64,000 nucleotides of DNA, taken from assembly GCF_056746865.1 (NCBI RefSeq), contig NZ_CM163382.1; one strand, written 5' to 3'. Under the pieces are notes generated by a model. That model was not told the DNA's origin. It worked only from the letters and a program-made list of their open reading frames with translations, and ran no database searches. Within the stretch, counting starts at the first letter, position 1, and the number at the start of each line of letters is the position of its first letter. Of this stretch, positions 1 to 64,000 are shown in pieces. The position numbers were made by a program, and so were the translations under genes.

Positions 1-58
1 ATTTAACAGCACCCCAACCACCGGCAGCTCCCTGGTAGGATTCAATTTTTTTCTTCAT
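1..58 (-). CDS. ydeP: 5' end of ydeP-like oxidoreductase gene (first 19 codons; gene continues past window start)
   Basis: Reverse-strand ATG at 58-56 followed by codons reading MKKKIESYQGAAGGWGAV, which I recognise as the YdeP N-terminus; placement downstream of ydeQ fits K-12 synteny. Confidence 0.45.
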   Translation of the reverse strand, partial: MKKKIESYQGAAGGWGAVK

Positions 59-300
59 TTGCTTATCCTGTGTGGAAATGAATTATTAGGATTTGTAATA
101 GCGATGATGCACAGTATATACAAAGGGATTATCGTCAACATGGATATATAAGAGTAGGGGACTACTCTCTTTCTATTTTAATCTATTATCGTTAAACAAA
201 AGATTAAATACGATAAATTAAGCATCATCTCTCATAGTGTTTAAATTAACATATTTTTCAATATAAAAAATAAGACTCTGGCTTCAATTGTGCGCGGATT

Positions 301-318
301 TTCTTACAGATGTAGGAT
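301..318. promoter_or_regulatory. EvgA-box-like inverted repeat TTCTTACA-ga-TGTAGGAT upstream of ydeP
   Basis: Sequence matches the TTCYTACA-N2-TGTARGAA dyad I recall for EvgA targets; lies about 245 bp upstream of the ydeP start on the same side. Confidence 0.35.
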
Positions 319-390
319 AATAGCCTTCACAAAATAATTATCCGCGCAATCTTCGTGAATGGAGCGCATAGACCAATGTCAAAATCACAA

Positions 391-1305
391 TTATTCATAG
401 ATAAAAGTGACACCAATGACTGACTGGACGGTTCCGGCTGCAACCTTGTTTCCTGTTTGTCCATAGGTTGCGCTTAAACCCAGAGGTACTTTGCTTTTAT
501 TTACTGTCCCCAGGGAGACGTTTTCTCCCGTAGCCAGTATTTTTCCATTACGCATCAGAGAGACACCCACTCCCGATGCTTTTGTTGCATCTGGTGCTGT
601 GTTAGCAAACACTTGTCTGGCACTGTCAGTGGTAGCACCCGAAAGATAAAATGAGAGCTTTTGTTCACTTGAGCAATATACGCCAAGGGGTATTTCTGCG
701 CTTCCAGGAAAGTCCGGGAGATTCACGTTGACATTACGACTATCAACGGTGCAGCCGCCTGTTGGCATAACAACACTGTTATTTGAAATAATATTCCACG
801 TAAAATTACGCGGATTTCCACTTCCTAACGTGGCAATTTTATACATATGAATACGGGCAATAACTTCCCCGGCTTTTATGACAACTCCACCGGCCGCACC
901 GACTGGGGTAATATAGAGTTTTAACGGTAATGGCATCGGTGTCTTATCACCAATATCTAATACATTAGTATTTGTCGTCAACGGGAAGGGGTAGGTCACA
1001 TTATTCCAGTACAGCGATCCTTTATATGACTGTAGAGAGCCTGCGAAAGCTGAGCCTTGTACCAGGTTTATATGATCAGTGTCGTACCAGCCGCCGTAAT
1101 CATTCCAGCAACTTATATGCTGAGACAAGTCTACAACCAGATTCTGGCCCGGTTGTATTACAGGGTCGAGATTAACATAAACAGAGGTTGTACCTGCTCC
1201 AATACTTGACCCGCCATCGACATTACAACTGAAGGCAAAAACTTTGCCTGCCATTAATAGAAGATAAATACCGAACAGAAGCTTCATACTTATTGTTTTA
1301 CCCAT
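391..1305 (-). CDS. ydeQ: fimbrial adhesin-like protein, last gene of chaperone-usher operon
   Basis: 304-aa ORF with N-terminal signal peptide ([18 protein letters not shown]), two-domain adhesin length, terminal position after usher and two minor subunits; start may be the internal Met. Confidence 0.8.
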
Positions 1306-1363
1306 GATATATCCTAAGGTTAAAAAATTGATTTAAAAAGAGGCTAAGAAAATCGAATCGACG

Positions 1364-1867
1364 TTATTGCCAGGTGTAGATCACATTGATTAGCGCCTCG
1401 ATCGTTCCCTGGCTTGCGTTTCCATTCACCGTGATAGCTCTTGCCTTAAGTGGAAACTGTGCATTACGAGTGATCTCATCAACAATAACCGTTTTGCTAT
1501 CGCCATTTTTTAACGTCGCATCCTGGTCATCCCTTAGCTCTATCTGAATATTTTCGGCAGTACCTTCATTTTTGTAATAACCCGTATTGTCAGTTGAACC
1601 TGTCACGATTGCCGTCACTGCACTTGTTTCAACCGGACAATCGGTTAATGACAAAGTAATATTGTGCCAGCCTGATGCAGAACCAGGTTGTTGCAGATTG
1701 CGCGTATAAAGATCCCCGAGATTAACGTTAGCTTCTTTGGTTTGAATAGTGCAGGGTTTAGCGACTACCCGACCATTAACAGTGATAGTGACATCGGCGG
1801 CCTGGAGAGTTGCTGTGAATAACGCGCAAAACGTAGCTAACAGGAACCTCTTGTGAAGTCTTTTCAT
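1364..1867 (-). CDS. ydeR: fimbrial minor subunit
   Basis: 167-aa ORF with signal peptide (…ATLQA) and pilin-like size and composition; operon context. Confidence 0.8.
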   Translation of the reverse strand: MKRLHKRFLLATFCALFTATLQAADVTITVNGRVVAKPCTIQTKEANVNLGDLYTRNLQQPGSASGWHNITLSLTDCPVETSAVTAIVTGSTDNTGYYKNEGTAENIQIELRDDQDATLKNGDSKTVIVDEITRNAQFPLKARAITVNGNASQGTIEALINVIYTWQ

Positions 1868-1879
1868 ATCTGACTCTGA

Positions 1880-2410
1880 TTATTGAAATTCAAGGGTAAA
1901 GGTTGCCGAAGCCCTCACCAGTCCCGGATTGACGGACTTCTGAGTTGACTTCAGACGAGCGGAGTAAGGCAAAATATTGTTCTGTTCTGGTACCAGTGGG
2001 ATCCACTGCATCCCGGCATGAAGGTCATTCAATTTCACCGGACGCATATTTCCGTCCAGTATTTCTATACCCAAACCGGAGGCCGTATTGCTTCCTTCAT
2101 CCAGTTTCAACAGAGTATTATTTTCTGCATCCTCAATCCCGTTAAATGCAACCCGAACCCCCGTTGTCCCTTTACTGCATTCACTTAACGTAATCTGAAA
2201 AGGGACGGCTGGACTTGTGCTACCGGTCGTTGGAAATTGTCTGGCACTGTTTTTTTGGAGATCTACGGTAAAATTAAGCGAATCCGATGAGACTGTGCAG
2301 CCATAATCGAGGACGCGCCCGCTAATTTTAATAACGCTATCTGCGGATAAAGCAGAATAGGTGGTTAACCCCAGACATAAACCGAGGAAAATAATGTTAT
2401 TGTATTTCAT
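1880..2410 (-). CDS. ydeS: fimbrial minor subunit
   Basis: 176-aa ORF with signal peptide (…SALSA), pilin-like; operon context. Confidence 0.8.
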   Translation of the reverse strand: MKYNNIIFLGLCLGLTTYSALSADSVIKISGRVLDYGCTVSSDSLNFTVDLQKNSARQFPTTGSTSPAVPFQITLSECSKGTTGVRVAFNGIEDAENNTLLKLDEGSNTASGLGIEILDGNMRPVKLNDLHAGMQWIPLVPEQNNILPYSARLKSTQKSVNPGLVRASATFTLEFQ

Positions 2411-2423
2411 AATCTATTGTTCC

Positions 2424-5075
2424 TTAGCGACAGATTGCTGTCTGCTGGTTCAGTAAGGTACCAGGAGAAACTTCAGGAAGCTTGTACTCGACAATACAGT
2501 TTGAGTTTTTATCTTTGCCCCATGAAACCTGTAATTTCCCTGACTGTGGAAGTCCAGTCAGATAAACCTGACCGTTTTCCGCGACAATGCTGCCATTTTT
2601 ATTCTTTCCGTGAGTGACAATTGCACCGAATGGAACGCTCTTATTACCGTACTTCAACGTCATTAATACTTTCCCGCCGATTTGTGCATTAAATGTTGCT
2701 CTGGCAATAGCACCGTGAGTTGGGATGACAGTGACCACGGTTTCATCCAGTTCAACATTATCTGCAAGGGAATTCGCGTTAAGAGCGACACGATTTTCTC
2801 TATATTCTGTCGCAAATGGTAATATGGCATAGCCACGCCAGTCGGTATGAATACCGGTCTGGTTCTCTATTTTGACATTATCAGCGCCAGGAGCCTTAAC
2901 CAGAACCATTGTGTCGCCCAGCGGCTGTCCAAAGGTGATGCCATCAGCATGAGCAATAATGCCACCACTCATTCCGTAATAAATCTGGCTGCTGTCACCA
3001 CTCCGACTGTAACCGACATTCGTATTACCGTAAGCTCCACGATAATTAAGAGAACTGTAACCACTGGTGCCAGACGATGTATTACCCCCGTGGGTGTTAC
3101 CGACCTGAACACTATAATTCAGGTTATTATCCGGCAGCAGAGTGCCATAAACTCCCGATAGATTGGTCATGCCGCCTTTCAAATCGTTTGACATACTGTA
3201 ACTGGCGTTTGAATTACGAAATGCCGACTGACTGTCTGTACGCATCCAATGACTGAAGGGAACATTAAGCGTAAAAGCAAGTAAATGATCCCGATCGTTT
3301 TGCCATATATTATTGGAATAGCTGTAATTCAGCGAAGTCGTAATATCACCAAACGGCACATTTAATCCAAATGATATTTGCTGGTCGCTGCGTGACGTGT
3401 TCCAGTAACTTTGGCGACTGGCACTAAAAAATGTCGTACCGTAATTTCCAAGCTGCTGAGAGATGCTTATTTGTTCCTGACCACGCTTACTGTAGAACAG
3501 ATTAAAATAATCAATAAATTGTGTCTGCTCGTTGCTGTCTCCGGTAGGAGGCTTGACGGTGTAACCACTCATTCGACTGTAGGCACTGTCGGATAAGTTA
3601 TAAAAACCTTGCGTAGAATAGCGATATCCTGCGACCTGGATATTGGTTCCCGTCTGGTAGAAGGATTTGCTGTAGACGGATTTAATCGATTGCCCGCTGT
3701 GACGGGTGCCATCTGCAAGTGTCGTATTGGCCTGCGTGATATCGAAAGAAAAGGCACCAAAAAGTCCTAAATCTTTACCAATACCAAGGTTGAAGGCCTG
3801 ATAATCTTCTGCAATTTGCATTCCGCCATAAGGTGTCCAGTTTCCTTCCAGTCCATGCATCAAGCTACCTTGTATGAACTTGGGGGAGCTTTGCAGGTTA
3901 TTTCCACTACGATATTCCCCCATGGCAAGCGCATAACGCGTATATCCAGCACGTTGGAGAACCGGAACAGACGAATAAGGAACATATAATGTCTGAATAC
4001 TGCCGTCTGCCTCTTTTATGGTTACTTGCAGATCACCACCATTGGCCGCAGAGTTGATATCATCAATAGTAAAAGGGCCGGGTGGGACAGTAGTCTGATA
4101 AACATCGTATCCATTCTGTTTTACACTCACTTGTGCGGTGCCGCGGGCAATACCATGAATCACCGGAGCGAAACCATGTTGGCTATCGGGCAACATCGCT
4201 TCTGTTGAATTTATTTTGAGGCCACGAAAGTTCACACTATCAAAAATATCGCCATCGGTATAACTATCACCTACCGTTAAGCGTGAGCGTAAGGGAATAA
4301 TGTCACGTTCAGCCGACGTATTGATATGCTGCCATTTATTGCTGTCAGATGAATTGCTACTCCCACTGTTATAACTCCACGTTGAGTTATCGCGCAGTCG
4401 CCAACTACCAATGTTGATGCCACTCTGTAAATTCAAATATGCATAGTTGGATTTTCCTGCATTATGGTTACTACGATTATTAATAGAATTACCATTAAAA
4501 CTATAGTTTAGAAGCCCAGCATTTATTCCTTCTTCCCACAGATCAGGAGAAACATAGCCGCGAGCCATTCTGCCAACATAAATTTGCGGAACGGAGAGTG
4601 ACAGATGTTGCTGACCAACATCAAACTCAGTTGATGCGTCGGCCAAACGATCCTGAAGTGGTGTGCATGCGCTGTTGTCCGGCACATGTTTTTCTGCCGA
4701 ATGTTCTTTATTGTCTAATAACGCTGATTTTTTTATGCCAAGACTGACTAGAAGATCTGTACTCAGGCATGGGATGAGATCTGCGTTATTATCATCTGCA
4801 ATAAAAGTAATATCCCGACTAGTAATAAATTCGTCGTTCAAATAAATGTCGACCCGATATGTACCAGGTGGTGCCTCGCGTCCCTTAGTAAAGGCGGATA
4901 AATCGACAGATTCAGCAAGATCATTGCTTAAAAACCGTGGATTAAAATAATACTCTGCGTCAACGGGAAATACCGCAGTTGCTAAGCCAAGGGCAATGGT
5001 AAGCCGTGCAAAGCGAGGCAGTAGTAACACCTGATGCATACGATATGCCTTAAATGCGGCACGAAAGGCTGTCAT
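2424..5075 (-). CDS. ydeT: fimbrial outer-membrane usher (FimD/PapC family), apparently full length
   Basis: 883-aa ORF, Asn/Ser/Tyr/Gly-rich beta-barrel composition and usher length; follows chaperone gene; true start may be internal Met 13. Confidence 0.85.
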   Translation of the reverse strand: MTAFRAAFKAYRMHQVLLLPRFARLTIALGLATAVFPVDAEYYFNPRFLSNDLAESVDLSAFTKGREAPPGTYRVDIYLNDEFITSRDITFIADDNNADLIPCLSTDLLVSLGIKKSALLDNKEHSAEKHVPDNSACTPLQDRLADASTEFDVGQQHLSLSVPQIYVGRMARGYVSPDLWEEGINAGLLNYSFNGNSINNRSNHNAGKSNYAYLNLQSGINIGSWRLRDNSTWSYNSGSSNSSDSNKWQHINTSAERDIIPLRSRLTVGDSYTDGDIFDSVNFRGLKINSTEAMLPDSQHGFAPVIHGIARGTAQVSVKQNGYDVYQTTVPPGPFTIDDINSAANGGDLQVTIKEADGSIQTLYVPYSSVPVLQRAGYTRYALAMGEYRSGNNLQSSPKFIQGSLMHGLEGNWTPYGGMQIAEDYQAFNLGIGKDLGLFGAFSFDITQANTTLADGTRHSGQSIKSVYSKSFYQTGTNIQVAGYRYSTQGFYNLSDSAYSRMSGYTVKPPTGDSNEQTQFIDYFNLFYSKRGQEQISISQQLGNYGTTFFSASRQSYWNTSRSDQQISFGLNVPFGDITTSLNYSYSNNIWQNDRDHLLAFTLNVPFSHWMRTDSQSAFRNSNASYSMSNDLKGGMTNLSGVYGTLLPDNNLNYSVQVGNTHGGNTSSGTSGYSSLNYRGAYGNTNVGYSRSGDSSQIYYGMSGGIIAHADGITFGQPLGDTMVLVKAPGADNVKIENQTGIHTDWRGYAILPFATEYRENRVALNANSLADNVELDETVVTVIPTHGAIARATFNAQIGGKVLMTLKYGNKSVPFGAIVTHGKNKNGSIVAENGQVYLTGLPQSGKLQVSWGKDKNSNCIVEYKLPEVSPGTLLNQQTAICR

Positions 5076-5116
5076 TATTAATTCCGATTGAGTTTATTAT
5101 TAATTAGGTCACTGGC

Positions 5117-5836
5117 TTACTGCATGGTTGCCTTAATACGCGGAGTTAATGCACCGTAATCATTGATCGTCTGAAAACTGATATCCCCGGTTGCAGCATG
5201 CGGGATATCCACCGATACTTCACCTTTTGGCGGCACCATGGTGTTTGGGAGATTGCTATTTCCTGCTTTCATATTTGTTACGGTAATGAAGTAGGGCGTT
5301 GGATTAATAAGAGTGAGTTTGCTGCCGCTGCGACGAAACCGAAGCATTGCAGGCGCTTCTTCAGGTGCCATTGCCAGGTTCGTGGGGCGATAAAACATTT
5401 TTATGCGGCTAATAATTGCCAGCTGTAATGTATTCTCATTCTTCTGATCTTTTTCCATAGCAGGAATAGCTTTAACATTAACCCAGAACAGGCTTTCACG
5501 GTCGCCTGGTAACTGATGATTAGTGGCGTTGATTATCCGCAGCGTATTCTCTTTTTTACCTTGCATGGAAAAAAGCGGTGGCGTAATGACAAACTGGGTG
5601 TCTTTTTGGTCACCTGCATTTTCTATCCATGACTGAATGAGATAGACACTGGCAGGATCATTATTCGTGACAGGCAATAAAACCTGTTTCTGGTTTGCCG
5701 GATAAATTACCCGCGTCGCACCCAGTGCGACAGCTGCGTTGGCAATGGTGCTATGGCAAGCAAAGAGCAATAAAAGTAACACTGTCGCCATAAAGGAAAT
5801 AGAGTAGGGGGTACGCGTAGTTTGCATCTGATGCAT
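5117..5836 (-). CDS. periplasmic fimbrial chaperone (PapD/FimC family)
   Basis: 239-aa ORF with signal peptide and chaperone-like length between major subunit and usher; start probably internal (MATVLLLLLFAC…). Confidence 0.8.
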   Translation of the reverse strand: MHQMQTTRTPYSISFMATVLLLLLFACHSTIANAAVALGATRVIYPANQKQVLLPVTNNDPASVYLIQSWIENAGDQKDTQFVITPPLFSMQGKKENTLRIINATNHQLPGDRESLFWVNVKAIPAMEKDQKNENTLQLAIISRIKMFYRPTNLAMAPEEAPAMLRFRRSGSKLTLINPTPYFITVTNMKAGNSNLPNTMVPPKGEVSVDIPHAATGDISFQTINDYGALTPRIKATMQ

Positions 5837-6189
5837 TCTCCATGTGTTAAGAGGATAAGCGGGAAAACCGTTACATCAGACAATCAGTAAATATTGCTAA
5901 TACATTGGCGACTCGCCGGGTTTCCAGACTTAATGCGTTTGTAATAAATGTTGGTTCTCTTTTAATAGGAAAACCTTGCTACAAAGTAAATATTTTAAAT
6001 AACAGTAAGTTTAACTACTGTTGTTTATTGATCGTTTAGATATTATGTGATTTTTTCATACCGCTCCAAAACACAAACTATTCCTCATTAATAATGAGAT
6101 GAACATTGGTGAATTGCTCGGGTGTGCGTAGCCATGCCACACACACCCTGTTTCAATTTCAGATGACGTATAGCCACCTTAAGATTGAA

Positions 6190-6753
6190 TTATAGATATT
6201 GAACTTTGAAGGTCGCATCAGCGTTTGCAGTACCAGCTACTGACTGCCCGAGAGCAATATATCGAGCCTGGAACGGCAATATATTCGTGCCATCAATCAA
6301 GTCAGTTTTAGCACTAAAAGTGGCACCATCAAGTATTAATACCTCACCCGTACGGTCCAAAATTTGAATACCGACATTTTGGGCAGAGCCTGCCGCTGAA
6401 CTCTGCAGCGCTAACGTATCGTCATTACTGGTGACAGTAGTACCCAGGAATGCAACAGCTGCATTACTGGAAACATTGGTATCACAATCATTCAGCTTGA
6501 TATTGAAGCCAACGGCGGAGCTGAGGTCACCCGCTTTAGCCAGACGAGAAGAACGGACCTGACCCAGCTCAACCGTTTGGTTCATTGATTCTGAATCAAT
6601 CGCACAAGCGGCATTTACCACTTCACCTTTAAAATGAATAACACCGCCATTAACAGTGGTCGTTACTGATTCATCACCCTCGGCTGCGCTTACCGCAGCA
6701 GACGACATCGCCAACACAGAAACGACAATCATACCGACATGTTTGAGTTTCAT
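6190..6753 (-). CDS. major fimbrial subunit (FimA-like pilin)
   Basis: 187 aa from ATG at 6753 with GGAG RBS; signal peptide ending SAAVSA; C-terminus ATFKVQYL resembles type-1 pilin termini; first gene of the operon. Confidence 0.75.
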
Positions 6754-7186
6754 AATTCTCCAAAATTTATATTTAAGTAGCTTAATAAAGAAAGTTAACA
6801 ATCAAGTCATTCTGTTATTGCTTATAAAACAAGAATCATTCTTGATGGGATATTGCCCTGAGAATATAGTTTCCAGGGTTATTACATTTCACGAAGAACG
6901 ATAATATCTTTAAATTACAAGGACACCTAATCACAACAAGTTTATTGCAGCACTTGTTGTAGAGAGTATTTGCAAAGACATTTTATGTCGCTAAATAACA
7001 TTACGATTTCATTATGCATGTTATTTATAAACAGCGACTAAACAGAATATTATTGCGAACAAGGGAAGTGTCAGGAAAGGTCAAGAGTTACTAATGGTTT
7101 ATATGGCTAAAAATCATTAGCTATGGTTAATGTTTGCTTTCTGAAACTAACGCCAAATTGCTCTAACCAGATAAATGCAGGGTTTA

Positions 7187-7441
7187 TTAAAGCTGATCGA
7201 CAGACTTTCTTAACCTGGCAATATCTCTCTTAGGTGACTCTCCAAACATCCGCGAATATTCCCGACTGAAATGGGATAAGCTTTCGTAACCGACAGCATA
7301 GGCTGCAGTGGTGACATCGTAATGTTCATTCAGCATCAGTCGCCTGGCTTCATTGAGGCGTAGCCATTTCTGATACCGGAGTGGACTCATTCCCGCAAGC
7401 TGTCTGAAGTGTTGATGGAAAGAGGGTGTGTTCATTTGCAC
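7187..7441 (-). pseudogene. yneL: C-terminal fragment of AraC-family transcriptional regulator (HTH only)
   Basis: 84-aa ORF carrying only the second AraC HTH (…YESLSHFSREYSRMFGESP…); no in-frame N-terminal domain upstream. Confidence 0.6.
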
Positions 7442-7721
7442 GCGGTTTGCCAGCCTGACTCTTCAACGCAGGGAAGATGCGGCAAACGGCAAACCTGCAT
7501 ACCAGCCAGCCTATATCCGGTATGCACAGGCCAATCATGAAAGAGGAGAGGCTTTATGTTCTGGAACCCTGAAGTAATAACGACGACCGTAAAATCGCTT
7601 CGCATCACTCAAATTCCATTTAACTATTCTGGGTTTGAGGGATATACATAATTGACTTCAGCACCAGAAACAGCATAACAAACTGTTTTAAATGGATATT
7701 AATCAAATGACGATTCAAACT

Positions 7722-7756
7722 CACAGTTATGAACTCAGTTTTGGTTCATAACTGTG
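7722..7756. repeat. perfect 13-bp inverted repeat CACAGTTATGAAC / GTTCATAACTGTG with 9-nt spacer
   Basis: Read directly from sequence; a related palindrome GTTCATGAAC-TGTT occurs at 7797-7810. Confidence 0.6.
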
Positions 7757-7855
7757 TTAAACGCTGTCCATAAATCACTCGATGTCACGTCTGTTGGTTC
7801 ATGAACTGTTCGTTCTAATGTTGTGATGTGCGTCAGGTTTTGGTGTTCAGTAATA

Positions 7856-8659
7856 TTACGTTTTACTCGATGAGCGATTGATTAATACCTCTCCGACAAC
7901 AGGAGCAGCGGTAAATGCGTTTGGCCAGCCAGCGTAAAACGCGGCTTGGGTAACGATCTCCCCAGCTTCCTCAGCAGAAAGTCCATTATCCATCGCTCTG
8001 TTAAGGTGATAGCCAATCTGCGCGCTCTGTCCAGATGCGATTAACGCGCTGACCGTAATCAGGCTTCTATCACGGGGGGTTAGCGCGGGTCTTTGCCAGA
8101 GATCCAGGAACAGTGGGTCAGCAGTAAATTTAACCAAGCCTGGAGATATTCGGCCAACATTTTTTTCCACTGTCTCTGAACGCTGCTTTTCTGCTTCCTG
8201 ATTGAGAGGAAGCAGGTCCGGAGAAGCGTCAGGAAGCGCATCTGGCGTGACGCCACGAGTTTCAAATACTGCTTTGGTCACGCTGACGGCTGACATTGCA
8301 TTTGGCCAACCTGAGTAGAACGCCAGATGGGTAATGATTTCTGATAATTCCGCTGGCGTCACGCCGCTATCGAGAGCGACGTCAATATAGTGCTTAAGCT
8401 CGGCAGGCTGGTTGCGGGCAATCAGCATGGCGACGGTCACCACACTACGATCCCTCGGTGAGAGGGCGTCGCGTGTCCACAGATCTTCAGTAATAGCTTC
8501 GCGACCAAAGCGCGCGAGAGCCGGTGAGACGGAACGAATATCAGCTTCCGAAATCGCTGACGGTTCTATTTTCATCATAGCTTTACCTCTTGTTTCCTCA
8601 GCATTGGCAAAATCAGAAATAACAAGCGACATAGCCGCTGCTGCAAGTACGCTTTTCAT
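7856..8659 (-). CDS. secreted tandem carboxymuconolactone-decarboxylase (CMD / AhpD-like) family protein
   Basis: 267-aa ORF with signal peptide; two repeats each carrying the CMD-type motif (ITHLAFYSGWPNA and VTQAAFYAGWPNA). Confidence 0.65.
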   Translation of the reverse strand: MKSVLAAAAMSLVISDFANAEETRGKAMMKIEPSAISEADIRSVSPALARFGREAITEDLWTRDALSPRDRSVVTVAMLIARNQPAELKHYIDVALDSGVTPAELSEIITHLAFYSGWPNAMSAVSVTKAVFETRGVTPDALPDASPDLLPLNQEAEKQRSETVEKNVGRISPGLVKFTADPLFLDLWQRPALTPRDRSLITVSALIASGQSAQIGYHLNRAMDNGLSAEEAGEIVTQAAFYAGWPNAFTAAPVVGEVLINRSSSKT

Positions 8660-8674
8660 GTTAATCCTTACTGG

Positions 8675-9400
8675 TCAACGTTGCGGCTCCTGTTTGATTC
8701 CGCCTTTGTTACGAAGAAATACCGGTTTTACCGGGATTGCGTCCTTCCTGGCGCTCATATGCGCCGTTTGCCTGAGGTAATCCAGGAAGTGCAGCGTTTG
8801 TCGGTGCAGTTGATAATCCTCCTCACTGGCGTAAATCTCATAGAAATACCAGCGTTTTGGAGTCTCTGAATCTGTACCGGCATACATGGCTAACACGCCT
8901 TTCTCTACTTTGAGCGACTCGACCATTTCAGGAAGGACGATGTTTCTAAATTCGCTCTGAAATTCAGGCTTTACTTCGACGATCACCAGATTATTGATAG
9001 TTCGTTCATTCGGTATGATGTGTTTGTCGCCCAGAAACTGTGGCTCCAGGGTAATTTTCTTCTTACTGTCAATAATGTCAGGTGCACGAGCAGCGAATGC
9101 TTTGTATGGGGCGGCATTGAGATGTTTGCGATAAGCACGCTCATTTTCATAGAGTTCGAACATGAATGCCTGACCTGAATTGTCGCTGCGTTGCAGGGCA
9201 TACATCGCCAGTGTACCTGCTTCATGATCAACCGAAGCGGAAATCGTCTGTCTGGCCACGTCTGCAAAGTCGTTGTCCCGATCGGGTCTGATGCCGAGCT
9301 CGAAGATATTCATCTCCGGCTTATTCGGCGCGTCCGGTTTTGTTGCAAAGACAGGGCTGCTTATTAGCATGCAAATTAAAAGCATAAAAGTCTTTTTCAC
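8675..9400 (-). CDS. secreted protein with two ABM (antibiotic-biosynthesis-monooxygenase-like) domains
   Basis: 241-aa ORF with signal peptide (MKKTFMLLICMLISSPVFA); two ~100-aa repeats with ABM-like pattern (AMYALQRSD…FMFELYENE / AMYAGTDSE…YFYEIYASE). Confidence 0.5.
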   Translation of the reverse strand: MKKTFMLLICMLISSPVFATKPDAPNKPEMNIFELGIRPDRDNDFADVARQTISASVDHEAGTLAMYALQRSDNSGQAFMFELYENERAYRKHLNAAPYKAFAARAPDIIDSKKKITLEPQFLGDKHIIPNERTINNLVIVEVKPEFQSEFRNIVLPEMVESLKVEKGVLAMYAGTDSETPKRWYFYEIYASEEDYQLHRQTLHFLDYLRQTAHMSARKDAIPVKPVFLRNKGGIKQEPQR

Positions 9401-9515
9401 GATGATCTTTTTACTGACATTACTGTTTAAGACGTTCGATCAACTGGTGCTGGTAAGAACGTAACCGACCGCTACTGGCGCTCTCAAAGACGAGAGGAGG
9501 AAAAGTGAATAAGGG

Positions 9516-10535
9516 CTATCGCATCCAGACCTGCTTAACATCTTTCGTTTGCGGCGTATTTTGCGCCATGATCCCCGTCAGAACATGCGGCTGGTAGGTT
9601 TCTTCCAGAAACTGAATTTCCTCCGGACTTAGTTGAAGATTTACTGCGTTTACCGCGCCATCGACATGAGCTTTTTTTGTAGCCCCTACGACAGGTGATG
9701 TGACTTTTGTCAGCAGCCAAGCGAGAGATATTTCCGTCATTGACACCAGATGGCGTTCGGCCAGTTCGGCTACACGCTCAATAATGCTGCGATCCTGTTC
9801 AGCCGTGCTGTCATATTTTCCACGCGCATAGTCATCCTCTGTGGCTCGCCGTGTATAGCCTTCTTTACGAGAGAGGCGGCCGCTGGCCAGCGCGCTATAG
9901 GGGGTCATTGCGATATTATCCTCAGTGCACAGGCCGAAGAGCTCCCGTTCATCTTCGCGCATAATTAGATTGTAGTGGCTCTGTACGGAAACAAAGGGCG
10001 TCAGCCCTTCGCGTTCAGCAAGGGCGTTCGCCTTCGCCAGCTGCCAGGCATAGCAGTTTGAAATACCAACAGCTCGTACTTTGCCAGCAGTAACAGCGGT
10101 ATGTAACGCTTCAAGCACGTCGATAATGGGCGTGTTGTAATCCCAGATGTGGTAGATGTAGAGGTCGATATAGTCCATCCCCAGATTCTTCAGGCTCTGG
10201 TCAAGGGATTGAGCGATTGCCTCTTTTCCGCTGATCCCTCCGGCAATTTGTGCGGGGGTTCGCGGCAGAAACTTGGTGGCCAGGACGATATCATCGCGTT
10301 TCGCCATCTCCCGTAATGCCCGGCCAACGTATCGCTCACTGGAGCCATTCTGGTAGGCTATAGCGGTATCGTAAAAGTTGATGCCCTTTTCAAGGCCATA
10401 GCGAATGATGTCGCGGCTTGCTGTTTCGTCCAGCGTCCAGCTATGCTGACCCGTCGACGGATCGCCAAACCCCATGCATCCCATGCAGATGCGGGAAACA
10501 AGTAAGTCACTTTTACCGAGCCGGGTATACTGCAT
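9516..10535 (-). CDS. aldo-keto reductase family oxidoreductase
   Basis: 339-aa ORF; N-terminus MQYTRLGKSDLLVSRICMGCMGFG and overall pattern typical of AKRs (Tas/YajO-like). Confidence 0.8.
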   Translation of the reverse strand: MQYTRLGKSDLLVSRICMGCMGFGDPSTGQHSWTLDETASRDIIRYGLEKGINFYDTAIAYQNGSSERYVGRALREMAKRDDIVLATKFLPRTPAQIAGGISGKEAIAQSLDQSLKNLGMDYIDLYIYHIWDYNTPIIDVLEALHTAVTAGKVRAVGISNCYAWQLAKANALAEREGLTPFVSVQSHYNLIMREDERELFGLCTEDNIAMTPYSALASGRLSRKEGYTRRATEDDYARGKYDSTAEQDRSIIERVAELAERHLVSMTEISLAWLLTKVTSPVVGATKKAHVDGAVNAVNLQLSPEEIQFLEETYQPHVLTGIMAQNTPQTKDVKQVWMR

Positions 10536-10537
10536 TG

Positions 10538-11110
10538 TTATTCTCCCTCTGGATTATTCACGACGGAATTGAGCAGTTCGACAAGCCTTGAAGCGTGTTC
10601 CCGGGCAAGCGTTTTTTGCTGCGCGATTTTGTCGGCATCCCGGTCGGCATAGCTGATACCGCAGGTATAAACCGGCGCCAGCAGCTCAAGATTGCACAGC
10701 CTTGCCGTGGTTTCGAACGGAATAAGATACTCTTCAATGGTATGGCCAAAGAAACTGTCGACGGTATAGAGCTCCTCTGGCGCTCCCGTTGTAAAGGAGA
10801 GGATCAGCTTTTTACCGCCCAGTTTCGCCGTTGAGCCATGCGCGAAGCCGTGAACAAAGACCTCGTCCAGCCATTTTTTCATTAATCCTGGCAGCCCATA
10901 CCAGGAAAAAGGGAACTGCCAGACAATCACATCGGCCCTGAGCAGGCTTTCCTGCTCCGCCGCGATGTTGAATTTGCCATCCGGATAGAGCCTGTCCAGA
11001 CGACGAATCTCAACATCAGGAAGGGCGGTCTCCACTTCATCAAGAATAGTGGCATTGGCGACGGAATGGGTAAGCTCAGGATGACCTGAAATAACAAGGA
11101 TATTTTTCAT
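10538..11110 (-). CDS. flavodoxin-like NAD(P)H:quinone oxidoreductase family protein
   Basis: 190-aa ORF beginning MKNILVISGHP…, resembles Flavodoxin_2 / KefG / MdaB-type quinone reductases; 2-bp gap to upstream AKR gene. Confidence 0.65.
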   Translation of the reverse strand: MKNILVISGHPELTHSVANATILDEVETALPDVEIRRLDRLYPDGKFNIAAEQESLLRADVIVWQFPFSWYGLPGLMKKWLDEVFVHGFAHGSTAKLGGKKLILSFTTGAPEELYTVDSFFGHTIEEYLIPFETTARLCNLELLAPVYTCGISYADRDADKIAQQKTLAREHASRLVELLNSVVNNPEGE

Positions 11111-11260
11111 TTCAATCAGTTAAACATCTTTGGTGAATATTAAATCCAGTATAGAGTGACAACATTATTTTTTTAGAGCAGTAAAGGCTCATTCACTTTT
11201 AGGCAAAAACTAATAATTGTCGGCTGATCACAATGTGCTCAGTCATCATGAAACGGTGAA

Positions 11261-11938
11261 CTAAACCGTGATGCCCAGTAAACGTTCTGCATTGCGAAAC
11301 GCGATGGCCTCTTTTTCAGCCTTGTTGACGGGCAGACTGTCTATAAAGGTTTTTACACCGTCCAGGGTCTGATAGGGATAATCGACGGAGAACAGGATCC
11401 TTTCAGCACCCATTAACGCGTAGATAAACTGGAAGTGCGGCAGTGTTAGCATATGACGGGGTAACGTAAACGTGTTCCTGGAAGGTTCTCGTTAGCGTGC
11501 GTGACAGACCCGTTGCAGCCAGTGGCAGGCTGTCATCAAGACGCTGGAGCCAGAAGGGTAACATCTCACCCCAGTGGCCACTGATTACCTGCAAGTGGGG
11601 ATATTTATCAAATGCACCCGATAACATCAGCCGCAACAAATGGATCCCCGCTTCGTGATGCCAGCCCCAGGCAAACATAGAAAGCCTGGAGTTGACCTCT
11701 GCGCTGAAGCCCGTGAAGTAGGCCTGCTGTACGCTTTTAAGCGGTAACCCGGGATGAAGATAGAGTGGCACATTCAGTTTATTAAAGCGGGAAAGCAGGG
11801 AGTCGGTCAGGATTATGACCATCAGCGACGGTTTTCCCCCAGTCGCCAAGGAAAGGTGCCTGCTCAAGCGCAACAGGCATACACGCTCGCCCTAACTCGC
11901 TGTCGAGATAATTTTCTTCGAGGCAAATGATTTTCATA
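11261..11938 (-). pseudogene. amidohydrolase-family gene disrupted by at least two frameshifts
   Basis: Three consecutive reading frames carry pieces: MKIICLEENYL… (from ATG 11938), then …ISGHWGEMLPFWLQRLDDS…, then …FSVDYPYQTLDG…; metal-dependent amidohydrolase-like motifs but no single intact frame. Confidence 0.5.
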
Positions 11939-12039
11939 TTCTCACCATTCATACAAAGCAGTAAAAGTGATACAGATTAGAATCACCCGGAACAGCCCGT
12001 TCGTGTGTGTCATTCATGACAGTCTGTTCCGGACGGGCT

Positions 12040-12987
12040 TTACACCATCGGTTTTTCCCAGGCGCCTCGTGTATCCACTCTGGTCTCTGCGGCGAGTTGT
12101 TCCAGCAGGATGATTTCCTCATCGCGTAACTGGATGTCTGAAGCGCAGGCGGCGTCCAGAACGTGATGGACTTTAGTCGCACCAACGAGGGGAAGGGTAC
12201 CTTTCGCAATAGCCCATGCGATGGCTATCTGTGCCACGCTGGCATTCCTTTCGGCTCCCATTTTTTTCATGGCGGCGGTTAGTCTTTCTATCTGCGGCAG
12301 TACTGCGTTATAACTTTCGGCCCGGCCACTCCCGGCAGGCATGGGATGATTTGAATCATAACGACCACTGAGCGCGCCTTGCTCCAGGACCATGTAAGCA
12401 AAGAACGTGATGTTATTTTGTCGGCAATAATCAAGGATCCCGGCCTCTTCAGAAGCGCGATAGAGCAGGCTGTAGTGATTTTGTACTGCACTGAGGGAAT
12501 AACCGGAAGCGTTAAGGATTTCATTGGCGCGTCTGATTTGTGCCAGATTGTGGTTGGAAACACCTACGCGTTTTACCTTACCGCTTTGTAAAAGTGGGAT
12601 CAGTCCTGGTGTCCATTTTTCGACGTCGAGGGGATTATGGATCCAGTAGATATCAATCGCGTCCACGCCCAGGCGCCCAAGGCTGGCCTCAAGCATATCG
12701 CTGACAGGCTGCGCAGACTGCTTGTCCGCAATCTGCGGCGTGAATTTGGTGGATAAAATTATGTTCTCGCGGGGAAACTGACGGACTAATGCTCCCAGCG
12801 CAGTCTCGGAACTCCCCATACCATATACTGCTGCGGTATCCCAGAGATTGAGGCCCTTACTCATGGCCGCAGTGAACACTTCTGCCATCTGAGTATCAGA
12901 AAGATGATTACCAAAGACGGTGTCGCCGCCGGCAAAGCCTGTGCCCCAGGACCATGTACCTAGTGCGACTGGAGGTAGTGTTTTCAT
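12040..12987 (-). CDS. aldo-keto reductase family oxidoreductase (second copy)
   Basis: 315-aa ORF with AKR-like N-terminus and overall pattern. Confidence 0.75.
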   Translation of the reverse strand: MKTLPPVALGTWSWGTGFAGGDTVFGNHLSDTQMAEVFTAAMSKGLNLWDTAAVYGMGSSETALGALVRQFPRENIILSTKFTPQIADKQSAQPVSDMLEASLGRLGVDAIDIYWIHNPLDVEKWTPGLIPLLQSGKVKRVGVSNHNLAQIRRANEILNASGYSLSAVQNHYSLLYRASEEAGILDYCRQNNITFFAYMVLEQGALSGRYDSNHPMPAGSGRAESYNAVLPQIERLTAAMKKMGAERNASVAQIAIAWAIAKGTLPLVGATKVHHVLDAACASDIQLRDEEIILLEQLAAETRVDTRGAWEKPMV

Positions 12988-13060
12988 ATTCAGCTCCTGA
13001 AAAAAGGCCGGATCGTGGCTGACTTAAACCGGCCAAGTAAGGTGAGTAACGATGAATTAA

Positions 13061-13762
13061 TTAAGCTGTCCGGCGGAGTGCATTTAACAGCGCCACACCA
13101 ACCCCATGTGCTGAAGCGGGATTCTGCCCCGTGATAAGGCGATCGTCGGTAACCACGTTTTCAGACCAGTTTGGAGCTTCATGATAAAGCGCACCATGCT
13201 CGCGAAGTGCGGTTTCAAGCAGGAAGGGAACCACATCTGTTGTGTGAACTTCTTCCTCTTCCTTGTTGGTAAAGGCCGCCACATTTTTCCCTTTTATCAG
13301 GTATTCGCCGCTACTGAGTTTTGCGTCAACCAATGCCGCAGGCCCGTGGCAGACGGCTGAGACAATCCCATCACTTTCATACACTTCGCGGATAATACGC
13401 TGGGCATCCTGATTATCACGGAAATCCCACATGGTCCCATGACCACCTGCAAAGAAAACTGCGCTGTAATCGGCACCTTTCAGCTCGGATAACGCAGGTG
13501 TTGTTGCCAGGCGCTGCTGAAAATCGGTTTCGTTCCAGTACCAGGCGTTAACAGGGTCGCTGAGGTCAAATCCATCCACCGGTGGCTGCCCCCCGCGAAT
13601 ACTGGCTATTGTTGTTTTTATTCCGGCATCTTCCAGTACTTTCAGCGGATGAGTCAGCTCGGCCAGGAAAAAACCGGTTGGTACACCGGATGCGCCTTTA
13701 ATCGGATGGCTGGAAACGACACATAGCACTGGTTTATATGCAGGTTTCATATCGGTCCTCAC
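13061..13762 (-). CDS. DJ-1/PfpI (class I glutamine-amidotransferase-like) family protein
   Basis: 233-aa ORF with nucleophile-elbow-like motif AVCHGP; GAGG RBS before ATG 13762; start overlaps upstream gene stop by 4 bp (ATGA). Confidence 0.65.
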   Translation of the reverse strand: MRTDMKPAYKPVLCVVSSHPIKGASGVPTGFFLAELTHPLKVLEDAGIKTTIASIRGGQPPVDGFDLSDPVNAWYWNETDFQQRLATTPALSELKGADYSAVFFAGGHGTMWDFRDNQDAQRIIREVYESDGIVSAVCHGPAALVDAKLSSGEYLIKGKNVAAFTNKEEEEVHTTDVVPFLLETALREHGALYHEAPNWSENVVTDDRLITGQNPASAHGVGVALLNALRRTA

Positions 13763-14070
13763 TCTTTATTTTTAAATTCATCGGCGAAGAGATTTTCCCA
13801 GTTAATAAAGGAGCCAAGCGGTATACACTCGAAGCTTAGTAAGCCTGCTTTTGCCAACGGGAATTCGGCCATAACGTTCATCGCTTCATCGACAGAGTCA
13901 CATTCAAGAAAAATAGCGACGCCAGGTCTGTCCTGACGGAAGTAGATGTCGCGGATGAAGCCTGATTTATACAATCCCCAGGCGTGCAGCGCTTCAGCGT
14001 TGAGGTGCGGAGCATATTTCTCCAGCGATGCTCCAGGGGCAGGGATATCCAGACATAAAATTCGCATCAT
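13759..14070 (-). CDS. small muconolactone-isomerase-like protein
   Basis: 103-aa ORF; resemblance to muconolactone isomerase pattern is weak and by eye only; first gene of the co-oriented cluster. Confidence 0.35.
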   Translation of the reverse strand: MMRILCLDIPAPGASLEKYAPHLNAEALHAWGLYKSGFIRDIYFRQDRPGVAIFLECDSVDEAMNVMAEFPLAKAGLLSFECIPLGSFINWENLFADEFKNKE

Positions 14071-14206
14071 AGTCTCCTGAACTCAGGTCGTAGTAGAAAG
14101 AGACTAAAGTATAAGAGGCGTATTTCAGGAAGATTAGAGGGTCATTGACTTAAGCATTTTTAGACTGTACTTAATAATCAGGCGAGAATTGCTTTAGGAA
14201 AACATT

Positions 14207-15106
14207 ATGAATAACGCTCTTTATAACCAGATTCGCATCTTCCAGAGCATTGCGCGGGAGGGCAATATTTCGGCAGCCGCAAGGAAACTGGAAATTACGC
14301 CTCCCTCCGTCAGCAATGCACTAAAGCTGCTGGAAGAGTATATCGGTCATCCGCTTTTTGTGCGTACGACCCGCCGTATAGAGCTGACGGAAACCGGTCA
14401 ATTATTGCTGGAACAGACCGCTGCGGCGGTGGAGTCGCTGGAAAACTCACTTGAAAGCATTCGCGACCAGCATCAGGAGCCCTCAGGGATGGTGCGAATT
14501 ACGCTCTCGCGTTTTGCCTACCTGTTAATTCTTAAGCCTGCGATGGCAGAATTCTGTCAGCAATATCCGGGTATACAGTTAGAAATTTCGGTCTACGACG
14601 GTACCGTGAATATCATCAAAGAGCGTTTTGATCTGGGGATCCGTTTTGGCGATATTCTTGAGGGAGGGGTGGTGGCCCGACCGTTAATGAAACCGTTTCG
14701 TGAAGGATTATATGCATCCTCAGCGTATCTCTCCCGACATGGAACGCCTGAAGTGCCGGCAGATCTCTGTCATCACCAGCTGATTGGTTACCGTTTTATC
14801 ACCAACAACCGCATCCTTCCGCTGCTCCTGAACGATCGCGGTGAGCAGTTGACCGTTGAGATGCCGGGGCAGTTAATCAGCAACGATATTGACGTTATGG
14901 CAGACGGGATCCGTAACGGGCTGGGAATTGGGCGCTTGTTTGAGCCTGTCTGGCAGTTACAGCCGGACAGGGAGCGCTTTATTCCGGTGATGGAGAGCTA
15001 CTGGAAAACCTACCCGCCAGTGTATCTCTATTACCCCAAAAACGCGGGTAAAACGAAAAGAGTGAAGGCCCTGATTGATTTTCTGATATCCACTACGGGG
15101 CGATAA
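14207..15106 (+). CDS. LysR-family transcriptional regulator, divergent from the cluster
   Basis: 299-aa ORF with N-terminal HTH (…ISAAARKLEITPPSVSNALKLLEEYIGHPLFVRTTRRIELTETG…) and LysR substrate-binding-domain length. Confidence 0.85.
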   Translation: MNNALYNQIRIFQSIAREGNISAAARKLEITPPSVSNALKLLEEYIGHPLFVRTTRRIELTETGQLLLEQTAAAVESLENSLESIRDQHQEPSGMVRITLSRFAYLLILKPAMAEFCQQYPGIQLEISVYDGTVNIIKERFDLGIRFGDILEGGVVARPLMKPFREGLYASSAYLSRHGTPEVPADLCHHQLIGYRFITNNRILPLLLNDRGEQLTVEMPGQLISNDIDVMADGIRNGLGIGRLFEPVWQLQPDRERFIPVMESYWKTYPPVYLYYPKNAGKTKRVKALIDFLISTTGR

Positions 15107-15503
15107 AGACGATAACGCCTCGTTCGGTATGGAGATGCATCGAATGGCATTGTGAGTTTTTTTTCACAGATGGGCGTAATCGTCAGTGGATTTTACATAC
15201 AAGGATAGCGCCCACATACTGACATCATTAATTAACGTTGGGTGAGGTTTACCGGGGGGAGGGGAAAGCGAACCAGGAGATGGAGGTGGCCAATCTGGTA
15301 CGAACCGCCGCGTAGCTTGCACGGCAAAAGCTGCTGACTGATTCATCAGTTAAGCTACTGAAAGAGCGGAACACATGAACTTAAGAACAAACCCACCATA
15401 TTTAACATAATATACATTATGCGCACCAACATAAACCAAGGGAGAATCCAGTCGTTGGCGGTCATGATTGTCCTGCTCATTAACAACGGCCAAACCCCAT
15501 ATC

Positions 15504-16826
15504 TTACTTAATACCGTATTCTCGGCTTAAGCGACGGTGCAACCTCAACACATTGGTTTCAACTGCCGTCACCACGTTCTCCGGAAAATCTGTCGGTAAT
15601 GAAGTCTTCACGTTATCCAGTGCTGCCGGAATCATTCTGGCAAAGTCACTCAGGATTTCATGCATCTGCACTTCCGGAAATTTCAGCACCTTTGCTGTCG
15701 CCAGAAAATGTCGCGGATAAATTTTATCGATTGCCGTTTTTTTGCCTTTGGATGCGTTAAGCCCCATTGCCAGTTTGAGATCGCTGATGTGTATTCCTGC
15801 GCCACCCAATACCGGAAATGCTGAAATGATGTCGTAAAATGGCGTGAGTCGATAACTGCCGCCAGCCTGAATAAATACGGAGAAGTTTTTTGCATGGCCA
15901 TCCGTTGCGCCAATCAACCACTGGAACACCTGAAACTTCATAAAATCATAGCGATCTTTCAGCGCCTCGCTGGACCCCATCAAAAAAGCCATGATCCGCG
16001 CGATGCCTGGGCCTCCATCTGATTCATATTTCACCGATGAAGGTAAACCGAATGTCTGACACATATCCTCCTGTGGCAAGCGAAGTAAAACCGTTCGCTC
16101 AGCATTCCAACGCCTGTCAAAACGTTCGACCGCTAACGCGCGCACATTTCCCGCTTTAATGATTTCTGCGTCCGGCACATTCAACCCAAGTTCTTTCGCC
16201 AGCAGCAGACAGTAATACTCATTATCAACGCTTTGGCTGAGATCGAGCGTCGCATTGGGCTGCCTGATTTCGCCAATCGGTAATTTAATGATGTGCGTCG
16301 TCGGCGTTATTCCTTTCGGAATGCACCAGTCATTGCCTATTCTGAGCAGCGCTGTCTTCTCCTGCGCGCCAGCAACCGAGATGCGAAAGTCATTTTCTTC
16401 TCTAATCATGCCCAGAGGGATATCTGCTTTATAAGCCGTTAATACTTCTTCAAGTCTGGCTTCAGTAAGCTTTTCCCATGCCATTATCGGATGCGTTACG
16501 GTTTCGTCTTCGGGTATTAACGTCACGGCACCAACGCTGTCTCGCCCTATTTCTGACAATAAATCAAACGGTTGTCTGGATTTGGCATGATAACGTTTAA
16601 CGATCCGGTCACGTACAATCGGGCTATCGGGTAACAGGTTATCGAAGAAGTTAAATACGGCATCAGAGGTGATATTCCCCCTCTGCAATGGCAGCGAAAG
16701 TGATAACGGTCTGGCATAACGGTTGGCTAACCACTCCGGTGCATACTTAAAGGTGTGCGCGCCATTGGCTAACTTCGTTAACTCGCCTACCCGCTGGTTG
16801 TTCATCCAAGTGACAAGTTTAGGCAT
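15504..16826 (-). CDS. hipA: HipA serine/threonine kinase toxin of the HipBA toxin-antitoxin module
   Basis: 440 aa from internal start MPKLVTWMNNQRVGEL (ORF track extends 19 codons further upstream); start overlaps hipB stop by 1 nt. Confidence 0.9.
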   Translation of the reverse strand: MPKLVTWMNNQRVGELTKLANGAHTFKYAPEWLANRYARPLSLSLPLQRGNITSDAVFNFFDNLLPDSPIVRDRIVKRYHAKSRQPFDLLSEIGRDSVGAVTLIPEDETVTHPIMAWEKLTEARLEEVLTAYKADIPLGMIREENDFRISVAGAQEKTALLRIGNDWCIPKGITPTTHIIKLPIGEIRQPNATLDLSQSVDNEYYCLLLAKELGLNVPDAEIIKAGNVRALAVERFDRRWNAERTVLLRLPQEDMCQTFGLPSSVKYESDGGPGIARIMAFLMGSSEALKDRYDFMKFQVFQWLIGATDGHAKNFSVFIQAGGSYRLTPFYDIISAFPVLGGAGIHISDLKLAMGLNASKGKKTAIDKIYPRHFLATAKVLKFPEVQMHEILSDFARMIPAALDNVKTSLPTDFPENVVTAVETNVLRLHRRLSREYGIK

Positions 16827-17092
16827 TACCACTCCAGATCTTGCTGTTCTGTTGATTCTGGCGAGGCATTTTTCGTGTCGCATAGCGTCATTGAGAGTTC
16901 AAGCGACTGTAAAATCTTAAAAAATGTCGTCAGCGTGGTATTGTCAGGATTGTTTTCGAAATTGGAAATTGTCGCCTGCTTAATACCGATTTTTTTCGCC
17001 AGCTCGCTCTGCGTCCAGCCATTTTGCTGACGAACCAGTTTCATTGCATTCGCTAATTGCGTTGGGCTATAGATCTTCTGAAAGCTCATCAT
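16826..17092 (-). CDS. hipB: HipB antitoxin / Xre-type repressor
   Basis: 88 aa from MMSFQKIYSPTQLANAMKLVRQQNGWTQSELAKKIG…; HTH motif; immediately upstream of hipA. Confidence 0.9.
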   Translation of the reverse strand: MMSFQKIYSPTQLANAMKLVRQQNGWTQSELAKKIGIKQATISNFENNPDNTTLTTFFKILQSLELSMTLCDTKNASPESTEQQDLEW

Positions 17093-17113
17093 GTCATACG
17101 TCCACAGCATATT

Positions 17114-17227
17114 TATCCGCTCAAGGGGATATTATCAGTTTTATCCTTTAGTGAGGATAAAGTCAATCTGGAAACACATCTTATCCGCTCTACGGGATAA
17201 ACGCTGCGATATCCGCGATCGCGGATA
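17114..17227. promoter_or_regulatory. hipBA operator array: four TATCC-N8-GGATA palindromes
   Basis: Exact palindromes at 17114-17131, 17142-17159, 17182-17199 and 17210-17227, directly upstream of hipB; matches the known HipB operator consensus. Confidence 0.85.
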
Positions 17228-17302
17228 AAAAGGAGGATTTAAAAGTCGTTTGAAGTCGGCAATATTAAGCCGCATGCATCTTCGACATGCGGCTTATACG
17301 GT

Positions 17303-20300
17303 TTACCAGCTATATTTCACACCCAGCATGCCCTGAGTATCGCTATAGCCTTTATCACCTAGTTGCACACCGACATTCCCCCACAGGCTAAGGTTGTTAT
17401 TTACTTTCGCCTCAACCCCGGTACGTACTTCACCGAGATTACGCGCACCATCACGGCTTACGGTTTGACCATTCATCTTCACGGCGTAGACTTTGCTGTT
17501 GTTGATCCAGTTCGCTTCAATGTAAGGCTGGAACTCACGCTGTTTACCATTGTCACGCTGGTGATGACTGTTCAGGTAGGTTTTCACCCCAAGTCGCGTT
17601 TGCACGTTTCCGTCACCTTCCGTTTCAATGCGTGTTCCGTCCTTCCGGATATGGTCAGAATCTTTCACACCCATCCAGGTGATTTGCACCTGTGGCTGGA
17701 CGTACCAGGTATTCAGCGTCCCTTCGCTGCCGCTAAATGTTCCCGCTTCAAAGGTATACCCACCCTCAACAGAGGCCGTCACACCGCGAGAATCATAGTC
17801 GTCAGCAGAACGGTTATCGGAACTGACGCTGTTATCAAACCAGTTATACAGCGCCCAGCTGTCAACATAAGCGCCGGTCTTATTCGCATCGTTCTGATAC
17901 CAGGTCGCGTAAATCCCAGCGCTGTACCCGCTGATGCGCCCATCCGATTTATAACCCACACGATTACTCTGAGTATTACTGTGCTGATTGGCATAGCCTG
18001 CCATGACGCCGAGATGCCAGCGATCCTGCGCGTTGCTACTCCACTGCGCCAAATCGCCGCCTAGCTGCAATACATAGCGGTTAGCCTGAGTATTTAGCTG
18101 ACCGTCACCGGCCCTTGAACGTTCGTGCCCTCCGACATGACGCATCCACATACTGCTTGCCGAACCCTGAGAATGCAGTGAATCTGTATACTGCGGCTCA
18201 CCCAGACGGTCGTGTAAACGATGGCTAAACAGCGAGTTGGCTGCGGCAATGTTGCTGATATAGCTTCCGGCCTCCGGGCGATAAACTGATGGGCCTTCCG
18301 GATCCACAACAGGAGGATTATTGATGGGATCGGGTGTATCCGCTGGCGTTACGCCGTCCCATTTACTGGTCAGATACCAGTTTTTCTCGTCATTCCCCTT
18401 CCCTTTAGCCAGCGTGTAGACGTAAGCCCCAGCTTCGACAGTTCCGGTGGTCAGCGCGAAGTTACCTGCAGAATTACCGCCGACCTCAATGAGTTCAATA
18501 CCGTTGACAGTTTGTGCACCGACGCCGCCAATGTTATCAACCCGAACGCGAGTATTCCCTTGGGTATCGCCTTTCACGTTCATCTTATCGGTGGGCGAAT
18601 TATCGCCGCCCAGCGTCGCGTTGAACGTCATCAGGCCATTGTTTCCGGTATAGTTACCGTTAACGGTCAGTACATTCCCCGGTTTTCCTCCTTCGCTGTT
18701 CATTTGAACCGTGCCACCATTCTCCAGGTTACCGCCGACAGTGGTTTTAGCGACACGCAGTGTCCCCCCTGGCATAACGTTCACATCACCTGCAGTGGTG
18801 ACATTTCCCGACATCACACCGCTGTTATGGATATTAATGTGTTGACTTGCCATATTAATGGCAGAGTCGGAACCGAAAGCAATTTCACCACCCACGATAT
18901 CCGTCGTACCCTGATACGCCGCGGAATCTTTGTTAAGAGTCAGGATCCCGGTCCCCAGTTTTGTCACATCACCGCTACCGCTGATACTGTGCGTCATCGC
19001 CCAGCTACGCTCAGTGGAGATGGTGAGCAGGCCATTATTGATAACGGAAGCATCACCCAGGTTTTTCTGCTCGTTGACGCTGAGCGCGCTGCCTGTATCA
19101 ATGTTGAATTGCCCCACAAAGCGGCTATTATCGCCATCCAGCTCTACATCTGTCCTGGCGGTTGCGCTCACGATACCCTTCCCGCTTATGCTATTACGCA
19201 GTTCGCCGGTCACATTTTTTAGCGTTAACAGACCGTCATTGGCAATATTTCCTCTGCCTAACCCCTGCGTATTATCGAGGCTGACTTCGGCATTTGGGCT
19301 AATGCTGGTTAACGCATTGTAGCGTGCATTAAGCCCCTCGATAGCCAGTGTTCCCCCTGTAACATTCAGGTTTCCGCCACCTGTCAGTTCGCCCTGACTG
19401 ATCCCACCTTTATTCACCGTCAGCGACCCCTCTTTAAACAAAACAGTCGAACCCATCAGCCCGGTGAATGTCTCTACCGTCTGGGCCGATCCATTAAGAT
19501 CGACGATGGCCGCGTTGCTGATGTTCAGTTCCCGAGTATTGCCCAGCGCGCCATCCGCATCGGTACGTAATGTCCCCATCTGAACGTAGGTTGCCCCCTG
19601 ATAGTCGTTCTGACCGTTAGAAAGCGAAACCTGTCGCACCGTATTGATTGCCAGATCCCCTTCACCACCGATTTTTGCCGACATATCGGCCGTTGCGCCA
19701 TAGGCTCCGCCATGTTCGGCTAACGTCAGCTTTTGCCCACCATGGATGTTCAGCGCTTTCAGCTCATAGTTAACGTACAAACCATCACCTGGTGCGGTCG
19801 TGAGGCGGAATCCATAATCACCCTCGGCGACCACTATTCCGTTTTGTGCAATGTGTAACGTTTTGTCCGCTTCCACCTCGTCGCCCTGTAAATCACGTAA
19901 CGTTAATGAGCCACCCGACCCAATAACCGTTTGCGCCTTCACCAGTTGAACGCCGACATGGCTATCATCGTGTTCCAGCAAATTGAGCGTCGTCAGAGGG
20001 TTATTCGCCATGGGATCATTCCACGGTTTAGGCACGTCGATAAGCACGTCGCCCGTCCCGTTTACCTGATAGTTACGGCCTTTCCAGGTGTAGTCACCCG
20101 CGCCGACAACCAGTGTATCGACGCTGATATATCCCTCCGCAAGCGTCGCAGCAGGTATATCCGTATCGAAAGTGAGCGTACCGCCATTCATGGCTAGTCC
20201 ACCAATGGATTGCTCTCCCACTTTTACCGATGTGGTATTTTCACTGTCAGACTGCAGCATCGCGTGAGTAAGCGCAGCGGTGTTGTCGCGTTCCAGTGCG

Positions 20301-22723
20301 AAGGTACTGTCTTTCAGTTGGGCAACACCGGCGAATTCAGTCCCTGCTGCATGGGTAAAGCCAAACATTTTGTCGGAGGATGACAGCTGCACTCGCATCA
20401 AGCCATCGCCTTTGAGCGCATTGGTCAGCGTGTAATCTCCCGCACTGTTCGTTGATGCGAGAATGTCGAGCGTACCGGGGCTTGCAATGGTTACTTCACT
20501 CGAACCCATGCCAGTTACCCCATCTGCCGTATGTGACGCAATGGTCAGGAGGCCGCCATTGACCAACGTTTTACCGCTATAAGTATTCCCTGCATTGAAC
20601 ACCGTATGGCCTGCATCATGCATCACTTTTCCGTCTTTATCGTCACCCGTAATCAGCATATCGACCTGGTAGCCGGCATCACTGTTATTGGTATGATTAA
20701 AGACAAAAACGCCTTCGCCAAGACCAAACTCCACTTTCGTCGCATTGGTGATAAATCCGGCATCTGCCGCCGCCTCACCGTGAGCAGCACCAATGTTTAG
20801 CGTTCCTACAGCAGGCGCAAAAACACCTAAGTAAACTTCTCCACCTTCGACATTCAGCGTACCGTTATTCGTCAGGGTTAACGTACCTGTGCCAGTCGTC
20901 CCTACGTTCATATTGAATGTTTCAAGAAGAGAGTTCTGCCCATCCACCCGCACGTCGCCCTTACTTTTGTCATTGAGAGCTATTTGTGTATCACGCGCTT
21001 TAACTATACCTCCGGTGGTAATATTCAGTTCACCCGCGCCTAATACACCGACCTGTAGTAATTGGGCGTTAGTAGATGATGTCTTTAAATTCCAGAGACT
21101 ATCCGTTGAAATATTAACTATCCCCTTACCGGAGGCATTTCCTCCGATAAATCCATAGCCCGTTGAATTAAGAGTGGCACCATTACTGACATTTACGATG
21201 CCGCTACCAAAATTACCGACATTGATACCTACAGTATCGAACGATGATGTCGCATCCATCAGGTTCAGTGTGCCGATACCGCTTGCTTTATCGCCCAAAA
21301 AAGTAATATTTTGCGATACGAACTTACCGCCATCGCTGATATTGAGGTTTCCGACACCCGCAACACCAATGGTGGTATAGACATTCTTATTGACCTCCCA
21401 CATCCCCCCCGTGGTGATGCTGACATTCCCGACGCCGGTTTCTCCATAACCGAGTGAGCTTCCTCCGTTGCTGACAACAAGCCCCTCATTACTGATATTC
21501 ATTTCGCCGTGGCCGTCATAACCAAGATTAGTTCCGAGATTAGTGATAACGGAGTTCTTATCCTTAATAGTAATGTTGCCTGTGCCTGTTTCTTTCATCC
21601 CCGCAGTGATAATTCCCGAATCTACTTTTCCTTCACTCGAGACATTAAGTTCACCGTCGCCAGCATCACCGATATAGATATAGCGGAAAGCTTCGCCCGT
21701 TCCGAGGAAATTCCAATGCCCTTTATCGGTCACGTTGACGACACCGTGGGACCCGTCCTGAACGCCCACAAATGAATATTCTTTGTTATTAATCAGTCCA
21801 TTATTGGAAATATTGACTTTGCCATTACCGAAATATCCATTATAGAGTCTGCGTACCGTGATAACAGAGTCTTGATCCTGCACATTCAGGGTTCCGATAC
21901 CGGTGGCATTGCCACCGATAATCGTATTTTCAGCCGTAATCAGCCCCCCCTCGCGAATAGTCGCTTCCCCCGTGCCTTGATTGCCAATTTGAAATTCAAT
22001 TGAGGAATCATTATTTTTTATTAGCCACTCGCCACCCTTTTCAACGACAACCTTACCATTGCTGTTCGCCTGATATCCTACAATGGCGACGATTGAACTC
22101 GTGACGTAACCCTTATCCGTAATATTTAATGAGCCTGTACCGTAACTCCCTATTTCGAATAATTCGGTCGTCAGAACCGAGTACTCTCCCTCAACATTGA
22201 CCGTCCCGACGCCTCCTGTCGAAGAACCTATCCTTAAATATCCTCCGTCAACGTGACCCTTCTGTTTAATATTCAGCGTCCCCGTACCGGATTGACCCAC
22301 ATTTAAAGGCCTTGCATTATTTCCGCTATCATACAATCGCCAGGTGCCACCCAAAACATTAACGGTACCCTCCGAGTCCTCATTAGCGCCAATGACGCTG
22401 GTAGTAATAGTGGTTAAGGAAGCATTACCGCCAGCCAAAATATTAAGCACTCCAGTGCCATACCACCCAACCAGGTAGGCATCGTAAGCAATATCAGTAT
22501 TAATATTGGTAATCTGACCATTATCAACTTCCAGACTCGCACCACACGCTGAACCGCTTAGTGCCAGCAAAACACCCAGCGTCAATCTACTGAATTTCGT
22601 TGTCAGTCCAGAGGATTTACGCAAATTAACCGTTGATGTTTTACCTACCCTGCGAGTTAATTCCGAGCAGGCCTGAAATACCTGTAGGGTGCAATTCCAT
22701 ATCACGCGATAGATTCTATTCAT
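17303..22723 (-). CDS. yneO: AIDA-I-type autotransporter adhesin, full length (K-12 counterpart is the yneO/ydeK pseudogene)
   Basis: 1806-aa ORF; extended signal peptide MNRIYRVIWNCTLQVF…; long Gly/Asn/Thr-rich repeat passenger; C-terminal beta-barrel-like region ending …GMLGVKYSW. Confidence 0.85.
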   Translation of the reverse strand: MNRIYRVIWNCTLQVFQACSELTRRVGKTSTVNLRKSSGLTTKFSRLTLGVLLALSGSACGASLEVDNGQITNINTDIAYDAYLVGWYGTGVLNILAGGNASLTTITTSVIGANEDSEGTVNVLGGTWRLYDSGNNARPLNVGQSGTGTLNIKQKGHVDGGYLRIGSSTGGVGTVNVEGEYSVLTTELFEIGSYGTGSLNITDKGYVTSSIVAIVGYQANSNGKVVVEKGGEWLIKNNDSSIEFQIGNQGTGEATIREGGLITAENTIIGGNATGIGTLNVQDQDSVITVRRLYNGYFGNGKVNISNNGLINNKEYSFVGVQDGSHGVVNVTDKGHWNFLGTGEAFRYIYIGDAGDGELNVSSEGKVDSGIITAGMKETGTGNITIKDKNSVITNLGTNLGYDGHGEMNISNEGLVVSNGGSSLGYGETGVGNVSITTGGMWEVNKNVYTTIGVAGVGNLNISDGGKFVSQNITFLGDKASGIGTLNLMDATSSFDTVGINVGNFGSGIVNVSNGATLNSTGYGFIGGNASGKGIVNISTDSLWNLKTSSTNAQLLQVGVLGAGELNITTGGIVKARDTQIALNDKSKGDVRVDGQNSLLETFNMNVGTTGTGTLTLTNNGTLNVEGGEVYLGVFAPAVGTLNIGAAHGEAAADAGFITNATKVEFGLGEGVFVFNHTNNSDAGYQVDMLITGDDKDGKVMHDAGHTVFNAGNTYSGKTLVNGGLLTIASHTADGVTGMGSSEVTIASPGTLDILASTNSAGDYTLTNALKGDGLMRVQLSSSDKMFGFTHAAGTEFAGVAQLKDSTFALERDNTAALTHAMLQSDSENTTSVKVGEQSIGGLAMNGGTLTFDTDIPAATLAEGYISVDTLVVGAGDYTWKGRNYQVNGTGDVLIDVPKPWNDPMANNPLTTLNLLEHDDSHVGVQLVKAQTVIGSGGSLTLRDLQGDEVEADKTLHIAQNGIVVAEGDYGFRLTTAPGDGLYVNYELKALNIHGGQKLTLAEHGGAYGATADMSAKIGGEGDLAINTVRQVSLSNGQNDYQGATYVQMGTLRTDADGALGNTRELNISNAAIVDLNGSAQTVETFTGLMGSTVLFKEGSLTVNKGGISQGELTGGGNLNVTGGTLAIEGLNARYNALTSISPNAEVSLDNTQGLGRGNIANDGLLTLKNVTGELRNSISGKGIVSATARTDVELDGDNSRFVGQFNIDTGSALSVNEQKNLGDASVINNGLLTISTERSWAMTHSISGSGDVTKLGTGILTLNKDSAAYQGTTDIVGGEIAFGSDSAINMASQHINIHNSGVMSGNVTTAGDVNVMPGGTLRVAKTTVGGNLENGGTVQMNSEGGKPGNVLTVNGNYTGNNGLMTFNATLGGDNSPTDKMNVKGDTQGNTRVRVDNIGGVGAQTVNGIELIEVGGNSAGNFALTTGTVEAGAYVYTLAKGKGNDEKNWYLTSKWDGVTPADTPDPINNPPVVDPEGPSVYRPEAGSYISNIAAANSLFSHRLHDRLGEPQYTDSLHSQGSASSMWMRHVGGHERSRAGDGQLNTQANRYVLQLGGDLAQWSSNAQDRWHLGVMAGYANQHSNTQSNRVGYKSDGRISGYSAGIYATWYQNDANKTGAYVDSWALYNWFDNSVSSDNRSADDYDSRGVTASVEGGYTFEAGTFSGSEGTLNTWYVQPQVQITWMGVKDSDHIRKDGTRIETEGDGNVQTRLGVKTYLNSHHQRDNGKQREFQPYIEANWINNSKVYAVKMNGQTVSRDGARNLGEVRTGVEAKVNNNLSLWGNVGVQLGDKGYSDTQGMLGVKYSW

Positions 22724-23244
22724 ATAAACGCTCCATATACAAACAATACAGCCACGAAAGAGATGAGTCGTCAGACATTAAAAATGAAACTTATTAAATT
22801 GTCAGAGGTCTGTATTGAGTGTTGGTTGGAGGTGGGAAGGTGTCAATTTGGCTAATTTGCTAATACTTTCGAAGCGATAGATTAAAAATTGCATAGTTCT
22901 TATTTTATTTAAAAATGAACCATGAGTTATTGTTGCTTAATAAGAAAAATGTTTCTTTCAATAAGAAAATTACCATCATCATATTTAACAAAGAATAGCA
23001 CTAATTGCTAAAAAAAGAAGTTTATTAAACCCCTTTTTCATCCATTAATGCCTTTAGGAATATTCGATATAAAATAAGGGTTATGCTTAATGCTTTAAGA
23101 AAAATAGCAATTTCCCCTTGAATATATTACGGGCGATGGAACGATGAATCTGCAAGCTGGCATTTAACAAACCAGCTCTAAAAGAAGGGAAATAAGAATA
23201 CTCAAAAAACAGCCACGGTCATCATGATGTGGCTGTCAATGAAA

Positions 23245-24837
23245 CTATAACCCAGGCGCTTTCCATAACGACGTCGTCAGTCCATGATCAACCAGCCCCA
23301 GCTGATCCTGATAAACTGCCTGCCACTTATCCCGTGAATCCTGATAAAGTTCATGCTTTTCCGGGTCTGGTGTGTGCGTCCGTTCCCAGCGAACCAGGCG
23401 TTCTCCGGTTTCTGCCATTGATGAAAAAATTCCGGCACCGACGCCAGCTGCAATGGCACATCCTAATGCGGTGGCTTCTTTGACCACCGGAATATTGACG
23501 GGTAATCCCGAGACATCAGCGAGAATTTGACTCCATAATTTCCCTTTTGAACCTCCGCCTGCAAAGACTAACGATGAAGGATGAATATTCGAGAAATCAG
23601 CGATTTGTTGCAAATTACACGCTGATACAATCGCCGCATTTTCTTCCAGCGCACGGAACAACGTCGCTTTGTTACATTTATCCGGATCAATAGACAAATT
23701 AATAAAGGAAGGCGCAGCGTGATACCAGGTTTTAAAGCGCATTCTGTCGGAGAATATCGGCATTACGCCCCACGACCCAGGCGGCACCCGACTTGCCATC
23801 TCTTCCAGCAGCGTATAGGTGTCGATGCCTAAACGTTCGGCAATCAGTTTTTCTTCGGCACAGAAAGCATCGCGGAACCAGCGCATGGTGAGTCCGGTAA
23901 AAAAGCTTATAGATTCAGCTTGTACCATGCCAGGAATAACATGAGGATTAACGCGCACGTTCATTTCTGGGTCTGTCACCGGCGCGGCTAAGTTTACAAC
24001 TTGCTGCCAGAATGTGCCGCCAAGAACAGCGGTTTGTGCCGGACGCACAACGCCTAACCCCAGGCAACCAAGTTGCACGTCGCCTCCTCCAACGACCACC
24101 GGAGTGCCCGCCTTCAGACCGCAGAGTTCCGCCGCTTGTGAACTTACCACGCCCAGCAATGTGCCGGTTTCTTTGACAGGAGAAAGAATATCGGCCCGCA
24201 GTCCGGCCATATCCAGCAATGCAGGTTTCCAGTCACGGGTGGTTAGGTCAAGAAGTCCCGTGGTGCCAGCGTTAGAGGGATCCACCGCCAGTTCGCCGCT
24301 GAGCATATAGGCCAGCCAGTCGCTGATCATGGTGATGGTCGACGCCTGTCGGTAGATATCAGAACGATGGTGCGCCAGCCAAAGTAATCTGGGAATAGCG
24401 CTTAAAGCCAGCGTTTGTCCGGTGGCGCGATAAACTTCGTTTTCAAAGGTATTGTTGTGCAGTTCTTTAAGTTCGCTAACTTCGCGCGCCGCTCTGGCAT
24501 CCACATTGGCGCAGGCCCAGATCGGTGTTCCTTCATTGTTATATAAAACAATGCCTTCGCGCATCGAACATGCCGAAACGGCAGCGATATACTCCGGGGC
24601 TATGCCGGCGTTGTGCAGCGCCTGGCGCATACACTCACACGCCAGTTGCCAGTTTTTGTTGAGATCAAACTCCATAGAACCAGGAACGTCCGGTACTGCC
24701 AGGTGCCGCCACTCCGCCTGTCCCACTGCTATTTGATTGCCTTCCAGGTCGAATATCACAGCCCGAATACTTCCGGTGCCTGCATCCAGCGCCATCAGGT
24801 AGTACTTTGATTCTGAAGGGGTAAAGAGTCGAGCCAT
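23245..24837 (-). CDS. lsrK: autoinducer-2 kinase
   Basis: 530-aa ORF, FGGY-family carbohydrate kinase pattern; downstream of lsrR. Confidence 0.9.
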
Positions 24838-24915
24838 TAGATTATCCTCGGCTTATGCGTTCTGTCTGTTCCTCTGTACGTTCTCCATCATTCCCGGTAA
24901 TAAGGTCATGCAAAT

Positions 24916-25869
24916 TTAACTACGTAAAATCGCCGCTGCAGTATCCTGATCGGTAACCAGTGCGTTGATATAACCGCCTTTCATTGCAGCGGCAATGGCT
25001 TCGGCTTTATTTTCTCCCCCTGCCACGCCAACCCGGACGGGAATAGTCTTCAGCGCGCTTAAAGGTAAGCCAATCAGTTCGTTATGTATTTTGATATCCG
25101 TGACAACGTCACCTTTTGCATCAAAAAAGTAGCCTAAAATGTCGCCAACAGCCCCTTTTCGACCAATCATTAACTGTTCGCCCTGGCTGATATAGCCGGA
25201 GCGAATGATTGTTGCGTCGTCTTGTTGACTCACAGCCCCAATGCCGACAATCGCCACATCCGCTGCTTGCGCGGCTAGCAGAACATCTTTGACGCAATTT
25301 TCATTTTTTAGCGTACGGGCAATGTCAGCGGAGGATGCCCGCAACGGAGCCGGAATAATATTCACACTGCACGCCGCGTTAAGCTGCCCGATACCCGTCA
25401 TATAAGAACCGACGCCACCGGAGAGCGTGACCAGGCGAATTTGCTGTGACGAAATAAAACCACTTAAGCGTTGCAGCGTATTCATGGTTGCCTCGCCAAA
25501 ACCAATCGCCAGCATCTGTTGTGGTTGAAGTAAACTCATCAACATATGCGCCGCGCCTATCCCTAGTCGCCCGCCGACATCAGCATCCGCAAGCCCTGGG
25601 ATCACCCGGACATGTTGCAGCGAAAACTGACGACGTAATTGTGTTTCATATTCCAGACAGCCTTCAAAGCGAGAATTAATCTGTACGCGAATAATGCCGG
25701 ATTGATGCCCTTTCTCCAGTAATCGCGACACTTTCAAACGGGTCAGGCCGAGACGATCGCTGATCTCACTCTGGGTCAGCCCGTCGTGGTAGTAAAACCA
25801 CGCAATCCGCGCGACCTGTTCTTCTTCACACATTCCCTGTTCTGAAATTACCGAATCGTTGATTGTCAT
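24916..25869 (-). CDS. lsrR: lsr operon repressor (SorC/DeoR-type)
   Basis: 317-aa ORF with N-terminal HTH and sugar-binding domain; divergent from lsrA. Confidence 0.9.
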
Positions 25870-25937
25870 AATTCATTCTTCACTTTGAACATACTTAAAT
25901 CTTTAATGCAATTGTTCAGTTCTTGCGCATTTATATC

Positions 25938-25953
25938 TGTGATGGCAACCACA
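25938..25953. promoter_or_regulatory. CRP-like site TGTGA-N6-CCACA in lsrR-lsrA intergenic region
   Basis: Read from sequence; close to CRP consensus TGTGA-N6-TCACA; lsr operon is known to be CRP-dependent. Confidence 0.4.
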
Positions 25954-26053
25954 GTTTGACTCTACGAGCATGAACAAACGCAACCGTGAAAATCAAAATA
26001 GCATAAATTGTGATCTATTCGTCGGAAATATGTGCAATGTCCACCTAAGGTTA

Positions 26054-26086
26054 TGAACAAATTAAAAGCAGAAATACATTTGTTCA
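26054..26086. promoter_or_regulatory. 9-bp inverted repeat TGAACAAAT-N15-ATTTGTTCA, candidate LsrR operator
   Basis: Perfect dyad about 30 bp upstream of lsrA ATG; a third TGAACAAA copy at 25971-25978. Confidence 0.4.
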
Positions 26087-26117
26087 AAACTCACCTGCAA
26101 AACTGAACGGGGGAAAT

Positions 26118-27653
26118 ATGCAAACGAGTGATACCCGCGCGTTACCGCTACTTTGCGCCCGCTCGGTTTATAAACAGTATTCAGGGGTTAATGTCCTGAA
26201 AGGCATCGATTTTACGTTGCATCAGGGGGAGGTCCACGCCCTGCTCGGCGGCAATGGTGCCGGTAAATCGACGTTAATGAAGATTATTGCCGGTATTACC
26301 CCTGCTGATAGCGGTACGCTGGAGATTGGGGGCAACAACTACACCAGATTAACGCCAGTTCATGCTCATCAGCTGGGTATTTATCTCGTTCCCCAGGAAC
26401 CGCTGCTTTTCCCAAGCCTGTCGATAAAAGAAAACATCTTGTTTGGGCTGGCAAAAAAACAGCTCTCCATGCAGAAAATGAAGAACTTGCTGGCGGCGCT
26501 GGGCTGCCAGTTTGATCTGCATAGTCTGGCAGGCTCACTGGATGTTGCCGATCGCCAAATGGTGGAAATCCTCCGCGGGCTGATGCGCGACTCGCGGATT
26601 CTGATCCTCGATGAACCTACCGCCTCGCTTACCCCCGCCGAAACCGAACGTTTGTTTCGTCGCTTGCAAGAGCTGCTTGCTACTGGCGTGGGTATTGTTT
26701 TTATCTCGCATAAGCTGCCGGAAATTCGCCAGATTGCCGATCGAATTAGCGTGATGCGCGACGGAACCATCGCCTTAAGCGGCAAAACCAGCGAACTGTC
26801 TACCGACGACATTATTCAGGCCATCACGCCAGCGCTACGGGAAAAATCGCTCTCTGCCAGCCAAAAATTATGGCTGGAATTACCTGGCAACCGCCCACAA
26901 CATGCCGCCGGAACGCAGGTGCTGACACTGGAAAATCTGACCGGCGAAGGTTTCAGGAATGTCAGCCTGACGCTCAATGCCGGAGAAATTCTGGGCCTGG
27001 CTGGGCTGGTGGGAGCCGGACGCACAGAACTGGCCGAGACGCTCTATGGTCTGCGTACTTTGCGTGGCGGACGCATTATGCTGAATGGTAAAGAGATCAA
27101 TAGATTATCCATCGGAGAACGTTTACTGCGCGGTCTGGTTTATCTGCCGGAAGATCGCCAGTCATCCGGACTGAATCTCGATGCTTCACTGGCGTGGAAC
27201 GTCTGCGCCCTCACTCATAACCTTCGTGGATTCTGGGCGAAAACCGCGAAAGATAATGCCACGCTGGAACGTTATCGTCGGGCGCTGAATATTAAATTTA
27301 ACCAACCAGAACAAGCTGCACGGACCTTATCCGGCGGCAACCAGCAAAAAATCCTGATTGCCAAATGCCTGGAAGCTTCGCCGCAAGTATTGATTGTCGA
27401 TGAGCCGACGCGCGGCGTGGATGTCTCGGCGCGTAATGATATCTACCAACTGTTGCGCAGCATCGCCGCACAGAATGTGGCTGTGCTGCTTATCTCCTCT
27501 GATCTCGAAGAGATCGAACTGATGGCAGATCGCGTGTATGTGATGCATCAGGGCGAAATTGCCCACTCTGCACTGACCGGGCGCGATATTAATGTCGAGA
27601 CCATTATGCGCGTTGCCTTCGGCGATAGTCAGCGTCAGGAGGCGTCATGCTGA
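26118..27653 (+). CDS. lsrA: AI-2 ABC transporter ATP-binding protein
   Basis: 511-aa ORF with duplicated ABC ATPase domains (Walker [10 protein letters not shown]). Confidence 0.9.
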
Positions 27654-28675
27654 AATTTATTCAGAACAACCGTGAAATCACGGCACTGCTGGCGGTGGTG
27701 CTGCTGTTTGTATTACCCGGTTTTCTCGACCGTCAGTATTTAAGTGTGCAAACGCTGACCATGGTTTATAGCAGCGCGCAAATCCTGATCCTGCTGGCAA
27801 TGGGCGCGACGTTGGTGATGCTCACGCGCAATATCGATGTTTCGGTAGGTTCGATTACCGGAATGTGCGCAGTGCTGTTGGGAATGTTACTGAACGCGGG
27901 GTATTCACTACCTGTTGCTTGTGTCGCGACTTTACTGCTTGGTTTGCTCGCGGGATTTTTCAACGGTGTCCTGGTCGCGTGGCTAAAGATCCCTGCCATT
28001 GTCGCCACCCTCGGTACATTAGGATTGTACAGGGGCATCATGTTGCTGTGGACTGGCGGTAAATGGATTGAGGGGTTACCCGCCGAACTGAAACAACTCT
28101 CCGCCCCGCTACTGTTTGGCGTTTCAGCAATTGGTTGGTTGACGATAATTCTGGTGGCATTTATGGCCTGGCTGCTGGCGAAGACGGCGTTTGGACGCAG
28201 TTTTTATGCCACGGGCGATAATTTGCAGGGCGCTCGTCAACTGGGCGTTCGTACGGAAGCCATTCGCATTGTGGCATTTTCGTTGAACGGCTGCATGGCG
28301 GCACTGGCGGGGATTGTGTTTGCTTCGCAGATTGGTTTTATCCCCAACCAGACCGGTACCGGGCTGGAGATGAAAGCAATTGCAGCCTGCGTGCTGGGCG
28401 GCATTAGTTTGCTCGGCGGTTCCGGCGCGATCATCGGTGCGGTACTCGGCGCATGGTTCCTGACGCAGATCGATAGTGTACTGGTGCTGTTGCGCATTCC
28501 GGCATGGTGGAATGATTTTATCGCGGGCCTGGTTCTGCTGGCGGTGCTGGTGTTTGATGGACGCCTGCGTTGTGCGCTGGAACGTAATCTGCGGCGGCAA
28601 AAATATGCCCGCTTTATGATGCCACCGCCATCCGTTAAACCCGCTTCGTCAGGTAAAAAACGGGAGGCCGCGTAA
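27647..28675 (+). CDS. lsrC: AI-2 ABC transporter permease
   Basis: 342-aa hydrophobic ORF overlapping lsrA stop. Confidence 0.9.
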
Positions 28676-29667
28676 TGCGTATTCGCTACGGTTGGGAACT
28701 GGCTCTTGCCGCACTGCTCGTTATTGAGATTGTTGCATTTGGTGCAATTAACCCGCGGATGTTAGATCTCAATATGTTGCTGTTCAGCACCAGTGACTTT
28801 ATCTGCATTGGCATTGTCGCCCTACCGCTGACGATGGTGATTGTCAGTGGTGGGATCGATATTTCGTTTGGTTCGACCATCGGCCTCTGCGCCATTGCAT
28901 TGGGCGTATTGTTTCAAAGTGGTGTGCCGATGCCGCTGGCGATTCTCCTGACCTTACTGCTCGGCGCATTGTGCGGGCTGATCAACGCCGGATTAATTAT
29001 CTATACCAAAGTTAACCCGCTGGTGATTACGCTTGGCACGCTGTATCTGTTTGCCGGAAGCGCCCTGCTGCTTTCCGGGATGGCCGGAGCGACGGGGTAC
29101 GAAGGTATTGGTGGATTCCCGATGGCGTTTACAGATTTCGCTAACCTGGATGTACTGGGACTCCCCGTTCCGCTGATTATCTTCCTGATATGTCTCCTCG
29201 TTTTCTGGCTCTGGCTGCATAAAACCCATGCCGGACGTAACGTGTTTTTAATTGGGCAAAGCCCGCGTGTGGCGGTTTATAGCGCGATTCCAGTTAACCG
29301 CACCTTGTGTGCGCTCTATGCCATGACGGGGCTGGCGTCTGCGGTCGCCGCTGTGCTGCTGGTATCGTATTTTGGTTCAGCACGTTCCGATCTCGGTGCG
29401 TCGTTTCTGATGCCCGCCATCACCGCCGTAGTGCTCGGCGGTGCCAATATTTATGGTGGTTCTGGTTCCATTATCGGCACCGCCATTGCGGTTTTATTAG
29501 TGGGATATTTGCAACAAGGTTTGCAAATGGCAGGAGTGCCAAATCAGGTGTCCAGCGCCCTTTCCGGTGCGCTACTTATCGTCGTTGTCGTAGGTCGTTC
29601 CGTTAGCCTGCATCGCCAGCAAATTAAAGAGTGGCTGGCGCGTCGGGCCAATAACCCATTGCCATAA
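28675..29667 (+). CDS. lsrD: AI-2 ABC transporter permease
   Basis: 330-aa hydrophobic ORF overlapping lsrC stop. Confidence 0.9.
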
Positions 29668-29678
29668 AGGATATCTTC

Positions 29679-30701
29679 ATGACACTTCATCGCTTTAAGA
29701 AAATCGCCTTACTTAGCGCGCTTGGCATTGCCGCAATCTCTATGAATGTGCAGGCCGCAGAGCGTATTGCATTTATTCCCAAACTGGTTGGCGTGGGATT
29801 TTTTACCAGCGGTGGCAACGGCGCACAACAAGCGGGTAAAGAGCTGGGCGTTGATGTGACCTACGACGGGCCGACAGAACCCAGTGTTTCTGGTCAGGTA
29901 CAGTTGATTAATAACTTCGTCAATCAGGGCTATAACGCCATTATCGTTTCTGCGGTTTCGCCTGATGGCTTGTGTCCTGCACTGAAACGCGCCATGCAAC
30001 GTGGTGTGAGAGTGCTGACCTGGGACTCTGATACCAAACCGGAGTGCCGCTCTTACTACATTAATCAGGGAACGCCCGCCCAGTTGGGAGGTATGTTGGT
30101 GGATATGGCGGCGCGTCAGGTGAATAAAGACAAAGCCAAAATCGCGTTTTTCTACTCAAGCCCCACCGTTACGGACCAAAACCAGTGGGTGAAAGAGGCG
30201 AAAGCGAAAATCGCCAAAGAGCATCCAGGCTGGGAAATTGTCACTACGCAGTTTGGCTATAACGATGCCACTAAATCGTTACAAACCGCAGAAGGAATAT
30301 TAAAAGCCTATAGCGATCTCGACGCCATTATCGCCCCCGACGCCAACGCCCTGCCCGCTGCCGCACAAGCCGCAGAAAACCTGAAAAATGGCAAAGTTGC
30401 GATTGTCGGATTCAGTACGCCAAACGTGATGCGTCCGTATGTGGAACGCGGCACGGTGAAAGAATTTGGCCTGTGGGATGTGGTTCAGCAAGGCAAAATT
30501 TCAGTTTATGTCGCGGATGCATTATTGAAAAAAGGATCAATGAAAACGGGCGACAAGCTGGATATCCAGGGCGTAGGTCAGGTGGAAGTCTCGCCAAACA
30601 GCGTTCAGGGCTATGACTACGAAGCGGATGGTAATGGCATCGTACTGTTACCGGAGCGCGTGATATTCAACAAAGAGAATATCGGCAAATACGATTTCTG
30701 A
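29679..30701 (+). CDS. lsrB: AI-2 periplasmic binding protein
   Basis: 340-aa ORF with signal peptide and periplasmic sugar-binding-protein pattern. Confidence 0.9.
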
Positions 30702-30727
30702 TGTGCATTACTTAACCGGAGTACGTT

Positions 30728-31603
30728 ATGGCAGATTTAGACGATATTAAAGATGGTAAAGATTTTCGTACCGATCAACCGCAACAAAATATCCCTTTTA
30801 CCCTGAAAGGTTGCGGTGCGCTGGATTGGGGAATGCAGTCACGCTTATCACGGATATTTAATCCGAAAACGGGTAAAACCGTGATGCTGGCCTTTGACCA
30901 TGGTTATTTTCAGGGGCCGACTACCGGACTTGAACGCATTGATATAAATATCGCCCCGCTGTTTGAACATGCCGATGTATTAATGTGTACGCGCGGCATT
31001 TTGCGCAGCGTAGTCCCCCCGGCGACCAATAAGCCGGTGGTACTACGGGCGTCAGGTGCAAACTCTATTCTGGCGGAATTAAGTAATGAAGCCGTGGCGT
31101 TATCGATGGATGATGCCGTGCGCCTGAACAGTTGCGCGGTGGCGGCGCAGGTTTATATCGGCAGCGAATATGAACATCAGTCGATCAAAAATATTATTCA
31201 ACTGGTCGATGCCGGAATGAAAGCGGGAATGCCCACCATGGCCGTGACAGGCGTGGGCAAAGATATGGTGCGCGATCAGCGTTATTTCTCTCTCGCGACT
31301 CGAATCGCCGCTGAAATGGGGGCGCAGATTATCAAAACTTATTATGTCGAAAAAGGTTTTGAACGGATTGTTGCCGGATGTCCGGTACCCATTGTTATTG
31401 CTGGCGGTAAAAAACTACCGGAGCGCGAGGCGCTTGAAATGTGCTGGCAGGCTATCGATCAGGGCGCTTCTGGTGTGGATATGGGGCGTAATATTTTCCA
31501 GTCTGACCATCCGGTGGCGATGATGAAAGCCGTACAGGCGGTGGTTCACCATAACGAAACGGCTGATCGGGCATATGAACTCTATCTGAGTGAAAAACAG
31601 TAA
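30728..31603 (+). CDS. lsrF: class I aldolase-family enzyme acting on phospho-AI-2 derivative
   Basis: 291-aa ORF; position in lsr operon. Confidence 0.85.
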
Positions 31604-31626
31604 CTGCGGATTTAAGGAGAAGAATT

Positions 31627-31917
31627 ATGCACGTCACACTGGTTGAAATTAACGTTCATGAAGACAAGGTTGACGAGTTTATCGAAGTTTTTCGCCAGAA
31701 CCACCTGGGCTCTGTACAGGAAGAAGGCAATTTGCGCTTCGATGTCTTACAGGACCCGGAAGTGAATTCGCGCTTTTATATCTACGAAGCCTATAAAGAT
31801 GAAGACGCAGTGGCATTCCATAAAACCACGCCCCACTACAAAACCTGTGTCGCGAAACTGGAATCTTTAATGACCGGGCCGCGTAAAAAACGTCTGTTCA
31901 ATGGGTTGATGCCGTGA
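31627..31917 (+). CDS. lsrG: phospho-AI-2 isomerase (ABM-fold)
   Basis: 96-aa ORF at operon end. Confidence 0.85.
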
Positions 31918-31973
31918 GGCGAATTTATCAATTTTATCTACAATTGGGGTAACGCGCTGACGGGAGTAAAAAA

Positions 31974-32732
31974 ATGTCTGACTGGAACCCCTCTTTATAT
32001 CTGCACTTTGCCGCTGAACGATCGCGTCCGGCGGTGGAGCTGCTTGCCAGAGTGCCGCTGGAGAATGTCGAATATGTTGCCGATCTTGGCTGTGGCCCAG
32101 GTAACAGCACCGCCCTTCTACAACAACGTTGGCCTGCTGCCAGGATAACGGGCATCGACTCATCTCCGGCGATGGTTGCCGAAGCACGCAGTGCTTTGCC
32201 GGACTGCCTGTTTGTGGAAGCAGATATCCGCAACTGGCAACCGGAACAGGCACTCGATCTGATTTTTGCTAATGCCTCACTGCAATGGCTGCCCGACCAC
32301 TACGAATTGTTTCCTCATTTGGTTTCGTTACTCAGTCCGCTGGGCGTGCTGGCAGTACAGATGCCAGATAACTGGCTGGAGCCGACCCATGTGCTCATGC
32401 GCGAAGTTGCCTGGGAACAAAACTACCCGGATCGCGGGCGTGAGCCGCTGGCTGGCGTTCATGCTTACTACGATATTCTGAGTGAAGCCGGATGTGAGGT
32501 CGATATCTGGCGAACCACTTACTATCACCAGATGCCGTCGCACCAGGCGATTATCAATTGGGTGACCGCCACTGGATTACGTCCGTGGTTACAGGATCTG
32601 ACCGAGAGCGAACAGCAGCATTTTCTTACGCGCTACCATCAGATGCTGGAAGAGCAATATCCCCTCCAGGAGAACGGACAGATATTGCTGGCATTTCCGC
32701 GTCTGTTTATTGTTGCCCGCCGTACGGAGTAA
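31974..32732 (+). CDS. tam: trans-aconitate 2-methyltransferase
   Basis: 252-aa ORF with SAM-methyltransferase motif ([12 protein letters not shown]). Confidence 0.85.
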
Positions 32733-32735
32733 TTA

Positions 32736-33650
32736 TCACGTCAGCTGGTAATGGCGATCGGGAAGAATTTTCGCTGGAATTTCTGTTTCATCGTTCATCT
32801 GTAACAGGTCAATTTCAATAGCGTTGCAGATGGCATCCAGCGGTAAATCATTGTTTTCAGTACCGAAGGGATCTTCCAGTTCTTCCGCCAGACAATCCAG
32901 CGAAATAAAAGTGTAGGAAATCAGCACAGAGATAAAAGGCGTCATGTAATGCAGATCCACGACCAGCGCGAACGGCAGCATGATACAAAACAGATAAACG
33001 GTACGATGCAAAATCAGGGTGTAGGCAAAGGGAATTGGCGTATAGGCAATGCGCTCGCAGCCTGCCAGAACCGCTGAAATATCATTAAGCCGATCGTTGA
33101 GGCTAATAAACAGGATATCTGAAAGCTGTCCATTGCGGCGCTGAACCGCCAACCACTCCCCCATTATTAACAAGATACGGTTAGCTGGAGAGTTCGAAGC
33201 CAGTACACGCTGAAGATCTTCCGTCTTGAGATATTGAGCCAGCACTTCCGCCTGTGGTTGTTTGCGTAATGTCATGCGTAAACAGTGAGCGAAGGCGATT
33301 TGCAGCCGGGCAAATTCCCTTACACTTGCCGAATCTGGCAATGTCGTTTTTACCTCCCGCAGTAACGACCGTGAGGCAATCATCAACTGCCCCCAAAGTT
33401 TTCGCGCTTCAACGTAACGGGCGTACCCGGCATTATTACGAAAACCAAGAAAAATGGCGATGGCGACACCGAGAATGCTGAACGGTGCGAGGGTGAATTT
33501 GATGCCCAGATGCGTGTACCAAGGCAGCATGAAAATAACAGCGATAGAAAAGAGAAAATTGAGTAGTAAGCGCGAGGATATCTTGGATAATACTGAGCCA
33601 TGCCAGACAAAAATACGGCGCAGCCAGTGTTGTTGTGGACGAACTATCAT
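32736..33650 (-). CDS. yneE: bestrophin-family membrane protein
   Basis: 304 aa from internal start MIVRPQQHWLRRIF… (ORF track has 17 extra codons); convergent with tam. Confidence 0.8.
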   Translation of the reverse strand: MIVRPQQHWLRRIFVWHGSVLSKISSRLLLNFLFSIAVIFMLPWYTHLGIKFTLAPFSILGVAIAIFLGFRNNAGYARYVEARKLWGQLMIASRSLLREVKTTLPDSASVREFARLQIAFAHCLRMTLRKQPQAEVLAQYLKTEDLQRVLASNSPANRILLIMGEWLAVQRRNGQLSDILFISLNDRLNDISAVLAGCERIAYTPIPFAYTLILHRTVYLFCIMLPFALVVDLHYMTPFISVLISYTFISLDCLAEELEDPFGTENNDLPLDAICNAIEIDLLQMNDETEIPAKILPDRHYQLT

Positions 33651-33846
33651 GGTTATCTTCAGGCGTGGAAAAGTCGCCCTATTAAACGTGATTACGATCA
33701 CATTCTCAAGACGCTACGTACAAATTACCTACAAGCTTACAACATTTACAGGTGTGGCATATGGCACCCGTTAATGATAAAGGCACATAGGATGTTGTAA
33801 CTAATATAGTGAAATAAGAAACCCGGTCGAAACCGGGTTCAGAGTA

Positions 33847-35298
33847 TTAGCACAACGGACGTACAGCTTCGCGCATTCCTTTTTCGAGAATCACATCCAG
33901 GTCATTAGCCACCTGCTCGACCAGACCAGGCACTTGCGTCAGGTCCTGCTCCCAGTGGTCTTTTTCTGCCAAAACAATCGCTACCAGTTCCTGGGTACCG
34001 ATAACACGGTCACGATGCTGACTCCAGAGTTGCTGATAACGTTCCAGCCAGTGTGCATCGTCCTGTACCGGATATGTTTCTCCGTTACGCTCACCACGAT
34101 AGAACGCAATCAATGCCGCTAATGCGAAAGTAAGGCGCGCCGGAAGTGTGCCGTTTGCCTTCTGCCCTGCCAGCAGCTGCGGCAGGATGCGGGTGCGGAA
34201 CTTGGTCATACCGTTGAGCGCGATAGACAGCAGCTGATGCTTAATGTACGGGTTACGGAAACGCCCGGTGACTGCACTGGCGAAAGATTCCAGTTCATCA
34301 CGAGGCAAATCCAGTACCGGAATAATTTCTTCGTAGATGGCTTTTTCAACGAATGCGCAAATTTCAGCATCGTTCATCGCTTCACCTACGGTATCCAGCC
34401 CTGCCTGGAACGCCACCGGCACCAGCGCGGTGTGCGCACCGTTGAGGATTGCCACTTTGCGTTCTTTATACGGTTTAATATCGTCAACAATCAGCACGTT
34501 GAGCGGATATTTGTCCAGGCGCAGCTCAGTCGCTAAGGATTTCGGCCCCTGAATCACAAACAGGTAAAAGTGTTCAGCGGTGTCGAGGAAACCATCGTGA
34601 TAACCCAGTTCTTCTTCCAGTTTAGCCACTTCATCGCGCGGATAACCGGTAACGATACGGTCCACCAGCGTAGAACAGAAGCTGTTAGCCTGATCCAGCC
34701 ATTGAATAAATGCTTCTGGCAGTGCCCACTCTTGCGCATAGCGCAGCACCAGTTCACGCAACGCGTCGCCATTGTAGTCAATCAACTCACACGGAATGAT
34801 GATCCAACCTTTATCCAGCGCACCGTTGAAATGGCTAAAGCGTTCGAACAGCAGACGGGTCAGTTTTGCCGGATAGCTTACCGCTGGTGCGTCATCGAAT
34901 TTATCGCCCGCATGGTAGCTGATCCCCGCTTCGGTGGTGTTAGAGAAAACAAAGCGCATTTCCGGGTTGTGCGCCAGTTTCAGGAATTCATCGTATTCAC
35001 TGTAGACGCTGATTTCACGATTAACCGAGCGAATCAGACGCGCGTCGCTGACCGCTTCCCCCTTCTCATTCAGGCCACGGATAATGGTGGTGTACAGACC
35101 ATCCTGCGTGCTCAGTGACGGCGGGAATGAAGTTTCAATCGGACGAACAACGACCACGCCAGAATTCAGATCGGTGTGCTCATTCAGGAGATCGATTTGC
35201 CAGTCAACAAAGGCGCGCAGGAAGTTACCTTCACCAAACTGAATGATACGTTCTGGATACTGTGCACCGGGAAAATCGCGACGATTTAGTGTTTTCAC
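33847..35298 (-). CDS. uxaB: altronate oxidoreductase (tagaturonate reductase)
   Basis: 483-aa ORF starting [30 protein letters not shown]… with GTG start. Confidence 0.9.
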
Positions 35299-35325
35299 AA
35301 TGGGTTCCCTTCTGATTAGTCATAC

Positions 35326-35352
35326 AACCTGTTTGAATTGGTACGACAGGTT
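35326..35352. promoter_or_regulatory. 7-bp inverted repeat AACCTGT-N13-ACAGGTT upstream of uxaB
   Basis: Read from sequence about 30 bp upstream of uxaB start; possible repressor operator. Confidence 0.25.
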
Positions 35353-35524
35353 AGCAAACTTTAATACGCCGAACCCCTGTTTTGATCAACTCCTGATGAT
35401 TAATGAGCAGTTTTATGAGAAAAGTGTGGCGCGGATCATGGTTTAATCGAGGAAATACGCCTTTTCCTGGATCATAAAGTGGTAGAACACATTGCATTCA
35501 AATCGCGCGGAATGAATAAAGATG

Positions 35525-36943
35525 TCAGACAACTTCCTCACCGTAACGCATAGTGCTGGTACGGTTGCGCCCATCTTTCTTCGAGCGATACAGACACGTA
35601 TCGGCTTCGACCATCAATTTATTAAAATCATCGGTCAGCGTTCGGTACGATGCGCGACCACTACCGACGCCAATACTTACCGTGAGATAAAGCGTTTTTT
35701 GTTGCCAGGTGAACGGTTGCAGTTCAACGCCTTTACGGATTTTTTCCGCCATTAGCAGACCATCGACAGGATTCACCGACGGCACTGCAACAGCAAATTC
35801 TTCGCCGCCCATGCGCGCCACCAGCCCCTTATCACCGACAATCTTCTGAATATGCCGGGCAAACACGCTTAACACTTTATCGCCACATTCATGTCCATAG
35901 TTATCGTTAATGCTTTTGAAATAGTCAATATCAAGCAGCATGACCGTCAGATGTTGTGTCTGTTTCAGCGATGGACTTTTCAGCGCCTCATAAAGACCGG
36001 ACCGTGAGTAAACCTGAGTCAGAAAATCAAAGTCGGCTCGCAGCGCAACTTGCTTCATTAGCGAATTGATCGCTGCCACGCTAAAAGAAACCATAATTGG
36101 GCATATCGCCATCGTAGCAATACCGAGACGTGCGGAGAACATTTGCGGAATGGAGAACGGCGAACCGACCGAGATATCAATCACCGAATTTGCCACCAGT
36201 ACGATTTCCACCGCACCGGTGACAAAGGTCAACAGACATGTTACCTGCGGCGTATAGCGCACGGCACACCAGATTAATGCAGGCAGCGGGAACGCCAGAC
36301 TCCCCGCTCCGCCAATGACTACCGAGGCAATAACCGACACAATAAGCGCGATAGCGGGCATCATCTGTTCTGCTTTAAAGCGCGGCAGCACTCCCGGAAT
36401 AGCCAACGTCAGCATACAAGGCACGATCAACACGCCCGTTGAGAATTGCTCACTGAACCAGTCCGCAAGCAAAGGCCAGAAATCCAGACTATCAATACTG
36501 ACCGAACCAATCGCCCCGACAATAGCGCATAATAATGCGGCAATCAGACAGTAATTAAATAGCCGTAAGGCACTTACTGGCTCATACTTATTTTTCCCCA
36601 GACGCTTATCCCGCGCGACCAGAAAGGCGACGGTAACAATAAACATCATATTGGAGAAATTGATAGCCAGTGAAACCAGCCCCCATTCGGTGGTTATGGC
36701 ATCATAAACCAGCATCGCCACATAACTGATCGCATAGTAATGCAGTCGATTAAGCCAGACATAGCGGGCAAACACCCCCGCCATTACGCCATTCAGCGGC
36801 CAGAAAAGAGAAAGTTCGTGAACCAACCGTAACTCTGCACCAATAAAATAGAACAGCGTGGTTAGCGCAAAAATAGCGATGCTATTACGTAGCAGATGAC
36901 CTTCCTGGAACAAACGGAAAGTTGAAATGGGCTGTACATGCAT
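35525..36943 (-). CDS. dgcF: membrane-anchored diguanylate cyclase (GGDEF domain)
   Basis: 472-aa ORF; multi-pass hydrophobic N-terminal region and C-terminal GGDEF domain (…RMGGEEFAVAV…); true start may be internal. Confidence 0.8.
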   Translation of the reverse strand: MHVQPISTFRLFQEGHLLRNSIAIFALTTLFYFIGAELRLVHELSLFWPLNGVMAGVFARYVWLNRLHYYAISYVAMLVYDAITTEWGLVSLAINFSNMMFIVTVAFLVARDKRLGKNKYEPVSALRLFNYCLIAALLCAIVGAIGSVSIDSLDFWPLLADWFSEQFSTGVLIVPCMLTLAIPGVLPRFKAEQMMPAIALIVSVIASVVIGGAGSLAFPLPALIWCAVRYTPQVTCLLTFVTGAVEIVLVANSVIDISVGSPFSIPQMFSARLGIATMAICPIMVSFSVAAINSLMKQVALRADFDFLTQVYSRSGLYEALKSPSLKQTQHLTVMLLDIDYFKSINDNYGHECGDKVLSVFARHIQKIVGDKGLVARMGGEEFAVAVPSVNPVDGLLMAEKIRKGVELQPFTWQQKTLYLTVSIGVGSGRASYRTLTDDFNKLMVEADTCLYRSKKDGRNRTSTMRYGEEVV

Positions 36944-37081
36944 TAATTATCTGTCCATACAATTGCGGGTGGCAATTATCTCAACGTAATAAGTAAATTC
37001 TTATAAAGGATAGCATGTTCGCTGACAGCGGCGGCAAATAAAGATATCCTGGGAATGCTATTTTATCGTTTTCCGCAATTA

Positions 37082-37441
37082 TCATGGCTGATTCATCTGT
37101 ATAACCAACCAGTGATAGATTACCGCCACGATATAACGTTGTTGTTCCTCGCTTAACGAAACACCCTGCGGAATGTTATGCCACTTAGCCAGACAACCGC
37201 GACAACAGGTTGCAGTGGCGTGCTGAGCGATAAACACCGGATGCCCGCGCATGGGGGTTTGCTTACCGTCGTTAGCCGGTAATGCCGGAGCAAGACGTTT
37301 AGCGACAAAATCCGCCGCATGTTGTTCGATGACTGGCGCGCCTTTCTCCAGACAATACTGACGCTCTTTCACCCCCAAACGAAAGCGAGAGCGAAATTTT
37401 GAACGGAATAAACGCGCGAAGAGTGGATCGAGAGACTGCAT
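37082..37441 (-). CDS. yneG: YneG family protein (DUF4186-type, Cys-rich)
   Basis: 119-aa ORF immediately downstream of glsB. Confidence 0.75.
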   Translation of the reverse strand: MQSLDPLFARLFRSKFRSRFRLGVKERQYCLEKGAPVIEQHAADFVAKRLAPALPANDGKQTPMRGHPVFIAQHATATCCRGCLAKWHNIPQGVSLSEEQQRYIVAVIYHWLVIQMNQP

Positions 37442-38367
37442 TAATAAACCGAACGCCCTAACTGTTTCGTCAATTGTTCAAGGACGGCGATACCCGCGAG
37501 CGAGTTACCTGCATCATCCAGTTCCGGACTCCAGACTGCGATGGCCATTTCATGCGGAACAATCGCCACAATACCGCCACCAACGCCAGATTTCGCCGGT
37601 AGTCCCACCCGCCAGGCAAACTCCCCCGCGTTCTGGTACATACCACTGGTCGCCATCAGCGCATTAATTTGCCGCGCCTGCATTGGCGTCACCACAGGTT
37701 CATCAATATGAATAGCTTTCCCCTGATTAGCCAGAAAGACAAACGTCCGGGCCAGCTCTACACAGCTCATTTTCAGAGCGCAGTAATGAAAGTAGTTTTG
37801 CAGAACGGTTGTCACGTCATGATGGAAATTGCCAAACGACTTCATCAGCCAGGCGATAGCCGCATTTCGCGCGGAGTGTTCAAATTCGGAACGCGCTACC
37901 ACCGTATCGTAGGAAATATCAGACACACCGCTTAAGCCGCGCACGACTTCCAGCATACGTTGCCGAGGAGCGCTTAATCGCCCTTGCAACATATCGCAGA
38001 CCACCAGCGCACCGGCATTAATAAACGGATTACGCGGAATACCCTGCTCCATTTCCAGTTGCACTAAAGAATTGAACGGTGATCCAGACGGATCTTTGCC
38101 GACGCGTTGCCAGATTTCCTCTTCGGAGTAATGACGCATGGCGACAACGAGACTCAGCACTTTGGAAATAGACTGAATGGAAAAACGTTCTTGTGCGTCT
38201 CCGGCCTGAAAAAGCTGTCCGTCAACGGTACAGATAGCAATGCCCAATCGGGAACCGTCTACTGTAGCCAGCGCCGGAATATAATTCGCGACTTTACCCT
38301 GACCAATGAGCGGCCGTACTTGCCGCAAGATGTTTTCTAAAATTGCATTATCCATGGCGACTGCCAC
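37441..38367 (-). CDS. glsB: glutaminase 2
   Basis: 308-aa ORF with serine-dependent glutaminase pattern (…[12 protein letters not shown]…). Confidence 0.9.
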
Positions 38368-38430
38368 TTTCTACTCCTGGACCGCAGGTCTGAAAAGACC
38401 TGCGAGTATATCAGAGCTGAATATGTAGCG

Positions 38431-39819
38431 TCAGATCCGGTCTTTCCACACCGTCTGGATATTACAGAATTCGTGTAAGCCGAAATGGGAAAGCTCACGA
38501 CCAAAGCCACTCTTTTTCACGCCACCAAAGGCCACTCGCGCGTCGCTGGCACAATAACCATTGATAAACACCCCACCGCATTCCAGACGTGCCGCCATCT
38601 GTCTGGCCCGGGTTTCGTCGGTGGTGAAAATGGTCGCTGAAAGGCCGAACTCGCTATTATTAGCCAGTTCCAGTGCATGTTCTGCATCTTTCGCAATGGT
38701 GATTGCCGCAACGGGGCCAAACATTTCTTCCCGAAACGCGGTCATTTCTGGGGTAACATTCGCCAGAACCGTTGGCGGATAGTAGTTACCTGCCCCAGCC
38801 ATCTTTTCCCCGCCCAGTAACAAACGCGCACCCTGCGCCAGGGTTTTCTCCACCTGATGATGCAGCTCATCACGTAAATCAAAACGAGCCATTGGTCCGA
38901 GAGTGTTCTCTTCGTCACGTGGATCGCCCATTTTCAAGGCTGCCGCAGCTGCCACAAAACGTTCGGTAAATGCCGAAGCAATTCCCTCTTCGATGATAAA
39001 GCGTTTTGCCGCTGCACAAACCTGTCCGGTATTCTGATAACGTCCGGCTACCGCCGCTTTAACCGCCAGTTCCAGATCGGCATCGTTAAGCACAATAAAT
39101 GGATCCGAACCGCCCAGTTCCAGTACGCATTTTTTCAGTGCCGCTCCAGCCTGTGCGCCAATAGCCGCTCCCGCACGAACACTTCCGGTCACCGTGACAG
39201 CAGCAATGCGCGAGTCTTTAATCATCTGACTGACGCCGTCGTTGTCGGCATTCAGCCAGCCATATACGCCTTGTGGGATACCCGCATCTTTAAACACCTG
39301 GGCAATGAGCTGTGCACAGCCCATCACATTCGGCGCATGTTTAAGTAAGTAGCCGTTACCTGCAAGAATGATGGGAACCGCGCCACGCATCACCTGCCAT
39401 AATGGAAAATTCCACGGCATAATCGCCAGAATTGTCCCCAACGGTCGATACTCAATAACTGCCTGCTGATTTTCCACCAGCGTAGGTTCCGCCTTCAGCA
39501 TTGCCGGACCATGTTCTGCATACCAGTCACACAAATTCGCCGATTTCGCCACTTCAGCACGCGCCTGGTTGATCGGTTTGCCCATTTCACGGGTGATCAT
39601 TTGCGCCATTTCTTCGCTACGGGCGCGCAGAGCCTTACCGATATCACGCAGTTTTTCAGCACGATAATCTATATTTGTCTCGCGCCAGTCGCGAAAGCCT
39701 GCTGCCGCCAGCTGAAGTGCGTTTTCGATATCATCAGCGCCAGCCCACGGCAGCACAGAAAGTTGTTCACCGGTGGCAGGATTTATCGAAATTGCATGAG
39801 TTGCCGGAGTAATGGTCAT
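38431..39819 (-). CDS. sad: NAD-dependent succinate-semialdehyde dehydrogenase
   Basis: 462-aa ORF with aldehyde dehydrogenase motifs (…ELGGSDP… catalytic Cys region). Confidence 0.9.
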
Positions 39820-39919
39820 CGGGGTATCTCCTTTATGAGTTATGGTAAAAAGATACGCAGATTTACTCTTGCTTGAAAATGAATAATATTAAGCCACTTA
39901 TTCATGAATCGAGAATATT

Positions 39920-40795
39920 ATGGATCTGACCCAACTGGAGATGTTCAACGCGGTTGCCGAAGCTGGCAGCATTACCCAGGCTGCAGCAAAAGTGCATCGC
40001 GTGCCGTCGAATCTCACTACCCGTCTACGCCAGCTGGAAACAGAACTGGGGGTTGATCTGTTTATTCGCGAGAATCAGCGTTTACGTCTCTCGCCTGCCG
40101 GGCATAACTTTTTACGCTATAGCCAACAAATTCTCGCGTTAGTGGATGAAGCGCGGAGCGTTGTCGCTGGCGATGAGCCGCAAGGTTTATTTTCTCTTGG
40201 TTCGCTGGAAAGCACCGCAGCGGTGCGCATTCCGGCCACGCTGGCGCAATTTAACCGTCGTTATCCCAAAATTCAGTTTTCACTTTCCACCGGCCCTTCC
40301 GGCACTATGCTGGAAGGTGTGCTGGAGGGAAAACTGAATGCAGCGTTTATTGATGGGCCCATTAACCATACTGCCATTGACGGGATACCGGTGTACCGCG
40401 AGGAGCTGATGATCGTCACGCCACAAGGACATGCGCCAGTAACCCGCGCCAGTCAGGTTAATGGCAGTAACATTTATGCCTTCCGCGCCAATTGTTCGTA
40501 TCGTCGCCACTTCGAGAGCTGGTTTCATGCTGACGGTGCCGCTCCGGGAACTATCCATGAGATGGAGTCTTATCACGGAATGTTGGCCTGTGTGGTCGCA
40601 GGAGCAGGTATTGCGCTTATTCCGCGCTCTATGCTGGAAAGTATGCCGGGGCATCACCAGGTTGAGGCGTGGCCGTTAGCTGAGCAATGGCGTTGGTTAA
40701 CAACCTGGCTGGTCTGGCGTCGCGGTGCGAAAACGCGTCCGCTTGAGGCATTTATTCAACTACTGGATGTGTCTGACTCGGCAAAACAGAGTTAG
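39920..40795 (+). CDS. yneJ: LysR-family transcriptional regulator divergent from sad
   Basis: 291-aa ORF with LysR HTH (…[31 protein letters not shown]…). Confidence 0.85.
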
Positions 40796-40878
40796 CAATG
40801 AGCTATTTTTGATAGTTCTTGCGGCTAATATGCTCTATATAGTGATGTTCCGATGACTTATGACTATATGGGGCAAAT

Positions 40879-41994
40879 ATGGTTACGCCAGTAAGCATCA
40901 GCAATTACATATCTCTTCCTGATGATTTTCCCGTACGTAATATTGCACCACAGGTAAAAGAAGTTTTAAAGGATTTCATTGATGCACTCAGTACAATAAT
41001 ATGTGATGAAGAGTGGCGTACGTCTTTAAACATCAACTCAGCCACAAAAAAGATATTTAATAACCTTGACAACTTATCATATATTCAGAGGACTTCTTTT
41101 CGGGGTAACGACACGCTATACAATGAAAAGGTTCAGTTTAAACTCACTTATCCCGTCAAGAATGGAAGACACAAAGAAAATATTGAATTTCAGGTAGTAA
41201 TAAATTTAAGCCCTATTTATTTAGATAATTTCCGCCATGATGGGGAAATTAATATTTTTTGCGCTCCCAACCCAAAGCCTGTCACTATGGGGCGCGTATT
41301 TCAGACCGGCGTCGAGCGTGTACTCTTTCTGTTCCTGAATGACTTTATAGAACAATTTCCAATAATCAACCCTGGCGTTCCTATCAAAAGAGCGCATACG
41401 CCACATATTGAACCCCTGCATCCGGATCACCATACCGCTGCAGATTACTTACGCCAGTTTGATTTGCTTGTCCTGAATTTTATCTCTCGCGGTAATTTTG
41501 TCATACTCCCCCGATTATGGAATAACTCTGAGGTTCACAGATGGTTCGGGAATAAAGAACCTAACTTGCTCACCGCTATTCTCGACATAACGGACAGCGA
41601 ATTAAAAGAGGATTTATTGCAAAGTCTGATGGATTCACTAGGTTCTAACAAACATGTACTACCCGAAGTCTGCATCTGCTTTTTATCCCTTTTAGCAGAA
41701 CAAGATTTTCCACATTTTCAGGACTTGTTTTTATTTTTCGCCAATATGTTATTGCACTATCACCAATTTATGAATCCCAATGAAAGTGATTTGATTGACG
41801 TGTTGATGCCAGCATCATTAAGTGATGATAAAATTATCAAACATATGGCGCGCAAGACCCTCAAACTTTTTGTAAAAAATGAAACGCCGCCAAAAGTTAC
41901 TCATGAAGACCTGGTGAAAAACAGGCCTCGCTCCCCTGTCAGACCACCTATACCCGCAACCTCCAAAACGCCAGACCTCCCTGAACGTCATTAA
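40879..41994 (+). CDS. yneK: uncharacterized protein, AT-rich gene
   Basis: 371-aa ORF, no recognisable motifs, visibly lower GC than neighbours. Confidence 0.7.
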   Translation: MVTPVSISNYISLPDDFPVRNIAPQVKEVLKDFIDALSTIICDEEWRTSLNINSATKKIFNNLDNLSYIQRTSFRGNDTLYNEKVQFKLTYPVKNGRHKENIEFQVVINLSPIYLDNFRHDGEINIFCAPNPKPVTMGRVFQTGVERVLFLFLNDFIEQFPIINPGVPIKRAHTPHIEPLHPDHHTAADYLRQFDLLVLNFISRGNFVILPRLWNNSEVHRWFGNKEPNLLTAILDITDSELKEDLLQSLMDSLGSNKHVLPEVCICFLSLLAEQDFPHFQDLFLFFANMLLHYHQFMNPNESDLIDVLMPASLSDDKIIKHMARKTLKLFVKNETPPKVTHEDLVKNRPRSPVRPPIPATSKTPDLPERH

Positions 41995-42012
41995 ACCGTG
42001 ATGTGACCGACT

Positions 42013-42042
42013 CTCTGACGCGTGAACGAATCAGCGTCAGAG
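42013..42042. other. 9-bp perfect inverted repeat CTCTGACGC-N12-GCGTCAGAG downstream of yneK
   Basis: Read from sequence; hairpin without U tract. Confidence 0.5.
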
Positions 42043-42143
42043 AAACGGAAAACGCGATCCAGATCACAAATGCATTGTATTCACATCATTAACCGTTTTA
42101 AGATCATTTCATCACTTTTTCGCAACTCACCCGATAATCTGTT

Positions 42144-43334
42144 ATGACAACAAACACTGTTTCCCGCAAAGTGGCGTGGCTACGGGTCGTTACGCTGGCA
42201 GTCGCCGCCTTCATCTTCAACACCACCGAATTTGTCCCAGTTGGCCTGCTCTCTGACATTGCGCAAAGTTTTCACATGCAAACCGCTCAGGTCGGCATTA
42301 TGTTGACCATTTACGCATGGGTAGTAGCGCTAATGTCATTGCCTTTTATGTTAATGACCAGCCAGGTTGAACGGCGCAAATTACTGATCTGCCTGTTTGT
42401 GGTGTTTATTGCCAGCCACGTACTGTCGTTTTTGTCGTGGAGCTTTACCGTTCTAGTGATCAGTCGCATTGGTGTGGCTTTTGCACATGCGATTTTCTGG
42501 TCGATTACGGCGTCTCTGGCGATCCGTATGGCTCCGGCCGGAAAGCGAGCGCAGGCATTGAGTTTAATTGCCACCGGTACAGCACTGGCAATGGTATTAG
42601 GTTTACCTCTCGGGCGCATTGTGGGGCAGTATTTTGGCTGGCGAATGACCTTCTTCGCGATTGGTATCGGGGCGTTTATTACCCTTTTGTGCCTGATTAA
42701 GTTACTTCCCTTACTGCCCAGTGAGCATTCCGGTTCGCTGAAAAGCCTACCGCTATTATTCCGCCGCCCGGCATTGATGAGCATTTATTTGTTAACTGTG
42801 GTGGTTGTCACCGCCCATTACACGGCATACAGCTATATCGAGCCTTTTGTGCAAAACATTGCGGGATTCAGCGCCAACTTTGCCACGGCATTACTGTTAT
42901 TACTCGGTGGTGCGGGCATTATTGGCAGCGTGATTTTCGGTAAACTGGGTAATCAGTATGCGTCTGCGTTGGTAAGTACGGCGATTGCGCTGTTGCTGGT
43001 GTGCCTGGCACTGCTGCTACCTGCGGCGAACAGTGAAATACACCTCGGGGTGCTGAGTATTTTCTGGGGGATAGCGATGATGATCATCGGGCTTGGTATG
43101 CAGGTTAAAGTGCTGGCGCTGGCACCAGATGCTACCGACGTCGCGATGGCGCTATTCTCTGGGATATTTAATATTGGAATCGGCGCGGGTGCGTTGGTAG
43201 GTAATCAGGTCAGTCTGCACTGGTCAATGTCGATGATTGGTTATGTGGGCGCGGTGCCTGCTTTTGCCGCGTTAATATGGTCAATCATCATTTTCCGCCG
43301 CTGGCCAGTGACACTCGAAGAACAGACGCAATAG
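42144..43334 (+). CDS. ydeA: MFS sugar efflux transporter
   Basis: 396-aa 12-TM-like ORF. Confidence 0.85.
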
Positions 43335-43337
43335 TTG

Positions 43338-43360
43338 AAAGGCCCATTCGGGCCTTTTTT
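43338..43360 (+). terminator. Rho-independent terminator after ydeA
   Basis: GGCCC-attc-GGGCC stem followed by TTTTTT. Confidence 0.7.
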
Positions 43361-44024
43361 AGTGGTACGTTTTAATGATTTCCAGGATGCCGTTAATAAT
43401 AAACTGCACCCCCATACATACCAGCAGGAATCCCATCAGACGAGAGATCGCTTCAATGCCCCCCTTACCCACCAGCCGCATAATTGCGCCAGAGCTGCGT
43501 AGACTTCCCCACAAAATAACCGCCACCAGGAAAAAGATCAGCGGCGGCGCAACCATCAGTACCCAATCAGCAAAGGTTGAACTCTGACGCACTGTGGACG
43601 CCGAGCTAATAATCATCGCTATGGTTCCCGGACCGGCGGTACTTGGCATTGCCAGTGGTACAAAAGCAATATTGGCGCTGGGTTCATCTTCCAGCTCTTC
43701 CGACTTGCTTTTCGCTTCCGGTGAATCAATTGCTTTCTGTTGCGGAAAGAGCATTCGAAAACCGATAAACGCGACGATTAAGCCGCCTGCAATTCGCAGA
43801 CCGGGAATCGAAATGCCAAATGTATCCATCACCAGTTGCCCGGCGTAATACGCCACCATCATGATGGCAAAGACGTACACCGAGGCCATCAACGACTGAC
43901 GATTACGTTCGGCACTGTTCATGTTGCCTGCCAGGCCAAGAAATAACGCGACAGTTGTTAATGGGTTAGCTAACGGTAGTAACACCACCAGCCCCAGGCC
44001 AATTGCTTTAAATAAATCTAACAT
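43359..44024 (-). CDS. marC: MarC-family inner-membrane protein
   Basis: 221-aa hydrophobic ORF divergent from marRAB. Confidence 0.85.
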
Positions 44025-44136
44025 TGGTGGTTGTTATCCTGTGTATCTGGGTTATCAGCGAAAAGTATAAGGGGTAAACAACGATAAAGTGTCACTCTTT
44101 AGCTAGCCTTGCATCGCACTGACCAAAACTTGAACC

Positions 44137-44234
44137 GATTTAGCAAAACGTGGCATCGGTCAATTCATTCATTTGACTTATACTTGCCTGGGCAATATTA
44201 TCCCCTGCAACTAATTACTTGCCAGGGCAACTAA
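44137..44234 (+). promoter_or_regulatory. marO: marbox, -35/-10 and two MarR operator palindromes
   Basis: Marbox GATTTAGCAAAACGTGGCAT (44137-44156); -35 TTGACT 44173-44178; MarR site I TACTTGCCTGGGCAATATTA 44181-44200 overlapping -10 TATTAT; site II TACTTGCCAGGGCAACTAA 44216-44234. Confidence 0.85.
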
Positions 44235-44235
44235 T

Positions 44236-44670
44236 GTGAAAAGTACCAGCGATCTGTTCAATGAAATTATTCCATTGGGTCGCTTAATCCATATGGTTAA
44301 TCAGAAGAAAGATCGCCTGCTTAACGAGTATCTGTCTCCGCTGGATATTACCGCGGCACAGTTTAAGGTGCTCTGCTCTATCCGCTGCGCGGCGTGTATT
44401 ACTCCGGTTGAACTGAAAAAAGTGTTATCGGTCGACCTGGGGGCGCTGACCCGTATGCTGGATCGCCTGGTCTGTAAAGGCTGGGTGGAAAGGTTGCCGA
44501 ACCCGAATGACAAGCGCGGCGTACTGGTAAAACTTACCACCAGCGGCGCGGCAATATGTGAACAATGCCATCAATTAGTTGGCCAGGACCTGCACCAAGA
44601 ATTAACAAAAAACCTGACGGCGGACGAAGTGGCAACACTTGAGCATTTGCTTAAGAAAGTCCTGCCGTAA
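44236..44670 (+). CDS. marR: multiple-antibiotic-resistance repressor MarR (GTG start)
   Basis: 144-aa [23 protein letters not shown]…; carries Ser103 and His137. Confidence 0.9.
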
Positions 44671-44689
44671 ACAAAAAAGAGGTATGACG

Positions 44690-45073
44690 ATGTCCAGACG
44701 CAATACTGACGCTATTACCATTCATAGCATTTTGGACTGGATCGAGGACAACCTGGAATCGCCACTGTCACTGGAGAAAGTGTCAGAGCGTTCGGGTTAC
44801 TCTAAATGGCACCTGCAACGGATGTTTAAAAAAGAAACCGGTCATTCATTAGGCCAATACATCCGCAGCCGTAAGATGACGGAAATCGCGCAAAAGCTGA
44901 AGGAAAGTAACGAGCCGATACTCTATCTGGCAGAACGATATGGCTTCGAGTCGCAACAAACTCTGACCCGAACCTTCAAAAATTACTTTGATGTTCCGCC
45001 GCATAAATACCGGATGACCAATATGCAGGGCGAATCGCGCTTTTTACATCCATTAAATCATTACAACAGCTAG
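44690..45073 (+). CDS. marA: AraC/XylS-family activator MarA
   Basis: 127 aa from [28 protein letters not shown]…. Confidence 0.9.
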
Positions 45074-45104
45074 TTGATAACGTGACAACGTCACTGAGGC
45101 AATC

Positions 45105-45323
45105 ATGAAACCACTTTTATCCGCAATTGCAGCTGCGCTTATTCTCTTTTCCGCGCAGGGCGTTGCGGAACAAACCACGCAGCAGGTTGTTACTTCCTGT
45201 GCCAATGTCGTGGTTGTTCCCCCATCGCATGAACAACCACCGTTTGATTTAAATCACATGGGTACTGGCAGTGATAAGTCGGATGCGCTCGGCGTGCCCT
45301 ATTATAATCAACACGCTATGTAG
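45105..45323 (+). CDS. marB: periplasmic MarB
   Basis: 72-aa ORF with signal peptide. Confidence 0.85.
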   Translation: MKPLLSAIAAALILFSAQGVAEQTTQQVVTSCANVVVVPPSHEQPPFDLNHMGTGSDKSDALGVPYYNQHAM

Positions 45324-45332
45324 TTTGTTCTG

Positions 45333-45355
45333 GCCCCGACATATCGGGGCTTATT
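45333..45355. terminator. bidirectional hairpin terminator between marB and eamA
   Basis: GCCCCGA-cata-TCGGGGC stem then TTATT. Confidence 0.6.
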
Positions 45356-46253
45356 AACTTCCCACTTTTACCGCTTTACGCCACCGCAAGCCAAATACAT
45401 TGATATACAGCCCGGTCATAATGAGCACCGCACCGAAAAATTGCAGACCCGTTAAGCGTTCATCCAGCAATAGTGCCGCACTTGCCAGTCCTACTACGGG
45501 CACCAGTAACGATAACGGTGCAACCCGCCAGGTTTCATAGCGTCCCAGTAACGTCCCCCAGATCCCATAACCAACAATTGTCGCCACAAACGCCAGATAC
45601 ATCAGAGACAAGATGGTGGTCATATCGATAGTGACCAGACTGTGAATCATGGTTGCGGAACCATCGAGAATCAGCGAGGCAACAAAGAAGGGAATGATTG
45701 GGATTAATGCGCTCCAGATTACCAGCGACATCACCGCCGGACGCGTTGAGTGCGACATGATCTTTTTATTGAAGATGTTGCCACACGCCCAACTAAATGC
45801 TGCCGCCAGGGTCAACATAAAGCCGAGCATCGCCACATGCTGACCGTTCAGACTATCTTCGATTAACACCAGTACGCCAAAAATCGCTAAGGCGATCCCC
45901 GCCAATTGTTTGCCATGCAGTCGCTCACCGAAAGTAAACGCGCCAAGCACGATAGTAAAAAACGCCTGTGCCTGTAACACCAACGAAGCCAGACCAGCAG
46001 GCATACCGAAGTTAATGGCACAAAAAAGAAAAGCAAACTGCGCAAAACTGATGGTTAATCCATACCCCAGCAGCAAATTCAGTGGTACTTTCGGTCGTGC
46101 GACAAAAAAGATAGCCGGAAAAGCAACCAGCATAAAGCGCAAACCGGCCAGCATCAGCGGTGGCATGTTATGAAGCCCCACTTTGATGACCACAAAATTT
46201 AGCCCCCATACGACCACTACCAGTAGCGCCAACACCCCATCTTTTCGCGACAT
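45354..46253 (-). CDS. eamA: cysteine / O-acetylserine exporter (DMT family)
   Basis: 299 aa from MSRKDGVLALLVVVVWGLNFVVIK…. Confidence 0.85.
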   Translation of the reverse strand: MSRKDGVLALLVVVVWGLNFVVIKVGLHNMPPLMLAGLRFMLVAFPAIFFVARPKVPLNLLLGYGLTISFAQFAFLFCAINFGMPAGLASLVLQAQAFFTIVLGAFTFGERLHGKQLAGIALAIFGVLVLIEDSLNGQHVAMLGFMLTLAAAFSWACGNIFNKKIMSHSTRPAVMSLVIWSALIPIIPFFVASLILDGSATMIHSLVTIDMTTILSLMYLAFVATIVGYGIWGTLLGRYETWRVAPLSLLVPVVGLASAALLLDERLTGLQFFGAVLIMTGLYINVFGLRWRKAVKVGS

Positions 46254-46447
46254 TCTACCGCCTCTGAATTTCATCTTTTGTAAGCAATCAACTTAGCTGA
46301 ATTTACTTTTCTTTAACAGTTGATTCGTTAGTCACCCTTTACGACGGCATTAATGCGCAAATAAGTCGCTATACTTCGGATTTTTGCCATGCTATTTCTT
46401 TACATCTCTAAAACAAAACATAACGAAACGCACTGCCGGACAGACAA

Positions 46448-47635
46448 ATGAACTTATCCCTACGACGCTCTACCAGCGCCCTTCTTGCCTCGTCGTTGTT
46501 ATTAACCATCGGACGCGGCGCTACGCTGCCGTTTATGACCATTTACTTGAGTCGCCAGTACAGCCTGAGTGTCGATCTAATCGGTTATGCGATGACAATT
46601 GCGCTCACTATTGGCGTCGTTTTTAGCCTCGGTTTTGGTATCCTGGCGGATAAGTTCGACAAGAAACGCTATATGTTACTGGCAATTACCGCCTTCGCCT
46701 GCGGTTTTATTGCCATTCCTTTAGTGAATAACGTGACGCTGGTGGTGCTCTTTTTTGCCCTCATTAACTGCGCCTATTCCGTTTTTGCTACTGTGTTGAA
46801 AGCCTGGTTTGCCGACAATCTTTCGTCCACCAGCAAAACGAAAATCTTCTCAATCAACTACACCATGCTCAACATTGGCTGGACCATCGGTCCGCCGCTC
46901 GGCACGCTGTTGGTGATGCAGAGCATCAATCTGCCCTTTTGGCTGGCAGCTATCTGTTCCGCGTTTCCCATGCTTTTCATTCAAATTTGGGTAAAGCGCA
47001 GCGAGAAAATCATCGCCACGGAAACAGCCAGTGCCTGGTCGCCGAAAGTTTTATTACAAGATAAAGCACTGTTGTGGTTTACCTGCTCTGGCTTTCTGGC
47101 TTCTTTTGTTAGCGGCGCATTTGCTTCATGCATTTCACAATATGTGATGGTGATTGCTGATGGGGATTTTGCCGAAAAGGTGGTCGCGGTTGTTCTTCCA
47201 GTGAATGCTGCCATGGTAGTTACGTTGCAATATTCCGTGGGCCGGCGACTTAACCCGGCTAACATCCGCACGCTGATGACAGCAGGCACCCTCTGTTTCG
47301 TCATCGGTCTGGTCGGTTTTATTTTTTCCGGCAACAGCCTGCTATTGTGGGGTATGTCAGCTGCGGTATTTACTGTCGGTGAAATCATTTATGCGCCGGG
47401 CGAGTATATGTTGATTGACCATATTGCGCCGCCAGGAATGAAAGCCAGCTATTTTTCCGCTCAGTCTTTAGGCTGGCTTGGTGCGGCGATTAACCCATTA
47501 GTGAGTGGCATAGTGCTAACCAACCTGCCGCCTTCCTCGCTGTTTATCATCTTAGCGTTGGTGATCATTGCTGCGTGGGTGCTGATGTTAAAAGGAATTC
47601 GTGCAAGACCGTGGGGGCAGCCCGCGCTTTGTTGA
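46448..47635 (+). CDS. ydeE: MFS transporter
   Basis: 395-aa hydrophobic ORF. Confidence 0.85.
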   Translation: MNLSLRRSTSALLASSLLLTIGRGATLPFMTIYLSRQYSLSVDLIGYAMTIALTIGVVFSLGFGILADKFDKKRYMLLAITAFACGFIAIPLVNNVTLVVLFFALINCAYSVFATVLKAWFADNLSSTSKTKIFSINYTMLNIGWTIGPPLGTLLVMQSINLPFWLAAICSAFPMLFIQIWVKRSEKIIATETASAWSPKVLLQDKALLWFTCSGFLASFVSGAFASCISQYVMVIADGDFAEKVVAVVLPVNAAMVVTLQYSVGRRLNPANIRTLMTAGTLCFVIGLVGFIFSGNSLLLWGMSAAVFTVGEIIYAPGEYMLIDHIAPPGMKASYFSAQSLGWLGAAINPLVSGIVLTNLPPSSLFIILALVIIAAWVLMLKGIRARPWGQPALC

Positions 47636-47860
47636 TTTAAGTCGAACACAATAAAAATTTAATTCAGCCTTCGTTTAGGTTACCTCTGCTAATATCTTTC
47701 TCATTGAGATGAAAATTAAGGTAAGCGAGGAAACACACCACACCATAAACGGAGGCAAATAATGCTGGGTAGACTGGCCCCCTGAATCTCCAGACAACCA
47801 ATATCACTTAAATAAGTGATAGTCTTAATACTAGTTTTTAGACTAGTCATTGGAGAGCAG

Positions 47861-48226
47861 ATGATTGATGTCTTAGGACCGGAGAAACGCAGACGGCGTA
47901 CTACACAGGAAAAGATCGCTATTGTTCAGCAGAGTTTTGAACCGGGAATGACGGTCTCCCTTGTTGCCCGGCAACACGGTGTGGCAGCCAGCCAGTTATT
48001 TCTCTGGCGCAAGCAATACCAGGAGGGAAGTCTTACTGCTGTGGCCGCAGGAGAGCAGGTCGTTCCTGCCTCTGAACTTGCTGCTGCCATGAAGCAGATT
48101 AAAGAACTCCAGCGCCTGCTCGGCAAAAAAACGATGGAAAATGAACTCCTTAAAGAAGCCGTTGAATACGGGCGTGCAAAAAAGTGGATAGCGCACGCGC
48201 CCTTATTGCCCGGGGATGGGGAGTAA
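47861..48226 (+). CDS. insC: IS2 InsC (OrfA)
   Basis: 121 aa [26 protein letters not shown]… with GGAG RBS. Confidence 0.9.
48178..48184 (+). other. IS2 -1 programmed frameshift heptamer AAAAAAG
   Basis: A6G slippery sequence at the insC/insD overlap. Confidence 0.7.
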
Positions 48227-49089
48227 GCTTAGTCAGCCGTTGTCTCCGGGTGTCGCGTGCGCAGTTGCACGTCATTCTCAGACGAACCGATGACTGGAAA
48301 GATGGTCGCCGCAGCCGTCACTCAGATGATACGGATGTGCTTCTCCGTATACACCATGTTATCGGAGAGCTGCCCACGTATGGTTATCGTCGGGTATGGG
48401 CGCTGCTTCGCAGACAGGCCGAACTTGATGGTATGCCTGCGATCAATGCCAAACGTGTTTACCGGATCATGCGCCAGAATGCGCTGTTGCTTGAGCGAAA
48501 AACCGCTGTACCGCCATCGAAACGGGCACATACTGGCAAAGTGGCCGTGAAAGAAAGCAATCAACGATGGTGCTCTGACGGGTTCGAGTTCCGCTGTGAT
48601 AACGGAGAAAAACTGCGAGTCACGTTCGCGCTGGACTGCTGTGACCGTGAGGCACTGCACTGGGCAGTCACTACGGGCGGCTTCGACAGTGAAACAGTAC
48701 AGGACGTAATGCTGGGAGCGGTGGAACGCCGCTTCGGCAACGAGCTTCCGGCGTCTCCAGTAGAGTGGCTGACGGATAATGGTTCATGCTACCGGGCTAA
48801 TGAAACACGGCAGTTTGCCCGGATGTTGGGGCTTGAACCGAAGAACACGGCGGTGCGGAGTCCGGAGAGTAACGGCATAGCAGAGAGCTTCGTGAAAACG
48901 ATAAAGCGTGACTACATCAGTATCATGCCTAAACCAGACGGGTTAACGGCAGCAAAGAACCTTGCAGAGGCGTTCGAGCATTATAACGAATGGCATCCGC
49001 ATAGTGCACTGGGTTATCGCTCGCCACGGGAATATCTACGGCAGCGGGCCAGTAATGGGTTAAGTGATAACAGGTGTCTGGAAATATAG
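48184..49089 (+). CDS. insD: IS2 InsD (OrfB, DDE transposase)
   Basis: 301-aa ORF overlapping insC in the -1 frame. Confidence 0.9.
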
Positions 49090-49220
49090 GGGCAAATCCA
49101 CTGGGTAATATGAATGTTTTTATGGCCGTACTGGGAATAATTTTATTTTCTGGTTTTCTGGCCGCGTATTTCAGCCACAAATGGGATGACTAATGAACGG
49201 AGATAATCCCTCACCTAACC

Positions 49221-49260
49221 GGCCCCTTGTTACAGTTGTGTACAAGGGGCCTGATTTTTA
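49221..49260 (+). terminator. Rho-independent terminator downstream of mgtS
   Basis: 10-bp perfect stem GGCCCCTTGT / ACAAGGGGCC with 11-nt loop followed by TGATTTTTA. Confidence 0.75.
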
Positions 49261-49269
49261 TGACGGCAA

Positions 49270-49377
49270 AAAAAAACCGCCAGTAAACCGGCGGTGAATG
49301 CTTGCATGGATAGATTTGTGTTTTGCTTTTACGCTAACAGGCATTTTCCTGCACTGATAACGGATCGTTGACACAGT
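49270..49377 (-). ncRNA. mgrR: candidate PhoP-activated small RNA (MgrR-like)
   Basis: Minus-strand PhoP-box-type promoter (see 49402-49418) with -10-like AAAACT, about 100-nt transcript ending at minus-strand hairpin CCGCCGGTTTACTGGCGG + U9 (49268-49294); no long ORF. Confidence 0.45.
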
Positions 49378-49401
49378 AGCATCAGTTTTCTCAATGAATG
49401 T

Positions 49402-49418
49402 TAAACGGAGCTTAAACT
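49402..49418 (-). promoter_or_regulatory. PhoP-box-like direct repeat AGTTTA-N5-CGTTTA overlapping the dgcZ stop codon
   Basis: Read on minus strand; matches (T/G)GTTTA-N5-(T/G)GTTTA at 10 of 12 positions; a -10-like hexamer follows after 12 bp. Confidence 0.45.
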
Positions 49419-50302
49419 CGGTTAATCACATTTTGTTCGTCAATAAACATACAGCGATTTCTTCCGGTTTGCTTACCCTCATACATTGCCCGGTCCGCTC
49501 TTCCAATGACCACATCCAGAGGTTCTTCAGGAAATGCGCGACTCACACCTGCAGTCACGGTAATGTTGATATGCCCTTCAGAATGTGTGATGGCATGGTT
49601 ATCGACTAACTGGCAAATTCTGATACCTGCACGACATGCTTCTTCATCATTAGCCGCTTTGACAATAATGATAAATTCTTCGCCACCGTAGCGATAAACC
49701 GTTTCGTAATCGCGCGTCCAACTGGCTAAGTAAGTTGCCAGGGTGCGTAATACTACATCGCCGATTAAATGCCCGTAGGTATCATTAACCAATTTAAATC
49801 GGTCAATATCCAACAACATTAAATAAAGATTCAGAGGCTCAGCGTTGCGTAACTGATGATCAAAGGATTCATCAAGAACCCGACGACCCGGCAATCCCGT
49901 CAAAACATCCATATTGCTACGGATCGTCAGCAAATAAATTTTGTAATCGGTTAATGCCGCAGTAAAAGAAAGCAACCCTTCCTGAAAGGCGTCGAAATGC
50001 GCGTCCTGCCAGTGATTTTCAACAATAGCCAACATTAATTCCCGACCACAGTTATGCATATGTTGATGGGCAGAATCCATTAGCCGAACGTAAGGTAATT
50101 CATCGTTATCGAGTGGTCCCAGATGATCAATCCACCGACCAAACTGGCACAGTCCATAAGAATGGTTATCCGTTATTTCTGGCTTACTGGCATCTCTCGC
50201 GACCACGCTGTGAAACATACTCACCAGCCACTGGTAGTGGGCATCGATAGCCTTATTGAGATTTAACAAGATGGCATCAATTTCCGTTGTCTTCTTGATC
50301 AT
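49412..50302 (-). CDS. dgcZ: zinc-sensing diguanylate cyclase (CZB + GGDEF)
   Basis: 296 aa from MIKKTTEIDAILLNLNKAIDAHYQWLV…; GGEEF motif (…RYGGEEFIIIV…). Confidence 0.9.
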   Translation of the reverse strand: MIKKTTEIDAILLNLNKAIDAHYQWLVSMFHSVVARDASKPEITDNHSYGLCQFGRWIDHLGPLDNDELPYVRLMDSAHQHMHNCGRELMLAIVENHWQDAHFDAFQEGLLSFTAALTDYKIYLLTIRSNMDVLTGLPGRRVLDESFDHQLRNAEPLNLYLMLLDIDRFKLVNDTYGHLIGDVVLRTLATYLASWTRDYETVYRYGGEEFIIIVKAANDEEACRAGIRICQLVDNHAITHSEGHINITVTAGVSRAFPEEPLDVVIGRADRAMYEGKQTGRNRCMFIDEQNVINRV

Positions 50303-50556
50303 TGCCACTCCTTTTTCACAGTTCCTTGTGCGCGCTATTCTAACGAGAGAAAAGCAAAATTACGTCAATATTTTCATAGAAATCCGAAGTTATGAGTCAT
50401 CTCTGAGATAACATTGTGATTTGAAACAAAATCAGCAGATAAAAAAGTGTTTAATTCTGTAAATTAAGCCTGCATTATCGCAATTAAAAGGATGACAAAT
50501 AGCATAAACCAATACCCTAATGGCCCAGTAGTTCAGGCCATCAGGCTCATTTATTT

Positions 50557-50949
50557 TTATTTCTGCAAATGAGTGACCCGAACGACGGCCGGCGCGCTTT
50601 TCTTATCCAGACTGCCGCTAATGTTGATCATCTGGTCCGGCTGAACTTCTCGTCCATCAAAGACTGCCGCAGGAATAACAACATTAATTTCACCGCTCTT
50701 ATCGCGAAAAACGTAACGGTCCTCTCCTTTGTGAGAAATCAAATTACCGCGTAGTGAAACCGAAGCGCCATCATGCATGGTTTTTGCGAAATCTACGGTC
50801 ATTTTTTTTGCATCATCGGTTCCGCGATAGCCATCTTCTATTGCATGAGGCGGCGGTGGCGCTGCATCCTGTTTTAAACCGCCCTGGTCATCTGCCAACG
50901 CATAAGGCATGACAAGAAAACTTGCTAATACAATGGCCTGAAATTTCAT
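50557..50949 (-). CDS. ydeI: periplasmic OB-fold (BOF/YgiW family) stress protein
   Basis: 130-aa ORF with signal peptide. Confidence 0.85.
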
Positions 50950-51191
50950 ACTGACTCCTTAATTGCGTTTGGTTTGACTTATTAAGTCTGGTTGCTATTT
51001 TTATAATTGACAAATAAGAATACTGCCAATTGTTATAAGGCATTTAAAATCAGGCAACTAGCTGTCAAATATTAAGAGAATTTAACTCACTAAAGTAAGA
51101 AGAAGATTAAAGAGTCTTAAACATATTTCAGAACAATCAGATTTATAAATTTGAAAATTATTATAACGGAAGGGTATACAAAAAAAGTAAT

Positions 51192-51269
51192 TTTGCTGGC
51201 GACTGCGAAACGGCATTCGCATTAGCGGTGAAGTTTGCCCCCACCCAGCTGCTGCAATTACTGCTCTAA
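51192..51269 (+). pseudogene. possible 3'-terminal remnant of a deleted ydeJ-like (CinA C-terminal-domain) gene
   Basis: Plus-strand frame without start codon ends …FAGDCETAFALAVKFAPTQLLQLLL* just before a strong hairpin; loosely resembles CinA/PncC-type C-termini; no full ORF present. Confidence 0.3.
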
Positions 51270-51272
51270 CCA

Positions 51273-51302
51273 GGCTGGCCTGGCGATATCTCCAGGCCAG
51301 CC
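51273..51302. terminator. 11-bp perfect inverted repeat GGCTGGCCTGG-N8-CCAGGCCAGCC between gene remnant and dcp
   Basis: Read from sequence; 12 bp beyond dcp stop; U-richer on plus strand. Confidence 0.5.
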
Positions 51303-51313
51303 ATTGGTGGTGT

Positions 51314-53359
51314 TTATATGTTCAAGCCACGATGTTGCAGCATCGGCATAATCTGAGGTGCCTTACCGCGCCATTGTCGATACAGGCGTTCCAGATCTTC
51401 GCTGTTACCTCTGGAAAGAATCGCCTCGCGAAAACGCCGCCCATTTTCACGCGTTAATCCGCCCTGCTCAACAAACCACTGGTAACCATCATCGGCCAAC
51501 ATTTGCGTCCACAGATAAGCGTAATAACCTGCGGCATATCCGCCACCAAAAATATGGGCGAAATAACTGCTGCGATAGCGTGGCGGTATAGCGGGAAGAT
51601 CCATATTTTCTGCCACCAGCGCCCGCAATTCGAAATCATCGACATCCTGCATTGCTTCGTTTTCTTCCAGGCAATGCCAGCGCATATCGAGAAGTGCGGC
51701 GCTAAGCAGTTCGCTCATCTCATACCCTTTATTGAACAGGCTGGCATTACGCATTTTCTGTTGCAGTTCGTCAGGCATTGCTGCCCCGCTCTGATAATGC
51801 CGGGCGTAGCGAGCGAATACCTGCGGATGCGTTGCCCAGTGTTCGTTGATTTGCGACGGAAATTCGACAAAATCACGCGGCGTGTTGGTGCCGGAAAGTG
51901 TGGCATAACGCTGGCGGGCAAAGAGGCCGTGCAACGTATGACCAAATTCATGGAATAAGGTTATGACATCATCCCAGAGTAACAACGCAGGCTCACCGGC
52001 AGCGGGTTTCTGATAATTGCAGACGTTATAAATTACCGGATGCGTTTCATTAAGCGTTGATTGCTCAACAAAATTGCCCATCCATGCACCGCCGCTTTTT
52101 GAATCACGGGCGAAGAAATCACCGTAAAATAACGCCAGCCCCACGCCATTATGATCAAAAATTTCCCATACACGAACGTCAGGATGGTAGACAGGAATAT
52201 CAAAACGTTCGACAAACTTAATACCGAAGAGCTGATTCGCGGTCCAGAATACACCTTCATTCAACACCGTGTTTAATTCAAAATATGGCTTGAGCTGCGA
52301 TTCATCGAGATCGAATTTCTCACGTCTTACCTGCTCGGCATAAAATGCCCAGTCCCACGGCTGCGCGCTAAACCCGCCCTGCTGCTTATCGATAACCGCC
52401 TGTATGGAGGCTAATTCATCGCTCGCACGTTGACGCGCCGCTGGAACAATTTCCCGCATAAAGTTGAGTGCTGCTTCTGGCGTTTTTGCCATCTGATCGG
52501 CGATTTTCCATGCGGCATAATGAGGGAAACCAAGCAGTTTCGCCTGCTGCGCGCGGATCTCCACCAGACGTTGAATGATAGCGCGGGTATCATTGGCATC
52601 ATTTTTTTCCGCTCGCGTCCAGCCCGCAGTGAACAGTTTTTCACGCGTCGCGCGATCGCGCAGTTCAGCAAGCGCTGGTTGCTGGGTGGTATTCAGCAAC
52701 GGAATCAGCCATTTGTTATCCAGACCTTTCTCGCGAGCCGCCTCTGCCGCCAGCGCAATCTCTTGCTCACTCATTCCTGCCAGCTGCGCGAAATCGTTCA
52801 CAACCAGACCGCCGGATTTATTTGCTGCCAGTAACCGCTGGTTAAACTGGCTGGTCAGGGTCGCAGCTTCTGTATTCAGGACTTTTAATTTTGCTTTATC
52901 AGCTTGTGCAAGTTTGGCTCCGGCAAGGACAAAACGTTGATGAATGACCTCCACCAGGCGGATGGATTCACTATCAAGTCCCAGGGATTCACGGCGTTGC
53001 CAGACAGCATCTACCCGCGCGAATAATTCACCGTTCAGATAGATATCATTAGCCAGTTCCGCCAGTTCAGCGGAAAACTGTTCATCAAGACGCTGTAATT
53101 CATCATTAGTATGCGCCGCAGTCATCGCAAAAAAGACGCTGGTAACGCGGGTAAGTAATTCTCCGCTTTGTTCCAGTGCCAGAATAGTATTGTTGAAATC
53201 AGGTGTTTGCGGGTTAAGCGCGATGGCAGCAATTTCTGCCCGCTTTTGCTGCATTCCCTCATCGAATGCCGGGCGATAGTGATGATTGGCAATTTGATCA
53301 AAATGGGGAGCCAGATACGGCAGTGTGCTTTGCACAAGGAAAGGATTCATTGTTGTCAT
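51314..53359 (-). CDS. dcp: dipeptidyl carboxypeptidase II (M3 metallopeptidase)
   Basis: 681 aa from MTTMNPFLVQSTLPYLAPHFDQI…; HEFGH zinc motif (…TLFHEFGHTLHG…). Confidence 0.9.
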   Translation of the reverse strand: MTTMNPFLVQSTLPYLAPHFDQIANHHYRPAFDEGMQQKRAEIAAIALNPQTPDFNNTILALEQSGELLTRVTSVFFAMTAAHTNDELQRLDEQFSAELAELANDIYLNGELFARVDAVWQRRESLGLDSESIRLVEVIHQRFVLAGAKLAQADKAKLKVLNTEAATLTSQFNQRLLAANKSGGLVVNDFAQLAGMSEQEIALAAEAAREKGLDNKWLIPLLNTTQQPALAELRDRATREKLFTAGWTRAEKNDANDTRAIIQRLVEIRAQQAKLLGFPHYAAWKIADQMAKTPEAALNFMREIVPAARQRASDELASIQAVIDKQQGGFSAQPWDWAFYAEQVRREKFDLDESQLKPYFELNTVLNEGVFWTANQLFGIKFVERFDIPVYHPDVRVWEIFDHNGVGLALFYGDFFARDSKSGGAWMGNFVEQSTLNETHPVIYNVCNYQKPAAGEPALLLWDDVITLFHEFGHTLHGLFARQRYATLSGTNTPRDFVEFPSQINEHWATHPQVFARYARHYQSGAAMPDELQQKMRNASLFNKGYEMSELLSAALLDMRWHCLEENEAMQDVDDFELRALVAENMDLPAIPPRYRSSYFAHIFGGGYAAGYYAYLWTQMLADDGYQWFVEQGGLTRENGRRFREAILSRGNSEDLERLYRQWRGKAPQIMPMLQHRGLNI

Positions 53360-53495
53360 TTTCTTCTCCTGAACGCGAGGTGTTCCATAGCGTAGGCTTA
53401 CTGATAACGGAGTGCAATCTTGCAAACCAGTATTACCCGCTCTTAAGCATCACGTGCTATGTTATTGACACACAAAAGCGTTGAGGAACAGTGAG

Positions 53496-54242
53496 ATGAT
53501 CGTTTTAGTAACTGGAGCAACGGCAGGTTTTGGTGAATGCATTACTCGTCGTTTTATTCAACAAGGGCATAAAGTTATCGCCACTGGCCGTCGCCAGGAG
53601 CGGTTGCAGGAGTTAAAAGACGAACTGGGAGATAATCTTTATATCGCCCAACTGGACGTTCGCAACCGCGCCGCTATTGAAGAGATGCTGGCATCGCTTC
53701 CTGCCGAGTGGAGCAATATTGATATCCTGGTAAATAATGCCGGCCTGGCGTTGGGCATGGAGCCTGCGCATAAAGCCAGCGTTGAAGACTGGGAAACGAT
53801 GATTGATACCAACAATAAAGGCCTGGTATATATGACGCGCGCCGTCTTACCGGGTATGGTTGAACGTAATCATGGTCATATTATTAACATTGGCTCAACG
53901 GCAGGTAGCTGGCCGTATGCCGGTGGTAACGTTTACGGTGCGACGAAAGCGTTTGTTCGTCAGTTTAGCCTGAATCTGCGTACGGACCTGCATGGTACGG
54001 CGGTGCGCGTCACCGACATCGAACCGGGTCTGGTGGGTGGCACCGAGTTTTCCAATGTCCGCTTTAAAGGCGATGACGGTAAAGCGGAAAAAACCTATCA
54101 AAATACCGTTGCATTGACGCCAGAAGATGTCAGCGAAGCCGTCTGGTGGGTATCAACGCTGCCTGCTCACGTTAATATCAATACCCTGGAAATGATGCCG
54201 GTTACCCAAAGCTATGCCGGACTGAATGTCCACCGTCAGTAA
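53496..54242 (+). CDS. ydfG: NADP-dependent 3-hydroxy acid dehydrogenase (SDR)
   Basis: 248 aa from MIVLVTGATAGFGECITRRF…; Rossmann motif. Confidence 0.9.
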   Translation: MIVLVTGATAGFGECITRRFIQQGHKVIATGRRQERLQELKDELGDNLYIAQLDVRNRAAIEEMLASLPAEWSNIDILVNNAGLALGMEPAHKASVEDWETMIDTNNKGLVYMTRAVLPGMVERNHGHIINIGSTAGSWPYAGGNVYGATKAFVRQFSLNLRTDLHGTAVRVTDIEPGLVGGTEFSNVRFKGDDGKAEKTYQNTVALTPEDVSEAVWWVSTLPAHVNINTLEMMPVTQSYAGLNVHRQ

Positions 54243-54250
54243 TTTTTATA

Positions 54251-54275
54251 CCCGGCGTAACTGCCGGGTTATTGC
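54251..54275 (+). terminator. Rho-independent terminator after ydfG
   Basis: CCCGGC-gtaact-GCCGGG stem followed by TTATTGCTT. Confidence 0.6.
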
Positions 54276-54330
54276 TTGTCACAAAAAAGTGGTAGACTCA
54301 TGCAGTTAACTCACTCACAAGCAAGAACGA

Positions 54331-55017
54331 ATGACCGTCGAAACGCAACTTAATCCCACACAGCCTGTCAATCAGCAGATTTATCGTATTCTTCGTCGCG
54401 ACATTGTCCATTGCCTGATTGCACCAGGCACACCGTTGTCGGAAAAAGAAGTTTCTGTTCGTTTCAATGTGTCACGCCAGCCGGTTCGTGAAGCCTTTAT
54501 TAAACTGGCGGAAAACGGCCTGATTCAAATTCGTCCGCAGCGTGGCAGCTACGTCAACAAAATTTCCATGGCCCAGGTGCGCAACGGCAGTTTTATCCGT
54601 CAGGCCATTGAGTGCGCGGTGGCGCGTCGGGCGGCGAGCATGATTACCGAAAGCCAGTGCTACCAACTGGAACAAAATCTTCACCAGCAACGCATTGCCA
54701 TTGAGCGCAAGCAACTGGATGATTTTTTTGAACTTGATGACAACTTCCATCAACTCCTGACGCAGATTGCCGACTGTCAACTGGCGTGGGATACCATTGA
54801 GAACCTGAAAGCGACCGTTGATCGCGTGCGCTATATGAGTTTCGACCACGTTTCTCCACCAGAAATGCTGTTACGCCAGCATCTTGAGATTTTCTCTGCC
54901 CTGCAAAAACGTGATGGCGATGCGGTAGAACGTGCAATGACGCAACATTTGCAGGAAATCAGCGAATCCGTGCGCCAGATCCGCCAGGAAAACAGCGACT
55001 GGTTTAGCGAAGAGTAA
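54331..55017 (+). CDS. rspR: GntR/FadR-family transcriptional regulator
   Basis: 228-aa ORF with N-terminal winged HTH (…[19 protein letters not shown]…). Confidence 0.85.
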
Positions 55018-55098
55018 TTCATTTCCTCTCATCCCATTCGGGGTGAGAGTCTCTCCCCCCGCCTTATGGCTCATGCATGCATCAAAAAAGATGTGAGC

Positions 55099-55112
55099 TT
55101 GATCAAAAACAA
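55099..55112. promoter_or_regulatory. FNR-like site TTGAT-caaa-AACAA upstream of ydfZ
   Basis: Read from sequence; 9 of 10 match to TTGAT-N4-ATCAA; -10-like TATTTA about 22 bp downstream. Confidence 0.35.
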
Positions 55113-55193
55113 AAAATATTTCACTCGACAGGAGTATTTATATTGCGCCCGTTACGTGGGCTTCGACTGTAAATCAGAAAGGAGAAAACACCT

Positions 55194-55397
55194 ATGACGA
55201 CCTACGATCGTAACCGTAACGCAATCACCACTGGCAGCCGTGTTATGGTTAGCGGCACCGGTCACACTGGCAAGATCCTGTCGATTGATACTGAAGGTCT
55301 GACCGCTGAGCAAATCCGCCGCGGAAAAACCGTAGTTGTTGAAGGTTGTGAAGAGAAACTGGCACCTCTGGACCTGATTCGTCTCGGCATGAACTAA
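55194..55397 (+). CDS. ydfZ: small conserved protein YdfZ
   Basis: 67-aa [38 protein letters not shown]… with AGGAG RBS. Confidence 0.85.
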
Positions 55398-55405
55398 GCG
55401 TGTGA

Positions 55406-55436
55406 ATGCCGCCGATGGCGGCATTGCTTTTTTTAC
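55406..55436. terminator. bidirectional Rho-independent terminator between ydfZ and ydfI
   Basis: ATGCCGCC-gat-GGCGGCAT stem followed by TGCTTTTTTT. Confidence 0.75.
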
Positions 55437-56893
55437 TTCACGGAATATTTCGCAACGGTCGCTTTCGCACCATGCGCTAATAAAGACAAGTACGCTTCCG
55501 TCACTTTTGCAGTAAACAAGCTATTGTCTGGCAAATCATCACCAAAGATCGCCTTAATCGCCAGCAATGACTGGACGCGCGCTTTCCCTTCGGCACTACT
55601 TTGTACAGCCTTCTGAATAACAGGTAACAGTGGGTCACTGATTTCTATCGGATTTCCCTGTTCATCAACACCACCGACATAACGCATCCAACCTGCGACG
55701 CCCAGCGCCAGCAGATCGAACTTGCTGTCATGCGCCAGATGCCAGCGAACAGAATCCAACATCCGCTGTGGCAATTTCTGGCTGCCATCCATCGCAATCT
55801 GCCAGGTTCGATGACGTAGCGCCGGGTTGCTATAGCGTTCAATTAATCGGTTAGCGTAATCTTGCAAATCAACGCCCTGCACTTTCAACGTCGGCGCTTG
55901 TTCCTGCAACATCAAGGCATACGCTGCATGACGATAATGTTCATCTTCCATGCAGTCATTAATGTGCTGATATCCGGCAAGATACCCCAGATACGCCAGG
56001 AATGAATGACTGCCGTTGAGCATGCGCAACTTCATCTCTTCATAAGGCAGCACATCACTAACCAGTTCGGCTCCCGCTTTTTCCCATTCCGGACGTCCGG
56101 CAACAAAGTTATCTTCTATTACCCACTGGCGGAAAGGTTCACAGGCAACGCCAGCAGGATCGCGCACACCGGTAAGTTGTTCGATTTTCGCCAGCGTATC
56201 CTCTGTCACTGCGGGCACAATACGGTCCACCATTGTTGATGGGAAAGTCACGTTTACTTCGATCCATTGTGCCAGTTTTACATCAACAGCTTGCGCGTAG
56301 GAAGTGACAACGTCACGCATAACATGACCGTTTTCTGGCATGTTGTCACATGACATGACGGTAAATGCGGGAAGTCCTGCCGCTTTACGGCGAGCCAGCG
56401 CCTCAACAATCACCCCTGTTGCAGTTTTCGGCTGGTGGGGATTTTGCACGTCGGCAGCGACCATCGGGTGATCGAGCATTAACTGTCCGGTCGCCGGAGA
56501 GTGGAAATACCCTTTTTCGGTGATTGTCAGAGAGACAATCGCGATTTGCGGTTCACACATCGCAGCCAACACGGTTTCTAAGCCATCTATCTGTACGTGC
56601 AAGGCTTTTTTAACGACGCCAACGACGCGAGCCGTCCACGCATCGGCCGACATTTCCGCAACGGTATAAAGATTATCTTGCTGTTGTAAATCGGCAATTT
56701 GCTGTTCGCCGCCGATTAAATTGACCTCATAATATCCCCAATCACTGAAATGTTTTGTAGCAAGAATATCGGCATACACGCCCTGATGCGCACGGTGAAA
56801 TGCGCCAAAGCCTAAATGAACAATTCTTGGGGCCAAGTTATTACGATCATAAACAGGGAGCGTCGCTTTTGCTGATAACAAATTATTTCCCAT
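55433..56893 (-). CDS. ydfI: mannitol-dehydrogenase-family oxidoreductase
   Basis: 486-aa ORF with long-chain mannitol/mannonate dehydrogenase pattern. Confidence 0.85.
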
Positions 56894-56982
56894 AACAATT
56901 CCTTAAATTTAAATATGGCAAGCTGCATGTTTTGTTATATGAATAAAAAATCCCCTCTCCGGTAAGAGAAGGGATGGAGGAT

Positions 56983-58350
56983 TTACAGACTTCTTGAAGG
57001 TTGCGCAGCTGTTACAACACGCGGTTGATCTTCCGCGGCATCTTCCAGTGCACTTAAATCACGGTCTCTCACTTCTGGCATTTTCAGCGCAGAGATTAAA
57101 CCAATCACTGAATATGCCATGATCATAATGGCGATCGGATACCAGGATTCCGTCATGGTGCAGAAAATACCCGCCAGGATAGGACCAAAACCGGAAGCGA
57201 TAAGACCACCAATTTCTTTAGAAATCGCCATCCGGGTAAAGCGGTTTTTACAGCCGAACATTTCTGCCATGGTAATGTTTTCCAGAGCAAATAATCCCAG
57301 CACCGCACAGTTATGAATCACAATCAGTGCAACCATAATGGTGCTCGGGGCATAGCTTTTATCTACGATGATAGAAAGCATTGGCCACGCCAGCACAATC
57401 GCAGAGGTATTCATAATAATATACGGGATCCGGCGACCTATTTTATCGGATAACCAACCAAGGAACGGAATGGTCATAAAGCCGAGAATCGAACTGATCA
57501 TCAATGCATCTGTTGGAATTGCTTTGTTAAACAATAACGTCTGCACTAAATAGCCTGCAAGGAAAGTCTGAATTAAACCGGAGTTACCAGCCTGACCAAA
57601 ACGCAGCCCTGTTGCCAGCCAGAAGGATTTGCTCTGGAACATGCTACCAGCAGGTGCAGGTTTTGCTGTCGGTTGGTTGCTGTCGTTAACCTTCTCAAAG
57701 ACCGGGCTTTCTTTCAGATTCATACGCAACCAGATAGCAAAGACCATCACGACAACGCTCGCCAGGAACGGTATACGCCATCCCCACGCAAGCAGTTCCT
57801 CTTTACTGAGAATGAAGAACATAAAGGCCCAGATTGCCGTTGCGCTCAAGGTTCCGCAGTTAGTCCCCATAGCAACAAATGAGGAGATAATTCCGCGCTT
57901 ACCTTTTGGTGCATATTCCGCCAGCATCGTGCCGGCACCGGAAATTTCCGCGCCTGCCCCCAGCCCCTGAATAATACGCAGCGTCACCAGCAAAATTGGC
58001 GCAAACACACCAATTTGTGCATAGGTCGGCAGCACACCAATTAAGGTAGTACAGATCCCCATCATAGTGATGGTAATAAAGAGCACTTTTTTACGCCCGA
58101 TTCTGTCGCCCATTTTGCCGAAAATAAATGCTCCGACAATACGCGCCACATAACCTGCACCGTAGGTTCCCATTGCCAGAATTAACGCCATTGCCGTTGA
58201 TGATTCAGGAAAAAATATTTCATGAAACACTAACGCTGCGCCGAGCGAATATAACTGGAAATCCATAAATTCAAGCGCAGTGCCCAGCCATCCCGATACT
58301 GCTGCTTTCACCAAATCCTTAGTGCTTCTTTCGTGTTTTTCTATTGTCAT
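56983..58350 (-). CDS. ydfJ: MFS metabolite:H+ symporter, apparently intact
   Basis: 455-aa uninterrupted 12-TM-like ORF. Confidence 0.85.
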   Translation of the reverse strand: MTIEKHERSTKDLVKAAVSGWLGTALEFMDFQLYSLGAALVFHEIFFPESSTAMALILAMGTYGAGYVARIVGAFIFGKMGDRIGRKKVLFITITMMGICTTLIGVLPTYAQIGVFAPILLVTLRIIQGLGAGAEISGAGTMLAEYAPKGKRGIISSFVAMGTNCGTLSATAIWAFMFFILSKEELLAWGWRIPFLASVVVMVFAIWLRMNLKESPVFEKVNDSNQPTAKPAPAGSMFQSKSFWLATGLRFGQAGNSGLIQTFLAGYLVQTLLFNKAIPTDALMISSILGFMTIPFLGWLSDKIGRRIPYIIMNTSAIVLAWPMLSIIVDKSYAPSTIMVALIVIHNCAVLGLFALENITMAEMFGCKNRFTRMAISKEIGGLIASGFGPILAGIFCTMTESWYPIAIMIMAYSVIGLISALKMPEVRDRDLSALEDAAEDQPRVVTAAQPSRSL

Positions 58351-58407
58351 AATGGTTATCTCTAAAAAAGAGGTAAGATGCGTACTACTTACTCGCCGTT
58401 ATTGGTA

Positions 58408-59427
58408 TTATTCAGAAAAAGTGAGTAAGACTTTGCAGCAATGCTTTTGATCCTGTTCAAATAAACTAATGGCATCAGCAACATGCTGGAAATCAAACGT
58501 ATGGGTAATTAGTTTTTCTGGTTTAATTAACCCTTTACTTAACCAGTCGATAACGACCGGGAATTTATTTGCATTTAAGCGTGAAGAGAAAATAGAGAGT
58601 TCTTTTCCGGTAATTCCTTGCTGAATCACTTCAGACGGTTCACTGGAGAAGCCCATCAATACAATACGTGCCGCTGGAGAAGCCAGCGTTACGGCTTCTT
58701 TCAGGATTGAAGGATGACAAGCCGCATCGATAATTAATGTCGGCTTTATGCCTTTTTCAGCGAAAATCTCGCCAAGCGGTGTCTGGCTGTTATTAATCGC
58801 CCAGTCTGCCCCGCTCTCTTTCGCTTTTTCCAGTCGTTCATCAATGCGATCGGCAACAATCACATTCTTAACGTTATAGACGCCTTTTAATACCTGAACG
58901 ATCGTCAGGCCGATTGGACCGGCACCGTAAACCAGAACGGTATCATTTTCAGTCGGTTGACCATGACCGGTAACGTTAGCCGCAATGGTAAAAGGTTCGA
59001 TCATCACCGCATATTGATCGGCCACTGCTTCAGGAATTTTCCACGCATTTTTTGCCGGCACCACGGCATATTCACTGAAACCACCGTCAGCGTGCACACC
59101 TAATACAGCCAGTGTCGTACAAACGTTCGGCTTACCTATAGAGCACGGATAGCAATGCCCACAGCTGACCACCGGATCGACAGCAACGCGTTCACCGACT
59201 CTGGCGCTTTCCACGCCTTCACCCACTGCATCAATGACGCCAAAGAATTCATGACCAATGACGCGCGGATATTTCGCAAAAGGATTATGCCCACGATAAA
59301 TATGGCTATCTGAACCACAAATTCCGGCAAGTTTCACTTTTACTCGTACTTCACCCGCTGACGGGGTGGGTATTTCGCGTTCGATAATTGCCAGTTGATT
59401 CGGTTTTTCAATTAAAATGCTTTTCAT
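58408..59427 (-). CDS. rspB: zinc-dependent alcohol-dehydrogenase-family oxidoreductase
   Basis: 339 aa from MKSILIEKPNQLAIIEREIP…; GHE zinc motif. Confidence 0.85.
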   Translation of the reverse strand: MKSILIEKPNQLAIIEREIPTPSAGEVRVKVKLAGICGSDSHIYRGHNPFAKYPRVIGHEFFGVIDAVGEGVESARVGERVAVDPVVSCGHCYPCSIGKPNVCTTLAVLGVHADGGFSEYAVVPAKNAWKIPEAVADQYAVMIEPFTIAANVTGHGQPTENDTVLVYGAGPIGLTIVQVLKGVYNVKNVIVADRIDERLEKAKESGADWAINNSQTPLGEIFAEKGIKPTLIIDAACHPSILKEAVTLASPAARIVLMGFSSEPSEVIQQGITGKELSIFSSRLNANKFPVVIDWLSKGLIKPEKLITHTFDFQHVADAISLFEQDQKHCCKVLLTFSE

Positions 59428-59438
59428 TATCTTACTCC

Positions 59439-60653
59439 TTACCAGTTCCACAGCGTGCCATCTTCCAGACGTGCGACTGGCAGATAAGCAGGTTCATAGG
59501 GATATTTCGCCGCCAGCTTTTCATCGAATTCGATGCCAAGACCCGGTTTGTCTCCCGGATGCATATAGCCGTTATCGAAAGTCCAGTTGTGCGGGAAGAC
59601 TTCAAGCATTTGTTCGGAATAACCCATGTATTCCTGGACACCGAAATTGGGGACCCACAGATCAAAGTGCAGCGCCGCAGCCATGCAGACTGGTGACAAA
59701 TCGGAAGGACCGTGTGAGCCAGTACGTACCTGATACAACGAAGCAAAATCGGCAATCCGGCGCATACCGGTAATTCCGCCTGCATGGGTCAGCGTGGTGC
59801 GGATATAATCGATAAGTTGCTCTTCAATCAGTTGCTTGCAGTCCCAGATGCTGTTGAAGACTTCACCCACCGCGATGGGTGTGACGGTATGTTGGCGAAT
59901 GAGACGGAAGCATTCCTGGTTTTCCGCAGGCGTCGGGTCTTCCATCCAGAACATGCGATAATCTTCAATGCTTTTACCAAAGCGCGCCGCTTCAATAGGC
60001 GTTAAGCGATGGTGCATGTCATGCAGCAAATGTTCATTAAAACCAAACTTGTTACGTACCGCGTCAAACAATTTCGGCATGAAATCGAGGTATTTCTCCG
60101 TCGACCACAACTGCTCTTCCGGCCACTGTCCTTTGGTTGCGGGTTCATAAGCCAGACCTTTGCCTTTCGACATGCCGTAGGTGGTTTTCATACCAGGGAT
60201 TCCGCACTGCACGCGGATGGCTTTGAATCCCAGCTCCTGATGACGGGCATAATCATCCAGAGCTTCATCAATACTGTGACCGGTGGTATGGCAATAAACC
60301 ATCACCCCTTCACGAGACGCGCCGCCGAGTAACTGGTAAAGCGGCATGTTGGCAGCTTTGGCTTTAATATCCCACAGCGCCATATCAACCGCTGAAATGG
60401 CCGACATCGTCACCGGACCGCGACGCCAGTAAGCACCTTTATAGAAAAACTGCCAGATATCTTCGATACGGTGTGCATCGCGACCAATAAGCTGCGGACA
60501 AAGGTGATCCTGCAAATAAGAGGCCACGGAAAGCTCACGTCCATTGAGGGTGGCATCCCCAAGGCCCGTAATACCGTCCTCAGTGGTGATTTTTAATGTG
60601 ACGAAATTACGCCCCGGACAGGTAACAAAAACTTCAGCCTTTACGATCTTCAT
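59439..60653 (-). CDS. rspA: enolase-superfamily mannonate-dehydratase-like starvation-sensing protein
   Basis: 404 aa from [22 protein letters not shown]…. Confidence 0.85.
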
Positions 60654-60858
60654 GTTCGATTCCTTGCATCGCTTGTCGTGATGCATGAAATCTACGCAAC
60701 TGAGCTACTACCATACAAGTATGAAGATCGAAAAAAGCCGGAGTGATCACAAAAAAAGGCGTATATTTGCGCCGTGAATGGTTGACAAAAGATGAAATAG
60801 AATACCTTTTGTCAGCTGACACTTCCTTGTATCTTATTGATAAAATGGATTTATGTCC

Positions 60859-61185
60859 TTACGCGCGCCCCCAGCCCGCAACAATGATCAACATGCCGCA
60901 AAGCGCAATCAACGCCCCCGTCCAGTCATAAAGACTCAGTTTCACGCCATCCACAACGCGCAGCCACATCAACGCCGTGCAGACATAAACGCCACCATAA
61001 GCCGCGTAAACACGCCCACTCGCCGCAGGATGCAACGTTAACAACCAGACAAACAGTGCCAGAGAAATCCCCGCCGGAAGCAACAGCCAGATACTGGCGT
61101 TTCGTTTTAACCACAACCAGGGCAGAAAGCATCCAATAATTTCACACAGCGCAGTAGCAAAAAATAGTAACGTTGTTTTAATCAT
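60859..61185 (-). CDS. ynfA: small inner-membrane protein (UPF0060)
   Basis: 108 aa from [23 protein letters not shown]…. Confidence 0.8.
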
Positions 61186-61319
61186 CTTTGTCACTTATTG
61201 ACATCATGTATAGTTATAGGACGACATAATATCATCAATATAAACATCCTCCTGGTACGTTTTGCGTTCGCAGTGGATGGTGTAGAATCACCTTTAATCA
61301 TTCATACAGGGAATGAATT

Positions 61320-61661
61320 ATGAAAATTACTCTCAGCAAACGAATTGGCCTGCTCGCTTTTCTGCTGCCTTGCGCACTGGCATTGAGCACAACTGTTCAT
61401 GCCGAAACTAACAAACTGGTGATTGAGTCTGGCGACAGTGCGCAAAGCCGCCAGCACGCCGCTATGGAAAAAGAGCAATGGAATGACACGCGCAATCTGC
61501 GCCAGAAAGTGAATAAACGCACTGAAAAAGAGTGGGATAAAGCCGACGCCGCTTTTGATAACCGCGATAAATGTGAGCAAAGCGCCAACATCAATGCCTA
61601 CTGGGAGCCAAATACTTTGCGCTGCCTGGACCGTCGAACTGGCCGCGTTATTACCCCCTAA
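61320..61661 (+). CDS. ynfB: secreted protein YnfB (UPF0482)
   Basis: 113-aa ORF with signal peptide. Confidence 0.8.
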
Positions 61662-61695
61662 CCTGTTATTGATTTAAGGAATGTAAGGACACGTT

Positions 61696-62256
61696 ATGCC
61701 AAGCGCCCACAGTGTTAAGCTACGCCCGCTGGAGCGTGAAGATTTACGCTATGTACATCAACTCGACAATAACGCCAGTGTGATGCGTTACTGGTTTGAG
61801 GAACCCTACGAAGCCTTTGTTGAACTCTCTGATCTGTACGATAAGCATATTCACGATCAGAGCGAACGGCGCTTTGTGGTGGAATGTGACGGCGAAAAAG
61901 CCGGTCTGGTGGAGCTGGTGGAAATTAACCATGTTCATCGCCGCGCAGAATTTCAGATAATTATCTCCCCGGAATATCAGGGGAAAGGTCTGGCAACGCG
62001 TGCCGCAAAATTAGCAATGGACTATGGCTTCACCGTTCTCAATCTCTATAAGCTGTATCTGATCGTCGATAAAGAGAATGAAAAAGCGATACACATTTAC
62101 CGCAAGCTTGGCTTTACGGTTGAAGGTGAATTGATGCATGAGTTCTTTATTAATGGTCAATATCGGAATGCCATTCGCATGTGCATATTCCAGCATCAGT
62201 ATCTGGCAGAGCACAAAACACCGGGTCAGACTCTCCTGAAGCCGACCGCACAATAG
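61696..62256 (+). CDS. speG: spermidine N1-acetyltransferase
   Basis: 186-aa GNAT-fold [26 protein letters not shown]…. Confidence 0.9.
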
Positions 62257-62258
62257 CA

Positions 62259-62969
62259 TTAATAATAATCGATAGTATTTTTGATGGTGTAAACCCGTTC
62301 GATGGCGGGTTTTACTCCTTCATCAACAATGATTAGCTGACAGTCCACCGGATTGGCGTGACTGTCATATTCACAGCTCTGTTTTACATTACCAACTCTT
62401 TGATTATTCAGTATAGTAACCGCTGTGTAATCTAATTTTTTGATCGGGTCCGTTGATGGCGTGGCGCTAACAGATAATGTTTTGTCGTGACTTTTCGTGG
62501 TTTTACCCAGCGGATACCCCTGATCATCATAGCGATATTCCATCTGCATCTGTTTGCTGCTGGCTTTAATCACAAAGCCATTATCATCGGTTTCCCAACT
62601 CACCCCGGCAGAAGGTAATTCTGCTAGCTGGCATTTTCCCTGCAAACGAACTCTTTTCTCCAGTGTCTGGGCATCACGGTAATAATTGGCGTCCAGTACC
62701 AGGGCAACCACGGTATTATTTTCCAGATCCAGTAATTCGAGTGAATCAAAACAGCCTTCTTCCGACAAAGTCCCCGAAACACGTTTCGTCACTTCACCTT
62801 GCTCATCCATTAATGTCTGAGTGAAATCTTTTACCGGACCACGCAGCGGATCAAAATCGAATTCATTAGAGAAACTGGCCATCTCAGGGGTAAATGAAAG
62901 TGTTACCTCTGTTCGGTCACATCCTGTGAGGAATATCGCGAGTAAGCATGGCAGTAATTTGTATTTCAC
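62259..62969 (-). CDS. ynfC: lipoprotein YnfC (UPF0257), GTG start
   Basis: 236 aa from (GTG)KYKLLPCLLAIFLTGC… with lipobox LTGC; ORF track has 12 extra N-terminal codons. Confidence 0.8.
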   Translation of the reverse strand: MKYKLLPCLLAIFLTGCDRTEVTLSFTPEMASFSNEFDFDPLRGPVKDFTQTLMDEQGEVTKRVSGTLSEEGCFDSLELLDLENNTVVALVLDANYYRDAQTLEKRVRLQGKCQLAELPSAGVSWETDDNGFVIKASSKQMQMEYRYDDQGYPLGKTTKSHDKTLSVSATPSTDPIKKLDYTAVTILNNQRVGNVKQSCEYDSHANPVDCQLIIVDEGVKPAIERVYTIKNTIDYY

Positions 62970-63073
62970 AACAGTCACCAGAGAGTAGAGATGATTCTCA
63001 ATCATAGTAGCAAATACAGTACTTTACACGTTAAATGCTATGCTTAAAGAAGTTATCTTCGCGTAAGGAGCTT

Positions 63074-63382
63074 ATGATGAAACTCTCAACCTGCTGTGCC
63101 GCGCTTCTGCTCGCCCTCGCCTCACCCGCGGTACTCGCCGCGCCGGGATCCTGTGAGCGCATACAGAGCGATATATCACAGCGCATTATCAATAATGGCG
63201 TACCCGAAAGCAGCTTCACGTTAAGTATTGTACCCAATGACCAGGTTGATCAGCCTGATTCCCAGGTCGTCGGGCATTGCGCTAATGATACGCATAAAAT
63301 TCTCTACACCCGCACCACCAGCGGTAACGTCTCTGCTCCCGCGCAGTCTACCCAGGATGGCGCGCCTGCCGAACCGCAGTAA
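63074..63382 (+). CDS. ynfD: secreted DUF1161-family protein
   Basis: about 102 aa from MMKLSTCCAALLLALASPAVLA…. Confidence 0.8.
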   Translation: MMKLSTCCAALLLALASPAVLAAPGSCERIQSDISQRIINNGVPESSFTLSIVPNDQVDQPDSQVVGHCANDTHKILYTRTTSGNVSAPAQSTQDGAPAEPQ

Positions 63383-63467
63383 CACATTATCGACTGAACG
63401 CCGGATACGACACATCCGGCGATTTGAACATACAACATAATCCCACCTTATTACTCATACCCTTCTA

Positions 63468-63481
63468 TTGATATGGATTAA
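63468..63481. promoter_or_regulatory. FNR-like site TTGAT-atgg-ATTAA upstream of ynfE
   Basis: Read from sequence; 9 of 10 match to FNR consensus, about 100 bp upstream of ynfE ATG. Confidence 0.3.
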
Positions 63482-63580
63482 TAATTCTTAACCCAAAATG
63501 GGTAGACTCCCTCTATTGTTAGCGCGCTAAATATTCAATATATAAACTTTTATATAACGATAAAGATCAGGGAGTGAGTT

Positions 63581-64000
63581 ATGTCCAAAAATGAACAAAT
63601 GGTGGGCATCAGCCGCAGAACACTCGTTAAATCTACCGCGATAGGTTCTCTGGCGCTGGCTGCAGGCGGTTTTTCTTTACCGTTCACCCTGCGCAGTGCA
63701 GCGGCAGCGGTACAGCAGGCCAGCGAGAAAGTGGTCTGGGGTGCCTGTTCCGTCAACTGTGGTAGCCGCTGTGCACTTCGTCTGCATGTTAAAGATAATG
63801 AAGTGACCTGGGTGGAAACTGACAACACCGGCAACGACGAGTATGGCAATCATCAAGTACGTGCCTGTTTGCGCGGTCGCTCCATCCGTCGGCGTATTAA
63901 TCATCCCGATCGCTTGAATTACCCAATGAAACGCGTGGGCAAACGCGGCGAAGGCAAATTCGAACGGATTAGCTGGGATGAAGCCCTGGATACTATCGCC
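63581..64000 (+). CDS. ynfE: 5' part of Tat-exported molybdopterin oxidoreductase (DMSO/selenate reductase family catalytic subunit); runs off window end
   Basis: ATG at 63581 with GGAG RBS; twin-arginine signal (…ISRRTLVKSTAIGSLALAAGG…) then Cys cluster CSVNCGSRCALR; no stop before window end. Confidence 0.85.
   Translation, partial: MSKNEQMVGISRRTLVKSTAIGSLALAAGGFSLPFTLRSAAAAVQQASEKVVWGACSVNCGSRCALRLHVKDNEVTWVETDNTGNDEYGNHQVRACLRGRSIRRRINHPDRLNYPMKRVGKRGEGKFERISWDEALDTIA

What the first reader, a model, noticed from the sequence alone, without database searches (positions are those of the whole stretch)
301..318. EvgA-box-like dyad far upstream of ydeP
TTCTTACA-ga-TGTAGGAT resembles the inverted-repeat EvgA recognition sequence. 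Its distance from the ydeP start (about 245 bp) implies a long leader or a distal activator site.
Basis: partly seen in the sequence, partly recalled or inferred. Interest (0 to 1): 0.3.

Follow-up and report, generated by a model that had tools for sequence, protein, structure and literature searches.

The report
Known EvgA box of ydeP promoter
This 18-bp inverted repeat is the already-described docking site through which the acid-sensing regulator EvgA switches on the E. coli acid-resistance gene ydeP; it lies about 75 bp upstream of the transcription start, and most of the gap to the start codon is a 177-nt untranslated leader, so the finding is real but ordinary.

Summary
The dyad TTCTTACAGATGTAGGAT is at window 301-318, 243 bp upstream of the ydeP ATG (minus strand, A at 58). 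It has one mismatch to TTCYTACA-N2-TGTARGAA. No such match occurred in 100 shuffles of the window.

A weight matrix built only from the dyads upstream of other EvgA targets in K-12 (safA, emrK/evgA, frc, yfdX x2, yegR) ranks it first in 64 kb. It scores 23.5 bits; the next site scores 11.6, and the best of 60 simulated windows 17.6.

The window is an E. coli chromosome, identical over the tested stretches to strain 118UI. That strain encodes an EvgA 100% identical to K-12 EvgA. The site is orthologous to the K-12 ydeP site. Across 7 strains and one divergent Escherichia lineage, the variable positions are the 2-nt spacer and two half-site positions.

Held papers say EvgA regulates ydeP directly and binds its promoter. 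One paper starts the ydeP leader at ATGAGAG, which is window 235. That puts the box at -83..-66 (centre -74.5), upstream of an extended -10 (TGtTAATTT, 243-251) with no good -35. safA has the same box-to-(-10) spacing.

Verdict: observation confirmed, and the "long leader" reading is right. This is an already known regulatory site. Side observations are a structured leader and conserved elements between the box and the -35 region.

The parts
301..318 (-). EvgA box. An 18-bp inverted repeat that reads ATCCTACA-tc-TGTAAGAA on the ydeP strand. It spans -83 to -66 relative to the TSS, centre -74.5.
   Evidence: Sequence. One mismatch to the consensus, 0/100 shuffles. Leave-one-out weight matrix score 23.45 bits, rank 1 in 64 kb. 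Orthologous to the K-12 dyad, with variation in the spacer and in two half-site positions.
243..251 (-). Extended -10 element TGtTAATTT: TG at 251-250, hexamer TAATTT at 248-243 (-13..-8). There is no good -35 hexamer 17 bp upstream (ATTTTT, 271-266).
   Evidence: Sequence. The safA promoter has TGtTATATT at the identical offset from its box, p=50-58. The divergent lineage L012 keeps TGcTAATTT. Position agrees with the TSS at 235.
235..235 (-). Transcription start used in the literature for K-12 ydeP: the A of ATGAGAGATGATGC.
   Evidence: PMC11210196 gives the ydeP leader as -178..+10 from the start codon. Its T7 template primer reads GGG-ATGAGAGATGATGCTTAACTTATCG. Mapped onto the window sequence. 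The origin of that TSS was not traceable in the held text.
59..235 (-). 177-nt 5' untranslated leader of ydeP, one nt shorter than in K-12. Predicted helices: 222-232 with 100-110; hairpin 177-208; hairpin 150-169; AUCCU (88-92) with AGGAU (65-69), which contains the Shine-Dalgarno AGGA at 66-69.
   Evidence: MFE -35.5 kcal/mol, z = -3.0, 0/200 shuffles fold as well. Consensus fold of 8 Escherichia leaders has 42 pairs and one compensatory AU->CG change. No Rfam family at E<=1.
1..58 (-). 5' end of the ydeP coding sequence (MKKKIESYQGAAGGWGAVK...); the gene runs off the window.
   Evidence: Reverse-strand sequence. RefSeq annotation of identical or orthologous DNA as ydeP.
271..277 (-). AGTCTTA. 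Its TCTTA core lies at -41..-37. This shared element sits 24-30 nt downstream of the box and resembles an EvgA half-site core (TCYTA).
   Evidence: Same offset in safA (AGTCCTA), emrK (AGTCCTC) and yegR (ATCCTAT). TCY at p=26-28 in all six target promoters. Invariant in 7 strains and L012. Function is inferred only.
282..287 (-). TTGAAG, shared with safA as cTGAAG at the same offset. The scanner called it a -35 paired with TATATT at 265-260. That pairing is not supported.
   Evidence: Scanner hit. safA has no -10 at the corresponding place, and the literature TSS is 18 nt further downstream.
291..348 (.). Perfect 9-bp inverted repeat TGCGCGGAT (291-299) / ATCCGCGCA (340-348) that brackets the EvgA box. 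Role unknown.
   Evidence: the repeat finder. Invariant in 7 E. coli strains. In L012 one arm is kept, the other has C->T, and 12 bp are inserted between arm and box.

Best explanation
Window 301-318 is the EvgA operator of the ydeP promoter.

Shown by sequence:
- It is a near-consensus 18-bp inverted repeat, the same one found upstream of the other EvgA targets.
- It is conserved across E. coli, with variation concentrated in the 2-nt spacer.
- It lies at a fixed distance upstream of an extended -10 element (TGnTAATTT) that has no usable -35.

Taken from the literature:
- EvgA directly regulates ydeP and binds its promoter.
- The ydeP promoter is very weak at neutral pH and strongly induced at pH 5.5 through EvgS/EvgA.
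- The transcript starts 178 nt (K-12) upstream of the ATG.

Inferred mechanism: at mildly acidic pH, EvgS phosphorylates EvgA. A head-to-head EvgA dimer (receiver domain plus LuxR/GerE-type helix-turn-helix) then occupies the two half-sites, centred at about -74.5. From there it recruits or stabilises sigma-70 RNA polymerase at the -35-less promoter. It may act through the alpha C-terminal domain, through further weakly bound EvgA between the box and the -35 region, or by displacing H-NS from this AT-rich region.

Transcription starts at window 235 and yields a 177-nt leader before the ydeP ATG at 58. The large distance to the start codon is therefore mostly leader, not activation at a distance.
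For: - Motif match and significance.
- The same dyad, with 0-3 mismatches, lies upstream of K-12 ydeP, safA, emrK/evgA, frc, yfdX (two copies) and yegR. A review lists these genes, plus gadE, as having EvgA-bound promoters (PMC8147483).
[quoted passage not shown] - Across 7 E. coli strains, 15 of 16 half-site positions are invariant, while both spacer positions vary (TC/CC/CT).
- A divergent Escherichia lineage keeps the box at the same distance, together with the extended -10 and the TSS region. Identity to the window is 88.9% in the box and 84.6% from box to TSS, against 70.8% upstream.
- An 89-nt core is present in 5,311 of 5,426 complete E. coli genomes.
- The leader start is at ATGAGAG, with a matching extended -10 at the same box offset in ydeP and safA.
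- Strain 118UI, which is identical to the window over the tested stretches, has intact evgA and evgS. Its EvgA is 100% identical to K-12 EvgA.
- EvgA contains Response_reg and GerE domains.
- H-NS binds the ydeP promoter fragment in vitro (PMC2984483).
Against: - No binding or mutagenesis data for this exact allele exist in what I could read.
- The primary papers are not in the held library: Masuda & Church 2002/2003, Ma et al. 2004, Itou et al. 2009. The exact published footprint coordinates therefore could not be compared.
- The TSS comes from how one paper designed its leader probe, not from a primary mapping that I read.
- With that TSS the -10 hexamer sits at -13..-8, one position off the textbook spacing.
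- A centre at -74.5 is not one of the canonical class I positions (-61.5, -71.5, -82.5).
- How EvgA contacts RNA polymerase is unknown.
- gadE is listed as EvgA-bound, yet its K-12 upstream region shows no dyad at <=4 mismatches. EvgA can evidently act without a good box, so the motif is not the whole story.
Confidence: 0.92

Rival explanations
1. BvgA-like array. The dyad is only the high-affinity primary site. Further EvgA~P dimers bind weaker sequences downstream at spacings of about 21-22 bp until the last one abuts or overlaps the -35 region, as BvgA does at Pfha and Pptx. This refines the best explanation rather than replacing it.
For: - EvgA/EvgS is the E. coli counterpart of BvgA/BvgS (PMC8174306).
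- BvgA~P binds as head-to-head dimers spaced 22 bp apart. Its strong primary site is an inverted heptad, and the most proximal dimer abuts the -35 region (PMC7250471).
- The 40 bp between the box and the -35 region is unusually conserved and shared between promoters: TGAAGC at p=15-20 in ydeP and safA, and a TCYTA-type half-site core at p=26-30 in ydeP, safA and yegR (emrK has TCCTC).
- The 18-mer exactly 22 bp downstream of the box (CGCGCACAATTGAAGCCA) matches 9/16 consensus positions.
Against: - The +22 candidate scores -1.2 bits on the weight matrix, which is indistinguishable from background.
- Other promoters show no consistent secondary match at +21/+22: frc is at +20, emrK has none, and yfdX has its second strong box at 38 bp.
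- The ydeP/safA and frc/yfdX similarity may simply reflect duplicated promoter modules.
Confidence: 0.25
2. Remote activator or anti-silencer site. The real promoter would lie close to the ATG with a short leader, and EvgA bound 245 bp away would act at a distance, for example only by breaking an H-NS filament.
For: - The region is AT-rich, and H-NS binds the ydeP promoter fragment preferentially in vitro (PMC2984483).
- frc also has its box 260 bp from its ATG.
Against: - The leader used for K-12 is 178 nt and starts at ATGAGAG.
- A conserved extended -10 sits at the right place for that TSS, at the same box offset as in safA.
- In the divergent lineage the box-to-TSS block is the best-conserved part of the intergenic region.
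- H-NS displacement may still contribute, but from a conventional upstream position.
Confidence: 0.05
3. Site for another regulator, or an RNA element. The dyad could bind a different NarL/FixJ-type protein such as RcsB or GadE. Alternatively it could act as a hairpin in the 3' untranslated end of the upstream ydeQ fimbrial transcript, enclosed by the 9-bp stem 291-299/340-348.
For: - The dyad lies 73 bp downstream of the ydeQ stop codon on the same strand, inside a perfect 9-bp inverted repeat.
- The half-site core TCYTA/TAAGA resembles cores used by related LuxR-type regulators (my own knowledge, not tested here).
Against: - There is no T-run after either stem and no terminator call on the minus strand.
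- The divergent lineage L012 has no ydeQ upstream (a hipA-like ORF instead, by its translation) yet keeps the dyad at the same distance from ydeP.
- The same dyad occurs upstream of five other EvgA-regulated transcription units that share no upstream gene.
- As RNA, the dyad would have only a 2-nt loop and two mismatches.
Confidence: 0.03
4. Chance palindrome with no function.
For: At <=3 mismatches the consensus is expected 0.85 times per 64 kb by chance.
Against: - The actual match has 1 mismatch, with 0/100 shuffles.
- Its 23.45 bits compare with a simulated maximum of 17.59.
- It is conserved, with variation concentrated in the spacer.
- It lies upstream of a gene known to be EvgA-activated.
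Confidence: 0.01

Closest known systems
EvgA boxes of the other E. coli K-12 EvgA targets (safA-ydeO, emrKY/evgAS, frc, yfdX, yegR)
   Same: - The same 18-bp inverted repeat, TTCYTACA-N2-TGTARGAA, with 0-3 mismatches.
- All lie 106-260 bp upstream of the start codon.
- ydeP and safA share the box-to-(-10) distance, the extended -10, TGAAGC and AGTCYTA.
- Reviews list all of these promoters as EvgA-bound.
   Different: - This strain's allele (spacer TC on the ydeP strand; T at position 2 of the distal half) has 1 mismatch to the consensus, against 2 in K-12. Only 195 of about 5,320 matching records carry it exactly over 89 nt.
- yfdX has two boxes 38 bp apart, whereas ydeP has one.
- frc has a perfect palindrome.
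K-12 ydeP EvgA site (MG1655 1,586,730-1,586,747; AGCCTACAccTGTAAGAA on the ydeP strand)
   Same: It is the orthologous position in a 97%-identical intergenic region, with the same flanks, -10 and TSS.
   Different: There are two substitutions in the 18-mer, one in the spacer and one at position 2 of the distal half-site. A 1-nt deletion in the leader makes it 177 nt instead of 178.
BvgA primary binding site of Bordetella Pfha (inverted heptad)
   Same: The regulator is of the homologous type: EvgA/EvgS is described as the counterpart of BvgA/BvgS. It is a head-to-head dimer on an inverted repeat upstream of a weak core promoter (PMC7250471).
   Different: BvgA promoters use arrays of dimers at 22-bp spacing that reach the -35 region. 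For ydeP only one strong site is detectable, and the candidate secondary site is at background level.
NarL/FixJ-family response-regulator operators in general (for example NarL 7-2-7 sites)
   Same: EvgA has Response_reg plus GerE (LuxR-type HTH) domains. Its closest solved relatives other than EvgA itself are NarL, VraR, DesR, DevR and RcsB. The site is a dimeric inverted repeat with a 2-bp spacer.
   Different: The half-site sequence is different (TTCYTACA), and the signal is different (mild acid, sensed by the hybrid kinase EvgS).

Membership tests
EvgA box (operator of the EvgS/EvgA regulon) | 18-bp inverted repeat matching TTCYTACA-N2-TGTARGAA. The consensus is recalled from Masuda & Church 2003 and re-derived here from other targets. 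| tested here: met
   1 mismatch. 23.45 bits on a matrix built from six other K-12 sites with ydeP excluded; rank 1 of about 64,000 positions.
EvgA box (operator of the EvgS/EvgA regulon) | Located upstream of, and oriented towards, a transcription unit that EvgA activates. | tested here: met
   It is upstream of ydeP, per the annotation of identical or orthologous DNA. ydeP is directly EvgA-regulated and acid-induced.
EvgA box (operator of the EvgS/EvgA regulon) | Orthologous to the site in the reference strain where regulation was studied. | tested here: met
   Aligns column for column with the K-12 MG1655 dyad.
EvgA box (operator of the EvgS/EvgA regulon) | Conservation pattern of a dimer site: half-sites constrained, spacer free. 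| tested here: met
   In 7 strains, 15/16 half-site positions are invariant and both spacer positions vary. The divergent lineage changes one more half-site base, to the variant also seen at emrK (TACG). The sample is small.
EvgA box (operator of the EvgS/EvgA regulon) | The cognate regulator EvgA and kinase EvgS are encoded in the same genome. | tested here: met
   Strain 118UI matches the window 100% over 480 nt. It has evgA (204 aa, 100% identical to K-12) and a full-length evgS. That the window derives from this strain or a near-identical one is an inference.
EvgA box (operator of the EvgS/EvgA regulon) | Fixed, activator-compatible position relative to the core promoter. | tested here: met
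   The centre is at -74.5 from the TSS used in PMC11210196. safA has its extended -10 at the identical offset. emrK, frc and yfdX have -10-like hexamers within 1-2 nt of that offset.
EvgA box (operator of the EvgS/EvgA regulon) | Physical binding of (phospho-)EvgA to this DNA, and loss of activation when the dyad is mutated. | not testable with these tools
   Secondary literature says EvgA binds the ydeP promoter. The primary footprinting paper (Itou et al. 2009) is not held (searches show related primary papers also missing).
BvgA-type multi-dimer activator array | Additional lower-affinity dimer sites at about 22-bp spacing, reaching the -35 region. | tested here: inconclusive
   The +22 candidate matches 9/16 but scores -1.2 bits. 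There is no consistent pattern across the six promoters. However, the interval is conserved and shared between promoters.

The most novel reading that the evidence does not exclude
The 18-bp box may not be the whole cis-regulatory unit. Two further layers are not excluded.

(a) EvgA targets share an uncharacterised proximal element, with TCY fixed 26-28 nt after the box at about -40..-38. In ydeP and safA there is also TGAAGC. This could be a second, low-affinity EvgA contact or an RNA-polymerase contact, giving a BvgA-like architecture.

(b) The conserved 177-nt ydeP leader folds into a structure that pairs the Shine-Dalgarno sequence (AGGAU, 65-69) with an upstream AUCCU (88-92). It could add post-transcriptional control to ydeP. 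No such control is described in the papers I could read, apart from a negative CsrA-binding result.
Probability: 0.15. Interest if true: 0.3.

Novelty: already known. Interest (0 to 1): 0.07.

Why it matters
The dyad is the switch that couples mild-acid sensing by EvgS/EvgA to expression of YdeP, which is one of the effectors sufficient for extreme-acid survival of growing E. coli (PMC4283999). The regulation is already established, so confirming the site in this strain adds only a correct annotation: operator, core promoter, TSS and leader placed in window coordinates. It also records that this strain carries a minority allele slightly closer to consensus than K-12's. The modest added value is comparative: a common box-to-promoter geometry across EvgA targets and a conserved, apparently structured leader.

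Tried and rejected
- **Primary papers.** I tried to read Masuda & Church 2002 (PMC151933), Ma et al. 2004 (PMC523220), Eguchi et al. 2007 (PMC2141842) and Johnson et al. 2011 (PMC3133336). None is held, so published footprint coordinates could not be compared.
- **Text searches.** Searches for 'EvgA box', 'EvgA binding site' and the motif strings returned nothing useful. A search for genome-wide EvgA binding data (ChIP-exo, ChIP-seq, DAP-seq, SELEX) found none.
- **Scanner promoter.** The scan proposed TTGAAG (287-282) / TATATT (265-260). I rejected it as the acid-induced promoter. safA lacks the corresponding -10, and the literature TSS is 18 nt further downstream, behind a conserved extended -10.
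- **Cross-species scan.** One genome-contig scan with CCTACANNTGTAAGAAANNCCGC found only E. coli-type DNA and three unrelated chance hits. The E. coli-type hits were one divergent Escherichia genome and two contigs binned as other organisms that are clearly E. coli sequence. No other genus was recovered, so the scan says little about origin beyond Escherichia.
- **Secondary EvgA sites at BvgA-like spacing.** Only background-level matches.
- **Rfam search of window 1-500.** No family.
- **Terminator reading.** The hairpin at 151-168 is called on the + strand, antisense to ydeP. On the ydeP strand it is not followed by a T-run, so I treat it as a leader hairpin.

Full report
**What is in the sequence**

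Window 301-318 reads TTCTTACAGATGTAGGAT on the + strand and ATCCTACA-tc-TGTAAGAA on the minus strand. The first 58 bases of the window, read on the minus strand, begin an ORF: ATG at 58-56, then MKKKIESYQGAAGGWGAVK. The next gene upstream on the same strand is a 304-aa ORF at 391-1305.

Megablast of window 1-480 against complete E. coli genomes gives a 100% match to strain 118UI. Matches of 95-99% occur in about 5,200 other genomes, and RefSeq annotates the two genes as ydeP and ydeQ. The window is therefore an E. coli chromosome that starts inside ydeP. The dyad lies in the 332-bp ydeQ-ydeP intergenic region, 243 bp (near edge) from the ydeP ATG.

**Is it more than chance?**

The dyad has one mismatch to TTCYTACANNTGTARGAA. 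It is the only hit in 64 kb even at three mismatches. At one mismatch or fewer, none of 100 dinucleotide-preserving shuffles produced a hit.

To avoid relying on a remembered consensus, I fetched the K-12 MG1655 regions that hold the classical EvgA targets. The same dyad is upstream of each:

| Target | Dyad (+ strand of the fetched K-12 locus, as printed) | Mismatches |
|---|---|---|
| ydeP | TTCTTACAGGTGTAGGCT | 2 |
| safA | TTCTTACAGCTGTAGGCA | 1 |
| emrK/evgA intergenic | TTCTTACGCCTGTAGGAT | 2 |
| frc | TTCTTACAACTGTAAGAA | 0 |
| yfdX, first copy | GTCTTACAATTGTAGGAA | 1 |
| yfdX, second copy | ATCTTACAGTTGTAGTTA | 3 |
| yegR | TTCCTACATAAGTAGGAA | 1 |

A palindromised weight matrix built from the six non-ydeP sites scores window 301-318 at 23.45 bits, the best position in the window. 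The next best scores 11.59. The maximum over 60 simulated 64-kb sequences was 17.59. No second candidate exists in the ydeQ-ydeP intergenic region.

**Literature**

The primary papers that defined the motif and footprinted EvgA on ydeP are not in the held library. From my own knowledge these are Masuda & Church 2003 and Itou et al. 2009. What follows rests on held secondary statements.

[quoted passage not shown] GadE, GadW, and GadX, or ... RpoS' (PMC7174508).
[quoted passage not shown] Apart from gadE, that last list matches the genes where I found the dyad independently (I also found one in the emrK/evgA intergenic region).

**Where the promoter is**

[quoted passage not shown] Its T7 template primer reads GGG-ATGAGAGATGATGCTTAACTTATCG (Table S3). 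ATGAGAG begins at window 235. This strain has a 1-nt deletion in the leader relative to K-12, so its leader is 177 nt.

With +1 at 235 the box spans -83 to -66, centre -74.5. Immediately upstream of the TSS is an extended -10, TG-t-TAATTT (251-243). Seventeen bp further up there is only ATTTTT, which is no real -35. That fits a promoter that is silent without its activator.

I counted from the last base of the box (p=1 is the first base after it). The extended -10 then occupies p=50-58 in both ydeP (TGtTAATTT) and safA (TGtTATATT). emrK, frc and the promoter-proximal yfdX box have -10-like hexamers within one or two bases of that offset. A box centre near -74 therefore looks like the common geometry of these promoters.

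The promoter scanner proposed TTGAAG/TATATT. That pairing has no counterpart in safA and would put the TSS 18 nt upstream of the one in use, so I reject it.

**Conservation**

In seven E. coli strains spanning K-12, O157:H7, B2 (Nissle) and environmental isolates, the intergenic region is 97% identical. Within the 18-mer, only the two spacer bases (TC, CC, CT) and position 2 of the distal half-site (T or G) vary. The other 15 half-site positions are invariant.

An 89-nt core around the box is present in 5,311 of 5,426 complete genomes. The window's exact allele occurs in 195 records.

A DNA-pattern scan of one genome per species recovered one more divergent Escherichia genome, L012. Its YdeP is 96% identical to K-12. 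By its translation, a hipA-like ORF sits upstream in place of ydeQ. There the intergenic region has diverged much more. Identity to the window is 70.8% upstream of the box, with 23 gapped columns. It is 88.9% in the box, 84.6% from box to TSS and 76.7% in the middle of the leader.

L012 nevertheless retains ATCCTACGccTGTAAGAA at the same distance from the ATG. It also retains TTGAAG, AGAGTCTTATTTT, TGcTAATTT and TTTAAACAYTATGAGAGATGATGC.

**The regulator**

The 118UI genome encodes emrKY, evgA, evgS, yfdE-frc and yfdX in the K-12 arrangement, with the same boxes. Its EvgA is 100% identical to K-12 EvgA. EvgA has a receiver domain and a GerE/LuxR-type HTH domain. Full-length EvgA structures exist (5f64, 8zwn), and the nearest other solved relatives are NarL, VraR, DesR, DevR and RcsB. 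A dimer of such a protein on an inverted repeat with a 2-bp spacer is the expected binding mode; this step is inferred.

**Mechanism, and what is shown versus inferred**

Shown by sequence:
- a near-consensus, conserved dyad at a fixed distance upstream of a -35-less extended -10 promoter;
- the same module at safA.

Taken from the literature:
- direct EvgA dependence;
- acid induction through EvgS;
- the leader start;
- H-NS binding to the promoter fragment in vitro (PMC2984483).

Inferred: phospho-EvgA binds as a dimer at -74.5 and recruits or stabilises sigma-70 RNA polymerase. This could work through alpha-CTD contacts, through further weakly bound EvgA, or through relief of H-NS silencing.

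I tested the BvgA-style alternative, in which a primary site is followed by weaker dimers every 22 bp until the -35 region (PMC7250471). The 18-mer 22 bp downstream matches 9/16 consensus positions but scores -1.2 bits, and other promoters show no consistent pattern. The result is inconclusive. However, the interval between the box and the -35 region is conserved and shared between promoters (see the side observations below).

**Rivals**

- *Chance* is excluded by the statistics and the conservation.
- *An RNA hairpin in the ydeQ 3' end* is unlikely. The dyad persists in L012, where ydeQ is absent. It also recurs upstream of five unrelated transcription units, and no terminator features follow it.
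- *A remote-acting site with a short leader* conflicts with the leader used experimentally and with the conserved -10 and TSS block.

**Comparison with what is known, and novelty**

This is the EvgA operator of ydeP, a member of the EvgA-box family in the strict sense. All sequence-testable defining features are met. Only physical binding is untestable here. It works like other NarL/FixJ-type response-regulator operators and may resemble BvgA primary sites.

Nothing about the site is new. The strain allele differs from K-12 by one spacer base and one outer half-site base, and is slightly closer to consensus. Interest is low.

**Side observations**

1. *Structured leader.* The 177-nt leader folds better than all of 200 shuffles (z = -3.0). 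The consensus fold of eight Escherichia leaders has four helices. These include one that pairs the Shine-Dalgarno AGGAU with an upstream AUCCU, and a hairpin (177-208) with one compensatory AU->CG change in B2 strains. No Rfam family matches. CsrA does not bind this leader (PMC11210196).
2. *Shared proximal element.* TCY lies at p=26-28 after the box in all six target promoters. ydeP/safA and frc/yfdX look like two pairs of duplicated promoter modules. ydeP and yegR share TTTAAACACTA(T)GAGAG around the TSS.
3. *Bracketing repeat.* A perfect 9-bp inverted repeat brackets the box.
4. *gadE and mdtE.* The K-12 gadE upstream region has no dyad at <=4 mismatches, whereas a 2-mismatch dyad sits inside mdtE.

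Noticed in passing
window 59-235 (minus strand): The 177-nt ydeP 5' leader is predicted to be structured (MFE -35.5 kcal/mol, z = -3.0, 0/200 shuffles). It has a long-range helix (222-232 with 100-110), hairpins at 177-208 and 150-169, and an AUCCU (88-92) / AGGAU (65-69) pairing that covers the Shine-Dalgarno sequence. Eight Escherichia leaders show one compensatory AU->CG change, in hairpin 177-208 of B2 strains. No Rfam family matches.
   Followed up: partly
window 262-300 (minus strand); K-12 loci L002, L003, L005: EvgA-target promoters share more than the 18-bp box. TCY sits 26-28 nt after the box in all six promoters. ydeP and safA share TGAAGC, AGTCYTA and an extended -10 at identical offsets. 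frc and yfdX share CTCTCTGATT at the same offset. ydeP and yegR share TTTAAACACTA(T)GAGAG near the TSS. This suggests duplicated promoter modules, a second protein contact near -40, or both.
   Followed up: partly
window 291-299 and 340-348: A perfect 9-bp GC-rich inverted repeat (TGCGCGGAT / ATCCGCGCA) brackets the EvgA box with 40 nt between the arms. It is invariant in 7 E. coli strains. In the divergent lineage one arm has C->T and 12 bp are inserted. Its function is unknown, and a rough chance expectation for such a repeat in this region is about 0.1.
   Followed up: partly
L004 5887-5904 (K-12 MG1655 3,659,886-3,659,903, inside mdtE); L004 3569-4366 (hdeD-gadE intergenic): The gadE upstream region has no EvgA dyad at <=4 mismatches, although reviews list gadE as EvgA-bound. 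A 2-mismatch dyad, TTCTTACGCATGAAAGAA, lies about 650 nt inside the mdtE coding sequence of the acid fitness island.
   Followed up: no
L013 (contig labelled Candidatus Nanosynbacter MAG) and L016 (uncultured bacterium UMGS1713): In contigs binned as non-Escherichia organisms, the promoter contexts printed around the pattern matches are E. coli-type. L013 has both the ydeP and safA promoter boxes, 2,659 bp apart as in K-12. L016 has the safA promoter context. This points to contamination or mis-binning of those MAGs.
   Followed up: no
L012 (NZ_JAATUR010000028.1, labelled E. coli SCPM-O-B-8794): A divergent Escherichia lineage lacks the ydeQRST fimbrial genes upstream of ydeP; by its translation, a hipA-like ORF lies nearby instead. 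Its SafA is diverged (63 aa), and the upstream context of its safA promoter differs, but it keeps both EvgA boxes.
   Followed up: partly
window 2424-5075 (minus strand): This strain has an intact 883-aa ORF where K-12-lineage records annotate only fragments. MC1061 has a truncated usher pseudogene (with a truncated fimbrial-protein pseudogene beside it), and MG1655 annotates ydeT as a 'fimbrial usher domain-containing protein'. The ydeQRST fimbrial operon may therefore be complete here.
   Followed up: no

Follow-up and report, generated by a model that had tools for sequence, protein, structure and literature searches.

An intact F9 (Fml/Yde) chaperone-usher pilus operon between ydeP and hipBA in Escherichia coli and its relationship to the truncated K-12 locus

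Results

Organisation and integrity of the operon

The window, i.e. the whole 64,000-nucleotide stretch of DNA that was analysed, carries a six-gene F9 operon on its minus strand (positions 391–6753), and none of the six open reading frames (ORFs) contains an internal stop codon. The genes encode a major pilin, a PapD-like chaperone, an 883-aa usher, two minor pilins and a two-domain adhesin, an order which agrees with the published description of F9 (PMC3966885), and successive genes are separated by gaps of 362, 41, 13, 12 and 58 nt. Expected Pfam domains were identified in all six proteins, each passing its gathering cut-off with the exception of the C-terminal pilin domain of the adhesin (23 bits against 25.6), and the pilins have hydrophobic N-termini and, in their mature form, a single pair of cysteines each. 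The preliminary description of this DNA had proposed a complete chaperone-usher operon of uninterrupted ORFs, and this is borne out by the Pfam families, which are those of pilins, chaperone and usher, and by the lack of any overlooked disruption of the six ORFs.

Collinearity with the annotated strain 118UI and with MG1655 places the 3′ end of ydeP at 1–58 and hipA/hipB at 15504–17092, so that the order at this site is ydeP, the operon, a variable block and hipBA. The same locus and gene order are found in CFT073 (c1931–c1936; the Fml pilus, FmlA–FmlH), and alignment to this F9 operon, which had been suggested at the outset, showed the six proteins to be 97.7–98.9% identical. All six are equal in length to their counterparts in CFT073, in O157:H7 86-24 and in one APEC O1 strain, with protein identities of 98.4–100% in the case of the enterohaemorrhagic strain 86-24.

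Structural subunits and assembly proteins

The major pilin (6190..6753, 187 aa; Pfam Fimbrial, 8e-31), labelled ‘fimA’ by PGAP, is counted from the ATG that was chosen in the preliminary description, the mechanical ORF reaching to a TTG at 6801. It is identical to the major pilin of O157:H7 86-24 and 98.4% identical to that of CFT073, and its nearest structures are those of FimA, aligned over the full length. The periplasmic PapD/FimC-like chaperone (5117..5827, 236 aa, or 239 aa from an alternative ATG at 5836) comprises PapD_N and PapD_C domains; its best matches in the PDB are FimC and SfaE (about 1e-88), the alignment to FimC is full-length, and the equivalents of FimC Arg8 and Lys112 are retained (arginine within ALGATRVIYP and lysine within IISRIKMFYRP). 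The outer-membrane usher, a full-length ydeT (2424..5075, 883 aa), contains PapC_N (4e-46), Usher (8e-200) and PapC_C (1e-21) domains, aligns from end to end with FimD structures (1146–1160 bits) and displays 98.0% identity to the usher of CFT073 (18 substitutions). Of the two minor pilins, that in the FimF-like position (ydeS; 1880..2410, 176 aa; Pfam Fimbrial, 3e-22) is 98.9% identical to its CFT073 counterpart and 100% identical to that of O157:H7 86-24, and that in the FimG-like position (ydeR; 1364..1867, 167 aa; Pfam Fimbrial, 1e-9) is 98.8% identical to the CFT073 protein.

The tip adhesin

The last gene (391..1305, 304 aa) encodes the tip adhesin, known as YdeQ, FmlH or the F9 adhesin, in which a signal peptide (residues 1–24) is followed by a lectin domain (25–184) and a pilin domain (approximately 185–304), corresponding to Pfam matches to FimH_man-bind at 27–171 (6e-78) and to Fimbrial at 185–302. 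Residues 25–184 are identical to crystallised FmlH at 160 of 160 positions (PDB 6AOW), the lectin domain likewise matches 5LNE at 100%, and the residues F1, Y46, D53, K132, N140 and R142, which belong to the galactoside pocket as defined for FmlH (PMC5866590), are all present. Compared with the CFT073 protein (97.7% identity), all seven differences fall in the signal peptide or the pilin domain, i.e. outside the lectin domain.

Promoter, leader and upstream DNA

In CFT073 the transcription start site was mapped by 5′-RACE to a position 251 nt upstream of the ATG, and the published −35, −10 and start site G (PMC3966885) recur base for base at 7040–7004 in the window, at an equal distance from the ATG. 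The f9 promoter (7011..7040, minus strand) thus consists of a −35 TAGTCG (7040–7035), an 18-nt spacer and a −10 CATAAT (7016–7011), and the start site at 7004 is followed by a 5′ leader of 251 nt (6754..7004, minus strand; 29.5% G+C) that ends at the ATG at 6753. This promoter is kept in all lineages aligned, K-12 included, with a single change in the −35 of O157 (TAGTCA). The window and CFT073 share 287 of the 300 nt upstream of the ATG (13 differ), and the DNA beyond approximately −150 varies among lineages. A scan for consensus sigma-70 promoters and terminators gave counts no higher than those obtained from shuffled sequences and missed the mapped f9 promoter, which is attributed to its weak −35 and not to the absence of a promoter.

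The region 6754–7186 had been singled out beforehand as AT-rich and typical of promoters silenced by H-NS. The composition was confirmed, as its G+C content is 31.2%, compared to 48.3% for the window as a whole, and only 0.27% of 433-bp windows are equally AT-rich. In CFT073, H-NS was shown to bind the f9 upstream region in gel shift experiments and to repress the operon, as judged from an hns deletion (PMC3966885), and by analogy with these data H-NS probably silences the AT-rich upstream region of the operon described here.

The only inverted repeat that brackets the promoter (15 nt, 93% complementary; 6997–7011 and 7312–7326) was considered as a possible fimS-like switch, but was rejected as a chance repeat. 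When the intervening 300 nt were flipped in silico, the resulting promoter-spanning query matched none of 5,426 genomes over at least 80% of its length. Additionally, one arm of the repeat lies inside an AraC-family fragment and is missing in B2 strains, and the repeat carries an extra mismatch in other lineages.

This AraC-family fragment (7187–7453) comprises in frame approximately 88 codons that encode the C-terminal helix-turn-helix, with stop codons before them. It was evaluated as an intact AraC-type regulator and rejected as such, since the in-frame part covers the helix-turn-helix only; it is instead a pseudogene that corresponds to K-12 yneL. The flanking block at 7397–15396, 8 kb of oxidoreductase/LysR genes, also differs from CFT073, where the flank consists of an SDR oxidoreductase and LysR remnants, and the upstream flank in O157 ends in a hipA fragment.

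The spacer downstream of the major pilin gene

The major pilin and chaperone genes are separated by a non-coding spacer of 362 nt (5828..6189, minus strand; 36% G+C), which contains no fimI-like gene and, on the operon strand, no ORF that reaches 60 aa, and which displays a mean column identity of 97% across the four lineages aligned. Within it, 41 nt past the stop codon of the major pilin gene, lies an inverted repeat predicted to form an RNA hairpin with a stem of 13 pairs and a loop of 3 nt (6120..6148, minus strand). The 101-nt fold has a predicted energy of −38.2 kcal/mol (z = −5.7), and the hairpin is not followed by a run of T residues. Its sequence is unchanged in the four lineages, so that covariation could not lend it support. 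An Rfam scan of the whole window matched a single element, the STnc560 sRNA at 49187–49400, and nothing in the operon or close to it.

The K-12 deletion

Comparison of the window by blastn with a K-12-like sequence (L002) and with MG1655 (L006) delimited the interval that is missing from K-12 MG1655 to 3651..6932. This 3,282-bp deletion, the junction of which displays 1 nt of microhomology, eliminates the greater part of the 5′ leader together with the entire major pilin and chaperone genes and usher codons 1–475. At the orthologous locus K-12 still carries the promoter along with the initial 72 nt of the leader, intact genes for the adhesin and both minor pilins (ydeQ, ydeR and ydeS; 97.4–99.4% identical to those of the window) and a 5′-truncated ydeT in which the last 408 usher codons survive; this agrees with the preliminary description, according to which K-12 keeps only ydeQRS and a partial ydeT. 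As K-12 lacks the major pilin, the chaperone and the N-terminal half of the usher, assembly of a fibre is not possible. The K-12 state is a single, defined deletion that spares the promoter.

Distribution among E. coli genomes

Sequences covering at least 80% of the operon, irrespective of the integrity of their ORFs, were found in 3,598 of 5,426 complete genomes (about two thirds), and the exact K-12 deletion junction was found in 1,381 (about a quarter). The urine isolate 118UI and strain M7424 are 100% identical to the window over 391–7050. Furthermore, the commensals IAI1, SE11 and SE15 are known to carry intact F9 (PMC3966885). The intact locus had initially been equated with the F9-type fimbriae of pathogenic E. 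coli: the F9 identity stands on the strength of the proteins, the lectin domain and the promoter, but the association with pathogens does not, as intact F9 represents the majority state and not a pathogen trait. Published work already describes the patchy distribution of F9 and its disruption in phylogroup A and K-12.

Discussion

Gene integrity, domain content, near-identity to studied alleles, identity of the promoter and the limits of the K-12 deletion were all directly observed, and we conclude, with a probability of approximately 95%, that positions 391–7040 represent the intact F9 (Fml/Yde) chaperone-usher pilus operon of the E. coli core genome, a close paralogue of the type 1 fimbriae. 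F9/Fml fimbriae are a known system, already characterised through genetics, structures and infection models, and the operon described here is a real but ordinary representative.

It could be argued that the ORFs are open in an operon that is nonetheless dead or permanently cryptic, owing to missense changes or altered upstream DNA, and that the locus is an early pseudo-operon on its way to the K-12 state. F9 has repeatedly been lost in E. coli through deletions and IS insertions, and its expression is undetectable in wild-type CFT073 at 37 °C (PMC3966885); additionally, the operon is preceded upstream by a decayed AraC-family fragment, and the studied strains have a different flanking block. 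However, the six full-length proteins share no less than 97.7% identity with alleles that have been shown to produce fimbriae, fibres having been demonstrated on the cell surface for the CFT073 allele (PMC3966885), functional references have the same lectin domain and core promoter, and the operon sequence is shared in full by 118UI and M7424, rendering a dead or permanently cryptic operon very improbable.

The proposition that the operon is the type 1 (fim) operon or a duplicate thereof, with mannose binding and an invertible switch, is suggested by the PGAP names ‘fimA’, ‘fimF’ and ‘fimG’ on matching records, by the RefSeq name of the major subunit, by the Pfam assignment of the N-terminal adhesin domain to FimH_man-bind and by FimC, FimD and FimA being the closest solved structures of the chaperone, usher and major pilin, yet it is refuted by an adhesin that is only 49% identical to FimH in a full-length alignment (45% in the lectin domain) as opposed to 100% identical to FmlH in the lectin domain, by a position between ydeP and hipBA and not at fim, by the absence of adjacent fimB/fimE genes, by a non-coding spacer in the place of fimI and by the failure of the inverted promoter segment to match any genome. 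The two systems do belong to the same class and sub-clade of assembly machinery, with the same order of chaperone, usher, two adaptors and a two-domain tip adhesin, but F9 possesses a galactoside pocket where type 1 fimbriae possess a mannose pocket (PMC5866590), and fimI, fimB/fimE and the invertible fimS element of the fimAICDFGH system are absent from the F9 locus. Unlike the type 1 switch, control of F9 is exerted by H-NS and temperature (PMC3966885).

With F9 identity accepted, two features might still have a part in regulation. The invariant hairpin at 6120..6148, in the unusually long spacer that follows the major pilin gene, may constitute an undescribed F9 element for transcript processing, stability or partial termination, through which major pilin would be made in large excess of the assembly proteins, as is known in the case of papA; alternatively, the lineage-specific upstream block, with the AraC-family pseudogene and 8 kb of redox genes with a LysR regulator, might rewire f9 control in this lineage. 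We consider it rather doubtful that either is the case.

On the model of the characterised F9 systems, transcription would start from the sigma-70 promoter at 7040–7011 and proceed through the AT-rich leader, with H-NS presumably silencing the operon at 37 °C and expression appearing at about 20–28 °C, as in CFT073. As the DNA beyond approximately −150 varies among lineages and the neighbouring block is not that of CFT073, regulation could differ in detail. The six products would be exported by Sec, after which the FimC-like chaperone would cap each pilin by donor-strand complementation and the FimD-like usher would polymerise the subunits by donor-strand exchange, probably beginning with the adhesin, continuing with the two adaptor pilins and ending with a rod of major pilin. 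The FmlH tip is expected, from the literature, to bind terminal beta-galactosides, namely Gal(beta1-3)GalNAc and Gal(beta1-3)GlcNAc, and may also recognise plant xyloglucan, as the O157 adhesin does; such binding would mediate low-temperature biofilm formation and colonisation of the kidney and the inflamed bladder.

These findings are of use for annotation, as the K-12 lesion can be recorded as one promoter-sparing deletion carried by about 25% of complete genomes, and as the name ‘type 1 fimbrial major subunit FimA’, under which RefSeq lists the first gene of the operon, is misleading. For the strain itself, the sequence suggests a presumably functional FmlH-tipped pilus, at which both galactoside anti-adhesives and vaccination would be aimed.

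Identification of the fimbrial operon

The window derives from the E. coli chromosome and is collinear with the urine isolate 118UI (99.996% identity over 47.7 kb). A mechanical ORF list revealed six ORFs without mutual overlap on the minus strand between positions 391 and 6801, to which Pfam domains were assigned as follows: an adhesin (391–1305, 304 aa; FimH_man-bind, 6e-78, and Fimbrial), two minor pilins (ydeR, 1364–1867, 167 aa, and ydeS, 1880–2410, 176 aa; Fimbrial in each), an usher (2424–5075, 883 aa; PapC_N, Usher, 8e-200, and PapC_C), a chaperone (5117–5836, 239 aa; PapD_N and PapD_C) and a major pilin (6190–6753, 187 aa; Fimbrial). The six-gene fimbrial operon proposed in the preliminary description is thus borne out, at the coordinates given there, by both ORF content and domains. 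The mechanical ORF of the major pilin reaches a TTG at 6801, the ATG at 6753 being the choice of both the preliminary description and RefSeq, while RefSeq starts the chaperone at an ATG at 5827 (236 aa). The intergenic gaps are 362, 41, 13, 12 and 58 nt, and the pilins carry hydrophobic signal peptides and a single cysteine pair apiece.

Direct comparison used the uropathogenic strain CFT073, in which F9 (Fml) fimbriae were characterised. All six proteins are equal in length to their CFT073 counterparts, with identities of 97.7% (adhesin), 98.8% (ydeR), 98.9% (ydeS), 98.0% (usher), 98.7% (chaperone) and 98.4% (major pilin); the seven differences in the adhesin comprise four in the signal peptide and three in the pilin domain. 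Identity to the operon proteins of O157:H7 strain 86-24 is 98.4–100%. Furthermore, adhesin residues 25–184 match the crystallised lectin domain of the tip adhesin FmlH at 160/160 positions (PDB 6AOW, 5LNE), and every residue known to contact galactosides in FmlH is retained (F1, D53, K132 and N140, with Y46 and R142; PMC5866590). In the f9 promoter as published (PMC3966885), 18 nt separate a −35 TAGTCG from a −10 CATAAT, and transcription starts at a G located 251 nt before the ATG; the window matches all of this exactly, with the −35 at 7040–7035, the −10 at 7016–7011 and the G at 7004 (=6753 + 251). The operon is therefore F9/Fml; the finding is real and its initial interpretation as F9 was correct, although the system itself has been described in detail before.

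RefSeq names the first operon gene ‘type 1 fimbrial major subunit FimA’. Type 1 (fim) identity was rejected, as the adhesin shares only 49% identity with FimH, falling to 45% across the lectin domain, the ORF list and collinear annotation place no fimI, fimB or fimE at the operon, and in silico inversion of the segment between 6997–7011 and 7312–7326, the sole inverted repeat bracketing the f9 promoter, yielded a match over at least 80% of its length in none of 5,426 complete genomes.

The K-12 lesion and the variable upstream region

The operon is flanked by ydeP (1–58) and the hipBA region (15504–17092). MG1655 (K-12) is annotated here with ydeP, ydeQ, ydeR, ydeS, a truncated ydeT, the yneL pseudogene and hipA/hipB, and its blastn matches cover 1–3650, 6932–7396 and 15397 onward. 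Since these matches break at 3650 and resume at 6932, K-12 lacks 3651–6932 (3,282 bp; one nucleotide of junction microhomology), confirming the remnant previously suspected in this strain. The missing segment holds both the major pilin and the chaperone, together with usher codons 1–475 on one side and the leader from about +73 on the other; the f9 promoter and first 72 nt of the leader are retained.

An 8-kb block (7397–15396) that separates hipA from the f9 promoter region is likewise missing from K-12. It encodes a carboxymuconolactone-decarboxylase (CMD)-family protein, a quinol monooxygenase, two aldo/keto reductases, an NAD(P)H oxidoreductase, a split amidohydrolase, a glutamine-amidotransferase-like protein and a LysR regulator. 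Different DNA occupies this position in O157:H7 86-24, an APEC O1 strain and CFT073; the block represents one form of the ‘variable 5′ region’ noted in PMC3966885. An AraC-family helix-turn-helix fragment at 7187–7453 (minus strand), the counterpart of yneL, retains only the C-terminal 84–88 codons, preceded by stop codons, and ends at lineage-dependent points (about 7167, 7396 and 7624 in the window).

Promoter, leader and a conserved hairpin

With regard to regulation, the analysis covered base composition. The AT-richness noted earlier for 6754–7186 is evident, with a G+C content of 31.2% (29.5% in the leader, 6754–7004) versus 48.3% for the window, a level as low as that of only 0.27% of 433-bp windows. 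CFT073 shares 287 of the 300 nt preceding the major-pilin ATG. In CFT073, H-NS binds the 251-bp promoter fragment and keeps f9 repressed at 37 °C; F9 fibres and biofilm emerge at 20 °C (PMC3966885).

A 13-pair hairpin (6120–6148) that is not followed by a T-run lies in the 362-nt spacer 3′ of the major-pilin gene; the surrounding 101 nt fold at −38.2 kcal/mol (z = −5.7). The hairpin is unchanged across four lineages and therefore yields no covariation evidence. With papA mRNA processing as the model, it may act as a stabiliser or a partial terminator of the major-pilin transcript.

Assembly and receptor

The chaperone, usher and major pilin align along their entire length with structures of FimC, FimD and FimA, respectively. 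Residues equivalent to Arg8 and Lys112, the anchors of the subunit C-terminus, are conserved in the chaperone. By analogy with the established Fim and Pap systems, the chaperone would stabilise each subunit by donor-strand complementation, and donor-strand exchange at the usher would then join adhesin, adaptors and rod. Reported ligands are Gal(β1-3)GlcNAc for F9 fimbriae (PMC3966885), Gal(β1-3)GalNAc for FmlH, a contributor to chronic urinary tract infection (PMC5866590), and plant xyloglucan for O157 F9 (PMC7766294).

Other features of the window

An ECSE_1600-family autotransporter (17303–22723, minus strand, ~1,806 aa) appears intact by collinearity with 118UI, from which it differs by single bases at 18842 and 19764; in K-12 (yneO) and O157:H7 86-24, a frameshift has turned the orthologue into a pseudogene. 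A 1.33-kb insertion (47772–49100), absent from the otherwise near-identical 118UI, encodes ORFs of 136 and 301 aa, presumably IS2 InsC/InsD. The insertion point lies 10 nt inside mgtS, a small-protein gene (ATG at 47762) that is therefore disrupted in this strain. At gathering threshold, Rfam yields a single match in the window, the Hfq-binding sRNA STnc560 (49187–49400, minus strand; RF01407, 281 bits). Collinearity with 118UI also predicts a Qin-like prophage remnant (ydfK, pinQ invertase, tfaQ and a tail-fibre gene) and an IS200-family transposase at about 59000–64000.

Distribution of F9

Over 1–9000, the window and strain 98232 (NZ_CP173446.1) are 100% identical; the match in 98232 is ~1.96 kb longer than the query and annotated with IS100 (IS21-family istA/istB), indicating more IS traffic in or near the locus. 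The operon and promoter (391–7050) are covered to at least 80% in 3,598 of the 5,426 genomes. Since IS-split copies were joined and frameshifts are unseen, this figure is a maximum for intact copies. The exact K-12 junction occurs in 1,381 genomes, and the other lesions found comprise IS insertions and different deletions. The link to pathogenic E. coli drawn in the preliminary description needs refining: intact F9 is the common state and no pathogen-specific trait.

Follow-up and report, generated by a model that had tools for sequence, protein, structure and literature searches.

Two quinone-related systems of E. coli are among the closest known counterparts of the locus described here. According to Adams & Jia (2005; cited in PMC8765430), MdaB and YgiN of E. 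coli K-12 form a quinone redox cycle in which an NAD(P)H quinone reductase of the Flavodoxin_2 fold is teamed with a quinol monooxygenase of the ABM fold, a pairing paralleled at our locus by the proteins that we call P4 and P2. YhaJ, an E. coli LysR-type regulator linked to the degradation of quinol-like compounds (PMC5031710), is an activator associated with quinol-like aromatics and oxidoreductase-type genes, and is a precedent for the LysR regulator of our locus. This locus is an island of ~7.8 kb (about 7625–15399) between the yneL remnant and hipA, within a 64,000-nucleotide stretch of E. coli DNA (the window; contig NZ_CM163382.1, RefSeq assembly GCF_056746865.1; Table 1). An earlier note, made from the letters alone, had described eight co-oriented minus-strand genes with a divergent LysR gene; the ORF list agrees, with the eight genes spanning 7856–14067. 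We estimate a probability of roughly one half that the island is a horizontally acquired, LysR-activated operon handling quinone/hydroquinone-type aromatic electrophiles and accompanying reactive carbonyls.

Table 1. Features of the island and its boundaries (window coordinates)
Feature	Position	Strand	Evidence or remark
ATTTAAC 7-bp direct repeat, left copy	7618..7624		island boundary; single copy in K-12/DH10B
Hairpin with 13-bp stem, candidate weak terminator	7722..7756	-	~100 nt past the last gene; sequence reading and RNAfold
P1, putatively secreted tandem CMD protein, PcaC-like, Cys-free	7856..8659	-	PF02627 x2
P2, putatively secreted tandem ABM protein	8675..9400	-	PF03992 x2; RefSeq name 'putative quinol monooxygenase'
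Deletion scar (~950 bp), junction near 9502	9401..9515		window 9502 joins 14940 to 15893 of L004
P3, aldo-keto reductase, catalytic residues present	9516..10535	-	PF00248, E 1.5e-68
P4, Flavodoxin_2 NAD(P)H-dependent quinone-reductase-like protein	10538..11110	-	PF02525, E 1.2e-38
Amidohydrolase pseudogene, hydroxybenzoate-decarboxylase-like clade	11261..11952	-	PF04909; tblastn, DNA alignment, Pfam
P5, second aldo-keto reductase, catalytic residues present	12040..12987	-	PF00248, E 6e-56
P6, DJ-1/PfpI protein, yeast Hsp31/Glx3 class	13061..13750 (ORF to 13762)	-	PF01965, E 8.5e-14
P7, 102 aa, first gene of the operon, YciI/muconolactone-isomerase fold	13759..14067 (ORF to 14070)	-	
Divergent regulatory region	14071..14206		half-sites, box and -10-like element; conserved in 13 Enterobacterales loci
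LysR-type regulator, transcribed divergently to the operon genes	14207..15106	+	HTH_1 and LysR_substrate
ATTTAAC 7-bp direct repeat, right copy	15400..15406		other boundary of the island

The cluster is a real accessory island of E. coli, as had been suspected, and was horizontally acquired. In K-12/DH10B, window position 7624 is joined straight to 15400 and the cluster is missing; the yneL remnant and hipA lie ~310 bp apart there, rather than the ~1 kb given earlier. Comparison of this interval across E. coli genomes, as the earlier note had proposed, placed the island in a minority, 478 of 5,426 complete genomes (~9%). Nearly all of these copies are at least 99% identical, and carriers are found among clinical, animal and environmental isolates. 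For strain 118UI, which is 100% identical, RefSeq lists the same genes under generic names only. The GC content of the island (0.47–0.53) is not atypical. We rejected the classical integrase-mediated genomic island as a description: the 7-bp repeat is present, but there is no integrase gene among the ORFs and RefSeq annotations of the island and no tRNA across the 64-kb window.

Operons of this type are common in plant and soil bacteria. A 10-gene version is intact in Rahnella, Pantoea and 213-kb Enterobacter mori plasmids, at 90–92% nucleotide identity, and its hosts are mostly plant- or soil-associated. The gene order recurs in Rahnella, Pantoea, Serratia and Pectobacterium and on Enterobacter plasmids, in keeping with the operon-like unit first proposed, and the synteny across genera is far beyond chance. 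Within the E. coli cluster, spacing is tight at some junctions only: the reported 2-bp gap at 10535/10538 is correct, and the remaining intergenic gaps are 73, 87, 150, 115 and 15 bp, such that a general statement of tight spacing or overlaps applies to only part of the cluster. An ATGA overlap had been read at 13759–13762, between P7 and P6, where the sequence is GTGA; because the RefSeq ATG start of P6 at 13750, preceded by GAGGA-N5, is better than the GTG at 13762, the two genes are probably separated by an 8-bp gap instead. The candidate terminator hairpin was not called by a scan for consensus terminators.

Relative to the 10-gene operon, the E. coli cluster is a degraded derivative. The amidohydrolase, previously described as frameshifted, does carry a frameshift (around 11454–11476) and does belong to PF04909; that description was incomplete, since a tblastn comparison with the intact ortholog of Rahnella (349 aa) also identified a 354-bp internal deletion (junction ~11803/11804, residues 51–168 missing), and a His-to-Asn change at 11911–11913 makes the N-terminal EEH motif EEN. 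The Pfam Amidohydro_2 match covers model positions 127–289 only, and the intact ORF of ~330–350 aa with an E-x-H motif that characterizes ACMSD-type/hydroxybenzoate decarboxylases is present in Rahnella but not in E. coli. Two genes for secreted proteins, one DUF1330 and one Flavodoxin_2, were lost through the ~950-bp deletion and are still present in Rahnella and the E. mori plasmid. Both deletions are common to all E. coli copies. The E. coli amidohydrolase is dead, and at most a reduced ancestral pathway could operate; since a core component of the module has been inactivated in all E. coli copies, the cluster may have no function there. The degraded state had escaped the first reading of the sequence.

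The LysR regulator and the region that separates it from P7 have the features expected of a LysR protein with a divergent target operon: both LysR domains, the divergent arrangement and conserved TTAAGT repeats, with DNA binding predicted. LysR orthologs that are 85–94% identical occupy the same position in Enterobacterales loci. The intergenic region contains repeated half-sites, TTAAGTACA (14174–14166) and TTAAGTCAA (14153–14145), a conserved box, CTAATCTTCC (14137–14128), and a -10-like TATACT (14113–14108). A sigma-70 consensus scan of 14071–14206 returned no promoter, a miss that we infer to be common for activator-dependent promoters.

A Pfam run on the concatenated proteins matched PF02627 (x2), PF03992 (x2), PF00248 (x2), PF02525, PF01965, PF04909 and HTH_1 with LysR_substrate. 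These matches support the earlier assignments of two aldo-keto reductases, a flavodoxin-like quinone reductase and a DJ-1/PfpI protein; of the families that had been expected, only PF02426 was without a match. All NCBIfam equivalog scores in the cluster are far under their cutoffs, and hence no substrate can be assigned. P4 has KefF, GSP14, MdaB and NQO1 among its PDB relatives and scores 149.5 bits against the KefF model (cutoff 210). The catalytic motifs are intact in both aldo-keto reductases and in the DJ-1 protein. In P3, residues D56, Y61, K88 and H129 lie within the motifs DTAIAY, ATKF and YHIW, and among solved structures P3 is nearest to 7utf, DepB and IolS; P5 has the motifs DTAAVY, STKF and WIHNP, and is nearest to IolS and MtmW. 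P6 has a Cys138-His139 nucleophile elbow in a CHGP motif (numbered from the GTG start at 13762), and its PDB relatives are 4p5p, 1u9c, YDR533c and Glx3, the glyoxalase III of C. albicans. It scores 66.6 bits against the HchA equivalog (cutoff 365), and fits the Hsp31/Glx3 class of the DJ-1/PfpI superfamily.

P1 and P2 are putatively secreted, as judged by hydrophobic core, AXA-type site and ortholog conservation. Their hydrophobic N-terminal cores have Kyte-Doolittle values of 2.6 and 2.55, the putative signal peptides end in AXA-type cleavage sites (ANA/EE and VFA/TK; slash, cleavage), and the signal-like N-termini are kept in orthologs. The GTG start at 9400 gives P2 the N-terminus MKKTFMLLICMLISSPVFA/TK, which is conserved among orthologs; RefSeq places the start at 9370. 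The earlier description of P2 as a secreted tandem ABM protein is thereby supported, as are the tandem CMD domains and putative signal peptide of P1. By contrast, the AhpD-like label for P1 was rejected, because AhpD-like alkylhydroperoxidases need a CxxC motif and P1 contains no cysteine. P1 is instead PcaC-like, with a score of 116.4 bits against the PcaC equivalog TIGR02425 (cutoff 155.7). Both proteins had been called unusual, yet the same tandem architectures are found in solved structures: 4g9q for P1 (E 2e-73), and 3mcs and 3f44 for P2 (E 2e-26).

P7 is a separate, uncharacterized family with a YciI/muconolactone-isomerase fold. It reached no Pfam family at threshold: E. coli P7 has no match to PF02426 (MIase) and an E of 0.34 against PF03795 (YCII), and among 23 family members PF02426 was matched by one at E<=0.001 and nine at E<=0.1, and PF03795 by only one at E<=0.001 and 17 at E<=0.1. 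The sole sequence-profile match of this type is that of the P7-family profile to TftG, at E 0.055. A fold search placed P7 closest to TftG, ClcF, YciI and MLI, on which its beta-alpha-beta-beta-alpha-beta ferredoxin-like fold can be superposed. The label 'muconolactone-isomerase-like' is therefore right for the fold only, and P7 is slightly nearer to YciI/TftG. No Pfam model exists for the family, which counts ~1,360 representatives at 50% identity and has the invariant residues C6, D8, K35, R40, Y43, R45, D47, R48, E56, W91 and E92.

We also surveyed the neighbourhood of P7 in 77 proteobacterial loci from different species. P7 directly adjoins a WrbA-like or Flavodoxin_2 flavoprotein in 40 of the 77 and has one within its neighbourhood in 55; a LysR gene is found in 65, a DJ-1 gene in 55 and an amidohydrolase gene in 43–46. 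Secreted ABM, CMD and DUF1330 proteins are further companions. Minimal units, with a LysR gene divergent from a WrbA-like–P7 gene pair, occur in Burkholderia, Xanthomonas and Dyella, and Klebsiella, Pantoea agglomerans and Phytobacter keep reduced versions that lack the amidohydrolase.

The Pfam families support the earlier suggestion that the cluster handles quinones or reactive carbonyls, although they are broad, and every one of them would also fit substrates other than quinones. We favour detoxification over catabolism, because the ORF list of the island contains neither a ring-cleavage dioxygenase nor genes for a transporter or for CoA handling. In the reading that we prefer, LysR would bind the conserved TTAAGT-N15-TTAAGT site, sense a quinone or phenolic inducer and activate the divergent promoter. 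P4 would carry out two-electron quinone reduction in the cytoplasm, and P7, by analogy with TftG and ClcF, might act on a hydroxy- or otherwise substituted hydroquinone or lactone by tautomerisation, isomerisation or elimination; P6 and the aldo-keto reductases P3 and P5 would clear reactive carbonyl products. The two secreted tandem-domain proteins, the YgiN-like ABM protein and the PcaC-like CMD protein, would work on the same class of compounds in the periplasm. Literature searches that covered the island, its set of genes and the P7 family found no described pathway, consistent with the earlier remark that none with such a composition is known.

More tentatively, P7 could represent an undescribed enzyme family that serves flavin quinone reductases as their dedicated partner. 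Both would act in a widespread quinone/hydroquinone pathway that is under LysR control, spans the cytoplasm and the periplasm, and includes secreted ABM, DUF1330, CMD and flavodoxin-like proteins for which no counterpart has been characterized. On this view, the E. coli island would be a shortened form of the pathway that continues to shield some lineages from dietary or host-derived quinones. We consider this broader proposal possible rather than probable. If such a defence exists, ~9% of sequenced E. coli hold an extra, regulator-controlled protection against quinone-type electrophiles that derives from plant-associated Enterobacterales, and that could influence how well the bacteria survive in the gut, on plants or under oxidative attack. 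The wider value lies outside E. coli, in the definition of a conserved, uncharacterized gene module and of a sizeable small-protein family mislabelled as superoxide dismutase, whose association with WrbA or Flavodoxin_2 reductases provides a genetic handle on the substrate. Direct importance is modest, because the E. coli copy is partly broken and nothing known is overturned.

Alternatively, the ancestral 10-gene operon may have served in the peripheral catabolism or conversion of a specific plant phenolic acid, with the amidohydrolase decarboxylating a hydroxybenzoate first, and with E. coli retaining a decaying, non-functional remnant. The intact Rahnella amidohydrolase matches 3nur and falls in the clade of LigW and of the gamma-resorcylate, 2,3-dihydroxybenzoate and salicylate decarboxylases, which, together with the plant- and soil-associated hosts, is consistent with such an origin. 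Loss of function in E. coli would fit the three amidohydrolase lesions and the two-gene deletion, fixed in all E. coli copies, and the relaxed look of the P2 substitution ratios, nonsynonymous codon changes relative to orthologs being as numerous as synonymous ones. However, seven E. coli genes are still intact, with catalytic motifs kept, in 444–478 genomes from many hosts. Moreover, the amidohydrolase-free versions indicate that the other genes can stand alone, and ring-cleavage genes, downstream catabolic genes and a dedicated transporter were all absent as conserved partners from the 77 loci. We regard this alternative as unlikely.

Less probable still is that the cluster acts mainly on alpha-dicarbonyls and aldehydes (methylglyoxal, glyoxal), with P6 as a glyoxalase III, aldo-keto reductases that reduce aldehydes, and the quinone-type enzymes secondary. 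P6 does have Hsp31/YDR533c and C. albicans Glx3 as its nearest characterized relatives, with the Cys-His elbow kept, and the best-scoring model for both aldo-keto reductases is that of the YdjG methylglyoxal reductase, but at 124 and 117 bits these scores are far under the 550-bit cutoff. The most constant partner of P7 across taxa is a flavin quinone reductase, minimal units hold only that pair, and a dicarbonyl role would leave the ABM, CMD, decarboxylase-like and P7 components, and the periplasmic proteins, unexplained. That P7 is a true superoxide dismutase, and the operon a superoxide defence unit, is highly improbable: many NCBI and UniRef records of the family bear this name and quinone redox cycling gives rise to superoxide, but Pfam, NCBIfam, PDB sequence and fold searches returned no Fe/Mn, Cu/Zn or Ni superoxide dismutase domain, RefSeq lists E. 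coli P7 as 'hypothetical' (one recent record reads 'YciI family protein'), and the literature gave no paper backing the name.

The quinone/hydroquinone operon that we propose can be compared with known systems at several levels. The uncharacterized intact operons of Rahnella rivi, Pantoea spp. and the Enterobacter mori plasmids share their gene order and divergent LysR gene with E. coli, and retain a 344–349-aa amidohydrolase and the secreted DUF1330 and Flavodoxin_2 proteins, all three of which E. coli has lost. The two-domain architectures of P1 and P2 are shared with 4g9q (tandem CMD) and 3mcs/3f44 (tandem ABM), all structural-genomics entries without assigned function; P2 has a ~22-residue N-terminal extension, the putative signal peptide, that 3mcs lacks. 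TftG is a 5-chloro-2-hydroxyhydroquinone dehydrochlorinase of the YCII superfamily; P7 is only 14–20% identical to TftG and to ClcF/muconolactone isomerase, has its own set of invariant residues, and has no chloroaromatic pathway genes in its neighbourhood. Unlike the MdaB/YgiN pair as cited in PMC8765430, the island pair sits inside an 8–10 gene LysR-controlled operon, its activities are predicted, and its ABM member is a tandem fusion with a putative signal peptide, which would place the partners in different compartments. Lastly, YhaJ belongs to the conserved core genes and its regulon is dispersed, whereas the island LysR is accessory, divergent from a single operon and, among NCBIfam models, best matched by YafC, at 163 bits, below its cutoff of 470.

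Between the yneL remnant and hipA lies a horizontally acquired island, a degraded version of a redox or detoxification module that occurs widely and is uncharacterized. In the best-supported reading, this module would be a LysR-activated operon for dealing with aromatic electrophiles of the quinone or hydroquinone type, along with associated reactive carbonyls. An earlier note had recognized by eye a LysR-associated cluster of eight redox or detoxification genes here and suspected it to be accessory. The cluster is real and correctly located, and it is absent from K-12 and DH10B, in which position 7624 directly abuts position 15400. We found it in 478 of 5,426 complete E. coli genomes (≥99% identical in 475 of these), with sources including humans, dogs, poultry, pigs, cattle, wild birds and water. 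The sequence ATTTAAC, present once in K-12, lies at both ends of the insert, a pattern compatible with a target-site duplication as well as with a microhomology-mediated deletion. There was no integrase within the island, no tRNA in the whole 64-kb window and no Rfam element in the region; hence, we rejected an integrase- or tRNA-linked island, a phage and a defence element. The GC profile proposed in the earlier note was unremarkable (0.47–0.53).

The coding part of the island (15094–7853) shows 90–92% nucleotide identity with Rahnella rivi and 91.8% with 213-kb Enterobacter mori plasmids. This is far above what vertical descent between genera allows, indicating horizontal transfer, with a plasmid as a plausible vehicle. 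The non-coding ends (7625–7855 and 15107–15399) have no counterpart in any related locus and are therefore uninformative on origin. Relative to K-12/DH10B, the flank on the yneL-remnant side (6932–7624) is only 84% identical and that on the hipA side (15400–16000) 95% identical; these figures are lower than is usual for E. coli core DNA, so the exchange that brought the island may have included its flanks. One strain, RIVM_C037134, carries a frameshifted ISNCY transposase gene and a SIR2-family gene just beyond the right repeat, beside hipA (window ~15425–15432; positions 9898–12473 of its locus). These genes are outside the island, and their insertion suggests that the yneL-hipA interval is a recurrent insertion site. 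Public assemblies seem to contain E. coli contamination in two cases: a 1,136-bp "Collinsella sp." MAG contig (JAIJJM010000909.1) matches the E. coli LysR/P7 region at 100% identity, and a fungal "hypothetical protein" (Astraeus odoratus) matches P7 at 98%. Elsewhere in the window, the genes for a fimbrial usher (883 aa) and an ECSE_1600-family autotransporter (1806 aa) are complete; DH10B has each of them as a pseudogene or fragment.

Features of the island and its surroundings (window positions; P7 is the first and P1 the last gene of the operon)
Feature	Position	Strand	Observation
Fimbrial usher	2424-5075		intact
Left repeat	7618-7624		ATTTAAC
Hairpin	7722-7756		13-bp stem
Palindrome	7796-7805		perfect, 10 bp
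P1	7856-8659	minus	intact ORF; Pfam CMD x2
P2	8675-9400	minus	intact ORF; Pfam ABM x2
P3	9516-10535	minus	intact ORF; Pfam Aldo_ket_red
P4	10538-11110	minus	intact ORF; Pfam Flavodoxin_2
Eighth gene	11261-11952		three fragments; Pfam on reconstruction, Amidohydro_2, model positions 127-289 only
P5	12040-12987	minus	intact ORF; Pfam Aldo_ket_red
P6	13061-13762 (as ORF)	minus	intact ORF; Pfam DJ-1_PfpI
P7	13759-14070 (as ORF)	minus	intact ORF; no Pfam match
LysR regulator	14207-15106	plus	Pfam HTH_1 + LysR_substrate
Right repeat	15400-15406		ATTTAAC
hipA	15504-16883		459 codons open from upstream ATG; RefSeq 440 aa (1,323 nt)
Autotransporter	17303-22723		intact

Pfam was run on the concatenated proteins, with matches assigned to genes by offset, and mostly upheld the by-eye families (CMD, ABM, aldo-keto reductase, Flavodoxin_2, DJ-1, amidohydrolase and LysR), the exception being PF02426 in P7. 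No island protein exceeded an NCBIfam equivalog cutoff. E. coli strain 118UI is 100% identical to the window across the cluster, and RefSeq annotates the same genes under generic names only. The 2-bp gap between P4 and P3 had been read correctly. By contrast, the supposed ATGA overlap of P7 and P6 reads GTGA; the better P6 start is the RefSeq ATG at 13750, preceded by a GAGGA Shine-Dalgarno sequence, which makes an 8-bp gap likelier. The conserved P7 start is the second ATG, at 14067, and the remaining intergenic gaps in the operon are 73, 87, 150, 115 and 15 bp.

P1 contains no cysteine, ruling out the AhpD-type CxxC peroxidase implied by the label "AhpD-like"; it is PcaC-like, yet falls under the NCBIfam PcaC cutoff. 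Its tandem architecture has a solved representative (4g9q), and 3mcs and 3f44 are tandem-ABM structures similar to P2; the architectures are therefore not unusual in themselves, although the earlier note had regarded the two proteins as such. The N-termini of P1 and P2 have a hydrophobic core and an AXA-type cleavage motif that are kept in orthologs, and signal peptides are predicted on this basis. The same features are conserved in single-ABM and DUF1330 proteins at distant loci. Relatives of P4 include KefF, GSP14, MdaB and NQO1, and P6 is of the yeast Hsp31/YDR533c-Glx3 class.

We next consider the genes that accompany P7, using 80 loci from different species fetched with a P7 profile, with ORFs clustered, additional partner families confirmed by Pfam and counts given out of 77. 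A LysR gene was present at 65 loci, and an amidohydrolase gene at 43–46. The LysR proteins are not all orthologous, with 25–33% identity to the E. coli regulator outside Enterobacterales, although the divergent arrangement is kept. An Hsp31-class DJ-1 protein is encoded immediately downstream of P7 at 55–59 loci, and a flavin quinone reductase is encoded directly adjacent at 40 (WrbA-like 35, Flavodoxin_2 5) and in the vicinity at 55. The complete cluster is a LysR gene divergent from a WrbA-like gene and P7 in several loci of Burkholderia, Xanthomonas and Dyella. Tandem CMD proteins (28 loci), Zn-dependent alcohol dehydrogenases (25), single-ABM proteins (19) and DUF1330 proteins (13), the last two predicted to be secreted, dienelactone-hydrolase-like alpha/beta hydrolases (11), AKRs and SDRs also recur.

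The E. coli copy has decayed relative to those of Rahnella, Pantoea and E. mori; the intact version, as on E. mori plasmid NZ_CP119171, comprises ten genes. The amidohydrolase gene, described earlier as frameshifted, is indeed frameshifted near residue 285, and additionally has a 354-bp internal deletion that removes residues 51–168 of 349, and a His-to-Asn change in the N-terminal EEH motif. A further deletion of ~950 bp between P3 and P2 has removed two genes, one for a DUF1330 protein and the other for a second Flavodoxin_2 protein. In the intact operons of Rahnella (L004, 14965–15975) and the E. mori plasmid (L084, 7529–8548), the products of both genes start with signal-peptide-like sequences. 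Export of a flavodoxin-fold "NAD(P)H oxidoreductase" would be odd, as the periplasm has no NAD(P)H or obvious flavin-loading route. None of 486 matching E. coli genomes contained an intact amidohydrolase gene, and coverage of the Rahnella segment never exceeded 66%, indicating that every copy has the same lesions. All E. coli copies would thus stem from one acquisition, already damaged or damaged early. The intact amidohydrolase ortholog is nearest to 3nur, followed by LigW and gamma-resorcylate, 2,3-dihydroxybenzoate and salicylate decarboxylases. Rival readings of the island are a dicarbonyl-detoxification unit and a module for converting a phenolic acid, of which E. coli would retain no more than a non-functional vestige. 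The other genes appear undamaged: the Asp/Tyr/Lys/His motifs are present in both AKRs, P6 has the Cys138-His139 elbow, and synonymous changes outnumber nonsynonymous changes 2- to 4-fold in most genes relative to Rahnella and Pantoea orthologs. P2 is the exception (nonsynonymous/synonymous, 34/27 and 41/39, respectively).

P7 has homologs at 60–70% identity to it in Alpha-, Beta- and Gammaproteobacteria, myxobacteria and Acidobacteria, with 27 invariant alignment columns. A full-library profile search returned 1,362 representatives at E ≤ 1e-3, tandem-duplicated forms included; some members of 203–309 aa (P0121–P0126, P0134, P0137, P0158 and P0165) matched the profile twice, as tandem-duplicated or fused forms. 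Fold relatives are the 5-chloromuconolactone isomerase/dehalogenase ClcF, the 5-chloro-2-hydroxyhydroquinone dehydrochlorinase TftG, the YciI protein HI0828, and PA1349. In sequence searches, the profile of the family reaches TftG alone (E 0.055), and individual members match YCII (17/23) and MIase (9/23) at E ≤ 0.1 only. Thus, the muconolactone-isomerase-like assignment holds for the fold, membership of Pfam MIase (PF02426) fails the threshold, and P7 is a separate family inside the YciI/MLI fold group. This ~100-aa family (P7 and homologs P0010–P0120) goes by the name "superoxide dismutase" in many NCBI/UniRef records; one recent record reads "YciI family protein". Such an activity is very unlikely, since we found no SOD domain or fold and no supporting paper, and the label is probably a propagated annotation error. 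We rejected a beta-ketoadipate or other complete aromatic catabolic pathway, as genes for a dioxygenase, cycloisomerase, enol-lactonase, transferase, thiolase or transporter are all missing from the island and the PcaC and PcaDC models both score below cutoffs. No ring-cleavage, downstream catabolic or transport gene is a conserved P7 partner in the 77 loci.

The 136-bp divergent region is conserved in 13 Enterobacterales loci, including two TTAAGT(A/C)A half-sites 21 bp apart and a CTAATCTTCC box; a -10-like hexamer, TATACT, lies upstream of P7. A sigma-70 consensus scan of this region called no promoter, as expected if the promoter is activator-dependent, and cross-species conservation suggests that one is present. 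Past the last gene are the hairpin and, near it, the palindrome GTTCATGAAC, with a possible role in termination or protein binding; related loci have no match to the 230 bp around them.

A literature search covering the yneL-hipA insert, this combination of genes and the P7 family, including the candidate paper PMC11511026, yielded nothing on this cluster. The island itself holds little surprise for a specialist; the most useful lead is the mislabelled, uncharacterized P7 family, tightly paired with flavin quinone reductases. For the proposed handling of quinone-type electrophiles, P4, P7, P6, P3 and P5 would form a cytoplasmic arm, and P2 and P1 a periplasmic arm. The closest parallels are the MdaB/YgiN quinone redox cycle (Adams and Jia, 2005, as relayed in PMC8765430) and the YhaJ regulon (PMC5031710); for P7, the closest parallel may be TftG-type chemistry.

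Follow-up and report, generated by a model that had tools for sequence, protein, structure and literature searches.

Conserved palindromes in the non-coding end of an E. coli genomic island as putative docking sites for GInt-type recombination proteins

In a 64-kb stretch of E. coli DNA (hereafter the window), which is 100% identical to strain 118UI, we find that a cluster of palindromes belongs to a conserved, AT-rich end of a 7.8-kb island. From the comparison of sequences, we consider these palindromes to be probably accessory docking sites for recombination proteins of the GInt type, which would now be relics in an island that has no recombinase operon. The island end itself is best read as part of a GInt-type integrative island (Genomic Island with three Integrases, Tn6571 family). 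That GInts exist and that they carry defence genes in E. coli is already known from published work; what the present analysis adds, for one divergent lineage, are terminal inverted repeats, a defined integration target (attB) and a repeated dyad motif.

The palindromes and their setting

The gene order in the window runs from ydeP through a fimbrial cluster (ydeQRS-usher-chaperone-fimA) to a yneL remnant, the palindrome region, a block of redox and hydrolase genes, a LysR regulator and hipA-hipB. The AraC-type remnant is the C-terminal part of yneL (7187-7441, minus strand), and the gene for a CMD-family protein ends at 7856, likewise on the minus strand, which agrees with a sequence-only reading of this DNA that had placed the palindromes between a truncated AraC-type gene and the end of the CMD gene. 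Comparison with E. coli 042 and K-12 sets the left boundary of the island (7625-15406), which is inserted between the yneL remnant and hipA, at 7624/7625. The palindromes sit 100-180 bp inside this boundary, which bears out their earlier assignment to the left edge of an accessory region. The hipA/ydeT interval is E. coli defence hotspot #20, which was detected in 783 genomes and is occupied in 62 (PMC10121019, S1 Table).

According to the annotation of the identical strain 118UI, the cargo (7856-15333) lies on the minus strand and encodes a CMD-family protein, a quinol monooxygenase, two aldo/keto reductases, an NAD(P)H oxidoreductase, a broken amidohydrolase, a DJ-1/PfpI-type amidotransferase and one hypothetical protein, while the LysR regulator of the block is on the plus strand. 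The same annotation contains no recombinase genes in this cargo, and a tblastn search of the 64-kb window with the four Gin-like proteins of related elements, described below, gave no match.

The first palindrome is an inverted repeat (7722-7756) whose arms, CACAGTTATGAAC (7722-7734) and GTTCATAACTGTG (7744-7756), are 100% complementary over 13 nt and enclose a 9-nt spacer, TCAGTTTTG. No other perfect inverted repeat in the window reaches 13 bp with a spacer of at most 20 nt, and the mean number in 100 shuffles is 0.02. A second, 10-bp perfect palindrome, GTTCATGAAC, occupies 7797-7806 and is directly followed by TGTT (to 7810). In addition, TTGGTTCAT is present in two exact copies (7741-7749 and 7794-7802), and the sole difference between the two copies of the longer sequence, TTGGTTCAT(-/G)AACTGT, is a 1-nt indel. 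The perfect repeat, the second palindrome with its TGTT and the half-site common to both had all been pointed out in the sequence-only reading, and all three descriptions hold.

We resolve these palindromes into three left-end copies of a dyad motif with the consensus (G)TTCATGAA(C), none of which is assigned to a strand: S1 (GTTATGAAC, 7726-7734) and S2 (GTTCATAAC, 7744-7752), which stand in mirror orientation and make up the 13-bp inverted repeat, and S3 (7797-7806), which is the perfect palindrome. The motif is concentrated at this place. The 9- and 10-mers of the GTTCAT(G)AAC type number four in the whole 64 kb, three of them inside 80 bp at the palindromes, and the half-site GTTCAT/ATGAAC occurs five times in the 350 bp of both island ends versus 0.26 expected (Poisson P = 8e-6); the density of the degenerate motif across the window is ~0.1 per 200 bp.

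In terms of folding, S1 and S2 form a hairpin of -18.8 and -20 kcal/mol on the two strands (z of -4.9 and -5.3; RNA-parameter energies), whereas S3 has no fold of its own (z of +0.33 and -0.46). A scan around the palindromes for sigma-70 promoter-like or terminator-like sites found none, with nothing above shuffles, in line with the earlier remarks that no promoter is expected at this place and that the palindromes lack a U tract. We rejected a rho-independent terminator, as only 5 of the 13 stem pairs are G-C, no T run follows the stem and the scan was negative. Searches with Rfam 15 covariance models gave no match at E <= 1 in positions 6000-10000 and none at the gathering score in two related loci. 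A small ORF was likewise rejected, as none runs across the motifs in the 231-bp end (7625-7855) and the lineages are separated by 1-nt indels.

Island ends, target site and relatives

The left end of the island is a conserved AT-rich stretch of 231 bp (7625-7855; this and the following features are given on the plus strand), with 63.6% AT versus 49.8% for the cargo, and it is the end distal to the recombinase genes, corresponding to the 3' end of GInts. It is preceded by the left direct repeat ATTTAAC (7618-7624), the core of attL, which contains the predicted 6-bp crossover region, TTTAAC, is invariant in our alignments and is present in one copy in empty sites. The end opens with a terminal inverted repeat, TATTCTGGGTTTGA (7625-7638), a putative core-type recombinase-binding arm that matches the right termini and contains an invariant TTCTGGG. 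Further in, a conserved block, ACTGTTTTAAAT (7682-7693), has a mean column conservation of ~0.9 in an alignment of eight lineages. On the other side of the cargo lies a remnant of the recombinase-proximal end (15334-15400), which matches the right ends in 165 plasmid records at ~90% identity and includes ACTGATTCATCAGT (15337-15350), a motif copy that we call R1 (ACATGAACT, 15373-15381) and the right terminal inverted repeat CAAACCCACCATA (15388-15400). This remnant is followed by the right direct repeat ATTTAAC (15400-15406), the core of attR, and by the host-side half of the target, ATAATATACATTATGCGCAC (15407-15426), which is also found in the empty sites of 042, K-12 and eight Enterobacter plasmids. 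The direct repeats that flank the island are imperfect, reading CCATTTAAC (7616-7624) and CCATATTTAAC (15396-15406).

The terminal inverted repeats are 13-14 bp long and match at 14/14 positions in a Chimaeribacter element and at 11/13 in the window, and the left terminus of the window forms a perfect 14-bp inverted match with the right terminus of the Chimaeribacter element. Homology among the elements starts sharply at ATTTAAC|TATTCTGGGTTTGAGG, beside eight unrelated left flanks. The other end is also conserved, over ~73-110 bp that finish with ...CAAACCCA(CC/GA)ATATTTAAC; the window remnant aligns with the right ends of gin-bearing elements, and this homology stops ~73 bp from the terminus. 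An excised circle would read CAAACCCACCATA-TTTAAC-TATTCTGGGTTTG at its predicted junction. Given the inverted termini and the direct repeats, this junction would have two inverted arms with 6 bp between them, arranged as in the core site of a tyrosine recombinase.

The integration target (attB) has the sequence ATTTAACATAATATACATTATGCGCAC. In the window, it is represented by ATTTAAC-ATAAnnnnCATTAnGCGCAC, between the yneL remnant and hipA; the empty site of E. coli 042 reads ...CAAATTCCATTTAACATAATATACATTATGCGCAC..., and the window instead carries 7.8 kb after ATTTAAC. The empty sites of E. coli 042, K-12 and eight Enterobacter plasmids all have a single ATTTAAC and the conserved right half-site. 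For the plasmids, we joined the two flanks of an Enterobacter plasmid insertion into a synthetic empty site and used it as a query; eight related plasmids without the island contain it uninterrupted, at 96-98% identity. These plasmid sites read ATTTAAC-ATAAATAGCATTAAGCG(C/T)AC, compared with ATTTAAC-ATAATATACATTATGCGCAC in E. coli. The Chimaeribacter and K. michiganensis plasmid insertions have a flank similar to the E. coli/Enterobacter target, and those in Vibrio and Aliivibrio are flanked by ATTTAACATAA. Because empty sites keep the conserved right flank and insertions elsewhere show similar sequence, this flank is part of the target and not of the element.

A search with 7625-7855 returned full-length matches of ~72% identity in E. 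coli chromosomes and enterobacterial plasmids, beside unrelated cargo. Matches of 60-80% identity occur in 62 other E. coli records, and in the three E. coli that we examined (VTB96935v, Ec1115 and CD45), the element occupies the same hipA/yneL site. Plasmid matches come from five genera besides E. coli (Klebsiella, Enterobacter, Raoultella, Salmonella and Chimaeribacter), and one Serratia record also matches the 231-bp end, at a coverage that was not stated. Vibrio and Aliivibrio plasmids carry more divergent left ends, which only local BLAST and alignment recovered. A genome scan with the exact hairpin pattern recovered only four species, the pattern being too strict to sample diversity, and the left terminus had no matches in viral contigs. 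The left-end match is annotated as "none" in every case, and the genes after it differ. Cargo beside related ends includes a restriction enzyme with TIGR02391 together with Hachiman, AVAST type 1, an ABC-three-component system and Gabija-like genes.

In full-length relatives from an Enterobacter plasmid and from E. coli Ec1115, the latter again at the hipA site, four co-oriented genes encoding proteins of 507, 556, 845 and 167 aa adjoin the right end. On the basis of weak integrase hits (PHROG integrase, 3.5e-9; NF041502 "integrase_1", 2.6e-24; and sub-threshold Pfam Phage_integrase), proteins 1 and 2 are taken to be two divergent tyrosine recombinases, whereas the same profile searches gave no integrase signal for proteins 3 (845 aa) and 4 (167 aa). 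No useful match was obtained for the Gin-like proteins against Pfam at default thresholds or against PDB sequences. The first three proteins appear collinear with an integrase trio of a Pseudomonas plasmid (4e-21, 3e-27 and 2e-16, E-values that come from tiny databases). The O157 Sakai ginC-ginD block is listed among GInts (PMC10214605, Additional file 10), and against ECs3512/3511/3510 of this strain we obtain 7.5e-8 for A, 0.005 for B and 5e-7 for C (phmmer 3.7e-9), again from tiny databases, with best matches that are position-specific. Links that run through the Pseudomonas trio are stronger than these direct Sakai matches. The gene order in relatives is thus two integrase-like genes, a third gene matching proteins at the GinC position and a small fourth gene. 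As a set, the four proteins appear to be only distantly similar to published GInt proteins, with no detectable similarity for the fourth (167 aa).

The window island is a derivative without the recombinase operon and not an autonomous GInt member, because tblastn and annotation show no operon while full-length relatives with the same ends have one. Islands on plasmids of Chimaeribacter (AVAST) and K. michiganensis (Hachiman and metal resistance) are also without gin genes, and their breakpoints differ from those of the window. In E. cloacae, a mini-element of 1.3 kb has a single MFS gene between the left end and the right terminus; a second element adjoins it, and the composite of the two is found with four different flanks. 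The comparison shows repeated loss of the recombinase genes with the ends kept.

A repeated motif at fixed offsets in both ends

We aligned the left ends of eight lineages, which have a mean column identity of 70%. The sole invariant runs of at least four columns are ATTTAAC, which is the crossover, TTCTGGG, which is the terminal repeat, and three runs that coincide with the cores of the palindromes: ATGAAC (7729-7734), TTCAT (7745-7749) and TTCATGA (7798-7804), the last of these within S3. The motif copies lie ~103, 121 and 174 bp from the terminus, and these offsets are held within 2 bp from E. coli to Vibrio despite heavy divergence of the sequence between them. In Vibrio and Aliivibrio, both arms read TTCATGAA, which is itself an 8-bp palindrome, while the enterobacterial S1 and S2 are each one base short of it, in mirror fashion, which accounts for the perfect 13-bp repeat. 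Even a divergent E. cloacae left end, which represents a third end type, again has three TTCAT(G)AA copies.

The motif recurs in the recombinase-proximal end of gin-bearing elements, at offsets of ~27, 104 and 137 bp that are also conserved from E. coli to Vibrio. The copy at ~27 is present in all lineages, with CATGAA kept ~21-27 bp from the terminus, and the window copy, R1, has one mismatch (TTCATGT). The copy at ~137 overlaps the start of ginA, and a copy just upstream is also present. The motif is therefore repeated, differs from the core arms and keeps its distances in both arms. It accompanies the Gin proteins across bacterial orders, whereas the cargo and the rest of the end sequence vary. 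The genome-wide and cross-strain comparison that had been suggested as a check on the palindromes gave a divided result: the motif is not a dispersed repeat, being confined to one place per genome, and it is strongly conserved between strains, species and replicons.

Because the motif differs from the core arms, keeps fixed distances from the crossover and repeats in the recombinase-proximal end, we propose that its copies are putative accessory, arm-type sites for one Gin protein. Such copies would mark the two ends, help to assemble the recombination complex and probably also autoregulate the operon. In the window, the sites would be relics left after deletion of the operon; since the island has no gin genes, nothing would act on them there, and they would be inactive unless Gin proteins were supplied in trans. 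Since S3 cannot fold, at least this copy must act as duplex DNA, and as the right-end copies are equally unable to fold, recognition of the duplex is the simpler model.

The sequence-only reading had offered protein-binding sites, a junction scar or a structured RNA element as explanations. It is the binding sites that are favoured by the fixed offsets in eight diverged lineages, the presence of the motif in both ends and the one palindrome without a loop, which suits a duplex. A chance or neutral origin, as a scar of the rearrangement that truncated the AraC-type gene, would suit a non-coding region beside a decayed gene with a variable junction. We find it hardly credible, given that the only such inverted repeat in 64 kb would have to have arisen against an expectation of 0.02, that the motif blocks are invariant in lineages ~70% identical elsewhere, Vibrio and Aliivibrio plasmids included, and that the repeats are inside the island, in a conserved terminal module of a mobile element, rather than at the yneL breakpoints (7396 and 7624); the related loci are also not recent copies of one sequence. 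A role for S1/S2 as a folded single strand, either as a DNA hairpin in a transposition intermediate (as in attC or SE circles) or as an RNA hairpin that terminates or insulates transcription, is a further candidate reading. The hairpin is stable on both strands, its dyad symmetry is kept in 88.5% of cells versus 23-39% for slid controls, two of its pairs change on both sides in Vibrio lineages, and SEs, which are relatives of GInts, have been proposed to move via a single-stranded circle (PMC10214605). The conservation of dyad symmetry, taken alone, would fit recognition of a folded single strand equally well. However, S3 and the right-end copies carry the same motif and form no hairpin, the pair statistics of S1/S2 are no better than shuffles on most measures, and the outer 3-5 pairs of the stem decay without compensation. 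For an RNA in particular, there is no U tract, terminator-like site or Rfam match, the second palindrome has a folding z near 0, and the orientation of the cargo relative to the end, convergent in the window and divergent elsewhere, leaves no consistent transcript. The structured-RNA option thus fared poorly, and we regard action as a folded strand, of DNA or RNA, as unlikely.

Two further functions have been considered for the dyads. Short perfect dyads are typical of operators for HTH proteins, and the copies here might be bound by a transcription factor at an island-end promoter, whether a Cro/C1-type HTH protein encoded near ginD or a host regulator. Enterobacterial full-length elements do hold two HTH_3 genes, of the Cro/C1 type and near ginD in some relatives, and in one lineage (B), 73 bp separate the end from the start of the first cargo gene, which reads outward from it. 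Yet the Aliivibrio element keeps the motif with no HTH gene annotated beside its gin operon, and the window, Chimaeribacter and K. michiganensis islands keep it without those HTH genes. Promoter-like matches are no commoner than in shuffles, and the variable orientation of the cargo argues against an operator as well, so that we hold this explanation to be rather improbable. Origins of transfer (oriT regions) also contain inverted repeats, which there lie by the nick site, and conjugative plasmids, which could mobilise the island from such an origin, make up 33 of 46 carriers. We give this possibility very little weight: no relaxase or similarity to a known oriT is tied to the element, the same ends are also found in chromosomes and non-mobilisable plasmids, a motif in both ends fits recombination sites better, and GInts are described as non-mobilisable (PMC10214605).

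Several other candidates were rejected on inspection of the ends. Similarity to the XerC/XerD arms of a Xer/dif-like site goes no further than CATAA; Tn7, Mu or IS21-type ends would be of the TG...CA kind with direct subterminal repeats, which these termini are not, and every site has a target duplication of identical sequence; and the order of ACAG...CTGT is wrong for a LexA box. An integron attC site has core-like boxes that fit (ATTTAAC at 7618-7624 and GTTAAAC at 7756-7762), with ATTTAAC conforming to the inverse core RYYYAAC, its complement GTTAAAT to GTTRRRY and an imperfect palindrome nearby. The flanking pairing fails, however, as the sequences by the boxes (TATTCTG... and ...AACTGTG) are not complementary and give no bulged hairpin, the ends are inverted and not direct repeats, and there is no IntI.

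Relation to known elements and significance

GInts make 6-nt staggered cuts and have an AT-rich 3' end of 0.2-0.4 kb, for which the authors could name no recognition features (Bardaji et al. 2017, PMC5385486), and in E. coli hotspots they carry defence cargo (PMC10121019). The elements described here share their tripartite layout, in which a four-gene recombinase operon at one end is followed by variable cargo and then by a short, AT-rich stretch of non-coding DNA (231 bp in this case), as well as their site-specific insertion with short imperfect direct repeats and, as predicted, a 6-nt crossover region. They also share the order of two integrase-like genes, a large protein that is not integrase-like and a small protein, with apparent distant collinear homology for the first three. 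When compared to the Sakai GInt, the differences are in the sizes of the proteins (507/556/845/167 aa in the relatives versus 401/437/543/132 aa), the fourth of which shows no similarity to the published one, and in the absence of the operon from the window copy. Whereas no recognisable feature was reported for the published 3' end, this lineage has terminal inverted repeats and a repeated dyad.

The termini also resemble those of SEs (strand-biased circularizing integrative elements), in which imperfect terminal inverted repeats of 13-19 bp enclose a 6-bp spacer when joined and whose four recombination genes, in the order intA-tfp-intB-srap, code among others for a small auxiliary protein and for a protein that has the tyrosine-recombinase fold but is not catalytic (2023, PMC10214605). 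The likeness extends to the matching of the terminal inverted repeats (14/14 in Chimaeribacter and 11/13 in the window) around a TTTAAC spacer, to target-site specificity and to the number of recombination genes. In the relatives, however, both integrase-like genes come first, in the GInt style, and this difference in gene order rules out SEs, the sister class of GInts.

Our proposal for the motif copies is modelled on the arm-type sites of phage lambda, where the P and P' arms of attP are bound by the N-terminal domain of Int and by Xis, IHF and Fis. As in lambda, each arm has short repeated motifs that are unlike the core arms and lie in non-coding, AT-rich sequence, with fixed spacing and at a distance of tens to ~180 bp from the crossover. 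Unlike in lambda, the motif is palindromic, two of its copies can form a hairpin, and a multi-protein recombinase set takes the place of Int and Xis. In keeping both att ends after loss of the recombination genes, and in the E. cloacae tandem with a second element, the islands without an operon are reminiscent of cis-mobilizable elements (CIMEs) and other non-autonomous derivatives of integrative elements, with the difference that CIMEs derive from ICEs of Firmicutes and that mobilisation of the window island, in trans or in cis, would be hypothetical.

For this lineage, the cis-elements would comprise a 13-14-bp terminal repeat around a 6-bp crossover, an attB of ~27 bp and a dyad at fixed offsets in both ends. 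This account explains why an island at E. coli defence hotspot #20 is "integrase-less", and the 231-bp end together with the ATTTAAC-ATAA...GCGCAC target may serve as annotation markers with which to delimit islands. The new detail is useful to specialists, and the finding is not surprising in principle. GInt-type elements are a recently recognised route by which genes for anti-phage defence, resistance and virulence pass between plasmids and chromosomal hotspots.

The window island, the Chimaeribacter AVAST island, the K. michiganensis Hachiman/metal-resistance island and the E. cloacae 1.3-kb mini-element are examples of islands that have both ends but no gin operon. It is conceivable, though we think it doubtful, that such islands are non-autonomous "mini-GInts", a parasitic class moved in trans by autonomous relatives or by tandem accretion. 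If this were so, they would make up a parasitic layer through which plasmids and chromosomal hotspots exchange defence and metabolic cargo, and the S1/S2 hairpin might be read in a single-stranded intermediate.

Target site and host flanks

On the host side, immediately to the right of where the island is inserted, the window reads ATAATATACATTATGCGCAC (15407-15426). Similar sequence is found in unrelated replicons (L019 1750-1775; L009 34863-34882, from Chimaeribacter; L017 19839-19858), and empty sites contain it as well. It follows from this similarity and from the empty sites that the target recognised by the element is about 27 bp long, with conservation confined to its right half. In E. 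coli, ATAATATACATTATGCGCAC lies approximately 100 bp downstream of hipA.

On the other side of the island, the yneL remnant found in K-12-type strains is cut at position 7396 of the window, and about 125 bp are exchanged for unrelated sequence (window 7397-7522 versus 3296-3410 of the K-12-type locus, L004). Homology between the two restarts at about 7523, right of the replaced stretch. At least two separate rearrangements have thus taken place left of the island. E. coli 042, where the island is absent, has no hipB, and its annotation gives hipA as a truncated pseudogene that is adjoined by an autotransporter pseudogene (L002 4624-5892).

Island interior

Within the window island, the amidohydrolase gene (11261-11937) is probably a pseudogene, as the annotation of strain 118UI, which is identical here, breaks it into three fragments that overlap. 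Directly after the LysR gene lies TGTGAGTTTTTTTTCACA (15150-15170), a short inverted repeat enclosing a run of eight T. The sequence that separates the cargo from the retained right end, in which this repeat falls, occurs in this island only.

Related elements and their cargo

The window cargo of CMD, quinol monooxygenase and aldo-keto reductase genes recurs at 91% identity in an E. sichuanensis contig (L013), where it sits behind the same left end beside a different flank, the two aligned blocks being separated by a gap of about 580 bp. This 4795-bp contig stops short of the right end, beside which any gin genes would lie. In the Aliivibrio wodanis plasmid pAWOD_1, the gin operon is adjoined by a tandem array (L021 14422-27218) in which a unit of about 3.4 kb is repeated four times. 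Every copy has genes for two small proteins as well as for a rolling-circle-type replication protein, an SSB and an HTH regulator.

In a 1.3-kb mini-element of E. cloacae, a single MFS transporter gene is all that lies between the left end and the right terminus (L012 4458-5792). Immediately beyond it comes the end of a second island (L012 5793-6000), which is divergent, has three TTCAT(G)AA copies of its own and carries cargo of the abortive-infection type. Four different sets of flanks surround this composite (L026-L029).

The terminal 70-100 bp of the CMD gene (window 7856-7952) still adjoin the left end in two other elements, those of E. cloacae (L012 4696-4792) and Chimaeribacter (L009 20232-20299), with the rest of the gene gone. 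The persistence of this gene end without its gene suggests that the ancestral element carried CMD and that its cargo was exchanged through deletions or recombination a short way in from its end.

Follow-up and report, generated by a model that had tools for sequence, protein, structure and literature searches.

The minus-strand segment at 11261-11952 of the window, by which we mean the whole 64,000-nucleotide stretch of DNA that was analyzed, is very probably an old, ordinary, population-wide pseudogene of an amidohydrolase, located in a partly eroded accessory cluster. The segment retains collinear homology with its orthologs at loci L008, L009, L010, and L011, relative to which it carries a 356-bp deletion, a 2-bp deletion, and a His14Asn substitution. 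These lesions are heritable and real, as the junction of the larger deletion is found in 460 complete Escherichia coli genomes and an intact gene in 0 of 470. The locus shows a familiar pattern, in which a single ancient inactivation was followed by lineage-specific decay.

The broken gene and its lesions

Three collinear minus-strand open reading frames (ORFs), each in a different frame, make up the remnant: 11782-11952 (56 aa), 11403-11873 (156 aa), and 11261-11452 (63 aa). The two longer ORFs match the Pfam family PF04909 (Amidohydro_2) with 32.9 and 32.3 bits against a gathering cut-off of 26.4, and an intact ortholog scores 109 bits. An earlier note on this DNA had described an amidohydrolase gene whose coding signal switches frame twice while both flanking genes are intact. 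All of these points were borne out: the first by the PF04909 matches and by intact orthologs of 344-349 aa, the second by the three ORFs in three frames, and the third by neighbors that are uninterrupted and equal their orthologs exactly in length. Upstream lies a full-length aldo-keto reductase (AKR) gene (12040-12987, minus strand; 315 aa; PF00248) with a dN/dS of 0.08-0.15 against L008 and L011, and downstream lies a full-length gene for a flavodoxin-like NAD(P)H-dependent oxidoreductase (10538-11110, minus strand; 190 aa; PF02525) with a dN/dS of 0.14-0.22.

The remaining 230 codons of the amidohydrolase gene are split over the three frames. The 5' remnant (11803-11952, minus strand) comprises ancestral codons 1-50 (MNGENMKIICLEENY...HNPDR) and aligns to nt 1-150 of the intact genes L008, L009, and L010; it starts with the ATG at 11950-11952, and PGAP places the start at the ATG at 11935-11937. 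The middle remnant (11454-11801, minus strand) comprises codons 170-285 (SLLSRFNKLNVPLYLHPG...YVTPS), is out of frame with the 5' remnant, and holds His185. The 3' remnant (11261-11452, minus strand), which comprises codons 287-349 and the stop codon (MLTLPHF...LLGITV), occupies the third frame and holds Asp310. In strain 118UI, one of many complete E. coli chromosomes with 100% identity to 11100-12100, PGAP lists the fragments as separate proteins, one as a "hypothetical protein" and two as an "amidohydrolase family protein".

The largest lesion is the 356-bp deletion, whose junction at 11802-11805 (minus strand) was placed by DNA alignment to three intact genes, with a 356-column gap, and by exact reconstruction. 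The deleted segment corresponds to nt 149-504, 150-505, or 151-506 of the coding sequence (CDS), with a 2-bp GA microhomology, and the intact gene has an 8-bp direct repeat (ATCCTGAC) whose copies are at CDS nt 140 and 494. The deletion takes codons 51-169, or 119 of the 349 codons, and the frame shifts at 11802-11805 because 356 is not divisible by three. The earlier note was right that the gene is broken, but the upstream lesion that it had read as a frameshift is really this long deletion. The alignment to intact homologs that it had proposed placed both the 356-column gap and the GG gap, and the recovery of a single intact frame through read-level correction is ruled out by the 356 bp that are missing at this site. 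The first frame switch had been put at approximately 11850-11880, which is 45-75 nt from the true site, yet inside the ORF overlap (11782-11873); the second had been put at 11403-11452, and its true site between 11454 and 11453 is at the edge of that range. We also considered that the 119-codon segment might be an insertion in other genera, a reading that is disfavored because the solved structures of relatives contain the segment.

The second lesion, in codon 286 (GGT) at 11453-11454 (minus strand), is the loss of 2 bp (GG); it was identified in alignments to intact orthologs and is polymorphic in E. coli. Its context, GTCA[GG]TATG, contains no homopolymer run, and as neither lesion site is such a run, the homopolymer context suspected previously was not found. 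The third lesion is in codon 14 (11911-11913, minus strand), which reads AAT (Asn) in the window and CAT (His) in intact orthologs, where it encodes the His of the LEEHY motif. The earlier frame-based reading had overlooked this substitution of a family-invariant residue. His14Asn is found in the window, L004, L005, L006, and L018 and is absent from L002 and L003, whereas the window shares the GG deletion with L002, L003, and L004, and L005, L006, and L018 lack it. Such an incongruent distribution suggests that pseudogene alleles may have recombined with one another or that one of the mutations may have recurred.

Distribution and further decay in E. coli

The locus was found in 472 of 5426 complete E. 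coli genomes (~9%). A junction 80-mer matched 460 of the 5426 with at least 95% identity, and the 1001-bp stretch at 11100-12100 was present with at least 99% identity in 308 complete E. coli genomes. When the intact gene was used as the query, 0 of the 470 matching complete E. coli genomes covered at least 80% of it, and all of the matches were split in two around the deletion. A census with a 70-mer at the GG site recovered the GG-deleted form exactly in 312 genomes and with one SNP in 52 (~364 genomes). The 70-mer matched 99 genomes with 90%-95% identity, a band that was read as GG present on the basis of four rows, each 72 nt long, among the matches listed. Approximately 79% of carriers have the GG deletion, and ~21% keep a C-terminal ORF of 187 aa (L005 and L006).

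Copies labelled E. coli that are intact do occur in the wider protein collection, and they were considered as a possible intact allele of this locus but rejected. These copies (L013-L017; 344 or 391 aa; labelled E. coli or E. whittamii) belong to a cluster variant and adjoin resolvase or integrase genes, phage tail genes, TraG, and ArdC, which places them on mobile elements and at other loci.

Several E. coli alleles carry additional lesions. Allele L002 has a +1 C insertion, and allele L004 has a 26-bp insertion and is flagged as a pseudogene by PGAP. In L018 (E. coli NRZ14408, 753-1340), an additional 91-bp deletion reopens a frame of 195-200 aa that is annotated as a normal protein, although the 200-aa form is also without His185. 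Two members of the protein cluster of this allele are listed with 608 and 416 contigs, and a partial match to the junction, consistent with this allele, was seen in only ~4 complete genomes. In L007 (strain 300444, 3303-3987), a larger deletion fuses the amidohydrolase remnant to a truncated DJ-1/PfpI gene and the 315-aa AKR is gone. The same type of larger deletion was observed in H158 (CFSAN018748). With regard to other parts of the cluster, a frameshift is annotated in the 190-aa reductase of L003 (O139:H1 P15-25, 940-1511), and the IS100 genes istA and istB are annotated inside the matched cluster span of H116 (strain E300010).

While independent secondary indels have accrued after inactivation, the substitutions that separate the alleles lean synonymous and lie on mosaic haplotypes, as seen when 11261-11801 was compared with L005, L008, and L010. 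Two deletion-bearing E. coli alleles differ by 9 synonymous and 6 non-synonymous changes (dN/dS 0.19), and the changes private to the window allele comprise ~7 synonymous and 1-2 non-synonymous ones. Long neutral decay would not give a synonymous bias of this kind. The window haplotype has states in common with L008, the KY1497 haplotype is almost the same as L010, and the genes of L008 and L010 are both intact. The simplest reading is that the variation was probably inherited from functional alleles or imported by recombination with them. Since the alleles are mosaics of haplotypes that are also found in intact genes, dN/dS was dropped as a proof of neutrality. Residual selection on the C-terminal part has no better than a slim chance of being correct.

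This pattern bears on the possibility that the remnant has been kept for a new role, either as a shortened protein from the C-terminal part, which in some alleles has 187-200 aa, or as a transcribed spacer or a regulatory element that serves the reductase genes downstream. The ORFs of 187 aa (L005 and L006) and 200 aa (L018) count against a plain pseudogene reading. A new role could also account for the low dN/dS of 0.19 between deletion-bearing alleles, for the reopening of the 200-aa frame by the 91-bp deletion in NRZ14408 (with 608 and 416 contigs for the two cluster members), and for the continued presence of the remnant in ~460 genomes. However, the GG deletion breaks the C-terminal ORF once more in ~79% of carriers while other carriers add indels, the reopened 200-aa form has lost His185, half of a TIM barrel would be unlikely to fold, and the synonymous bias is accounted for by haplotypes common to intact genes. 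A scan of 10900-12300 found no promoter-like site, and it returned three weak terminator-like hairpins where 1.3 were expected. We therefore regard a new role as very unlikely.

Ancestral fold and metal ligands

Judged by homology, the ancestral gene had 349 codons and encoded a metal-dependent (beta/alpha)8 enzyme of the ACMSD-related subfamily Amidohydro_2. Among solved structures, the best match to the intact ortholog is an uncharacterized amidohydrolase of Staphylococcus aureus (PDB 3NUR, 3nur_A; E 2e-69 over residues 57-348), in comparison with which the window keeps only a short N-terminus and the parts that match residues from ~180 onward. The LigW/LigW2, gamma-resorcylate, 2,3-dihydroxybenzoate, and salicylate decarboxylases share the fold and subfamily of the intact ortholog at E 1e-30 to 1e-46 (1e-38 to 1e-46 for LigW2, 2,3-dihydroxybenzoate decarboxylase, and gamma-resorcylate decarboxylase), although this similarity is much weaker than that to 3NUR. 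The characterized relatives in the subfamily are non-oxidative hydroxy-aromatic-acid decarboxylases, and the ancestral enzyme is predicted to be decarboxylase-like. No NCBIfam equivalog model scored above its cut-off for the amidohydrolase or any of its neighbors, and the literature, when queried with RefSeq accessions and with 3NUR, yielded nothing on the intact ortholog or the cluster.

In characterized relatives, the metal is held by Glu8, (His10), His164/167, and Asp287/291/293 (PMC8187880, PMC7894528), and the Glu, His, His, and Asp ligand positions of these decarboxylases are conserved in the intact orthologs. His185 aligns with the ligand His164/167 in PDB alignments that include 3nur, 6m53, and 4inf, and Asp310 aligns with the catalytic/ligand Asp287/291 of solved structures. 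Glu12 and His14 are matched to Glu8 and His10 (the latter being a ligand of gamma-resorcylate decarboxylase) by the LEEH motif and by invariance only. Glu12, Glu13, and His14 are invariant in 114 of the 114 full-length homologs that have a residue there, and His185 and Asp310 are each kept in 115 of 116 full-length homologs.

The window copy departs from the family in both ligands and fold. Glu12 is present, His14 has become Asn, and His185 and Asp310 are encoded in other frames. A complete (beta/alpha)8 barrel in one frame (~330-350 aa) is lacking. An AlphaFold model of the intact ortholog (pLDDT 89, pTM 0.90) has the expected barrel, and the segment deleted from the window copy accounts for strands 83-86, 122-124, and 152-155 (beta2-beta4) and four helices of that model. 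The deleted segment also contains ~31 residues that are conserved in at least 97% of 116 homologs. When set against the characterized decarboxylases, the window copy has Asn at the first His, and its barrel cannot form.

These losses argue against a functional split or recoded gene, in which programmed frameshifting joins the ORFs or separate subunits assemble into an active enzyme. Such a gene might be expected to have overlapping ORFs that are collinear with the ancestral gene, as is the case here, and PGAP does annotate the ORFs as separate proteins. However, 119 codons, which encode three barrel strands and ~31 near-invariant residues, are absent from the DNA itself, His14 is mutated, the frame junctions vary between alleles, and no slippery heptamer was found by inspection at the junctions GACCGACTCCC and CGTCATATGC. 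A full-length product cannot be obtained by a +1 or -1 slip when 356 nt of coding sequence are gone, and we consider this explanation highly improbable. The weakest alternative, raised in the earlier note, is that sequencing or assembly errors such as homopolymer indels only make an intact gene look broken; nothing was found in its favor, and its probability is close to nil because the same junction occurs in 460 complete genomes that many laboratories sequenced on many platforms, the GG-deleted 70-mer in ~364, and the whole of 11100-12100 with at least 99% identity in 308, and because the first lesion is 356 bp long and neither site is a homopolymer run.

An old pseudogene is the reading that we retain, and its history may be proposed as follows. 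One 356-bp deletion beside the 8-bp repeat, with 2-bp microhomology, dropped codons 51-169 and shifted the frame, and the allele so deleted is the sole allele at the hipAB-adjacent locus in complete E. coli genomes. The dead gene then gained lineage-specific lesions, namely the GG deletion and His14Asn in the window copy and the +1 and 26-bp insertions and the 91-bp and larger deletions elsewhere. Because the fold and metal ligands are lost, the window copy would presumably yield no functional enzyme. Likewise, since the other cluster genes are full length and under purifying selection relative to their orthologs, the amidohydrolase step is probably dispensable in E. coli for whatever the remaining cluster genes still do.

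The accessory cluster and its relatives in other genera

The pseudogene is part of an accessory cluster at 7856-15106 that was delimited by Pfam and by the RefSeq annotation of the 100%-identical strain 118UI. The cluster runs from a CMD-family gene (7856-8659, minus strand), an ABM gene (8675-9400, minus strand), and a second AKR gene (9516-10535, minus strand) through the reductase, the amidohydrolase pseudogene, and the 315-aa AKR to a DJ-1/PfpI gene (13061-13762, minus strand), a small hypothetical ORF (13759-14070, minus strand), and a divergent LysR regulator (14207-15106, plus strand). In the 118UI annotation, the island is flanked on one side by ydeP and the ydeQRS fimbrial operon together with a helix-turn-helix pseudogene, and on the other side by hipAB. 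The suspicion of cluster decay voiced in the earlier note was confirmed by a separate 953-bp deletion that took two further genes. Its scar at 9401-9503 (minus strand; junction between 9503 and 9502) was located by alignment to L008 and the Enterobacter mori plasmid L011, and the deletion removed a DUF1330 gene together with the greater part of the gene for a second flavodoxin-like reductase, of which the last 26 codons (PPLVFESASSGRLRSYQHQLIERLKQ and the stop) are left. Both genes are present in L008, L010, and L011, which is the ancestral state. The other eight cluster genes have their full orthologous length, with a dN/dS against orthologs of 0.02-0.22 in the five tested, and the E. coli cluster is best described as partly eroded rather than dead.

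Other features of the region were also observed. A helix-turn-helix gene without its N-terminus at ~7187-7453 (8088-8354 in L001) is another PGAP pseudogene at the island border, and ydeT, yneL, and yneO of K-12, which lie in the same chromosomal region, are pseudogenes as well. All of these are different genes from the amidohydrolase, the remnant of which sits in an island carried by ~9% of genomes. By eye, signal-peptide-like hydrophobic N-termini are visible in the ABM (8675-9400), CMD (7856-8659), DUF1330, and second flavodoxin-like proteins (the latter two at 12833-13852 in L008), and part of the cluster products may be periplasmic. Unrelated to the amidohydrolase, a full-length Rfam match (281 bits) to the Hfq-binding sRNA STnc560 is located at 49187-49400 (minus strand).

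A search with the conceptually joined protein retrieved uninterrupted orthologs of 344-349 aa that are 94%-98% identical over the retained codons. These intact orthologs (among them WP_303570777.1, encoded on the Enterobacter mori LgD10 plasmid, and P0001-P0006) come from Enterobacter, Klebsiella, Pantoea, and Serratia. Their neighborhood resembles that of the window, with a hypothetical ORF, DJ-1/PfpI, AKR, amidohydrolase, flavodoxin-like reductase, AKR, ABM, CMD, and divergent LysR, but it also contains the DUF1330 gene and the second flavodoxin-like reductase gene, both of which the window is without. Relative to these loci, the gene in the window has lost 356 bp and 2 bp, and the cluster has lost 953 bp. 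The fullest cluster is found on an E. mori megaplasmid and on Logan contigs, in the order LysR (divergent), small ORF, DJ-1/PfpI, AKR, amidohydrolase, flavodoxin-like reductase, AKR, DUF1330, second flavodoxin-like reductase, ABM, and CMD. We take this to be a LysR-linked redox/detoxification cluster of ~10 genes that is passed between Enterobacteriaceae by plasmids and integrative elements, and its domain families point to a putative role in the handling of reactive carbonyls, quinones, or phenolic acids.

The amidohydrolase is also damaged outside E. coli. In the E. mori plasmid pHS08-091 (L012, 301-1319), the ortholog is frameshifted by its own 31-bp deletion between 9-bp direct repeats (CTGGCTGCA). 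The allele P0001/L010 (3179-5263) is of intact length but has His185Asn at a ligand position that is otherwise invariant, and the adjacent 315-aa AKR in L010 is split into pieces of 136 and 117 aa. The neighboring reductase genes are still full length in the E. coli and E. mori losses. It is possible, although rather unlikely in our judgment, that loss of the amidohydrolase is recurrent and perhaps favored rather than a single accident. Such recurrence could indicate a step that can be spared or that even carries a cost, and it would be compatible with selection against decarboxylation in host-associated Enterobacteriaceae, for example on account of a toxic phenolic or quinol product.

Further changes were seen at the protein level. 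In P0153 (E. bugandensis), C-terminal sequence of the upstream AKR is fused to amidohydrolase residue ~54, which suggests a possible deletion across a shared PQIE-coding motif, and P0168 (E. chengduensis) has His14Asp and ends after 59 aa. As far as can be judged from the protein sequences, the two have the appearance of additional, independent inactivations. Truncated forms were also noted among the proteins of E. hormaechei, K. aerogenes, and K. variicola.

The finding carries small scientific weight in itself, and the research interest is in the biochemical role of the intact cluster rather than in the gene break. For annotation, WP_001322415.1, WP_001322416.1, WP_001469139.1, and WP_023153757.1, which are named "hypothetical" or "amidohydrolase family protein", are pieces of a single pseudogene and ought to be left out of counts of E. 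coli proteins. The GG deletion, the +1 insertion, the 26-bp insertion, and the 91-bp deletion serve as lineage markers for strain typing. The hipA-adjacent island of E. coli represents an eroded copy of a mobile redox cluster of the Enterobacter or Klebsiella type.
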